From positions 374,573 through 406,572 of the forward strand of contig NZ_JBBMFE010000001.1 in assembly GCF_040096155.1 (NCBI RefSeq): a stretch of 32,000 nucleotides of DNA. The letters run 5' to 3'. The position numbers were made by a program, and so were the translations under genes. Below, one piece after another: positions 1 to 32,000 of the stretch (position 1 is the first letter of the stretch; the number at the start of each line of letters is the position of its first letter). This stretch comes from Laedolimicola intestinihominis (lineage in GTDB: Bacteria > Bacillota > Clostridia > Lachnospirales > Lachnospiraceae). Below the pieces are notes generated by a model. That model did no database searches, was not told where the DNA came from, and saw nothing but the letters and a program-made list of their open reading frames with translations.

Positions 1-270
1 GGCATTTCCCATAATAACGGTGTCCAGAACCGGATACTCGTCATACTGGAAATGATCCTGCTTCAGGAAGGAGAGACGCTGTCCCGGGGTAATGACGATT
101 TCGCCATTGGTGGAATCCAGCTCGCCGGAGAGAATCTTCAGGAAGGTAGACTTTCCTGCGCCGTTGGCTCCGATAAGGCCGTAGCAGTTGCCCTCGGTAA
201 ATTTGATATTGACATCTTCGAATAAGGCTTTTTTTCCTATTCTAAGCGTTACGTTATTTGCACTGATCAT
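1..270 (-). CDS. ABC-F family ATPase, N-terminal part (gene continues off the left edge)
   Basis: Minus-strand translation from the ATG at complement 268-270 reads MISANNVTLRIGKKALFEDVNIKFTEGNCYGLIGANGAGKSTFLKILSGELDSTNGEIVITPGQRLSFLKQDHFQYDEYPVLDTVIMGNA. It has Walker A GANGAGKST and a YbiT/EttA-like ABC-F N-terminus. AAGGAG lies 6 nt upstream. Absent from the ORF track because it is truncated by the window edge. Confidence 0.85.
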   Translation of the reverse strand, partial: MISANNVTLRIGKKALFEDVNIKFTEGNCYGLIGANGAGKSTFLKILSGELDSTNGEIVITPGQRLSFLKQDHFQYDEYPVLDTVIMGNA

Positions 271-459
271 GTTTTGCTCCTTATGACTTGGTAAATATGG
301 TGTATGATACGTTTTTTGTCCTGCAGCTTTTATCTGCGGGCATACACATCTATTTTACAGGAAAATATAGAATTTGCAAGCCCTTTCCACGGTTAAATTC
401 CTGAAATTTCTGAGTTTTCAGGATTTCGGAGGGAAAACGGGATTTTCCGGCGGACGGAC

Positions 460-488
460 TTGAGCGGCCGGGGAAAAGAAGGTATAAT
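460..488 (+). promoter_or_regulatory. Candidate sigma-70 promoter for the aldo/keto reductase gene
   Basis: TTGAGC (460-465), a 17-nt spacer, then TATAAT (483-488), about 45 nt upstream of the ATG at 533. Confidence 0.4.
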
Positions 489-532
489 GTAGGAAATCAC
501 AGGTGTGAAAGCACGGAAGAAGGGAGCAGCAT

Positions 533-1378
533 ATGAGACATACATTTACATTGGCCAATGGTGTAGAGATTCCGGCGGTGGGCTTCGGTACCTACAAGGC
601 CGCCGCCGACAACGATGAGGCCATTATCAGCGAGGCTATCCGGCAGGGCTACCGGCATCTGGATACGGCTGCCTTTTATTTTAATGAGGAAGCAGTGGGA
701 AAAGCAGTCCGAGAAAGCGGCGTTCCCCGGGAAGAATTTTTCCTGACCTCGAAGGTCTGGAGAGACCGACTCGGCTACGATTCAACCCTGCGGGAGTTTG
801 AAGAGTCCTGTAAAAAACTGGGTACCGACTATCTGGATCTGTATCTGATTCACTGGCCGAGACCCGACGACCTGACAGCCGAGTGGAAGGATCTGGACGT
901 GGAAACCTGGAAAGCCCTGGAGGATCTCTATAAGTCGAAAAAGGTGCGGGCCATCGGCGTCAGCAATTTCCTGCCTCACCATCTGAACAACCTGCTGGAG
1001 CGGACCAGTATCATTCCTATGGTGAATCAGCTGGAGTTCCATCCGGGATATATGCAGAAGGCCGCGGTGGATTTCAGCCAGCGCCTGGGCATTCAGGTGG
1101 AGGCCTGGAGCCCCATCGGACGGGCCAGAGTGCTTCAGGAGCCGCTTCTCATGGAACTGGCGGAAAAGTATCAGGTATCTGTAGCGCAGATCTGCATCCG
1201 TTTCGCCCTTCAGTGCGGCGTACTGCCGTTGCCCAAGTCTTCTTCCGGCGAGCGGATGTGTCAGAACCTGGACGTCTTTGGCTTTAACATCGAGGATGAC
1301 GATATGCATCAGCTGATGACGCTGCCCCAGCTTGGCTGGTCCGGAGAGCACCCGGACCGGGAGCGGGTGAAGTTATAA
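533..1378 (+). CDS. Aldo/keto reductase (2,5-diketo-D-gluconate reductase-like)
   Basis: The 281-aa ORF has typical AKR signatures (GFGTYK, HLDTAAFY, LDLYLIHWP, IGVSNF, QLEFHP, IPKSS-like PLPKSS). AGGGAG RBS upstream. GC-rich composition matches the flanking chromosome. Confidence 0.9.
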   Translation: MRHTFTLANGVEIPAVGFGTYKAAADNDEAIISEAIRQGYRHLDTAAFYFNEEAVGKAVRESGVPREEFFLTSKVWRDRLGYDSTLREFEESCKKLGTDYLDLYLIHWPRPDDLTAEWKDLDVETWKALEDLYKSKKVRAIGVSNFLPHHLNNLLERTSIIPMVNQLEFHPGYMQKAAVDFSQRLGIQVEAWSPIGRARVLQEPLLMELAEKYQVSVAQICIRFALQCGVLPLPKSSSGERMCQNLDVFGFNIEDDDMHQLMTLPQLGWSGEHPDRERVKL

Positions 1379-1506
1379 TAAAGTGTCAGATAAATATGTC
1401 TGAATTATTATGACTATTATGCAAAAATGACGATTATAAACAATTTCTAAAATATTAGCACCCCTACTTGATTATAAATATATGGGATTTATCCTGTTTT
1501 GTAGAG

Positions 1507-1561
1507 AAAAAGAAAATGCCAGAAACCTTGATTTTATAAGGATTTTTGGCATTTTCTTTTT
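1507..1561. terminator. Long perfect hairpin, probably a bidirectional rho-independent terminator
   Basis: AAAAAGAAAATGCCA (1507-1521) pairs perfectly with TGGCATTTTCTTTTT (1547-1561), a 15-bp stem. It has an A-run on one side and a T-run on the other, and sits in AT-rich DNA between the AKR gene and the EEP operon. Confidence 0.55.
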
Positions 1562-1748
1562 GTGACAGGGTGTGTCTGGATTTGTCATAAGCAAATGAAA
1601 ATATGTAAAAAATATGTATAGGAAAATGCGAAAAATATTCAAAAAGGAAAAGATTTGAAAAATTTGAAAATATGCAGGTGAATAATATATACATTATTTT
1701 CAATTTTATGGTATCATAAAAATAAAGATAAAAAGAAGGTGATATAAG

Positions 1749-2558
1749 TTGCTAAATATTATGTTTTGGAATCTTAAAAGAAATGCTATTGAGGATATGA
1801 TTATAACGTGCATCGCTGAGAATAACATTGACATTGCAATTTTTGCAGAGTTTGACAATATAGATTTTAATAAGATAGAAGAAAGCTTGGGAAAAATGTA
1901 TAAGCGAATTTTGGGGGTACAAAAAGATAGGGATAGAAAGGTAACGCTTATAGCAAAGACTACTTTTGATATTAAGAGCATAGAACAAGAAAAGCGGTAT
2001 AACATTTATAATATTGAGACAGGATTGAAAAAATACATTTTAGCAGCAATTCACTTGGAAGACAGACGAAATTATGAAACAAGAGACAGACTTGAAACGA
2101 TACGGGATATAATGGAAAATATTGAACAAACAGAAGCATTGTGGAAATGCAATAACACAATAGTTATTGGAGATTTTAATGCCAATCCGTATGATGAAGA
2201 ATTAATAAGTCGGTATGCGTTTAATTCTGTTTTATTTAAAACAATTATAAATAAAAACGAATTAAGAAATCCTAGCACATTAAAAAAGAAACGATTTTAT
2301 AATCCTATTTTACATTACATATCCGAAGAAACGGAAATGTATGGAAGTTTTTATTATGAAAATGGTTCAGTGACTCCCTATTGGTATTGTCTAGATCAAC
2401 TATTAGTAAGAAAAGAGTTAATAAATAGTATTTGTCATATGGAATATTTGAAGAGGATAGATAAGAAAGAGTTGTTAAAGAACGGAATACCAGATCAGGA
2501 AATAAGTGATCACTTACCATTATTAGTAAAATTACAGGAGGTAGGAAATGGAGTATGA
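1749..2558 (+). CDS. Endonuclease/exonuclease/phosphatase (EEP, DNase I-like) family protein, cytoplasmic, all catalytic motifs intact
   Basis: The 269-aa ORF carries the ordered EEP motifs FWNL (Asn), IAIFAEF (Glu), LAAIHL (His), VIGDFNANP (Asp-x-Asn), LDQLLV (Asp) and SDHLPLL (Asp-His). There is no signal peptide. GGTGAT lies 7 nt before the TTG start at 1749; the alternative ATG is at 1761. Codon usage is very AT-rich. The stop overlaps the next gene start by 11 nt. Confidence 0.8.
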   Translation: MLNIMFWNLKRNAIEDMIITCIAENNIDIAIFAEFDNIDFNKIEESLGKMYKRILGVQKDRDRKVTLIAKTTFDIKSIEQEKRYNIYNIETGLKKYILAAIHLEDRRNYETRDRLETIRDIMENIEQTEALWKCNNTIVIGDFNANPYDEELISRYAFNSVLFKTIINKNELRNPSTLKKKRFYNPILHYISEETEMYGSFYYENGSVTPYWYCLDQLLVRKELINSICHMEYLKRIDKKELLKNGIPDQEISDHLPLLVKLQEVGNGV

Positions 2559-3543
2559 AAATTATTGGATAGTTGATGATGAGGGCCATGAGGATTTAAA
2601 ATACACTGAAAATATTTGTAAAATAATGGAGCAACAATGCCGATATTTGTTTGATTATACAAATGGGTGTGTTTTTGCGGTTTTTGATGAAATAAAAACG
2701 GAGGGTTCAATAATTGCGACAGCAAAAACTATGGCAAACGCATTTAGGATTCTGTCAGGAAAGATGGAATTACAAGAAACTATTGCTGAATCATCTACAA
2801 AAAATTTAATAGATGCGAATAATATGTATTTTGATAAACGTTATGGATTTGAAATATGTACTGAAGAATATAGATTTAGGGTATTTGAGTTAAGAATGAC
2901 CCCAATATATCCTGTAGAAATCAATATTGATGAAGGAATATGCAAAAATATAAGAAATACTTTAGACAGGGTAGCCATTCCAATGGAAAAAGTTAATTAT
3001 TTTAGAATCGGTGATGAAGAAGCTTTTTGTAATGTACTACAAGCTATTTTGCAAGATAAAAAAGTGCGTTATATCGTTGGTGAGCTGCAAAAACGTGTGC
3101 AAGAAAGAAATGCGAATAAAGAGAATTTGCCTGGGAAGGTAATTATATGTGAAGGACAGACGGATGAAATAGTACTTCAAGCGATTGCCAAAAAGTTAAA
3201 TAAAGAGGTTACGATTGTAGTAGCTAATGGGAAATACAATGTACCGGCTGTTTTAGAGGGTGTGAGAATGAAATCTAGCAAACCGGAAATTTTGGTGGTT
3301 GTTGATTCTGACGGAGATGAAGAGCAAACTCGAAATATAATTGTTGAAAAATTGGGCGTTGGAGGTTATGAATTGGCAATAGTTAATAGTTGTATAGAAG
3401 ATTGGTTTATGCCTGAGACAGAAAAATTTAGCAAACTGAAATTTATGTATTTAGTGAATTCTATGGTGGAAGAAGCTGATTTTGAAGAATTAGGAAAAGC
3501 TCATAAATCCTTTGCTAAAGTAGTTGAATTTTTGCAAAGATAA
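2548..3543 (+). CDS. Unknown N-terminal domain fused to a C-terminal OLD/DUF4435(AriB)-like Toprim domain, with no ATPase motif
   Basis: 331-aa ORF with AGGAGG 6 nt upstream of the ATG. The C-terminal ~140 aa reads VIICEGQTDE (Toprim Glu), VVVDSDGDEE (DxD) and SCIEDWF (the IE[ND][YW] tail seen in OLD/AriB-type Toprims). I see no Walker A. I could not assign the N-terminal ~190 aa to any family by eye. Confidence 0.75.
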   Translation: MEYENYWIVDDEGHEDLKYTENICKIMEQQCRYLFDYTNGCVFAVFDEIKTEGSIIATAKTMANAFRILSGKMELQETIAESSTKNLIDANNMYFDKRYGFEICTEEYRFRVFELRMTPIYPVEINIDEGICKNIRNTLDRVAIPMEKVNYFRIGDEEAFCNVLQAILQDKKVRYIVGELQKRVQERNANKENLPGKVIICEGQTDEIVLQAIAKKLNKEVTIVVANGKYNVPAVLEGVRMKSSKPEILVVVDSDGDEEQTRNIIVEKLGVGGYELAIVNSCIEDWFMPETEKFSKLKFMYLVNSMVEEADFEELGKAHKSFAKVVEFLQR

Positions 3544-3583
3544 TTCATGAAATTTCTAAAAGTGCATAAAATATAAAAGTCTA

Positions 3584-3611
3584 GGGAAGCGTTAAATGGC
3601 TTCCCTTTTTC
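3584..3611 (+). terminator. Rho-independent terminator of the EEP/Toprim operon
   Basis: GGGAAGC (3584-3590), loop GTTAAATG, GCTTCCC (3599-3605), then TTTTT. It lies 40 nt after the stop at 3543. Confidence 0.7.
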
Positions 3612-4040
3612 TAAAATTCCTTCAAATTCGGCCTCTCAGGCCGAAGACAAATCCCCAAACATCATTTATGATTATATCAGGAACAGCAAAAACCTGTTCA
3701 CAGACAACTGAATAGCAGTTACAGCATGGAAAATTCCGGCGTATATTCGGCAGAATATCAGCGGGGCCTGCGAGGAGAGTTGATGGACCGAGAGGTGAAG
3801 ATGGAGCAGGTACAGATTGGATTGATTACGGCGGAAGGATAATAACTCACGAAGGGAGCTGAAGTGGTTTCCTGGCCCTCGAAATAAGCAGCAGAGGGGA
3901 CGAGCGGTATATAGAATACCGGTCTTGTGAACATCAGAGGATGTCATGCGGCAGGGTTGCCAGTAACTCCCACGTACACGGGGCGAAGAGGAACAAGCGT
4001 GTACTTACATGGAAAATATGAAATGGAGGGATAAGGAAGG

Positions 4041-4955
4041 ATGTACAAGGGAATCGAGGTTATCGGGATAGATCATGGCTGGTCGTATATGAAGACAATT
4101 TCTCATGTGTTTGTGACAGGCGTGGAAGAGATAGCGACGGAACCGGCCTTTACGAAGAATCTGCTGGAATTTGGTGGAAAATTCTATAAGATAGGCGGTA
4201 CCCGTCTTGAAGTACAGGATGTAAAAACGAAGAATGATAACTTTTTCCTGCTGACGCTGGCGGCCATTGCTAAGGAGCTGAAAAGCAGGGGAAAAAGGGA
4301 AGCAAAGATTTATCTGGCAGTGGGGCTTCCACTTACACGTTTCGGGCAGGAGCGTGCAGATTTCATTCGATATCTGACAGCCAGAAGGTGTGTGAAGTAC
4401 CAGTTTGAAAAAGAAGAGTACCGGATAGAGGTTTTGAATGCGTTCGTGTTTCCCCAGTGTTATGCGGCGGTTGCTGATAAGCTTAGCACCTATAAGCGAA
4501 AGGTACTGGTGGTAGACATTGGAAGCTGGACGATTGATATGATGCCGGTAGTCGATGAAGAACCGGACGAGCCCAGATGCTCTACGCTACAGAGAGGGTT
4601 GATTACCTGTATGCGCTCCATCAATGAACAGTGTGTCCGGCAGTTGAATGGAGAGGTAGATGAAAGCGATATTCAGGCAGTGATGCGGATGGAGCGTAGC
4701 GGGTTGAATGGAGATTATACCAGAATCATTGAAAATGAGGTTCGGACTTTCATGGGGCAGATTTATCATTCCATCCGGGAGCATGGCTACAATCTTCAGA
4801 CCACGCCGTTGATTTTCGTAGGAGGCGGGGCAGTCGTGATGAAAAATTATGGCCCGATACAGCAGGGAAATGTGACTTACAATCTGGATATCAAGGCCAA
4901 TGCAAGGGGATATGAATATCTCACCTATACGGCGCTCCGGCAGATGCGCAGATAA
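4041..4955 (+). CDS. parM: ParM/StbA-like actin-fold partition ATPase
   Basis: The 304-aa ORF has actin-fold phosphate and adenosine motifs: GIDHGWSYMKT, VVDIGSWTIDM and FVGGGAVV. GGAGGG-type RBS upstream. Confidence 0.8.
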   Translation: MYKGIEVIGIDHGWSYMKTISHVFVTGVEEIATEPAFTKNLLEFGGKFYKIGGTRLEVQDVKTKNDNFFLLTLAAIAKELKSRGKREAKIYLAVGLPLTRFGQERADFIRYLTARRCVKYQFEKEEYRIEVLNAFVFPQCYAAVADKLSTYKRKVLVVDIGSWTIDMMPVVDEEPDEPRCSTLQRGLITCMRSINEQCVRQLNGEVDESDIQAVMRMERSGLNGDYTRIIENEVRTFMGQIYHSIREHGYNLQTTPLIFVGGGAVVMKNYGPIQQGNVTYNLDIKANARGYEYLTYTALRQMRR

Positions 4956-4964
4956 GGAGCAGAC

Positions 4965-5408
4965 ATGAGTTTATCAACGATTCGAAAAATGACGCTCAGA
5001 CTCAATATGGAAGAACCGAAGCAGGCCGAGATTTACCAGATACTGACCAATCTGGATAAATATATTTATAAATCCCAGAATCAGTTTCTGGTAGACGCGC
5101 TGGAGTTCTACATTGAACATAGCGGAAAAGATATGTTGACCCAGCAGGAGCAGGCCGAACAGCAGCGATACATCACGGCAGAGGAACTGGAGCAGATAAA
5201 AAAGGAGTTGCGTGGGGAACTGCTGGAAGAGACGAGGAATGAACTTCTGAAACTGCTGGGACGGTATGCGGCAGGCGCACAGAATCCGATGACCGGTCAG
5301 ATAAAGGCATTGACGGGTCAGACGGACGAAATGGAACTGGAAAATGACACAGAGGGGGAAAACTCTGTAGTAGGCAATCTGGCATGCAGATGGATGGGAG
5401 AGATTTAA
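4965..5408 (+). CDS. Ribbon-helix-helix-like small protein, probable ParR-type adaptor
   Basis: 147 aa. The N-terminus KMTLRLNMEEPKQAEIYQILTNL fits a beta-strand plus helix RHH pattern, followed by an acidic coiled-coil tail. It sits immediately downstream of parM, 9 nt after its stop. The ParR role is inferred from position. Confidence 0.55.
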   Translation: MSLSTIRKMTLRLNMEEPKQAEIYQILTNLDKYIYKSQNQFLVDALEFYIEHSGKDMLTQQEQAEQQRYITAEELEQIKKELRGELLEETRNELLKLLGRYAAGAQNPMTGQIKALTGQTDEMELENDTEGENSVVGNLACRWMGEI

Positions 5409-5582
5409 ATGAAATCGGTACTTGAGACAATCGGAAAAGGTTTTTGTGGAATCGGAAAGGTATCTCTGTGGATTGCGATTTTTGTATGGGCAATCGCAAT
5501 AACGGCGGCAAAGATATTTTTTGTATTGTTCTTAACACTTGCCAGAATGGTGCTGATTCTTATCAGTGCTGTGGAACCATAG
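5409..5582 (+). CDS. Small two-TM membrane protein (57 aa), not in the ORF track (below 60 aa)
   Basis: MKSVLETIGKGFCGIGKVSLWIAIFVWAIAITAAKIFFVLFLTLARMVLILISAVEP. The ATG directly abuts the previous stop (TAAATG). There are two hydrophobic helices, and a terminator follows. Confidence 0.5.
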   Translation: MKSVLETIGKGFCGIGKVSLWIAIFVWAIAITAAKIFFVLFLTLARMVLILISAVEP

Positions 5583-5595
5583 GGAAAGGTAAGGA

Positions 5596-5622
5596 AAGCG
5601 CTTCTTCGGAGGCGCTTTTTGT
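5596..5622 (+). terminator. Rho-independent terminator with a UUCG tetraloop
   Basis: AAGCGCTTC-TTCG-GAGGCGCTT (9-bp stem with one G-U pair) followed by TTTTGT. Confidence 0.55.
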
Positions 5623-5878
5623 ATTATAAAGTCCCGTAAGGGGCTGCAGGTGTCAGGTTCTGTGGGGTAAAGGAGGAAAAATGAGGTATATACGTGACAA
5701 GCCGGGGAAAGGCTGGATGGAGCGGTTGGCAATAGGCTGGCTGCTTTTTTATTGTAAATGATATTTAAAGAGAGAGGGTGTGTAACGTAAAAGTACAGAA
5801 ATCAGACCAGAGAAAGGAAAAGCCGGACAGGGTTCCGGGATATTGGAAGAGAAAACCAAAAAGGAAAGGGGATGAAAG

Positions 5879-6820
5879 ATGGAGGCGAACCTAGAATTTT
5901 CAGCTTTTTGTAGAAGCATACAAGAGGGGCTGGAACAGAAAAAAGAGCTTAAAAAATATCAGTTTACTATAGAGAATGGCGCGATTCTAATTGCAAGGAT
6001 AAGAAACGGACAGACAAGCAGTGTGGAAATGAAGCTGGATGATTCCTATGAACGGTATTGTAAATCAGGTGACTATGCAAGTGTATATGAGAGTCTTGAA
6101 AAATATCTGACAGAAATCGGAGCAAATTTGGATAAGTGCCTGGAGAGCAATCAGAAAGAGAAACTGATAAAGGAAAACTTGATTTTTAAGCTGGTCAATA
6201 CACGTTATAACAGTGACTATTTGCAGGATGCTCCGCATAGAGAAATCGGCGATATGTCAGTGGTATATTGCTGGAAAATCTCGGACAAATTGTTTGGAAA
6301 ACTTACAAATAACGTGATGGAAAAGCTGGGGTGGACAGAGGAGATGCTGTATGAGATGGCTTATAAGAATACAAGAGAAATGAATCCGCCTGTACTGGAA
6401 AGCATCTATGAAGCGATTGGCCCAACATGGGATACAAGCTATGAGAAAGAAATCAGAGCAAAAAGAATGCTGGTTCTTACGAATCAGAGTAAGGATTATG
6501 GAGCGGTCATGATGCTATATGATGATTTACTGCAAAGCGCGGCAAAACGTGCAGGAGAGGATATATATGTACTTCCATCGTCTGTGCATGAAGTAATTTT
6601 GATGCCGGTATCACTGACGAATGGTGTCATGGCGCAGTTGCGCTTACGTGAAGTAAATCGGAAAGAAGTAAAACCGAAAGACACGTTATCGTATACGGCA
6701 TACAAATATGATGCGAAGGCTCATACTTTGAAACCAGTAGATTTCGGTGGTAGGAAACGAAAAAGTAAAAAAACGGAAAAGCAGCCTATAAATTTAGATA
6801 TTGCCGATAAGGTAAGATAG
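5879..6820 (+). CDS. DUF5688-like ICE protein (paralog A)
   Basis: 313 aa with a GGGGA RBS. It shares long motifs with the next ORF (PHREIGDMSVVYCW, GWTEEMLYEMAYKNTREMNPP, VLTNQ, MMLYDD, YVLPSSVHE). The family name is from memory of similar ICE proteins and is not verified. Confidence 0.7.
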   Translation: MEANLEFSAFCRSIQEGLEQKKELKKYQFTIENGAILIARIRNGQTSSVEMKLDDSYERYCKSGDYASVYESLEKYLTEIGANLDKCLESNQKEKLIKENLIFKLVNTRYNSDYLQDAPHREIGDMSVVYCWKISDKLFGKLTNNVMEKLGWTEEMLYEMAYKNTREMNPPVLESIYEAIGPTWDTSYEKEIRAKRMLVLTNQSKDYGAVMMLYDDLLQSAAKRAGEDIYVLPSSVHEVILMPVSLTNGVMAQLRLREVNRKEVKPKDTLSYTAYKYDAKAHTLKPVDFGGRKRKSKKTEKQPINLDIADKVR

Positions 6821-6828
6821 GAGGAAAA

Positions 6829-7770
6829 ATGGCAGGAAGAATGAATTTTGAAGAGTTTTGTAACCGTGTAGTGCAGGAAATAAACCAGGAAAAAGCGCTG
6901 GGGGAGAGCGTTGCCAGTTATGAGGATAAAAAAATTCGTGTAACGGAAAGAAAAAATGGCCGCAGTGTGAGTACCGGACTGGAACCGAAAGGGTGTTATG
7001 ACTGGTATGCTGCTACAGGAGATTTTACCAGGGCATATGCGGATATTAAAGAAAATCTGCGGACTGCAATGGAAGAGTTTCATGAGAAGGTTGGAGAGGT
7101 GAGACTGGACAAGAAATCAATCGAAGAAAGTCTGCATTTTCAGTTGGTAAATACGGAAAGAACTGGAGAAATACTGAACCACATGCCGCACCGGGATATG
7201 GGGGATATGTCAGTAGTCTATTGTTGGCAGGTGGCAGATGAGATGATTGGAAAAATTACAAATCAAGTGGCAAAGAGTATGGGCTGGACAGAAGAAAAAT
7301 TGTATCGGATGGCTTATGAGAATACCAGGCAGGTGAATCCCCCAAGACTGGAAAGTATGGGGAATATGCTGAAACTGTTGGGAGGCTTAGACGATATGAC
7401 GAATGCTGCCCCAGCTCAAATGTATGTCCTTACCAACCAGAAAAATACGGCAGGGGCAGCTATGATGTTGTATGACGATATGTTGGAGAAGGCGGCAGAA
7501 AAGCTGGGTGGAGATGTATATGTTATTCCGTCTTCCATTCACGAGACACTTTTAATTCCGGCAGGCATCACAGAGGCAATCGAAGTACAGGATTTACTTC
7601 GTGAAATGAATCAGACGCTGTATCCGGGAGATCTTCTGTCGAACACCCTGTATATGTACGATGCCCATGCACATGAACTCAAACCGGCGGACGTACATCC
7701 AATACGAACCAATAGTCAGGAAGTGTATGAACCGGTATTTCGGCCCACCTTTGTAGTCAGTGCCAGATAG
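6829..7770 (+). CDS. DUF5688-like ICE protein (paralog B)
   Basis: 313 aa with an AGGAGG RBS. It is colinear with 5879-6820 (PHRDMGDMSVVYCW, GWTEEKLYRMAYENTRQVNPP, VLTNQ, MMLYDD, YVIPSSIHE). Confidence 0.7.
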   Translation: MAGRMNFEEFCNRVVQEINQEKALGESVASYEDKKIRVTERKNGRSVSTGLEPKGCYDWYAATGDFTRAYADIKENLRTAMEEFHEKVGEVRLDKKSIEESLHFQLVNTERTGEILNHMPHRDMGDMSVVYCWQVADEMIGKITNQVAKSMGWTEEKLYRMAYENTRQVNPPRLESMGNMLKLLGGLDDMTNAAPAQMYVLTNQKNTAGAAMMLYDDMLEKAAEKLGGDVYVIPSSIHETLLIPAGITEAIEVQDLLREMNQTLYPGDLLSNTLYMYDAHAHELKPADVHPIRTNSQEVYEPVFRPTFVVSAR

Positions 7771-7778
7771 GAGCAGTT

Positions 7779-8288
7779 ATGGAGGATGGATTTAAGCTGG
7801 AGCAGGTAGCTATACGTCTGGTTCCGGAAGCAGCCGTGTGGGATACCGATCCGATTCGAAGTCCGGAACGGGCGGTAGAAGTGTTGGGTAAATATATCCG
7901 GGATATGGATCGGGAAGCAGTCTGTGTAGTGAATTTCAATGCAAGGTTGCAGCCAATCAATTTTCAGATCGTCAGTATAGGAACCTTGGATCAGGCGCTG
8001 TGTGAGCCCCGGGAAATTCTAAAGGCAGCTATCCTGTCCAACGCAAACTCTATGATGATTCTGCACAATCATCCGGCAGGAAGCATAACACCTTCTGGAA
8101 GTGATATGCAAATGACGGAAAGAATGGAAAAGGTGTGTGATCTGGTCGGGATCCCACTGATGGACAGTATCATTATCGGGTTTGGCCGGGAAGATTATTT
8201 CAGCTTTCGGGATGCTTCGATGCTGGTAGAGCAAAATCAGCAGAGCGATAGAGCGGCTGAGGAAAGGAGCGGGAGAGGAGGAAGATGA
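7779..8288 (+). CDS. radC: RadC-like JAB/MPN domain protein
   Basis: JAMM motif HNHPAGSITPSGSD followed by GIPLMDSIIIG...YFSFRD, typical of the RadC/DUF2466 family. Confidence 0.85.
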   Translation: MEDGFKLEQVAIRLVPEAAVWDTDPIRSPERAVEVLGKYIRDMDREAVCVVNFNARLQPINFQIVSIGTLDQALCEPREILKAAILSNANSMMILHNHPAGSITPSGSDMQMTERMEKVCDLVGIPLMDSIIIGFGREDYFSFRDASMLVEQNQQSDRAAEERSGRGGR

Positions 8289-9256
8289 GCGGAGCAGGCA
8301 GATGGTATACAGAGGAAGAATTGCAGATTGCGAAGAGCGTAGATTTGACGGCAGTGGCCCGGCGATTGGGCTATACGGTGGTACGGGTCGGATCTATGTA
8401 CACCTTAAAAGAAATGGATTCCATCCGTATCTATAATCGCCGGAGCTGGTTCCGGTGGTCAAGGGTTGCTGAAAAGGGCAGTAACGGAGGAACCCAGATT
8501 GATTTCCTGCGGGTATTTGGTGGCATGAAGGTCAAGGATGCAGTGTTCTGGCTTCTGGATTTTGCAGGATATCGGCGATTGGACGAGGAAGGGTTACAGC
8601 CACTCAAATATCAGGTGAAGGAAGAAGCAAAGAAGAAACTATTTTGTCTGCCAGAGCCTGCGGCAGGGTATGATGCAGTTTACCGGTATCTTGGTGAAGA
8701 GCGCAGCATTGGTAGAGAGGTGATTGATTTCTTTATCCGTCAGGACTTGATATATGCTTCCAAAAGATACAGGGATGTGGTGTTCAAGGGAAATGACCGG
8801 AATGGGGTTACCCATTTTGCCAGCCTGCGTGGGCCGGATATCAAGCGGGATGTGGCCGGAAATGATAAGCATTACGGCTTTAACTGCTGGAATGATGACA
8901 GTACAGAATTGGAGGTATTTGAGGGCGCAATAGATTTGTTGAGTTTCACGGAGTTGACACAGAACTATGAGACGAACAAGCTGGCGCTTGGAATGCTGTC
9001 AGATGCACCTTTGGAAACTTTTCTGGGGGAACATCCGCAGATCCGAAGCATAGCCTTTTGCTTGGACAATGACCAGCCGGGAAGAGAGGCGACGGAGCGG
9101 CTGATGCGAAAGTATTACGAGAGGGGGTATGAAGTAGAGGACGCACCGCCGCCGTCAGCCTATAAGGATTACAACGAGTGTCTGGCAGACCTGAAGAGAC
9201 AGATGTTGCAGGAACGTGATTTGACGGCAAAAAGTGCTGGCAAAATGAAAAAATGA
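8285..9256 (+). CDS. DUF3991/Toprim domain protein (TraC-primase-like)
   Basis: 323 aa. The ATGA start overlaps the radC stop. Toprim Glu in VFEGAIDLLSF and DxD in CLDNDQPGREA. The 3' end runs into the repeat array. Confidence 0.75.
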   Translation: MSGAGRWYTEEELQIAKSVDLTAVARRLGYTVVRVGSMYTLKEMDSIRIYNRRSWFRWSRVAEKGSNGGTQIDFLRVFGGMKVKDAVFWLLDFAGYRRLDEEGLQPLKYQVKEEAKKKLFCLPEPAAGYDAVYRYLGEERSIGREVIDFFIRQDLIYASKRYRDVVFKGNDRNGVTHFASLRGPDIKRDVAGNDKHYGFNCWNDDSTELEVFEGAIDLLSFTELTQNYETNKLALGMLSDAPLETFLGEHPQIRSIAFCLDNDQPGREATERLMRKYYERGYEVEDAPPPSAYKDYNECLADLKRQMLQERDLTAKSAGKMKK

Positions 9257-9404
9257 CGGCAAAAGATGACGGCAAAGCTGGAAAAGTGACGGCAAAAAGT
9301 GCCGGCACAGAGGAAAAGTGACGGCAAAAAATGCCGTCAAAATGAAAAAATGACGGCAAAAGATGACGGCAAAGTAAGAAAATGACGGCAAAAAGTGCCG
9401 TCAT
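9222..9404. repeat. Iteron-like array: eight direct TGACGGCAAA motifs organised as a ~97-bp tandem duplication, with internal hairpin units
   Basis: Motif copies start at 9222, 9254, 9267, 9287, 9319, 9351, 9364 and 9383. The 37-bp unit CAAAATGAAAAAATGACGGCAAAAGATGACGGCAAAG occurs at 9241-9277 and again at 9338-9374. Perfect hairpins are TGACGGCA-AAAAA-TGCCGTCA (9319-9339) and ATGACGGCA-AAAAG-TGCCGTCAT (9382-9404). Confidence 0.9.
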
Positions 9405-9422
9405 TCTATGATATCAGGGGTT

Positions 9423-9483
9423 TTAGGGGATTTTCCCCTAACCAGAGGCATTTGGACGGTGACGTCACAAATGCGTATCTGGC
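9423..9483 (+). promoter_or_regulatory. Candidate oriT core: two palindromes followed by a MOBP-like nic motif
   Basis: TTAGGGGA-TTT-TCCCCTAA (9423-9441), the 10-bp palindrome GTGACGTCAC (9459-9468), and 7 nt later TATCTGGC (9476-9483), which resembles the YATCCTG/Y nic core. It lies directly upstream of the mobC/relaxase operon. Confidence 0.3.
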
Positions 9484-9579
9484 AAGAGACCGACAGGGCT
9501 CTTGAAAAGAAGGGAGGAATAAAGTACGGAAGAAACAAAAATAGAGTGGATAAAAAATGCGGATGATTTTCTGGACTGG

Positions 9580-10047
9580 ATGACGGTCCACCAAAGCTAT
9601 TCGGCAGTTTTCAAAAAGGATGCGGCGGCTGTGCTGTTCTATGTAGAGCAGATGCAGTACGAGATTGGCAGTCGGGACGGGGAGCTTGTACGGCGGAAGA
9701 TTGGAAAAGAGAAAGTAGAGTCATACCGGTATGAGGATTTGATTGATGATGTAGATATCTGGATTTTTGGGAAAATACTGGAACTGAACGCGCTTCGGGA
9801 TGATTGTCGCAATGACATTGAACGGGCGGTTCATGAGAGCGAGTATCAGCGGCTGAAGGAGGATGAGCGGCGTGTCGGAAAACTGTACGAGAAGACTTGT
9901 TACGGGAAGGCAGTAGATGTCTTAGCGGAGCGGTTGGCAGAAAAACTGTTTGACAATATCCTGAAGGGCAAGTACAAGCAGGAAATTCAGGATATAGCAG
10001 AGAAAATCTGCAGTTTTGCGGAAGAGGAAAAGAAGTATGGCCGCTAA
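9580..10047 (+). CDS. Hypothetical protein, first gene of the relaxosome operon
   Basis: 155-aa ORF with coding-like composition. Its stop overlaps the MobC start by 11 nt. No family recognised. Confidence 0.6.
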   Translation: MTVHQSYSAVFKKDAAAVLFYVEQMQYEIGSRDGELVRRKIGKEKVESYRYEDLIDDVDIWIFGKILELNALRDDCRNDIERAVHESEYQRLKEDERRVGKLYEKTCYGKAVDVLAERLAEKLFDNILKGKYKQEIQDIAEKICSFAEEEKKYGR

Positions 10048-10363
10048 ATGGGTGCGGAAAACCGTACGATTAACGGAGATGGAAGCGAGGCTTTTGGCAG
10101 AAAGAGCTGCAGAGAGCGGATTACCGGAAAATCAGTACATTCGTTTCCAGATACGGCAAAGACCGTCAGATTATCCGGCGGTGCAAAAATTGTTAAAAGA
10201 GCTGCTCAATGAGATAAACCGGATAGGGAACAATATCAACCAGATTGTTCACGGAAATCACATGGATTTTTATACAGAAGCAGACAAAGAACAGCTTTCG
10301 GCTTATATGAGGCGGCTGAATCTGTCCATGCGTGAGGTGATAGAGAAAATTGGCAATCAGTAA
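10037..10363 (+). CDS. mobC: MobC-family relaxosome accessory protein
   Basis: VRLTEMEARLLAERAAESGLPENQYIRFQI ... LNEINRIGNNINQIV matches the MobC (RHH-like plus NNxNQ) pattern. I prefer the ATG at 10037 (GAGGAAAAG upstream) over the track start at 10016. Confidence 0.8.
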   Translation: MAAKWVRKTVRLTEMEARLLAERAAESGLPENQYIRFQIRQRPSDYPAVQKLLKELLNEINRIGNNINQIVHGNHMDFYTEADKEQLSAYMRRLNLSMREVIEKIGNQ

Positions 10364-11840
10364 AATTACCTGTATGAAAGATTGCGGAAAGAGTTATCAC
10401 GGAAAACATTTGAGGGCAGCTCTTGCATATATCACAGTTCCGGAAAAGACACAGCAAGGGAGGCTGGTGGCAGGTATAAATTGCGTACCGGAATTTGCTT
10501 TTGAGCAGATGAAGGATACAAAACGGAAATACGGGAAGTTAGACAAGCGGCAGGGATATCATTTGGTCTTATCCTTCAAAGAAAATGAGGTTACCCCGGA
10601 CACCGCCATGGAATTAACTTCCCGCTTCGTAAAGGAATATCTCGGCAGCGAATACGAGGCTGTCTACGCCGTCCACGACAACACCCGGCATATTCACGCC
10701 CATATCGTATTCAACAGCGTGAGCTTCCTAACCGGGAAAAAGTACCGCTATGAAAAAGGTGACTGGGCCAGGGAGATACAGCCTATCACCAACCGACTCT
10801 GTCAGGAGTATGGTCTGTCCACAATCGAAATTGAGGACGATAAGCTGAATCAGGATGTGGAATACCGGGAAACCCGGAAAGAGCAGGCAATTCAGCATGT
10901 CTGGAATTCGGCTATTCGGCGGGATCTGGATGCTTGTATCATTCTGTCAGCCACGTATGAGGAGTTTCAGCGGGAGCTTACAGAACGGGGCTATGAGTGT
11001 AAAGAAGGCAAGTATCTGGCTATCCGTCCGCCGGGCATGAAGCGGTTCCGCAGGACGCAGCGACTGGGAGAGGATTATACGATAGAACGAATACAGGAGA
11101 GAATTGAGACCGAAACTTTGCGGTCAGTCGCCAGGGCAGGCCAGGGCCATGCCCCGCGGATCGTGGGCGGCAGTGTCCGCAGACACCGGAGGCCGAAACT
11201 GACGGGTCTGCAGAAGCGGTACTTTGCCCGCCTGTACAGGATCGGCAAGCTGAAAAAGCGACCTTACAGTCAGGTGTGGAGATACTGGGAAGATATCCGG
11301 AAAATGAAAAAGCTCCAGAATCAATATCTGTTTCTGGCCAGAGAGGACATCACGACGGTTCCGGAGCTTCAGAATGCCGTACAGGCTCTGACTGCCAGGC
11401 AAAAGGAAGCGGCCAGGGAGAAAAGCCGTCTGGGAAAACAGAAGCACCGATTTCAGGAGTTGTTTGAATTGGCGGCAAAGATGGAGGAGCTGGAAGCAGC
11501 GTTTCATTCCTATGAGCGTGGCGATTCCTTTTTTACGGAAGAGCATCAGGAATATGAGGCGTGCCAGAAGGCCTTGGCGGAAAAGGGATATACCTATGAG
11601 GAAATCTGCGCGGTCAGGGAGCGGATTACCCGGGAGTATGCGGAAGCGACTTCCCGGGAACGGCAGCTCTACCGGGAACTGAAAACCGGAAAGGGACTGT
11701 TAAAAGAAATGGAAACAGAGGATAAAACACAGAGACAGACAAAGGGGGAAATAGATGGAACAGAACGAAGAGAAGAGCAGGAAGCTCAGCGCCAGGGAGA
11801 TCGAGGCGTATCTGCAGAAAATGAAAAAATCACATTATAG
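10350..11840 (+). CDS. Relaxase/mobilisation nuclease (MobA/VirD2 family)
   Basis: 496 aa. It has the histidine triad VHDNTRHIHAHIVFNSVS and an N-terminal MAISKI.. start typical of this family (TTG start at 10350; the alternative ATG is at 10374). The C-terminal half is a basic coiled coil. Confidence 0.85.
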   Translation: MAISKITCMKDCGKSYHGKHLRAALAYITVPEKTQQGRLVAGINCVPEFAFEQMKDTKRKYGKLDKRQGYHLVLSFKENEVTPDTAMELTSRFVKEYLGSEYEAVYAVHDNTRHIHAHIVFNSVSFLTGKKYRYEKGDWAREIQPITNRLCQEYGLSTIEIEDDKLNQDVEYRETRKEQAIQHVWNSAIRRDLDACIILSATYEEFQRELTERGYECKEGKYLAIRPPGMKRFRRTQRLGEDYTIERIQERIETETLRSVARAGQGHAPRIVGGSVRRHRRPKLTGLQKRYFARLYRIGKLKKRPYSQVWRYWEDIRKMKKLQNQYLFLAREDITTVPELQNAVQALTARQKEAAREKSRLGKQKHRFQELFELAAKMEELEAAFHSYERGDSFFTEEHQEYEACQKALAEKGYTYEEICAVRERITREYAEATSRERQLYRELKTGKGLLKEMETEDKTQRQTKGEIDGTERREEQEAQRQGDRGVSAENEKITL

Positions 11841-12723
11841 TGGCGATGTGATGGAGCTGGTGAAGGATGATCTGGAGTATGGCCTGAGCCCGGCCCAAGT
11901 GGAGAGTTATCTGAACCGGGCCGATTTTTCGTCTCGACAGAAAAAACTATATTCCGAGGCGCTCCGGGATAACTTTTCGAAGGAAGTATTGGAAATTGCG
12001 TTTGCCCGTGGCCTGAAGGTTCAGCAGATGCAGGTGGCCTGCGGGTATGTCCGGAAGGGAATCTCAGAAGACGCACTCAGGGAAGTCCTCAGCGAAGAAC
12101 GCAGTGCAAAAGAAATGAGTGACATGATGCAGGATATCTTAAACCGTCAGGAGGAAGACGCGGCTGTCCCGGTAACGGAGCTTTCGGATAGCCTGCAGGA
12201 GCAACTGGATGAGGCGCTACAGCAGAAAGAATATCTGGAACAGCAGATAGCGGCGAAGGAAAAAGAGATTCAGGAAGGGCTTGCGAAAGTGGCCAGCCAG
12301 CGAGGCACCATCGAGGAGCAGGCAGCCCGGATTCGGGAGCTGGAGGAGCAGTTGGAAAAGCGCCCGGAAAAGCGCCCGGTTCGTCCGCAGGTGTCCTACG
12401 AAGTGCAGATGCAGATGGAGCAGGGAAAGCCGCCTGTACAGATACCGGTAGAACCGGTAGAGGTGGAACGTAAGAGAAGTAATGATGTCGGTAGATTCAA
12501 GATGTTGTTTGAAAAAAGGAAAGCCAGGACCGACATGGTAAAGCTGGTGTCCCAGGCCGATTTGTCGGAGGGACAGCTTGCGGCGATTCTTGCGGGAATG
12601 GAGCAGGGGCTTACCCAGGAGCAGCTTACAGAGCTGGTACACTGCGGGGCTACCCCGGAAAAGATGCAGATAATTGTGGAAATTGCCGTGCTGGAGAACA
12701 GCATGAGAAGAGAGGAGGCGTGA
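11755..12723 (+). CDS. Hypothetical coiled-coil protein with repeated ~40-aa helical motifs
   Basis: 322 aa with a strong AAGGGGG RBS. It overlaps the relaxase 3' end by 86 nt. There is a central Glu/Gln-rich coiled coil, and motif copies lie at both ends (see findings). Confidence 0.7.
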   Translation: MEQNEEKSRKLSAREIEAYLQKMKKSHYSGDVMELVKDDLEYGLSPAQVESYLNRADFSSRQKKLYSEALRDNFSKEVLEIAFARGLKVQQMQVACGYVRKGISEDALREVLSEERSAKEMSDMMQDILNRQEEDAAVPVTELSDSLQEQLDEALQQKEYLEQQIAAKEKEIQEGLAKVASQRGTIEEQAARIRELEEQLEKRPEKRPVRPQVSYEVQMQMEQGKPPVQIPVEPVEVERKRSNDVGRFKMLFEKRKARTDMVKLVSQADLSEGQLAAILAGMEQGLTQEQLTELVHCGATPEKMQIIVEIAVLENSMRREEA

Positions 12724-13679
12724 GATTGGCGGAAGAAATTCAGGAGGCGATCCAGATTATCCGGGTAGCCTATGACGGCGTGGAGATCTGCATGAAAGCA
12801 GGTTCCAGCGGCCTGAAAGCGCTGCAGCAGATCGTGCAGCTCTTCAAATATCTGCTTGACCAGGAAAAGCTGAGCGGAAAAACCAGTATGAAAAAGCTTC
12901 TGATGCGGGGCGGTGATCTGCAGGTTTTAAAGTTTCCGGAACAGGATTTGAAACGGATAGAAAAGGCTGCGAAGAAATACGGGATTCTGTATACGAGACT
13001 GCCGGATATCAATGCAAAGGATGGATATGCAGAGATTCTGTTCCATTCGGAAGCAGTCCCACGGGTCAATTTGTTGATTGAAAAGCTGAAAGCCGGAAAG
13101 ATAGCGACAATAGAGGATTATCTGAACAACGGGGTAGAGGAAGAAATGGAGAAGCTGCCTGGTTTTTTAAAGGAACGGCTGCCCGGCGGTAATTACAGGG
13201 AAGAAGAGTTGGAGGAACTGCAGGAGCTGGCGGCCCGGATACAGGCGAACGCAATCCGAAAGGATACCCCCTGCGTCGCGATCACACTGGATCAGTCGCT
13301 CATTGCAGAGGAGACGGCGGATCGGATAAAAACCAGAATTCCCGGCACCTGGGGCGAGCATATCCGGTATCTGTGGATTGATAAGGCAGATATGGTGAAA
13401 ATCCACGGCGGGAAGACAATGCTGACATTTCTTGATCCGGAAAAAGACTATACCATCTTTGGAAAAGAGGAAAAGCTGAGGGAGCAGATCCGGGGAGCCG
13501 AACTGTATGAGAAGCATTATGATCCGGTAGAAAAGGAATTACGAAAGAAGGCGGAGACGACTGAGAAACAGCAAACGAAAAATGAAAGAGCGAAGAATGA
13601 AAGAACGAAGAATCGGAAGAAATCCGGAGAGACCGGCGCGAAAAACAGTAGAAAAACTGGCAGGAAAAAAGGCAGGTGA
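12720..13679 (+). CDS. PcfB/DUF3801 family conjugation protein
   Basis: GKTSMKKLLMRGGDLQVLKFPEQDLKRIEKAAKKYGILYTRLPDINAKDGYAEILF is the characteristic DUF3801 core. The tail is Lys-rich. The start is uncertain (GTG 12720 or TTG 12726). Confidence 0.8.
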   Translation: MRLAEEIQEAIQIIRVAYDGVEICMKAGSSGLKALQQIVQLFKYLLDQEKLSGKTSMKKLLMRGGDLQVLKFPEQDLKRIEKAAKKYGILYTRLPDINAKDGYAEILFHSEAVPRVNLLIEKLKAGKIATIEDYLNNGVEEEMEKLPGFLKERLPGGNYREEELEELQELAARIQANAIRKDTPCVAITLDQSLIAEETADRIKTRIPGTWGEHIRYLWIDKADMVKIHGGKTMLTFLDPEKDYTIFGKEEKLREQIRGAELYEKHYDPVEKELRKKAETTEKQQTKNERAKNERTKNRKKSGETGAKNSRKTGRKKGR

Positions 13680-13688
13680 TGAGAACGT

Positions 13689-15782
13689 ATGCAGACGGGA
13701 AAGAAGAAGCCCGCCCTTCCGTGGCTGCTTGCTGGTGCAGTGTTGGCCGGATATCTGGGCTACATGCTTGGCGGAATCTGGAAGGAGGGAATAACCTATG
13801 TGGAGTTCATGGAGCGCTTGAGCGCAGTCTGTGAAAGACCCCTAGCCAATTATTGGAGCGCCTATTCGCTGAAACTGATTGCTTTTGCGGAGCTGATATA
13901 TGCGATGGCAATGCTCATGTACTACACCAGTGGACGGAACCTTATGCCCGGTAAGGAGCATGGTACAGCCCGTCTGGAGCCTCCAGCGCAGGCCGCCCGG
14001 CTTCTGGAGGATAAAGACCCGGAAAGAAACCGGATCTTGAGTAAAAATGTCCGTATGTCTATGGATTTCCGGAAACTAAAACTCAACGGGAATATCCTGA
14101 TCTGCGGAGGCTCAGGAGCCGGAAAGACCTTTTACTTTGTAAAGCCCAACCTGATGCAGCTCCCCAGGAACTGCTCTTTTATCTGTACCGATCCGAAGGG
14201 AGAGATCCTGCGAAGCTGCGGACAGATGCTAAAGGACAACGGCTATCAGGTGAAGGTCATCAACCTGTTGGAGATGGAAAAATCAGATTGCTATAACCCA
14301 TTCCGTTATATCCGTGAAGAGACCGATGTGGTGAAGCTGATTACGAACCTGATTGCCAATACCACACCAAAGGGAGCCAATTCTTCCGATCCGTTCTGGG
14401 AGAAAGCAGAGAGTATGCTGCTGCAGGCTCTCTTTTATTATGTCTGGCTGGAGGAACCGGACGCTACAAAGAACATGGGAACCGTGATGAAGCTTTTGGG
14501 AGAAGCGGAGGTAACGGAGCGGAACAAGCCGTCTAAGCTGGATCTGCGGATGCAGAAGCTGGCAGAGCGCTCTAAGCTGGGGAACCAGCACCCGGCCATT
14601 GTCCAGTATAACAAGTGTATGCGGGGAGCCGGGGATACGGTGCGGAGCATTATCATCAGCGCCAATTCTCGCTTGGCCTATCTGGAAAATCAGAAGGTAC
14701 TGCGGCTGTTGTCCAGGGATGATATGAATCTGGCGGAGCTTGGGACCGGCGTCAACCGGGACGAAAAGACTCGGACAGCACTTTTCTGTGTCATCCCGGA
14801 TTCTGATAAGTCCTATAACTTCATTATCGGTATGCTTTACACCCAGATCTTTCAGGAACTATACTATCAGGCCGACTTTGAGTACGGCGGGCGGCTGCCG
14901 ATTCATGTGACCTTTATGCTGGACGAGTTTGCGAATGTGGCACTGCCGGATGATTTTTGTTCCCTGCTTTCCACCATGCGAAGCAGGGAGATCAGCAGCA
15001 TTATCATCATCCAGAATTTCGCGCAGCTTAAAGCGCTGTTCAAGGATACCTGGGAGACGATACCCGGAAACTGCGATACGTTTATTTATCTGGGCGGCAA
15101 TGAGCAGAGTACCCACAAATATGTGTCGGATCTTCTGGGTAAAAGTACCATTGACAAGAAGTCCACGGGAGAAACAAAAGGGCGGCAGGGCAGCTCCAGC
15201 CGAAACTACGATGTTCTTGGGCGGGAGCTTCTGACGCCGGATGAGGTACGGAAGCTGGATAACAAGAAATGTATTCTCTTTATCCGTGGCCTGAATCCGG
15301 TTCTGGATGATAAATTTATTCCATTTTCCCATCCCATGTTTCACCAGACAGCAGACGGTGGTGGGGCTGCTTATGAGCATAAGCCCAAGGAAAATCAGAA
15401 GCCTTATGAACTGTTGAATGAAAAGGCGATACGTTATTACGAAAAGCAGAAGAAAGCCGGAGCGCCGGTCTATATCAATACGGTGACCTATGAGGCGTTT
15501 ATGCAACTGGGTGATGATGGGCAAAGGGAAAACCAAAGCGCAGACGGGCATAAGGGTCAGAAGGGACAAAACCGACAGAAAGCCAGGGAAAATCAGGCGG
15601 ATACTATCGTAGTCCGGATCACGAGGTGGGACTATTCTGCTGAGCAGATCGAAGAGTTGAAAAAAGCAATCCAGGCAGGGATTCCCCAGGAGAAACTACT
15701 GGAAATATTCTATCCGGATGTACGCGTGGAAGAAATGCGAACCTTTCGGATGGCTTACAAAAAAGGAGTGAAGAACGATTGA
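13689..15782 (+). CDS. Type IV coupling protein (VirD4/TraG family)
   Basis: 697 aa with N-terminal TM helices, Walker A GGSGAGKT and Walker B FMLDEFAN. Confidence 0.9.
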   Translation: MQTGKKKPALPWLLAGAVLAGYLGYMLGGIWKEGITYVEFMERLSAVCERPLANYWSAYSLKLIAFAELIYAMAMLMYYTSGRNLMPGKEHGTARLEPPAQAARLLEDKDPERNRILSKNVRMSMDFRKLKLNGNILICGGSGAGKTFYFVKPNLMQLPRNCSFICTDPKGEILRSCGQMLKDNGYQVKVINLLEMEKSDCYNPFRYIREETDVVKLITNLIANTTPKGANSSDPFWEKAESMLLQALFYYVWLEEPDATKNMGTVMKLLGEAEVTERNKPSKLDLRMQKLAERSKLGNQHPAIVQYNKCMRGAGDTVRSIIISANSRLAYLENQKVLRLLSRDDMNLAELGTGVNRDEKTRTALFCVIPDSDKSYNFIIGMLYTQIFQELYYQADFEYGGRLPIHVTFMLDEFANVALPDDFCSLLSTMRSREISSIIIIQNFAQLKALFKDTWETIPGNCDTFIYLGGNEQSTHKYVSDLLGKSTIDKKSTGETKGRQGSSSRNYDVLGRELLTPDEVRKLDNKKCILFIRGLNPVLDDKFIPFSHPMFHQTADGGGAAYEHKPKENQKPYELLNEKAIRYYEKQKKAGAPVYINTVTYEAFMQLGDDGQRENQSADGHKGQKGQNRQKARENQADTIVVRITRWDYSAEQIEELKKAIQAGIPQEKLLEIFYPDVRVEEMRTFRMAYKKGVKND

Positions 15783-15802
15783 ATAAAAGAAAAGAGAGAA
15801 AT

Positions 15803-16105
15803 ATGAGAAAAAAGGTGCTGACGGTAACGGCCATTGTGTCTGGCATCTATGTGGCGGCCCTGTGGGTGATTACCAGCCACGCGGCAGGAACGGAAGTAGT
15901 AACCCAGCCGTTAGACAATCTGAAGACACTGGTGATCGCCGTGATTGGAGCGGTGGGCCTGATTATTCTGGCAAAGAACATCATGGAGTTTGCCCAGGCA
16001 TATCAGAATCAGGATTCCTCGTCCATGAACTCGGCGTTGAAGGGAATCGTGGCGGGAACGATTATGGCGATGATTTCGCCGGTACTTTCCTTCCTTGGAT
16101 TCTGA
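15803..16105 (+). CDS. Maff2-family small membrane protein
   Basis: MRKKVLTVTAIVSGIYVAALWV... gives a signal/TM segment plus a second TM segment. Size (~100 aa) and position between the T4CP and VirB6-like genes fit. I prefer the ATG at 15803 to the TTG at 15779. Confidence 0.7.
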   Translation: MRKKVLTVTAIVSGIYVAALWVITSHAAGTEVVTQPLDNLKTLVIAVIGAVGLIILAKNIMEFAQAYQNQDSSSMNSALKGIVAGTIMAMISPVLSFLGF

Positions 16106-16154
16106 AATTGGATTCCAATAGAGGAGAAAAGGGAAAGAGAGGTGAGAACAGGAT

Positions 16155-16997
16155 ATGGATGTATTTAAGCTGGGGGATAAGATTCTGGATTTGCTGGAAA
16201 TGGTATTCGGTTTCTGGAACAATCAGACTGGCATGATTTTCGCACTGCTGGGCCAGTCCCCGACCACCTTCAAGGGTGGAGGCCCGTGGAAGGTCATTAT
16301 GGATATTGAACCTACTTTTGTAGCAGTTGGGTCGTCCTTAGTGGTCTTATTTTTCGTGATTGGCTTCTGCTCGGAGAGTGTGGATGTCAAAGAGGAGCTT
16401 CGATTTGAGGCGATCCTTCGGATGCTCATGCGGCTGGGAATAGCGGAATGGCTTGTGACGAAAAATGTAACAATAATGCGGGCCTTCTTCACGTCGGTGG
16501 GCAGGCTGGTGGGGCTCTTGTCAGCGGGCGAGAGCACCACATTGACAATTAACGCAGAACAGGCGGAGATTATCAAGGGACTGGGCTTTGGTGAGAGCCT
16601 GATTATGTTGATTTTGGCGGCGCTTTTGTCCATCATCGTGATTATCTGTGGTTTTTTCATGGTGTATACGGTGTATTTCCGTTTCCTGAAAATATTGGTT
16701 CTGGTGCCTTTCGGGGCGCTGGCCTTTTCGACTACGGGCGGTAACCGGATGGTGAGCAGCACGGCGGTATCTTACAGTAAATACTTTTTATCTGTGTTAT
16801 TGGAAGCGGTGACCATGGCCCTTGCGATTATTGTATGCAACGCATTTATCAACGCTGGCCTCCCGGCCTTTACGGGAGACTATGCGGACTGGGCTAAGAC
16901 CCTGATTTATCTGTGCGATATGACCTTTACGGTGGCACTGACCGTGGGCAGTGTAAAAGGCGCGCAGGTGCTGACCAGCAAAGCGCTGGGCCTGTGA
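16155..16997 (+). CDS. VirB6/TrbL-like polytopic membrane protein (CD0415/CD1112-type)
   Basis: 280 aa with about six hydrophobic helices, located between the Maff2 and PrgI genes as in Firmicutes T4SS loci. Confidence 0.7.
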   Translation: MDVFKLGDKILDLLEMVFGFWNNQTGMIFALLGQSPTTFKGGGPWKVIMDIEPTFVAVGSSLVVLFFVIGFCSESVDVKEELRFEAILRMLMRLGIAEWLVTKNVTIMRAFFTSVGRLVGLLSAGESTTLTINAEQAEIIKGLGFGESLIMLILAALLSIIVIICGFFMVYTVYFRFLKILVLVPFGALAFSTTGGNRMVSSTAVSYSKYFLSVLLEAVTMALAIIVCNAFINAGLPAFTGDYADWAKTLIYLCDMTFTVALTVGSVKGAQVLTSKALGL

Positions 16998-17021
16998 GAG
17001 AGGAAAGGAGAAAAAAGAACA

Positions 17022-17381
17022 ATGGTGATTGAGATGAATAAAGACATTGAAAAATATCAGGAATCGGTAGTATGGGGGCTGACAGTGAAGCAGCTCCTTT
17101 TTTCAGCCCTCAGCCTGCTGGCCGGAGGCGGTATTGTACTTCTGACCTACCAGACGGTGGGTCTTACCACGGCGGCTTATCTGGCGATTCCGGTGGCCGC
17201 GCCGATTGCCTTGGGCGGCTTTTACAGCTATCACGGCATGAGTTTTTATGAGGTGACCAGGCGGAGAATCCGTCAGCTATTTTTCAATCGGACATTACTG
17301 TACCGGTCACCGGAACGTAATGAGACGGAGAATCGGAAAAAGAAGAAACGGCAGAAGAAAAAGAGAAGGGGTGAAACATGA
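17022..17381 (+). CDS. PrgI-family (VirB3-like) membrane protein
   Basis: 119 aa with two TM helices after KYQESVVWGLTVKQLLF and a basic tail. Its stop overlaps the VirB4 start (ATGA). Confidence 0.7.
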   Translation: MVIEMNKDIEKYQESVVWGLTVKQLLFSALSLLAGGGIVLLTYQTVGLTTAAYLAIPVAAPIALGGFYSYHGMSFYEVTRRRIRQLFFNRTLLYRSPERNETENRKKKKRQKKKRRGET

Positions 17382-19792
17382 GATTATTTACAGATAGTTT
17401 TCAGCAACTGAAGAAAGCCAGTGTGCCCCTGTATCGGACGCCCAAGTCCATACAGGAGACCATTGAGATTCTGAAGGTGGCGGAGAATGGCATTTTTGAA
17501 GTGCGGAAAGGCCATTATTCCAAAAGCTACCGCTTTCAGGATATTAACTATACAACCACCACAGAGGGCGAGCAGCTCAGTATTATAGAACGGTACTGCA
17601 AGCTGCTGAACAGCTTGGACGTGGAGTTCAAAATCACATTGAACAATAAGAATAAGGACATGCAGAAGCTGCGGAAGAATGTGTTCCTGAAGGAGCGTCA
17701 GGACGGCTATGATGAGTATCGGGGTATGTATAACCACATCGTGGAGGAAAAGATTCAGGAAGGAAAACAGGGAATCGCCCAGGAGCGATATCTGACGATT
17801 ACGATTGAGCGTGGCAATTTTGAGGAAGCCAAAGCCCAGTTCGCGACAATCGAAGCGTCGCTGCAGAAGGCGTTTCGGGAGCTGGGAAGCCCGATTGTGC
17901 CCTTAAGCGGCAATGAGCGGATGCAGGTACTTTATGATTATTACCATCTGGGCGACGAGGAATCCTTTGATTTTGATATCCGGGAGGCGAAGCAAACAGG
18001 CACCGATTTTCGTAACGACTTGTGTAATGGGATGCTGAAATATTATTCCGATTACTTCCAGGATGAAAATAAGGTGGGTCGGGCGCTGTTTATTAAAAAA
18101 TATCCGTCCGGCCTGTCGGATGGTTTCTTAAATGAAATCGCCAGTCTGCCGGTCCATTCCGTGATTAGCATTGATGTAGTTCCGATTCCCAAAGAGTTGA
18201 CTACTAAGGTTTTGCAAAAAAAGTATCTGGGAATTGAATCCGATATTATCCGGCAACAGCGTGTCCGGAACCGGAACAACGACTTCTCTTCGGAAATTTC
18301 TTACACTAAAAGAAATGAAAAGAAGGAGATCGAGAACATCATGGACGATGTGCGGGATAACGACCAGTGCCTCTTTTATGTGGCGGTGACCATGGTATTT
18401 CTGGCGAAGACCAGGGAGGAGCTGGACAGTATCACCGATACAGTCATGACGATTGGCAAGCGCAACTCTGTGACAATAGACAAGCATTACCTGATGCAGA
18501 GAGAGGCAGTGAATACGGCGCTTCCCATCGGTGTCCGTCAGGTGGAGACTATGCGAACCATGCTGACCCAATCGCTGGCTTCCCTTCTGCCCTTCAACGT
18601 ACAGGAGCTGCAGGACGAAACCGGCGTTTACTACGGGATCAATCAGGTCAGTAAAAATATTAACGTGGGTAACCGGAAAAAACTCATGAATGGAAATGGC
18701 TTCATCTTCGGGGTTCCCGGAAGCGGCAAGTCTTTCTTTTCCAAGATGGCAATGGGAGCCGTCTATCTGAGCAATGGCCCGGACTGCCATACAGACGATA
18801 TCATTGTGGTGGATCCCATGAATGAGTATTTTGATATCGCAAAATTATATGGCGGAACAGTTGTAAACCTGAGCTCTTACACGGATAACTACATGAACCC
18901 GCTGGAAGTGGATCTGGCAGATCTGTCTGTCCTTAAACGCCGGGCGGTGATCCGGCAGAAGTCTGAGTTCATGCTGGGCCTGTGCGAGCAGTCCACCGGA
19001 GAGTCCTTGAATTCCCGGCAGAAAACGTTGATTGACCGTTGTGTTAGAAAAGTATATCAGGAGGCAGCCCGGAAGAAGCAGATCCCGGTGATGACAGACT
19101 TTTATCGGACACTATTGGAGCAGAAGGAGGAAGAGGCCAAGGGGCTGGCCTTATCCATGGAGTTATTCACGGAAGGTTCCTTGAATATTTTTAATCATCA
19201 GAGCAACGTGGATGTGGACAACCGGTTTCTGGTATTTGGTATTCAGGATCTGGGCGAGGAGTTGTTCCCCATTGCCATGCTGGTCATGCTGGAGTGTATC
19301 CAGCAGCGAATTATGGAAAACTGGAAAAAGGGGATTGCCACATGGTTATGGATCGACGAGTTCCATGTACTGCTCCAGTCTCCCTATTCTGCGAATTATC
19401 TTTGGGCGCTCTGGAAAAAGGTGCGAAAGCGCCGGGGTATCTGCACCGGTATTACCCAGAATCTGGCAGATATCCTGCGGAGCGACAGCCGGGATACCAT
19501 CGGTACCATGCTGGCCAATTCCGAATTTGTAGCTCTGCTCCGGCAGTCCAGTACCGATTTGGATACAGTGGCGGACGCCCTGAATATCTCAGAGGCGCAA
19601 CTGGATTATGTCAACAATGCCCCGGCAGGAACCGGCCTGCTCCGATTTGGGTCTGTAGTGATTCCTTTTGATGAGACGGTATCGAAAGATTCGAAGCTCT
19701 ATCAAATGTATAATACAAATCCCTATGAACTGGCGGAACAGGCTGAGTCAGCGGATGGAGGTGGCAGCACTGGTTATCCGGCAGAAGATTGA
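17378..19792 (+). CDS. VirB4-like conjugative ATPase
   Basis: 804 aa with Walker A GVPGSGKSF and Walker B LWIDEFH. Confidence 0.9.
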   Translation: MRLFTDSFQQLKKASVPLYRTPKSIQETIEILKVAENGIFEVRKGHYSKSYRFQDINYTTTTEGEQLSIIERYCKLLNSLDVEFKITLNNKNKDMQKLRKNVFLKERQDGYDEYRGMYNHIVEEKIQEGKQGIAQERYLTITIERGNFEEAKAQFATIEASLQKAFRELGSPIVPLSGNERMQVLYDYYHLGDEESFDFDIREAKQTGTDFRNDLCNGMLKYYSDYFQDENKVGRALFIKKYPSGLSDGFLNEIASLPVHSVISIDVVPIPKELTTKVLQKKYLGIESDIIRQQRVRNRNNDFSSEISYTKRNEKKEIENIMDDVRDNDQCLFYVAVTMVFLAKTREELDSITDTVMTIGKRNSVTIDKHYLMQREAVNTALPIGVRQVETMRTMLTQSLASLLPFNVQELQDETGVYYGINQVSKNINVGNRKKLMNGNGFIFGVPGSGKSFFSKMAMGAVYLSNGPDCHTDDIIVVDPMNEYFDIAKLYGGTVVNLSSYTDNYMNPLEVDLADLSVLKRRAVIRQKSEFMLGLCEQSTGESLNSRQKTLIDRCVRKVYQEAARKKQIPVMTDFYRTLLEQKEEEAKGLALSMELFTEGSLNIFNHQSNVDVDNRFLVFGIQDLGEELFPIAMLVMLECIQQRIMENWKKGIATWLWIDEFHVLLQSPYSANYLWALWKKVRKRRGICTGITQNLADILRSDSRDTIGTMLANSEFVALLRQSSTDLDTVADALNISEAQLDYVNNAPAGTGLLRFGSVVIPFDETVSKDSKLYQMYNTNPYELAEQAESADGGGSTGYPAED

Positions 19793-21494
19793 TAAGCCTG
19801 TCAGGTTGCATGTGAAGAAAGGCAGCGGTATCCGGGTGCGGACATCCGGTCAGAGAGTTGCAGTCAAAGGAGCCCGGATTTATACCGTACAGCGGGGGCC
19901 GAAGGTGAAAAGGGTCAGCACGAGGGCAGGCACTTCACGCCGCTACAACCGAAAAGGCAGTGACGCCTACCGACAGGGAAAGCGGTATTACACGACAGGA
20001 CGGTATCAGGCGGATCCTTACTATAATAAGAAGAGACAGGTACAGGCCATCCAAAAAGAAGGCTATCGGAAAGGAAAAGAGTTAAAAGGCAAAGAGAAGT
20101 CCCGGCCGGGAATCACAGGGGAAGACTGGTATAAAACGGAGGGCAGTCATAGACTACCAGAGCGCTCAGGCAGGGAGCAGTACAAAGAGAAAAGAAAAAG
20201 CCATTGGGAACGACGACATGACGAAAGACAGGTGGAGGACTATTCAAAAAGGGGAAAAGCCGGGAAAAAGCAGAAGCAGGCAGACACAAAAAAGGAAGCC
20301 ACAAAACGGCAGCTAAGGCAGAGAAAGGTTGCCTATTTCTTGGATAAGACCAGAGCTGAAGAAGAGCAAAAAGACAGTATTGCCAAGCTCACCCGGGATG
20401 TTGCCGTCAAGTATTTGGAGGTTCTCGTGAAAAAGGCGGTAGCAGCCATTGGCGGCTTTCTGGTGGGCGCAGCCCTTTTTATCGCAGTGGCCTTTATCCC
20501 GGTGGTGGCAGTGGTGACTATCCTTTACAATTCGCCGTTTGCCATATTTTTGCCGATACTGGAAGAAGGGGAACAGGTCACGGACGTATTTTCTTCTTAT
20601 CTGTCTGATTTCCGGAAGGAAGCAGAGCAGCTTGCGCAGGAGCATAGTGGGTACGACGAGGGAGAACTGATCTATGTGGACTATGAGGGAGGCGGGGCAG
20701 AGCCCTCCAATCTCTATGACATGATTGCCGTCTATATGGTCCGGTATGGTGTCGGGGACACGGCCTCTATTGTGAACGACACAACAAAAAGCTGGATGCG
20801 GACGGTTATGGAGGATATGTGCAGCTATATACTGGAGACCGGAACCGAGGAACGGGACACCGGAGAAAAGGATAAGAATGGTCAGGCCATTACTGAGACC
20901 GTCTCTGTCCTGTATGTGAAGGTTCATCTGAAAACCTATTCAGATATGGTGGCAGAGTACGGCTTCGGCGAAGATGAAGTAGCCATGCTGGAAGAGCTTA
21001 TGCGTCCGGAAAATCTGGCTCTGCTTGGCGGCAATGGCGCGGACAGCTTTGAAAAGCTTACGGAAGAAGAGATCCGGACTGCTCTTGGCGATGCTTCCGG
21101 TGATGTGGGAACAGCTCTGTCCTATGCGCTTAGTAAGGTGGGCTATCCATACAGTCAGGAGCTGCGGGACAGTGGAGACTATTATGATTGCAGCTCTCTG
21201 GTCTATTATGCGTGGAAGGCAGCCGGAGTGGATATCAGCTACGGCAGCTCCTACTCGGCGGCGGCCCAGGCCCAGGGACTGGAACAGGCCGGAAAGAGCG
21301 TCCCGTTGGAAGAATTGCAGCCCGGAGATTTGATTTATTTTAGCTTTGTTCACAATGAACGTTATAAGAATATCAGCCATGTCGCCATCTATGCCGGAAA
21401 CGGTATGATAATCGAGGCGGCAAATGAAAGCACAGGCGTCGTATACCGTAAGCTTCACAGCCAGAGAAGCATTGTAACGGTATGCAGGCCCTAG
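19755..21494 (+). CDS. NlpC/P60 (C40) cell-wall hydrolase with a basic N-terminal region and a TM segment
   Basis: The C-terminus GYPYSQELRDSGDYYDCSSLVYYAW ... ISHVAIYAGNGMIIEAAN gives the Cys/His catalytic pair. There is a TM helix (AAIGGFLVGAALFIAVAFIPVVAVV). The start is uncertain: the track ORF opens at 19668 inside virB4, and in-frame candidates are ATG 19755, TTG 19806 and GTG 19812. Confidence 0.75.
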   Translation: MEVAALVIRQKIDKPVRLHVKKGSGIRVRTSGQRVAVKGARIYTVQRGPKVKRVSTRAGTSRRYNRKGSDAYRQGKRYYTTGRYQADPYYNKKRQVQAIQKEGYRKGKELKGKEKSRPGITGEDWYKTEGSHRLPERSGREQYKEKRKSHWERRHDERQVEDYSKRGKAGKKQKQADTKKEATKRQLRQRKVAYFLDKTRAEEEQKDSIAKLTRDVAVKYLEVLVKKAVAAIGGFLVGAALFIAVAFIPVVAVVTILYNSPFAIFLPILEEGEQVTDVFSSYLSDFRKEAEQLAQEHSGYDEGELIYVDYEGGGAEPSNLYDMIAVYMVRYGVGDTASIVNDTTKSWMRTVMEDMCSYILETGTEERDTGEKDKNGQAITETVSVLYVKVHLKTYSDMVAEYGFGEDEVAMLEELMRPENLALLGGNGADSFEKLTEEEIRTALGDASGDVGTALSYALSKVGYPYSQELRDSGDYYDCSSLVYYAWKAAGVDISYGSSYSAAAQAQGLEQAGKSVPLEELQPGDLIYFSFVHNERYKNISHVAIYAGNGMIIEAANESTGVVYRKLHSQRSIVTVCRP

Positions 21495-21512
21495 AAGGGA
21501 GATGAAGACAAT

Positions 21513-21878
21513 ATGAAAAATGAAGTCATGGATAATATGGAGTACCTGATGCAGGAGTTACACAGGGAGTGGGCCAGATCCGGCCCCTCCCGGATTTCCT
21601 GTACACTGCAGAGCGCGGAGGTGAGCGAGGTACAGGGAGCGCTGGCAAGGCAGGTAGAGAAGCAGCAGCTTTTACTGGAACGGGAGGAGCTGACCTTTCA
21701 GAAAAGCGTCCAGCTTCTGCGGATGAACTATATCCTGCTTCGGCTGGCGAAAAAGATGAAGGCGGAACAGGCGCAGAAAAGCAAGGATAACGACAGCGGT
21801 GATCTGGGGCTTTTGCTGGACGAGGAAGAGGAACAGGCATTGTCTGCGTTAATGCGGAATGGAAAAAAGGAGGAGTAG
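21513..21878 (+). CDS. Small coiled-coil protein (DUF4315-like)
   Basis: 121-aa helical, Glu/Leu-rich protein in the conserved position between the hydrolase and the polyvalent gene. The family name is from memory only. Confidence 0.6.
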   Translation: MKNEVMDNMEYLMQELHREWARSGPSRISCTLQSAEVSEVQGALARQVEKQQLLLEREELTFQKSVQLLRMNYILLRLAKKMKAEQAQKSKDNDSGDLGLLLDEEEEQALSALMRNGKKEE

Positions 21879-21888
21879 ATAGAATATC

Positions 21889-24800
21889 ATGTATCAGATG
21901 AATCAGCTATATGACACCGCAGTGCAGAGGGCAGCCGCGTCTTCCGAGACCTGGAAAGAGGTGCTGCGGCTGAATGGGCGGCTGTACCGGTACGAGTGGG
22001 AAAATATACTGTTAATCTGGATACAGCGTCCGAATGCAGTGCTGGCGGCTGATTATGACAGTTGGAAAAAGGTAGACCGCTATGTACGCCGGGGAAGCAG
22101 GGGGATCGGTATCTTTCCTTCCAGGGCTTTAAAATCGCATTTGCGCTATGTATTTGATTTCAAGGACACCGGGGGAAGAAACCGGAAACTTACCTGGGAT
22201 CTGGAAGGGCCACATCTAAAGGAATATCTGGACTATCTGGTAGAAAGCGGGCAGATGGAAGCCTACGACGAAAAGGGCGATGAAAAGGCGCAAAAAAATC
22301 TGTTAAATATATTTACAGGAACAAATGTTTGGTCTATGATAAAAGCAGATTACAGCGAACGAATTTCAGATCTGGTCAGGACAGCGAAAGGGATGACAGA
22401 AGAAAAGGCCAAAGATATGATCTATCGCAGCGTCCTATATACGGTAGGAAGCAGGTGCAGTCTGGATACCGTAGAGCCGGATTTTTCAGATATCCGGGAT
22501 TACGCAGACGAAGAGATCCTGTATCGGCTGGGGACACTGGTCAATGATATATCCTGTGAGATCTTAAGGGAGTTCGCGCGAAATATCCGATACATGGAAC
22601 GCGAAAGGAGAAGGATATACGATGGAAGGGATGAATCTGCATTATCAACGAAAAGACGGCCTGCTGTATCCGGAGATGGAAGTACCCGGTCAGGATCTGA
22701 GTCGCGTCGGAAAGTACGGCCATCTGGCCATGCGCTATCTGAAAGAGAACGAGGAGAGCCGGTACAGCTTTCTTTACCGCTGTGGGAAACTGGAGGAGAA
22801 GATGCGGGAAGTAGACCGGGAAGCGAACGAGATGCTGGCAGAGCTGATGGACAGTTACCTGAAATCCAGGCCCCTGCAGAACCGGAGATCCTTTCTGGAA
22901 CAGTGGAAGCTGCGGGAACAGGCGCAGATGCAGGCGGAGGAGATCGTATTGCGCGAGATTGTCTGGCAGTATCATTAGATTTTCACTATGATCTCTGGGA
23001 GCTTCCGGAAGGAGGCCCCAAGACCAGATACCAGTGGAACCGGGAGGCTATTCAGACCTTAAAGCGGATTGAGTCAGAGGGCCGGAGGGCGACAGCGGAG
23101 GAACAGCAGACTCTATCGAAATATGTGGGCTGGGGCGGTCTGTCCCAGGCATTCGATGAACAAAATCCAGGCTGGGCCAAAGAATACGCGGAACTTAAAG
23201 GGCTTCTGAACCCGGAGGAATATGCGGCAGCGCGTGCCTCAGTCAATACCGCGTTTTACACACCGCCGGAGGTGGCGGCCTGCATGGGGCAGGCGTTGGA
23301 ACAATTCGGATTTCGCTCCGGAAATATATTGGAACCGTCTATGGGAATCGGCAGCTTCTTCGGAAGTATGCCGATTTCTTTGCAGAACAGCAAACGCTAT
23401 GGTGTGGAACTTGATCGAATATCCGGAAGGATAGCAAGGCAGTTGTACCAGACGGCCAAGATTCAGATTACCGGCTTTGAAAAGACTGCTTTTCAGGCCG
23501 ATTTTTTTGATGTGGTTATTGGAAATGTGCCCTTTGGCGATTATAAGGTCCATGACCCGGCCTACGATAAGTATCATTTCCGGATTCACGATTATTTTAT
23601 CGCGAAAGCCCTGGATCTGGTAAGGCCCGGAGGCATGGTGGCAGCAATTACCACCAAAGGAACCATGGATAAGAGCAATCCGACCGTGAGAAAGTATCTA
23701 GCGGAGCGAGCCGAGTTGAAAGGAGCGATTCGGCTTCCCAGTACAGCGTTCAAGGCGCAGGCCGGAGCCGAGGTGACGGCAGATATCCTGTTTTTGCAGA
23801 AACGGGAGCGAAAAATGGAGGTGGAACCGGACTGGGTACATCTGGGATATACGGAGGACGGCATTGCGGTAAATTCCTATTTCGCAGAGCATCCGGAAAT
23901 GATGCTGGGCAGGATGGAGTATGACAACGGTCCCTTTGGAGCAGACAGCCATTATACCGCCTGTGTAAACCGTGATCCGGATTTCAATCTGTATGCGGCT
24001 CTGCGTAAGGCCATCGGCAATATTCATGCGGAGTTGGCAGCCTTTGAACATGTCGTGGAAAGAGAGGAGACGACAGAGGAAATCATTCCCGCAGACCCGG
24101 AGGTAAAAAATTATACTTTTACGTTTCTAAATGGAAAGCTGTATTACCGGGAAAATTCTCAGATGTATCTGCGTGAGGTGTCCGGGCGGGAAAAAGAGCG
24201 AATCCAGGGGCTTGACGTGATCCGGAATCAGGTACGCAGCCTGATCCGTCTGGAGCTTGGAGGATGCACAGCGGCAGAGCTGAAGCCGGAGCTGGAAAAG
24301 CTAAATCAGATCTACGATGCGTATGTGGAAGAATATGGGTATCTGACGGGCACAGAGAATGGCCGTGTCTTCCGAGATGACGCGGATTATCCGCTCTTGT
24401 GTTCGCTGGAATGTGTGGAAGAAAACGGGGCTGTCAAAAAGGCAGATATTTTTTATAAGCAGACCATCAAACCGGATGTGCGGGTGGAGCACGTGGATAC
24501 GGCCACCGAAGCCTTGTATATCTCCATGAATGAGCGAGGCTGCGTGGATCTGGAATTTATGTATGGACTTTATCAGCCGGATTTACTGAAATACCAGAAA
24601 GAGGTGGCAGAGGTCACCGGCCAGCAGCCGGAAGAAATTGCATTTACGGAGGCGGAGAAGAAAGAACTGTCCCTTAGTGCCATTGCAGAGGAGCTAAAAG
24701 GCATTATTTATCTGAACCCGGAACGCTATCACGCGCAGAGTCCGTGGAACGGCTGGGAGATGGCCGGGGAATATCTGTCAGGCAATGTCCGGAATAAGCT

Positions 24801-27030
24801 GAAAATCGCCCAGGAGGCAGCAAAGAAGAATCCGGAGCAGTTCCGGGCCAATGTAGAAGCCCTTGAGCTGGTGCAGCCGGAATATATTTCAGCAGCGGAT
24901 ATCAATGTGCGGCTCGGTACGACGTGGATCGATATAGAAGACTATGAGGCCTTCCTGTATGAGCTTCTGGATACCCCGTATCGGTACCAGAGAGGAAACT
25001 GGGACGGAAGATATGAAATACGGATCCAACTGAACCGCTACAATATGGAATATCACATCCTGAATAAGTCCATGCACAGTTCCGGCGTGCTAGTGAAAAA
25101 GAACTACGGTACCGAGCGGATGGATGCCTATTCTATCGTAGAAGCGACGTTAAATCTGCGGACAGTCGTGGTCAATGATCGGGAAGAGCTGGGCGGAGGA
25201 AAGTACCGGTATGTGGTGAACAAGGTGGAAACCATGCTTGCCCGGGAAAAACAGAACCAGATTCAGGAGGCCTTTCGGGAATGGATTTTTCGGGACCCGG
25301 AGCGTCGGCAGAAATACGAACGGTATTATAATGAAACCTTTAACTGTATCCGTCTGAGGGAATACGATGGTTCATACCTGCAATTTCCGGGCATGAACCC
25401 GGAGATCGAGCTGCTCCCACACCAGAAAAACGCGGTAGCACGTATTCTTTTCGGGGGAAATACCCTACTTGCCCATTGCGTGGGGGCTGGGAAGACCTTT
25501 GAAATGGTAGCGGCCTGTAAGGAGCAGAAACGGCTTGGAATTGCCTATAAAACCGCTATGGTAGTACCCAAAAGCGTCATTATGCAAACGGCCAGTGAGT
25601 TCCTGCGCCTTTATCCGTCCGCAAATATCCTGATTGCCACGGAACGGGATTTTGAGAAAAGTAGACGCCAGCAGTTCATCAGCAGAATCGCGACCGGGGA
25701 CTACGACTGTATTATCATGTCCCATTCGCAGTTCGAGAAAATCCAGATTTCGCCGGAGCGCAGGGAACAGCTGCTCAGTGACAAGGTGGAAGAGCTCCAA
25801 GAGGCTATTGGAGAGGAAAAAATGAAAAATGGGGAACGCTGGACGATTAAGCAGATGGAAGCGCAGAAGAAGCGGCTGGAAACACAGTTGTCCATGCTTG
25901 CGGACGAGCGGCGGAAGGATGATCTGGTCTACTTTGAAGAACTTGGCATTGATAGTATTATGGTCGATGAAGCACATTTTTATAAAAATATGGCCATCTT
26001 TTCCAAAATGAGCAGGGTGTCCGGTATCACAGCAAATGGAGCAAAAAAATGTACGGACATGGAGATGAAGTGTCAGTACCTGACAGAGCTGAACGGCTCC
26101 CGGGGAATCGTGTTTGCCACCGGAACGCCCATCAGTAACACCATGTGTGAGATGTATGTGATGCAGACTTACTTGCAAAAAGAGACGCTGGAGCAGATGG
26201 GACTAAGCCATTTTGACGCATGGGCCGCCAATTTCGGAGAGGTGACCACGGCGCTGGAACTGACCGTGGAAGGAAGCGGCTTCCGGTTTAAAAGCCGGTT
26301 TAACCGTTTTGTGAATCTCCCGGAGCTTATGAGTATGTTCCGGGAGGTGGCGGACGTGCAGACAGCGGAGATGCTAAACTTAAATATCCCGAAGCTGCGG
26401 GGCGGAAAAGCCATTATCGTGGAAACGGAGCCGGATTTCTATGTAAAAGATCTCATGCAGGAAATAGTGGAACGGGCAGATCGCATCCGAAACGGGGCAG
26501 TGTCACCGAACGAGGACAATTTCCTGAAAATCACCCATGAGGCAAGACTTCTGGGAACGGACGCGCGTCTGCTGCGTGCGGATGCGCCCAACAATCCGGA
26601 TGGAAAACTGAATAAGGTGGTAGAAAATGTATTCTATGAATATAAGAAAGCAGAAGCTGATGGCCGGATAGGCTGCCAGCTTATTTTTTCGGATATCGGT
26701 ACGCCGGGAGGCAAGGAGTTCGACGTCTACCATTATATCAAGGACGAGCTGATGGAACAAGGAATCCCGGAGGAAGAGATTGCGTTTATCCATGACGCCA
26801 AGACAGATAAGCAGCGCGCGGCGTTGTTTCGGGAGATGCGCAGCGGCAAGCGGCGTATCCTGATTGGCTCTACGGAAAAATGCGGTGTCGGCGTCAATGT
26901 ACAGCGCCATATCGTAGCCATCCACCATGTGGATTGTCCGTGGAGGCCGGACGATGTAGGACGGATTTTGCGGACATTCAAAATAAAAAAGAATGTGGAG
27001 GTAACAGACAATGGCAAAATCATTATTTGA
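21889..27030 (+). CDS. Polyvalent ICE protein: ArdC-N-like domain, disordered linker, N6-adenine DNA methyltransferase, SNF2/DEAD-like helicase; 3'-truncated
   Basis: ArdC-N-like [39 protein letters not shown]. MTase motif [12 protein letters not shown] and motif [10 protein letters not shown]. Helicase motif I CVGAGKTF, motif [12 protein letters not shown], motif [11 protein letters not shown] and motif [14 protein letters not shown]. The ORF ends ...[35 protein letters not shown], that is, inside or at motif VI. Confidence 0.8.
22622..22978 (+). CDS. TnpV-family small protein, nested in an alternative frame inside the polyvalent ORF
   Basis: 118-aa ORF bounded by TAA (22565-22567) and TAG (22976-22978). 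AAAGGAGAAGG lies 8 nt before the ATG. It is colinear with the TnpV at 27011-27385 (Y.R....L.P...VP......G..G.....YLK......Y..L...G.L ... coiled C-terminus ... EIV). Confidence 0.65.
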
Positions 27031-27385
27031 GGAACTGGGCGGCAAATACGAAAGGCAAGGGGATTATTTGATACCGTGCTTAACTGTACCCGCCGAAGAA
27101 GAACAGGCAATAGGCATCTGGGGGCAACGGCATTTAGATTATCTAAAACAGTACCGTAAAGTTACATACACCAATCTTCTTACAAGCGGCAGGCTAAACG
27201 CCTACCTTGCCGACATCAACAGACAGGCACAGGAACGCTTTGAAAGGCTCATAGAGGGTATGAAACAGGCACAGGGCATAACGGAACAGCTAAAGGCAGA
27301 AAACGCCTTAGAATGGACAGGATGCCTCAATAACATAAGGGCTTGTGCGAGGGAGATTGTGGAAAAGGAAATTATTTTTGCATAA
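27011..27385 (+). CDS. tnpV: TnpV-family protein
   Basis: [80 protein letters not shown]... is recognisable as the protein family annotated TnpV in Firmicutes transposons. GGAGG lies 9 nt upstream. Confidence 0.8.
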
Positions 27386-27398
27386 ACAGATGATTAGT

Positions 27399-27425
27399 GG
27401 CAGGGGGAAATCCTGCCGCTTTTTC
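27399..27425 (+). terminator. Terminator after tnpV
   Basis: GGCAGG-GGGAAAT-CCTGCC, then GCTTTTTCT. Confidence 0.5.
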
Positions 27426-27442
27426 TGCTTTAGTTTGTCAGC

Positions 27443-27471
27443 TTGACAAATAAAGGGTTAAGGAATATAAT
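27443..27471 (+). promoter_or_regulatory. Consensus sigma-70 promoter of tet(O)
   Basis: TTGACA (27443-27448), an exactly 17-nt spacer, then TATAAT (27466-27471). Confidence 0.75.
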
Positions 27472-27503
27472 TAGATTCAGTATTATACAAGGAGTTAATA
27501 AAT

Positions 27504-27527
27504 ATGCGGCAAGGTATTCTTAAATAA
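27504..27527 (+). promoter_or_regulatory. Short leader ORF (MRQGILK) in the tet(O) leader
   Basis: AAGGAG lies 9 nt upstream of the ATG at 27504. Seven codons then TAA, located between the promoter and the attenuator hairpins. Confidence 0.45.
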
Positions 27528-27678
27528 ACTGTCAATTTGATAGTGGGAACAAAAAGTAGCAGTCTCGTTTCACTTTTAATATGGGGCTTAGTTTTTTGTA
27601 CCCAGTTTAAGAATACTTTTATCATGTAATTTTATATGCCCGAAAACATATAAGTGTTTTGGGGCTATTGGAGTTATT

Positions 27679-27716
27679 TACCCAGTGATAGGAGTATTTA
27701 TCACTGGGTATTTTTA
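27679..27716 (+). terminator. Leader terminator (attenuator) just upstream of tet(O)
   Basis: TACCCAGTGATA (27679-27690) pairs perfectly with TATCACTGGGTA (27699-27710), a 12-bp stem with an 8-nt loop, followed by TTTTTAT. A second copy of TACCCAGT at ~27600 could compete for the right arm. Confidence 0.65.
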
Positions 27717-27751
27717 TGCCCTTTTTTGGGTGTTGATAGGAGGAAAATCAC

Positions 27752-29671
27752 ATGAAAATAATTAACTTAGGCATTCTGGCTCACGTTGACGCAGGAAAGA
27801 CAACATTAACGGAAAGTTTATTGTATACCAGTGGTGCAATTGCAGAACTAGGGAGCGTAGATGAAGGCACAACAAGGACAGATACAATGAATTTGGAGCG
27901 TCAAAGGGGAATCACTATCCAGACAGCAGTGACATCTTTTCAGTGGGAGGATGTAAAAGTCAACATTATAGATACGCCAGGCCATATGGATTTTTTGGCG
28001 GAAGTATACCGTTCTTTATCCGTATTAGACGGAGCAGTATTATTAGTTTCTGCAAAGGATGGCATACAGGCACAGACCCGTATACTGTTTCATGCACTAC
28101 AGACAATGAAGATTCCGACAATTTTTTTCATCAATAAAATTGACCAAGAGGGGATTGATTTGCCAATGGTATATCGAGAAATGAAAGCAAAGCTTTCTTC
28201 GGAAATTATAGTGAAGCAAAAGGTTGGGCAGCATCCCCATATAAATGTAACGGACAATGACGATATGGAACAGTGGGATGCGGTAATTATGGGAAACGAT
28301 GAACTATTAGAGAAATATATGTCAGGGAAACCGTTTAAAATGTCAGAACTGGAACAGGAAGAAAACAGGAGATTCCAAAACGGAACGTTATTTCCCGTTT
28401 ATCACGGAAGCGCTAAAAACAATCTGGGGATTCGGCAGCTTATAGAAGTGATTGCCAGTAAATTTTATTCATCAACGCCTGAAGGTCAATCTGAACTATG
28501 CGGGCAGGTTTTTAAGATTGAATATTCAGAGAAAAGGCGGCGTTTTGTTTATGTGCGTATATATAGCGGAACATTGCATTTGAGGGATGTTATTAGAATA
28601 TCTGAAAAAGAGAAAATAAAAATCACAGAGATGTGTGTTCCGACAAACGGTGAATTATATTCATCCGATACAGCCTGCTCTGGTGATATTGTAATTTTAC
28701 CAAATGATGTTTTGCAGCTAAACAGTATTTTGGGGAACGGAATACTGTTGCCGCAGAGAAAATTTATTGAAAATCCTCTCCCTATGCTCCAAACAACGAT
28801 TGCAGTAAAGAAATCTGAACAGCGGGAAATATTGCTTGGGGCACTTACAGAAATTTCAGATGGCGACCCTCTTTTAAAATATTATGTGGATACTACAACG
28901 CATGAGATTATACTTTCTTTTTTGGGGAAAGTGCAGATGGAAGTCATTTGTGCCATCCTTGAGGAAAAATATCATGTGGAGGCAGAAATAAAAGAGCCTA
29001 CTGTTATATATATGGAAAGACCGCTTAGAAAAGCAGAATATACCATCCACATAGAAGTCCCGCCAAATCCTTTCTGGGCTTCTGTCGGGTTGTCCATAGA
29101 GCCGCTCCCTATTGGAAGCGGAGTGCAGTATGAAAGCAGAGTTTCACTTGGATATTTAAATCAATCGTTCCAAAATGCGGTTATGGAGGGGGTTCTTTAT
29201 GGCTGCGAGCAGGGGCTGTATGGATGGAAAGTGACAGACTGTAAAATCTGTTTTGAATATGGATTGTATTATAGTCCTGTAAGTACCCCCGCAGACTTTC
29301 GGCTGCTTTCCCCTATCGTATTGGAGCAGGCTTTAAAAAAAGCAGGGACAGAACTATTAGAGCCATATCTCCACTTTGAAATTTATGCACCGCAGGAATA
29401 TCTCTCACGGGCGTATCATGATGCTCCAAGGTATTGTGCAGATATTGTAAGTACTCAGATAAAGAATGACGAGGTCATTCTGAAAGGAGAAATCCCTGCT
29501 AGATGTATTCAAGAATACAGGAACGATTTAACTTATTTCACAAATGGGCAGGGAGTCTGCTTGACAGAGTTAAAAGGATACCAGCCAGCTATTGGTAAAT
29601 TTATTTGCCAACCCCGCCGCCCGAATAGCCGTATAGATAAGGTTCGGCATATGTTCCACAAGTTAGCTTAA
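27752..29671 (+). CDS. tet(O): Ribosomal protection tetracycline resistance protein Tet(O) or a Tet(O)-like mosaic
   Basis: The 639-aa translational GTPase reads [81 protein letters not shown]... and ends ...[20 protein letters not shown]. It matches my memory of Tet(O) nearly throughout and is clearly distinct from Tet(M). AGGAGG lies 8 nt upstream. Confidence 0.93.
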
Positions 29672-29722
29672 CAGCTTGCAAAAGTCATATAAAATGAGAT
29701 TTGAAAGGATTAGAGACTAATT

Positions 29723-29896
29723 ATGATGAAATGCGAATGGATATTGTGTCCTGTTTGTGGGAACAAAACCCGTAATAAAATTAGGAAGGACACTGTTTTG
29801 GAGAATTATCCCCTTTATTGTCCAAAATGCAGACAAGAAAGATTGATTAAAGTTGACAACTTGAAGATAACTGTCATCAAAGAGCCAGACGCTTAA
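29723..29896 (+). CDS. Cysteine-rich KTR-type small protein (57 aa), not in the ORF track
   Basis: MMKCEWILCPVCGNKTRNKIRKDTVLENYPLYCPKCRQERLIKVDNLKITVIKEPDA has two CxxC pairs (zinc ribbon). This small gene commonly follows tet ribosomal-protection genes. Confidence 0.75.
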   Translation: MMKCEWILCPVCGNKTRNKIRKDTVLENYPLYCPKCRQERLIKVDNLKITVIKEPDA

Positions 29897-29901
29897 GACG
29901 C

Positions 29902-29949
29902 AGAGCCGATGAAATTGTGGAACAATTCACGAATCATCGGCTCTTTTTG
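29902..29949 (+). terminator. Rho-independent terminator after the tet(O)-KTR unit
   Basis: AGAGCCGATGA (29902-29912) pairs with TCATCGGCTCT (29934-29944), then TTTTTG. Confidence 0.75.
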
Positions 29950-30026
29950 TTTCGTATTTGAAAGAACAAACTCACCAAATAAAAAAAACGATATTCGGGT
30001 GGGTTATTTTGTTATACCCTAAATTA

Positions 30027-30068
30027 CCCTCTGAATTTGTTTTTAAATTTGGAGGGATTTTTTTATGT
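30027..30068 (+). terminator. Second, imperfect terminator-like hairpin in the spacer
   Basis: CCCTCTGAATTT / AAATTTGGAGGG pair at 10 of 12 positions, followed by ATTTTTTT. Confidence 0.35.
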
Positions 30069-30386
30069 CCTTTTTTCGGGCAGTTATCTATCTGCTCATA
30101 CGAAGCAAAATTTATCAATACATAGCATATCAGAGAACGGCAGGAAACCAGTTAAAAAAATTTCTGCCTATGCAACGGCACTTCCTGCCTTGAATGTAGA
30201 AGTACAATCTCCATACAACAGAATTAATATTTCCCATAACCGTAAAGGTCATAGAGCCTTTGCGGTTTTTCTTTTGTCGATTTTTGTTGGAAAGTGCCAT
30301 AGGGCTATTAGTGGTGTTAGGTGTCGTTCGCCACCTCTCCATCTGGATTTTGAACATTTCAAAAATTCAGATGGGAGGTACTTACA

Positions 30387-30896
30387 GTGAAATACGCACC
30401 GAGAAAGGTATATATCAAGGAAAGCGGCAGATATGTGGAACTGTCCTATACGGATTTCTGCCGCCGCAGGGAATCCGACCAGACCTATATGGACAAGCTG
30501 TTTATCCCCATTCAAGGCTGTCTGCTTGAAGTCGTGAGGGAGCAATACACGGACTTCTACCGAGATAAGGAACGGTGGCGTTATCTGAAAAAATTAGATA
30601 CGAAGAACAGCCTGCTTTCTCTGGATGGATTTACGGACAGCGAGGGGAAGCCTTTAGACTTTATCGCTGATGAAGCGGCAGACATTGCGGAAACCGTTGT
30701 CAATGCGGTTATGGTGGACAGGCTGAAAGCCGCCCTGCCTTTGCTGTCGGATAGTGAACAGGAATTGATACAGGCAATCTTTTTTGACGGACTTTCTGAG
30801 CGTGAAGTCGGGGCGAGGTTCGGCATAACCCAGAGCGTTGTGAACAAACGCAAAGCCAGAATCCTAAGAAAACTAAGAAAGATAATAGAAAATTAA
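30387..30896 (+). CDS. Sigma-70 region-4-like HTH regulator (1 of 3)
   Basis: GTG start with GGGAGG 8 nt upstream. The C-terminus LPLLSDSEQELIQAIFFDGLSEREVGARFGITQSVVNKRKARILRKLRK is a region 4.2 HTH. Confidence 0.8.
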   Translation: MKYAPRKVYIKESGRYVELSYTDFCRRRESDQTYMDKLFIPIQGCLLEVVREQYTDFYRDKERWRYLKKLDTKNSLLSLDGFTDSEGKPLDFIADEAADIAETVVNAVMVDRLKAALPLLSDSEQELIQAIFFDGLSEREVGARFGITQSVVNKRKARILRKLRKIIEN

Positions 30897-30912
30897 AATT
30901 TAAGGCGTTCAG

Positions 30913-30952
30913 CCCCCTTGTTTTTTCCTTTGGGAAAATGAGGGGGTTTTTC
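30913..30952 (+). terminator. Terminator between sigma-like genes 1 and 2
   Basis: CCCCCT...AGGGGG outer stem with an inner TTTTCC/GGAAAA pairing, then TTTTTCT. It lies inside the track ORF 30938.., which argues for the later start at 30992. Confidence 0.6.
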
Positions 30953-30991
30953 TCTGCCCTCTCAATCAATTCTGATTGGAGGAAAAGAAGC

Positions 30992-31423
30992 ATGGCATAT
31001 AACCACGGACGGGAGGACAGGAAATGGCGTATCTGGAAAGAAGCGGAGGAAAAGCTGCTGCGTGAGTGCGGCGTTGATGAAGCGACCATTGAGCAGATAC
31101 GCATTGCGGACAGGGCAGACTTCAATTCCAACAGGCGGTTTTACCGATGGACGAATGACATTGCGGAATACCTTGAGGACATGGCAGACAGGGAGCGGCA
31201 GACGGAAGTGGGTACGGTTGCGGAGTTACTGGACGAGATTGAGAGCGAAAATCTCTATCAAGTATTAGTCGCGGTGGACGGGCGTACCTTGAAAATCGTC
31301 CTGCTGAAAATGCAGGGGTATTCCACAAAGGAGATTGCCCCGCTCGTGCATTTGACGACTGGTGCCATCTATGCGAGGTTAGACCATCTGCGGAAGAAGC
31401 TACGAAAATTTTATAGCGTCTAA
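30992..31423 (+). CDS. Sigma-70 region-4-like HTH regulator (2 of 3)
   Basis: GGAGG lies 9 nt before the ATG at 30992. The C-terminus VDGRTLKIVLLKMQGYSTKEIAPLVHLTTGAIYARLDHLRKKLRK is a region-4/LuxR-like HTH. Confidence 0.75.
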   Translation: MAYNHGREDRKWRIWKEAEEKLLRECGVDEATIEQIRIADRADFNSNRRFYRWTNDIAEYLEDMADRERQTEVGTVAELLDEIESENLYQVLVAVDGRTLKIVLLKMQGYSTKEIAPLVHLTTGAIYARLDHLRKKLRKFYSV

Positions 31424-31451
31424 AACAGCCTGCCGTCCTGCGGGCTACTGG

Positions 31452-31483
31452 GTGAGGGATGGAAATCCCCTCACTTATTTTTT
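31452..31483 (+). terminator. Terminator between sigma-like genes 2 and 3
   Basis: GTGAGGG-ATGGAAATC-CCCTCAC followed by TTATTTTTT. It lies inside the track ORF 31452.., which argues for the start at 31500. Confidence 0.6.
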
Positions 31484-31499
31484 GCAGGAGGCAAGCGGG

Positions 31500-31973
31500 A
31501 TGGCATACAGAGTTAAGGCGTACACGCTTCGGGAGGAATCCACGGAAAGCGGCACAAGGTATTTTATCAGCTTTAAGGACGGGCAGGGCAAATCCCACGA
31601 GTTGGAAGTGTCGGAACAGTTCTTTATGGAGTTTCGGCAGATGGAACGCAGGAACAGGAATCTCCTCCAATGGGACGAGCGGCACAGGGAGTTTTCGGAA
31701 GTATGGGACGAAACGCTGAACAGGCGGGCGTTGAAGCTGCCTAAGAGCATAGAGGAACAAATGATTGAGGCAGAACGGGCAGAACTGCTCTGTAAGGCGG
31801 TTGACGGACTGCCAGAGATACAAAGGCGGCGTTTCCTGCTCTACTACGAGTATGAGTTCAATTTTTACCAAATCGCCGCTATGGAGCATTGCACCGCTTC
31901 GGCAATACAGAAATCTGTTGCGATTGCAAAGGAGAAAGTAAAGGCGGAAATGAGGAAGTATCTCCAACCGTGA
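31500..31973 (+). CDS. Sigma-70 region-4-like HTH regulator (3 of 3)
   Basis: AGGAGG lies 8 nt before the ATG at 31500. The C-terminus LPEIQRRRFLLYYEYEFNFYQIAAMEHCTASAIQKSVAIAKEKVK is a region-4-like HTH. Confidence 0.75.
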   Translation: MAYRVKAYTLREESTESGTRYFISFKDGQGKSHELEVSEQFFMEFRQMERRNRNLLQWDERHREFSEVWDETLNRRALKLPKSIEEQMIEAERAELLCKAVDGLPEIQRRRFLLYYEYEFNFYQIAAMEHCTASAIQKSVAIAKEKVKAEMRKYLQP

Positions 31974-32000
31974 CCGACACCGCCCGAAAAAGAAATCTGT

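Follow-up and report, generated by a model that had tools for sequence, protein, structure and literature searches.

A horizontally acquired pair of genes for an EEP enzyme and an unannotated partner domain: a credible, predicted toxin-antitoxin-like defence module

A partner ABC ATPase is the defining feature of PARIS and HEC-01 (10.1101/2024.01.29.577857; PMC10568477); HEC-01, a PADLOC candidate that is untested, consists of the ABC ATPase HEC-01A next to the Toprim protein HEC-01B (10.1101/2024.01.29.577857), and in OLD proteins an N-terminal ABC ATPase is fused to the Toprim domain (PMC10568477). The cassette described here, genes A and B of the window (the whole stretch of 32,000 nucleotides of Laedolimicola intestinihominis DNA that was analysed), resembles PARIS and HEC-01 in that a small OLD-like Toprim is encoded in a two-gene operon, found in defence islands and mobile elements, and keeps the metal-binding Glu and the DxD motif; the Toprim sub-type of gene B (PF20469) is also that of the OLD family, represented by P2 Old, GajA and the retron Eco8 effector. 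It differs from PARIS and HEC-01 in that the partner is an endonuclease/exonuclease/phosphatase (EEP) enzyme, in that the Toprim is fused behind an N-terminal domain (N-dom) and most of the family does without a Toprim, and in that neither A nor B contains a Walker A motif, the absence of a P-loop having been remarked on correctly in the initial annotation; from the OLD family it differs in having N-dom where OLD has the ATPase. Scans with Pfam, PADLOC and NCBIfam find no ATPase domain in either protein, PADLOC gives no match at E≤1 to a model of the PARIS pair, the ATPase AriA and AriB (DUF4435), no HEC-01A is found with the cassette, and no OLD-family ATPase, fused or in an adjacent gene, is found at the window locus; nor is any ATPase gene conserved near the pair, an AAA_15/21 gene being nearby in one context only. 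Likewise, the A/B operon has no UvrD-like helicase (GajB), which sets it apart from Gabija, and neither a retron RT nor an ncRNA accompanies A/B, which sets it apart from retron Eco8. Both of these systems occur in other genomes as separate neighbours of the pair.

The layout is that of type II toxin-antitoxin (TA) systems in which the toxin gene comes first (higBA, hicAB, mqsRA): two short, coupled, mobile genes, adjacent, co-transcribed and co-inherited, of which the second encodes an acidic, faster-evolving protein with a winged HTH (wHTH) in some variants. The partner here, however, has 140-190 aa and a folded core, and may carry a nuclease domain of its own. We know of no described EEP toxin family, and a literature search found none; to our knowledge, the EEP nuclease fold has likewise yet to be established as an effector that acts on its own in defence. 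The pair is absent from the systems of PADLOC, Pfam and NCBIfam, which agrees with the earlier remark that no described system with this architecture was known, and a search of the literature on EEP/Exo_endo_phos with Toprim, defence or TA found no description of it. A PADLOC scan, as proposed in the initial annotation, yields no convincing model match for either family: the EEP family has one 'Hydrolase' match (0.0035), and the matches of the N-dom family can all be put down to the wHTH tail that some members have.

Gene A (1749-2558, + strand; TTG start, 269 aa) and gene B (2548-3543, + strand; ATG start, 331 aa), both read as ORFs from the window, overlap by 11 nt, and the identical overlap is found in six loci (L001, L008, L019, L033, L044, L050). 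This overlap was described from the outset, as were an SD for each ORF and a single terminator common to both: GAAGGTGA (1734-1741, +), by direct sequence reading, stands 7 nt 5' of the TTG of gene A; AGGAGGT (2535-2541, +) stands 6 nt 5' of the ATG of gene B, inside the 3' end of gene A, which points to translational coupling of A and B; and an intrinsic terminator (3583-3611, +) follows, whose stem (3583-3606) has 8 bp with 5 GC pairs around a loop of 8 nt and leads into a T-run ending at 3611. The TTG start is supported by homologues of gene A that start MLNILFWNL, and since there are >240 (A) and >150 (B) homologous protein clusters, the two are not chance ORFs. A possible promoter (TATACA, 18 nt spacer, TG-TATCAT; 1688-1717, +) is a weak match, at 9/12 positions, from a consensus scan alone; a 13-nt inverted repeat (1660-1672 / 1695-1707) overlaps it, and it shows no conservation between the compared loci. 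Homology between loci starts near the SD of gene A, at 1708-1736, and ends at the stop codon; a search for conserved promoter or flanking sequence that would delimit a mobile unit found none beyond the SD and the two ORFs.

Gene A is the predicted effector. Its EEP signature is complete, as had been read from the sequence at first, and comprises N8 (1770-1772), E34, H102, D142, N144, D216 and D254-H255 (2508-2513); in an alignment of 113 sequences (the window protein and 112 cluster representatives), these active-site positions hold the identical residue in 111-113 of 113. According to its AlphaFold (AF2) model (pLDDT 91, pTM 0.91), the protein is predicted to adopt the four-layer alpha/beta sandwich of the EEP superfamily, and Foldseek matches the model to TDP2, EEPD1, LINE-1 EN and DNase1L3 with E-values down to 2e-12; there are 282 PDB matches at E≤1e-3, the best 50 of these 282 being all EEP enzymes. 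The profile of gene A has no significant match among PDB sequences, and Pfam PF03372 (Exo_endo_phos) reaches 23.3 bits on window gene A alone, against a gathering threshold of 24.5, a precomputed match to this family being present in many of its homologues. Gene A has the fold and the full catalytic constellation in common with TDP2, EEPD1, LINE-1 endonuclease, DNase I/DNase1L3 and ExoIII, yet identity to them is only 12-18% and TM only ~0.55-0.65, so that assignment to an EEP sub-family is impossible; TDP2 and EEPD1 are the top Foldseek matches, that of TDP2 (TM ~0.6) being no better than those of LINE-1 EN, DNase I or ExoIII. We know of no N-dom-like partner for any of these enzymes. The closest folds found by Foldseek are those of enzymes acting on nucleic acids; the EEP fold also covers phosphatases, for example nocturnin and inositol phosphatases, and a substrate other than nucleic acid is thus possible for gene A.

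N-dom, residues 1-190 of gene B (2548-3117, +), is the conserved partner domain, initially described as an unrecognised N-terminal domain of ~190 aa. This description stands: residues 1-190 find nothing in Pfam, NCBIfam, PADLOC or PDB sequences, the profiles of B and of N-dom have no significant match among PDB sequences, and Foldseek with the full-length model of B against PDB and BFVD matches the Toprim part alone, weakly. In the N-dom model, residues 21-50 and 91-180 are well predicted, and residues 51-91 form a variable disordered loop. A UPF0339/DUF1508 match of the PDB sequence search (0.74) is in part an alignment to TEV-tag sequence, and a CARF identity, suggested by PADLOC matches to Csa3, CasR and CARF, was rejected because these matches span only the C-terminal wHTH of ~230-aa variants, and also because the predicted N-dom topology has a beta-meander, not Rossmann alternation. 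The N-dom family comprises 299 clusters at 50% identity, most of them stand-alone proteins, usually of 140-190 aa and without Toprim; a minority carry at the C-terminus an OLD-like Toprim, as here, a wHTH or a coiled coil. The C-terminal add-ons to N-dom are of at least three alternative kinds, Toprim being one.

In gene B the add-on is an OLD-like Toprim with a C-terminal helical tail (residues 197-331; 3136-3543, +), recognised by PF20469 (OLD-like_TOPRIM) at 30.2 bits, above the gathering threshold of 23.2. The complete Toprim signature ascribed to it in the initial annotation is confirmed in E202 (3151-3153), D253-S-D255 (D253 at 3304-3306, D255 at 3310-3312) and I283-E284-D285-W286; in one abundant lineage the second Asp of DxD is lost. 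One gene B variant is present on 868 contigs. The best PADLOC match of gene B is HEC-01B (1e-8, domain-level), and there are weak matches to GajA, Old and RT-Toprim, the one to GajA (E 4e-4) being confined to the Toprim stretch; the AriB structure 8ux9_A is among the weak Foldseek matches of B (E 0.11). For the Toprim part, the best structural matches, likewise weak, are the Toprim of RNase M5 (6z2b) and a small Toprim protein (2fcj). RNase M5 has another C-terminal domain and is encoded by a lone housekeeping gene, whereas the EEP-paired cassette is patchy and foreign; an identity with it, implied by the JGI name 'ribonuclease M5' on some homologues, was rejected at an NCBIfam score of 15 bits against a cut-off of 110.65.

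Across genomes, the conserved unit is EEP plus N-dom (~140-190 aa), not EEP plus Toprim. The pairing of an EEP enzyme with an ATPase-less OLD/AriB-type Toprim protein, on which the initial annotation centred, is thus found in one sub-clade and does not extend to the family as a whole, in which the EEP enzyme has N-dom as its obligate partner. Among loci found by a genome scan with the EEP alignment, the N-dom gene lies directly 3' of the EEP gene in 16/16 that have an EEP homologue of at least 35% identity and readable downstream DNA, and it is also directly downstream in an Enterocloster locus (L037) whose EEP has 25% identity; approached from the side of gene B, 3/3 distant N-dom proteins checked have an EEP gene directly upstream. 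The gap between the two genes is -11 to +24 nt in 23/23 pairs, and the pair ranges over Lachnospiraceae, Bacteroidales, Collinsella, Bacillus and Clostridium, including distant plasmid copies of B. cereus and C. estertheticum. The two genes are therefore conserved as neighbours and inherited as a unit, and profile searches place them neither in a named system nor in a housekeeping pathway, these being the computational outcomes on which the initial annotation had made its reading depend. The identity matrices of A and N-dom are correlated (r=0.92, Mantel p≤0.0005), and in 94.5% of comparisons A shows higher conservation than N-dom does, which is what one would expect of an enzyme with its regulator or sensor. 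Gene A is broken and gene B intact in four loci (L005, L007, L026, L029), two of which came from a search with the exact B sequence and so are biased; an intact A with a broken or missing B was never seen among the loci examined.

Strict pairing and co-evolution would also be expected of an obligate heteromeric, restriction-like nuclease, in which N-dom, as a reader of DNA or of modified DNA, targets or activates the EEP enzyme, wHTH or Toprim adds DNA binding or second-strand cleavage, and foreign DNA is attacked without the host being killed. The wHTH and Toprim add-ons are modules that bind or cleave nucleic acids, N-dom has a conserved, well-folded core, and the pair often adjoins restriction-modification (R-M) systems, all of which is in line with such an enzyme; however, the pair has no methyltransferase or other gene for self-protection conserved alongside it, N-dom proteins are acidic (median pI 4.9) and have no recognisable DNA-binding fold (Foldseek with full-length B; N-dom profile against PDB sequences), most of them are without a DNA-binding add-on, and some loci show decay confined to the EEP gene. 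A heteromeric nuclease is thus unlikely, if still deserving of some weight.

The cassette is foreign, horizontally acquired DNA. It lies in a low-GC island (1390-3650; 19-39% GC per 100 nt against ~50% in the flanks), and GC3 is 26% in gene A and 24% in gene B, compared with 54-68% in neighbouring genes. The island is flanked by an aldo-keto reductase gene (533-1378) and by the Clostridiales-3 RNA/ParM end of a conjugative element, a tetracycline-resistance element, so that the cassette adjoins an ICE region with ParM, DUF5688, RadC, primase and relaxase; the aldo-keto reductase and ParM are its only neighbours in the window, and neither is a defence gene. Some other copies lie inside an ICE or a phage-plasmid or on large plasmids, and one ICE copy (L044) is found just upstream of a topoisomerase III gene. 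The ICE surroundings in the window and in L044, together with the rank of TDP2 and EEPD1 in Foldseek, could be taken to indicate conjugation-linked DNA processing or repair, in which the pair would remove 5'-phosphotyrosyl adducts of a relaxase or topoisomerase in the manner of TDP2, with the help of Toprim, or else an anti-defence function in the leading region of ICEs. Either is very improbable: the TDP2 match does not stand out among EEP enzymes, the composition of the cassette is foreign to the ICE, its position differs among ICEs and most copies are outside them, and most family members have no Toprim; tblastn with A and B finds no match in INPHARED phages, which argues against a common anti-defence gene. 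In PLSDB plasmids, tblastn with B finds no match, and the plasmid relatives of A are distant only (28% identity).

Many copies of the pair are on chromosomes, surrounded by defence genes. The pair sits in defence islands and mobile elements, an association that is qualitative; defence neighbours occur in roughly ten of ~25 seemingly independent contexts, an estimate made with neither a locus-by-locus tally nor a background rate. They include AbiH, AbiEii and AbiTii, R-M systems with an AAA_15/21 pair, Gabija with DpnII, a type II R-M system, retron Eco8, and DUF4365 with an integrase; further neighbours are type I and IIG R-M systems, PD-Lambda-5_B and PDC-S57, and at some loci (L049, L062) no defence gene adjoins the pair. 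The chromosomal copies among defence genes, not being on replicons that need stabilisation, speak against a plain addiction module, that is, a TA system that stabilises ICEs, plasmids and islands by post-segregational killing and has no role in immunity, and the Toprim fusion is hard to rationalise in such a module; we consider it decidedly unlikely, even though the genes are small and coupled, the window copy borders an ICE, others lie within ICEs, on the phage-plasmid and on large plasmids, and the wHTH variants resemble autoregulating antitoxins. The distinction between addiction and defence is not absolute, as many TA modules serve both.

The reading of this horizontally acquired cassette as a conflict module of two genes, of the TA or abortive-infection type, has, in our estimation, about an even chance of being correct. 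Strict pairing and co-evolution argue for a TA-like defence module, as do the intact EEP active site in a fold of nucleic-acid enzymes, the modular C-termini of N-dom, the defence and mobile-element context with its foreign origin, the decay of A tolerated beside an intact B (in 4 loci) and, as weak evidence, the acidity of N-dom. Against it, Toprim is fused to the 'antitoxin', for which a nuclease domain is unusual, and N-dom exceeds typical antitoxins in both size and conservation. Taken together, the pair is a credible new toxin-antitoxin-like defence module, as a prediction.

We infer a defence and/or toxin role for this TA-like module, and the scheme that follows extends the inference to its nucleic-acid substrate, the contact between A and B, the direction in which control runs (inhibiting or activating), the trigger and the phenotype. 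Gene A, as the conserved effector, would be an EEP phosphodiesterase that depends on Mg2+ and most probably acts as a DNA nickase or DNase; N-dom would bind it and either hold it inactive or license it only upon sensing an invader, the trigger presumably being an invading phage or other mobile element. In the Lachnospiraceae sub-clade, Toprim would add a second metal-dependent nuclease activity, and other sub-clades would have in its place a wHTH, for DNA binding or autoregulation, a coiled coil, or no add-on. As the outcome, nucleic acid of the invader and/or the host would be degraded, providing defence, and the carrier element of the module may be stabilised incidentally.

A broader proposal, which we put forward tentatively, is that EEP plus N-dom constitutes an unrecognised, widespread immune or abortive-infection family, with the EEP enzyme as effector and N-dom as a sensor or regulator of new fold that swaps C-terminal modules (Toprim, wHTH, coiled coil). 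In a sharper version, a TDP2-like enzyme would target protein-linked 5' DNA ends, as in relaxase-bound T-strands, rolling-circle Rep or terminal-protein genomes; if true, the defence would be directed against conjugative and rolling-circle elements. With its 299 clusters and no annotation or structural match, N-dom lends itself well to structural and mechanistic study, and its stand-alone, wHTH and Toprim forms are a natural experiment on how defence modules gain effector domains. If validated, the pair would be a new effector/partner family among bacterial conflict systems, hosted by gut Firmicutes, Bacteroidales and Coriobacteriia, taxa with defence repertoires that screens centred on E. coli and Bacillus cover poorly; since the module is found on or beside conjugative elements with tet(O), it may influence the spread or retention of resistance ICEs.

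The cassette comprises two forward-strand genes: A, encoding the EEP (endonuclease/exonuclease/phosphatase) protein (1749-2558; 269 aa), and B (2548-3543; 331 aa, ATG start), which overlap by 11 nt. Gene A begins with TTG, which is the correct start because its homologues begin MLNILFWNL; its Shine-Dalgarno sequence, GAAGGTGA, lies 7 nt upstream, and that of B, AGGAGGT, 6 nt upstream of the ATG. The leader is AT-rich and 370 nt long, with a weak promoter-like site at 1688-1717, and the sole terminator-like site downstream of B is a hairpin (3583-3606) with a T-run after it. A Walker A motif is absent from both proteins. The features described in the initial annotation (ORFs, overlap, Shine-Dalgarno sites, terminator and lack of Walker A) are all found where it placed them.

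The cassette forms a foreign island in the window (approximately 1390-3650), with a GC3 of 24-26% against 54-68% in the neighboring genes. On one side it is flanked by an aldo-keto reductase gene, past which the AT-rich spacer holds a 26-nt inverted repeat (1507-1561; 85% complementary, 3-nt loop) that could act as a bidirectional terminator or mark the left edge of the inserted cassette. On the other side lies a Clostridiales-3 RNA (Rfam RF02942; 3773-4009, forward strand; full-length match, 140.8 bits against a gathering score of 103.4), situated at the edge of a Firmicute conjugative element (ICE), with the cassette on one side of it and the ParM gene on the other; this position suggests a link to the maintenance or leading region of the ICE. 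The backbone of the element (4041-27030) has all genes on the forward strand: a ParM-like ALP, tandem DUF5688 paralogues (5879-6820 and 6829-7770), RadC, a Toprim_2/DUF3991 primase, a MobA/VirD2 relaxase, DUF3801, T4CP, VirB4, an NlpC/P60 hydrolase, and a 1713-aa N6-methylase/SNF2-helicase fusion (21889-27030). The ribosomal-protection gene tet(O) (27752-29671, forward strand), 99.7% identical to Enterococcus/Campylobacter plasmid tet(O), sits in its own lower-GC patch within the ICE (about 39-40%); downstream of it, a sigma-70 region-4 domain is present in each of three consecutive small forward-strand ORFs (30387-31973; 169, 161 and 173 aa).

Protein A scores 23.3 bits against Pfam Exo_endo_phos, just short of the 24.5 threshold; across the window protein and 112 cluster representatives, residues N8, E34, H102, D142, N144, D216, D254, and H255 are identical in 111-113 of 113 aligned sequences. 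Its AlphaFold model (pLDDT 91) matches 282 PDB chains in Foldseek at E≤1e-3, led by TDP2 and EEPD1 (E 2e-12) and followed by the LINE-1 and TRAS1 endonucleases, nocturnin, DNase1L3, ExoIII, and DNase I; TM values of ~0.55-0.65 against EEP structures single out no one sub-family. Conservation and predicted fold thus mark A unambiguously as an EEP phosphodiesterase with an intact active site, and by the model its nearest structural relatives are mostly nucleic-acid-cutting enzymes.

In protein B, residues 197-310 are an OLD-like Toprim domain (PF20469, 30.2 bits against a cut-off of 23.2), whose best PADLOC match is HEC-01B (1e-8), with weaker ones to mad4, GajA, AbiLii, Old, and RT-Toprim; in structure searches with B this part alone is matched, weakly, by the RNase M5 Toprim, a small Toprim protein, and AriB. 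Among 111 full-length sequences (the window protein and 110 cluster representatives), E202, D253, E284, D285, and W286 are identical in 110-111. D255, the second Asp of the DxD motif, is replaced by Asn in 43 of these sequences, all of them from the abundant Roseburia-type lineage P0056. This lineage is the commonest B variant (868 contigs; loci L001-L006, 8001-8987), with DSN replacing DSD in the metal-binding motif and an EEP partner whose active site is perfect; judged by this substitution, its Toprim domain may be inactive or altered.

Residues 1-190 of B (the N-dom) find no match in Pfam, NCBIfam, PADLOC, PDB sequences, Foldseek-PDB, or BFVD. Residues 21-50 and 91-180 nevertheless make up a core predicted with pLDDT 80-91, and residues 51-91 form a disordered loop. 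The most conserved motif, YxFEIy...YxFRxF (residues 97-117; window 2836-2898), is a predicted β-hairpin; a resemblance to the UPF0339/DUF1508 (YegP-like) repeat is unconvincing (PDB 2k7i, E 0.74, aligned partly on TEV-tag sequence).

It is this domain that accompanies the enzyme. Behind A homologues of 44-47% identity, the next gene encodes a 180-184-aa protein that aligns to residues 1-185 of B and lacks Toprim. An N-dom profile scored against 1.84 billion representative proteins (E≤1e-3) returns 299 clusters; the majority of the best 150 are stand-alone proteins of 140-190 aa, and the same 150 include about 13 Toprim fusions (~320-335 aa) and about a dozen proteins of ~230 aa, several with C-terminal tails matching winged-HTH families (HTH_24, MarR, IclR). 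In one 285-aa form the tail is a coiled coil and MCPsignal-like. What is conserved as a unit is EEP + N-dom rather than EEP + Toprim; the "EEP + ATPase-less OLD Toprim" pair of the initial annotation is a sub-clade of this broader family, while its reading as a candidate defence or toxin system stands.

Scanning genomes with the EEP profile gave 25 loci; an N-dom gene lies directly 3' of every EEP gene with at least 35% identity and readable downstream DNA, and also of an Enterocloster citroniae EEP gene at 25%. The arrangement occurs in taxa that include Butyribacter, Eubacterium, Pseudobutyrivibrio, Butyrivibrio, Faecousia, Acutalibacteraceae, Ruminococcus, Bacteroidales, Olsenella, and Collinsella. 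On plasmids of B. cereus and C. estertheticum, EEP relatives at 28% identity are followed by a 141-143-aa N-dom protein (E about 1e-10), and distant N-dom proteins have an EEP gene directly upstream in three of three reverse look-ups. Over 23 pairs, the two genes are spaced -11 to +24 nt apart, pairwise identities for A track those for N-dom (matrix correlation r=0.92, Mantel p≤0.0005), and N-dom is the less conserved of the two proteins in 94.5% of comparisons; the nucleotide homology shared by different loci runs from the Shine-Dalgarno site to the B stop codon. The cassette is a real, conserved two-gene module. A B. mycoides plasmid (pl395; locus L065, 4986-6664) carries a distant EEP homologue overlapping by 4 nt the gene for a 261-aa protein barely detected by the N-dom profile (E 0.11); this pair, flanked by a prophage lysis cassette and a retron Eco8 system, may represent an additional branch of the module that has diverged more. 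A without B was never found, and A is disrupted beside an intact B at four loci (L005, L007, L026, and L029), two of them a biased sample, retrieved by exact B sequence; together these hint that A is the dangerous component. Rival readings of the module are an obligate heteromeric, restriction-like nuclease and a pure addiction module.

Elsewhere, the pair adjoins AbiH (at one such locus also AbiEii, AbiTii, and Phd); it lies between a TnpV/resolvase and R-M block and an AAA_15/21 pair, downstream of a Schlafen/AlbA_2 protein, within an ICE with T4SS genes on one side and topoisomerase III on the other, alongside Gabija, DpnII, and Fic, next to a type II R-M system, HD, and NUDIX, at a prophage end adjoining retron Eco8, upstream of terminase in a phage-plasmid, and beside DUF4365 and an integrase. 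Within ±4 genes at 12 further loci, the commonest families are N6_Mtase, Eco57I, and AAA_21, with AAA_13, IS66, integrase, and portal also present, and strong PADLOC matches are to type IIG and type I R-M, PD-Lambda-5_B, and PDC-S57. At loci L007-L012 (9412-11206, reverse strand), a conserved AAA_15/AAA_21 ATPase (424 aa) and a 172-aa protein lie 400 nt downstream, on the strand opposite to the pair; they probably form an ABC-ATPase defence pair of their own and are not conserved in other contexts. Tblastn searches of phage genomes with A and B, and of PLSDB plasmids with B, gave no match. The neighborhoods fit variable, defence-rich or mobile DNA, a qualitative judgement set against no background rate. 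A third rival reading, a TDP2-type conjugation or repair enzyme, is disfavoured, because the composition of the cassette is foreign to the ICE, its position differs between elements, and it lies mostly outside ICEs.

OLD nucleases, Gabija, PARIS, and HEC-01 share the Toprim domain with the locus, but all pair it with an ABC ATPase (PMC10568477; 10.1101/2024.01.29.577857); this defining feature is absent here by Pfam, PADLOC, and NCBIfam scans and a Walker A check, and the locus is therefore a member of none of them. PADLOC models gave no convincing match to the EEP and N-dom families, the exceptions being one EEP homologue ('Hydrolase', 0.0035) and the winged-HTH tail of some N-dom proteins, and our literature search on EEP with Toprim, defence or toxin-antitoxin found no description of the pair; the module is apparently undescribed so far.

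The cassette is best read as a toxin-antitoxin-like conflict module; we infer every step past the intact enzyme, the obligate partner, and the mobile and defence context. The EEP enzyme, constant and catalytically constrained, would be the effector; the N-dom, its obligate partner, is acidic (median pI 4.9) and faster-evolving, and would restrain the enzyme or sense a trigger. The C-terminal modules of the N-dom might add a second nuclease output (Toprim), DNA binding or autoregulation (winged HTH), or oligomerisation (coiled coil). EEP + N-dom would fall among the small nuclease-based toxin-antitoxin/defence modules.

Follow-up and report, generated by a model that had tools for sequence, protein, structure and literature searches.

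Does a gene of a conjugative element encode two proteins over the same nucleotides of the same strand, or is one of its two open reading frames an accident? This question arises in the window (the whole 32,000-nucleotide stretch of DNA that was analysed), in which a very long ORF stays open across a region that also holds, in another frame, a complete small gene of the tnpV family. A check of the sequence and its ORFs gave the same coordinates and frames for both ORFs as the original prediction. The features on which the argument turns are these:

21889-27030, + strand: giant polyvalent-protein ORF of 1713 aa, from the ORF list and Pfam domains
21982-22116, + strand: core of the ArdC-N-like domain (giant ORF aa 32-76), Pfam ArdcN with E=0.0023, under the gathering cut-off
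22565-22567, + strand: TAA closing the TnpV frame 5' of its start, read from the sequence
22594-22990, + strand: low-complexity linker of the long frame, about 130 aa (aa 236-367), between the ArdC-N-like and MTase modules
22603-22615, + strand: Shine-Dalgarno (SD) sequence GAAAGGAGAAGGA of the nested gene, within the long ORF, read from the sequence
22622-22978, + strand: nested tnpV-family gene, 118 aa plus TAG (22976-22978), in the +1 frame relative to the giant ORF
23218-23814, + strand: N6-adenine DNA methyltransferase domain (giant ORF aa 444-642), Pfam N6_Mtase and Eco57I
25405-26955, + strand: SNF2/DEAD helicase core (aa 1173-1368) and partial Helicase_C (aa 1619-1689), Pfam
27011-27385, + strand: second, stand-alone tnpV, 124 aa; here the counterpart of the nested copy's open frame contains 4 stops

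The genes upstream of the giant ORF encode a relaxase, a T4CP, a VirB4-like ATPase and an NlpC/P60 hydrolase, and the giant ORF itself has the composition of a polyvalent protein, with N6_Mtase/Eco57I, SNF2 and Helicase_C in a single ORF on a conjugative element. ArdcN was the sole Pfam match of the N-terminal module, a divergent one, both in the window and in six of the nine homologues scanned. It scored 18.6 bits in the window against a gathering cut-off of 22.6, and 25.2 bits, above the cut-off, in the homologue from a C. perfringens plasmid. Comparison of the N-terminal module with PDB sequences gave no significant match, the ArdC matches having E of about 0.9 and covering the wrong region. 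Alignment of the giant ORF to a 2109-aa homologue ends near homologue residue 1805, and the copy in the window is truncated at its 3' end by a tnpV-tet cassette. Since this gene copy is truncated, the polyvalent protein of the window may be crippled. The truncation of the 1713-aa ORF is a caveat that was absent from the original prediction.

The nested ORF was identified as a member of the Pfam family TnpV (PF14198) with E=5.5e-25 and 87.9 bits against a cut-off of 27, in a match that spans profile positions 2-111 of 111. The proposed similarity to the TnpV encoded at 27011-27385 was borne out over residues 8-115 (24% identity, E=6e-11). This stand-alone member lies 4 kb 3' of the nested gene, within the same window. 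No NCBIfam model was found for either the nested or the stand-alone TnpV. TnpV matches in the databases are about 110-190 aa long, nearly all of them 115-136 aa. The structural model of TnpV (AF2; pLDDT 88, pTM 0.70) consists of a beta-hairpin and four helices, and the nested TnpV is predicted to be a small self-folding protein, as are the members of its family. Foldseek searches with this model gave no functional lead in either the PDB (best E=3.3) or BFVD (best E=0.26); the best BFVD match is an uncharacterised phage protein. A role of TnpV in excision, of the Xis type, has only been postulated from similarity (PMC3158075). In one respect the nested gene departs from its family: TnpV genes typically stand alone, and this one is nested in a polyvalent-protein gene.

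Identical nesting was present in 78 of 79 related loci, in which TnpV identity falls to 28%. The carriers are ICEs and plasmids of Lachnospiraceae, Oscillospiraceae, Clostridium, Enterococcus and Virgibacillus, so that the arrangement spans Clostridia and Bacilli. In 72 of the 73 genome loci, a TnpV ORF of about 115-130 codons lies wholly inside a long ORF, which is in frame +2 relative to TnpV; in the loci fetched, this long ORF measures from 416 to more than 1700 codons and runs off the end of the locus in most. Two homologues that are about 40% identical carry the same nested ORF. An SD-like core of the GAAAGGAG type is found 5-11 nt 5' of the ATG in all 73 nested loci, with a modal spacing of 8 nt (59 loci). 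Conservation of the nested ORF and its SD in homologous polyvalent genes, a test set by the original prediction, was therefore observed, for the ORF in 78/79 loci and for the SD and ATG in 73/73. A megablast search of 21889-23448 against plasmids gave no match, and the plasmid homologues were retrieved by tblastn. In plasmids of C. perfringens, C. botulinum, E. faecalis and Virgibacillus, the TnpV match lies beneath an annotated SNF2/helicase CDS, is +1 to the CDS start and is preceded by an SD and opened by an ATG; no stop interrupts the long frame there, and the control frame contains 15-22 stops. A promoter scan returned four promoter-like sites against 1.7 +/- 1.2 expected, which is not significant. 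Two of the four sites are located at 22312-22421, 5' of the nested tnpV.

Substitution patterns were then compared between the two frames. Pairwise differences at codon positions 1, 2 and 3 of TnpV were 0.33, 0.21 and 0.47. The TnpV frame had an amino-acid identity of 59% and a pN/pS of 0.38 (0.19 for closer pairs); for the long frame the values were 38% and 1.77. The single-coding upstream part displayed a normal codon-position pattern for the long frame (0.37/0.29/0.57). Judged by these patterns, the TnpV frame is under purifying selection at the amino-acid level. For 57 closer pairs, pN and pS were 0.076 and 0.405 in TnpV and 0.095 and 0.39 in the flank, and on this measure the neighbouring ArdC-N-like region is no more constrained than TnpV. 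Suppression of the TnpV synonymous rate by the long frame was considered as well and is absent by the same values (pS 0.405 against 0.39). The sole visible constraint on TnpV synonymous sites is the avoidance of T before AA, AG or GA.

This avoidance concerns stop codons in the long frame. With the TnpV protein and the codon usage of the region taken as given, an uninterrupted long frame over tnpV has a probability of 0.0025 in the window and 0.0005 on average over 39 homologues, values so low that the arrangement is beyond chance. Stops in the long frame, expected at 7.8 per gene, were absent from 39/39 non-redundant genes, and T-ending TnpV codons before AA, AG or GA occurred at 0/1644 sites, whereas T ends 13% of codons elsewhere in the gene and 29% of those in the flanks. 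Because of common descent among the 39 sequences the counts are not independent, a limit that is mitigated by near-saturated synonymous sites (pS ~0.68). Selection thus keeps the long frame stop-free, through the choice of synonymous codons in TnpV. The stand-alone tnpV at 27011-27385 serves as an internal control because it has four stops in the corresponding frame, and six of seven stand-alone controls have 4-14 stops there. In the stand-alone control from Cohnella (57% GC) the +2 frame is open as well, perhaps by chance.

Over tnpV, the long-frame translation is of low complexity, as originally described: 75% of its residues are G, S, R, E, D, A or P, compared with 45% in the remaining protein, and the linker matched no Pfam family even at E<=10. 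As an example of how the two products correspond, 'TMEMWQ' in TnpV is 'NGDVA' in the long frame. Selection on the linker sequence was considered as the source of linker similarity among homologues and was rejected, the similarity being a by-product of TnpV conservation; in the aligned genes, the linker sequence is without conservation beyond this by-product.

The locus thus combines the marks of a same-strand nested gene, namely an embedded complete ORF, initiation signals of its own and selection on both frames. We put the probability at about 85% that this is a genuine, conserved same-strand overlapping pair of which both frames are translated, one into the linker and the other into a separate TnpV, a reading that rests on comparative sequence evidence. 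Dual coding by overprinting, the leading option of the original prediction, was supported by comparisons of conservation, selection, open frames and start signals. The mRNA of the polyvalent protein would be read in two frames over about 360 nt. Ribosomes starting from the ATG at 21889 would continue through the overlap and make a disordered, G/S/R/E/D-rich spacer of about 120 aa, which would tether the ArdC-N-like module (ssDNA-binding type) to the DNA-methylase and SNF2-helicase modules. Other ribosomes would initiate at the internal SD and the ATG at 22622, in the +1 frame, to give a separate, folded TnpV of 118 aa. Selection acts on the amino acids of TnpV and on those of its synonymous codons that keep the long frame stop-free. 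That both products are translated we infer from the selection signatures.

Under programmed frameshifting, ribosomes would either slip by +1 just 5' of 22622, with an ArdC-N-TnpV fusion as the product, or enter the TnpV frame and leave it again, which would make TnpV an in-frame domain of the long protein. The SD-like sequence would then be a frameshift stimulator and not an initiation signal, and the stimulation of frameshifting by SD-like elements inside ORFs is established (prfB, dnaX). The TnpV frame is also open for 54 nt 5' of the ATG in the window, and for 27-120 nt in the homologues. However, the ATG is aligned across loci and the SD spacing is mostly a canonical 8 nt, while the upstream TnpV-frame stop shifts position and the TnpV-frame peptide 5' of the ATG is unconserved. 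There is neither a conserved slippery motif nor a long-frame stop at the site, no database protein joins TnpV in frame to polyvalent modules, and the strong selection for an open long frame over the whole overlap would be pointless if ribosomes left that frame. With its own SD and ATG, an upstream TnpV-frame stop at each locus and a long frame kept open, the overlap gives the frameshifting raised in the original prediction no support, and we regard it as very unlikely. We lend even less credence to the view that the engulfed tnpV is a fossil, no longer expressed and conserved only as a by-product of long-frame constraint. It is in keeping with this view that RefSeq plasmids carry only the long CDS annotation and that TnpV has no assigned function, but variation in the TnpV frame follows codon positions 3 > 1 > 2 and the long frame has a pN/pS of 1.77. 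Moreover, the ORF, SD and ATG are intact in 78/79 loci of Clostridia and Bacilli at identities down to 28%, with constraint on TnpV equal to or greater than that of the adjacent ArdC-N-like region.

The overlap could also be an illusion if the ArdC-N-like, tnpV and MTase-helicase regions were separate genes, with the long frame open by chance and not read as one protein. The modules are indeed found apart elsewhere (the relative P0041 starts from the MTase module, and L083/L084 are split), and the +2 frame of one stand-alone tnpV is open, perhaps by chance. This explanation is nevertheless extremely improbable: a frame with a probability of about 0.0005 per gene of being open is open in 78/79 loci, with T at 0/1644 at-risk sites, and the upstream module has no in-frame stop. 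In addition, no start codon or SD precedes the conserved start of the downstream MTase module in the long frame. The claim that the MTase domain has no ATG, GTG or TTG within reach did not hold to the letter, as GTG codons occur in the long frame at 22903 and 23125. These two codons lack an obvious SD and sit within or 3' of conserved sequence, and the dependence of the domain on the long frame, which was the substance of the claim, stands. An artefact in which assembly or sequencing indels, or paired compensating indels, misframe an in-frame segment has only the a priori oddity of the arrangement in its favour, and its probability is negligible. Both frames recur in an independent metagenome assembly that aligns at 95.3% identity and without gaps along 1506 nt, and all 79 loci place TnpV in the +1 frame, across different species and different assemblers; these observations rule out the indels and assembly error that had been envisaged.

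If the overlapping pair is genuine, membership in a widespread stand-alone family and a good fold suggest that the TnpV frame is probably the older of the two and the linker frame the overprinted newcomer. Reading of an upstream ArdC-N-like gene would have been extended across a resident tnpV and on into the modules that follow. Such a read-through fusion is the most likely origin and is compatible with the data. It had been suggested originally, and it fits several observations: the nested TnpVs form one clade apart from the stand-alone ones (about 26% identity between the groups), P0041 lacks the N-terminal module and begins at the MTase module, and the relative P0071/L091 has a linker free of TnpV. 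Fusion to the downstream modules is not obligatory, since the long frame of the variant L083/L084 stops about 90 nt past tnpV. A more tentative proposal, which we consider possible but rather doubtful, is that the ArdC-N-like gene engulfed an older tnpV, reading it in the -1 frame so that the linker was born de novo, and that the pair then co-evolved with TnpV as a functional partner, either a chaperone or adaptor for T4SS export or a fixed-ratio regulator made from the same mRNA. If both engulfment and partnership were true, this would reverse the usual direction of overprinting and would show how, in general, giant fusion proteins can be built up on mobile elements.

Literature on TnpV, on overlapping or overprinting genes of conjugative elements, on SNF2-embedded genes and on polyvalent proteins contained no description of this overlap, and the nested tnpV/polyvalent pair is apparently undescribed so far. 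To our knowledge, bacteria offer very few cases in which a long gene overlap on one strand, with one gene fully nested in the other, has solid backing from evolutionary data. Annotation software excludes nested same-strand genes by design. Annotation of these loci is inconsistent: RefSeq plasmids carry the long CDS and omit the nested tnpV, whereas in the NCBI-annotated draft of Lacrimispora sp. 38-1 tnpV is called and the overlapping 5' part of the long ORF is left without a protein. The pair would be a clean example, with a recognised Pfam family, about 80 sampled elements and textbook signatures of dual-frame selection, and many of its carriers are gut Firmicutes or pathogen plasmids (C. 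perfringens, C. botulinum, E. faecalis). It would offer a tractable system for the birth of a linker by overprinting and for the assembly of giant polyvalent proteins, and would place the enigmatic TnpV family in physical linkage with the machinery that conjugative elements, among them carriers of tetracycline resistance, use for anti-restriction and establishment.

Canonical TnpV genes, those of Tn4451/Tn4453 and those linked to tet(O), stand alone beside serine recombinase or resistance genes (PMC3158075; PMC11913394). The nested genes resemble them in having a full-length PF14198 match, a similar size and a predicted helical fold, and in residing on mobile elements of Firmicutes; they differ in forming a separate clade, about 26% identical to the canonical members, and in third codon positions that are depleted of T. 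Polyvalent proteins of conjugative elements and phages were described by Iyer et al. 2017 (PMC5512222), in a survey that makes no mention of TnpV, an overlapping gene or an alternative frame. The giant ORF agrees with that description in combining a DNA methylase, an SNF2 helicase and a putative ArdC-N-type module beside T4SS genes, and would extend the concept to an inter-domain linker that doubles as a second gene. Small out-of-frame ORFs with an internal ribosome-binding site in a large gene are known from Bacillus subtilis, where comS (46 codons, lineage-restricted) is embedded in srfAB, and from plasmids, where mobB lies within mobA of RSF1010 and mbeB and mbeD lie within mbeA of ColE1. 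The plasmid cases, like the present one, concern DNA-transfer genes. Compared with comS, the nested tnpV is longer (118 codons), belongs to a recognised family (Pfam E=5.5e-25), is found in two classes of Firmicutes and carries measurable signatures of dual selection. A further parallel in layout is phage lambda Rz1, which is wholly embedded in the +1 frame of Rz; the products of the two spanin genes belong to a single complex, and Rz1 is regarded as the newcomer. Both systems consist of a mobile-element gene that encloses, on the same strand and in the +1 frame, a smaller complete gene equipped with start signals of its own, and the arrangement is conserved across relatives; both Rz and Rz1 are functional, and here both frames appear to be under selection. 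In contrast to Rz1, the embedded tnpV comes from an old, widespread stand-alone family, and it is the overprint that would form the disordered linker of a giant multidomain protein.

The giant ORF, the nested ORF in its +1 frame, the upstream TAA and the SD-preceded ATG were found at the coordinates described in the original prediction. The locus contains the following elements:
21889-27030, + strand, giant polyvalent ORF of 1713 aa (ORF call)
aa 444-642 of the giant ORF, + strand, N6-adenine methylase domain (Pfam)
aa 1173-1368 of the giant ORF, + strand, SNF2/DEAD helicase domain (Pfam)
within the giant ORF, + strand, partial Helicase_C (Pfam)
22565-22567, + strand, TAA closing the TnpV frame 5' of the nested ORF (sequence)
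22603-22615, + strand, SD GAAAGGAGAAGGA ahead of the nested ATG (sequence)
22622 (ATG) to 22976-22978 (TAG), + strand, nested tnpV of 118 aa, +1 relative to the giant ORF

The nested ORF encodes a full-length TnpV (Pfam PF14198, E=5.5e-25, profile positions 2-111/111), and its residues 8-115 could be aligned with the stand-alone TnpV encoded at 27011-27385 (24% identity, E=6e-11). In the long frame the overlap is of low complexity, with 75% G/S/R/E/D/A/P compared to 45% in the rest of the giant protein, and a Pfam search with this reading gave no match. Since the ORFs, the Pfam match, the TnpV alignment and the low-complexity long-frame reading were all found, the proposal of a TnpV-family gene within the giant ORF was confirmed. 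The related claim that no ATG, GTG or TTG was available to the MTase module needs one small qualification: in-frame GTG codons are present in the long frame at 22903 and 23125, but neither has an SD.

A genome scan using one genome per species identified 73 homologous loci in Lachnospiraceae, Oscillospiraceae/Ruminococcaceae, Clostridium, Lacrimispora, Anaerosporobacter and others, with TnpV identities of 35-57%. The TnpV ORF lay wholly within the long ORF in 72 of these, with the long ORF in frame +2 relative to TnpV, starting ~750-900 nt 5' of tnpV, and mostly extending over >1700 codons, unclosed at the locus edge. The sole exception among all 79 loci (L070, 3956-4333) had a closed long frame and a degenerate TnpV C-terminus ≤45 nt from the contig end; this copy has probably decayed or been misassembled. 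Two loci whose flanking domains are only ~40% identical (L001 and L002) carried a TnpV-like ORF in the same place and relative frame, with SD and ATG and the C-terminus ...(Y/F)H-stop. Among plasmids, tblastn matched 15 records (28-39% identity), belonging to C. botulinum, C. perfringens, Virgibacillus and E. faecalis; 14 of the matches either lay beneath an annotated long CDS (SNF2-related, helicase-related or similar) or were in unannotated records, and one (H15) had no listed feature over it. In the four plasmids inspected, tnpV began 510-740 nt after the annotated CDS start, in the +1 frame relative to it, with an SD and ATG of its own; the long frame was open and the third frame contained 15-22 stops.

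Selection on each frame was analyzed in 39 non-redundant nested genes. Pairwise nucleotide differences over the overlap at codon positions 1/2/3 were 0.33/0.21/0.47 in the TnpV frame and 0.47/0.33/0.21 in the long frame, the classic coding pattern and its inverse, respectively. Just 5' of the overlap, where only the long frame is coding, that frame had the normal pattern (0.37/0.29/0.57). Amino-acid identity over the overlap was 59% for the TnpV frame and 38% for the long frame, and Nei-Gojobori pN/pS was 0.26/0.68 = 0.38 and 1.77, respectively. In 57 closer pairs, TnpV (pN 0.076, pS 0.405) was no less constrained than the ArdC-N-like region (pN 0.095, pS 0.39). The likeness of the linker among homologous proteins was rejected as conservation of its own, being a by-product of TnpV conservation.

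When each TnpV protein was recoded by local codon usage, 7.8 long-frame stops were expected per gene, while none was observed in 39/39 genes (mean P(open) 0.0005; for the window copy, 4.6 stops expected and P(open)=0.0025). T-ending TnpV codons before AA/AG/GA numbered 0/1644, compared with a T frequency of 13% at other positions and 29% in the flanks, and four AT-rich or divergent plasmid copies had no stops at 34-50 at-risk sites. Six of seven stand-alone tnpV controls, including the 27011 copy, contained 4-14 stops in the corresponding frame. Unlike these six, the stand-alone tnpV of a Cohnella herbarum plasmid (L089, 1489-1827) had no +2-frame stop and no long ORF around it; its open frame may be due to chance, because of its 57% GC. 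Both frames are thus under selection, of different kinds, TnpV in its amino acids and the long frame for openness.

The best-supported explanation is that translation also starts internally, in the +1 frame. Ribosomes at the internal SD/ATG would produce free TnpV, and for ribosomes from 21889 this stretch would encode a flexible linker between a divergent ArdC-N-like module and the methylase/helicase modules. An SD-like core was present 5-11 nt 5' of the ATG in 73/73 nested loci (exactly 8 nt in 59). These universal start signals contradict the programmed frameshifting considered in the original prediction, as does the TnpV frame 5' of the ATG, where the position of the upstream stop varies and the peptide is not conserved. 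A fossil gene is contradicted by the low pN/pS of the TnpV frame relative to the long frame, and a chance open frame by the absence of the expected stops. Assembly error, another option raised originally, is contradicted by an independent metagenome assembly (L080), 95.3% identical to the window with 0 gaps over 1506 nt and both frames open, and by the same nesting in distant homologues. The conservation shows that the nested arrangement is neither artefact nor chance; together with the constraint on TnpV and the maintained long frame, it favors the overprinting (dual-coding) option. Two sigma-70-like promoter matches (10/12 positions) were seen at 22312-22421 inside the long ORF, 200-300 nt 5' of nested tnpV. 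The scanned region held 4 such sites versus 1.7 ± 1.2 expected, which is not significant, and an internal promoter for nested tnpV is conceivable.

AlphaFold2 with a 58-sequence alignment confidently predicted the nested TnpV fold (pLDDT 88, pTM 0.70) as a beta-hairpin (residues 8-17) and four helices; Foldseek searches of PDB and BFVD gave no significant match to this model. In a small NJ tree the nested TnpVs formed one clade apart from seven stand-alone TnpVs (identity 45% within the nested group, 26% between groups). As TnpV is a folded and widespread stand-alone family, while the linker lacks order and sequence constraint, TnpV would seem to be the ancestral frame and the linker the overprinted one. 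ArdcN was the sole N-terminal match in the window protein (18.6 bits, sub-threshold) and in 6/9 homologues scanned (25.2 bits in C. perfringens). Relatives have extra domains between the overlap and the MTase, so the overlap keeps its place on the C-terminal flank of the N-terminal module rather than beside the MTase. P0041 relatives begin at the MTase module, and in P0071/L091 (L091 69-1718) a linker of acidic tandem repeats (…EDNTKEPESAN…) connects an ArdC-N-like module with the MTase, with no nested TnpV-like ORF. These architectures indicate that modules are shuffled and that the proteins can do without this particular linker sequence; P0071/L091 offers a natural comparison for how the linker evolved. 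In L083 and L084 (3-551 and 490 onward), from two runs of apparently one project, the long frame ends at a T-run ~90 nt past nested tnpV ('...QASFF*'), and a different frame carries on as a 1658-aa gene; this could be a homopolymer frameshift, whether genuine, with a split or phase-variable gene, or introduced by sequencing error.

The window giant ORF is 3'-truncated (26950-29671 region): its alignment with the homologue from a C. botulinum plasmid (2109 aa) ends at residue ~1805 of the latter, and the helicase end (motif VI region) is lost. Its last 20 nt overlap the stand-alone tnpV (27011-27385), which matches tnpV on plasmids of Campylobacter, Enterococcus, Salmonella and Ligilactobacillus at 100% identity. 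A Tet(M/W/O/S)-family ribosomal-protection gene comes next (27752-29671). The polyvalent gene thus seems to have been invaded by a wide-ranging cassette of the tnpV-tet(O) type. The remainder of the window (1-21500 and 30037-31973) is a conjugative-element context, with the following features (Pfam for those 5' of the giant ORF):
2548-3543, OLD-like TOPRIM
5879-6820, DUF5688
8285-9256, DUF3991/Toprim
10350-11840, relaxase
13689-15782, type IV coupling protein
17378-19792, VirB4-like ATPase
19668-21494, NlpC/P60 hydrolase
30387-31973, three consecutive sigma-70 region 4 ORFs, 3' of tet

The overlap is annotated inconsistently. RefSeq plasmids (L076-L079) have the long CDS called and the nested tnpV missing. 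In Lacrimispora sp. 38-1 (L082, JBANEW010000027.1; 5133-12363), NCBI calls the nested 'TnpV protein' and an 851+-aa helicase from 10023, with no protein for 5133-10022 in the same frame, though this frame is open from 5133 past 12365. TnpV has been described as a transposon ORF, Xis-like only by postulate (PMC3158075), and as a gene upstream of tet(O) (PMC11913394), with no other known identity. A survey of polyvalent proteins (PMC5512222) mentions neither TnpV nor any overlap, and our literature search for a TnpV/polyvalent-gene overlap found no description. The locus is real and conserved and, judged from sequence, dual-coding, and it represents a new and unusually well-supported fully nested same-strand overlapping gene pair, on carrier elements of medical and ecological relevance. 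In mechanism, nested tnpV would resemble lambda Rz/Rz1, comS within srfAB of B. subtilis, and mobB within mobA of RSF1010.
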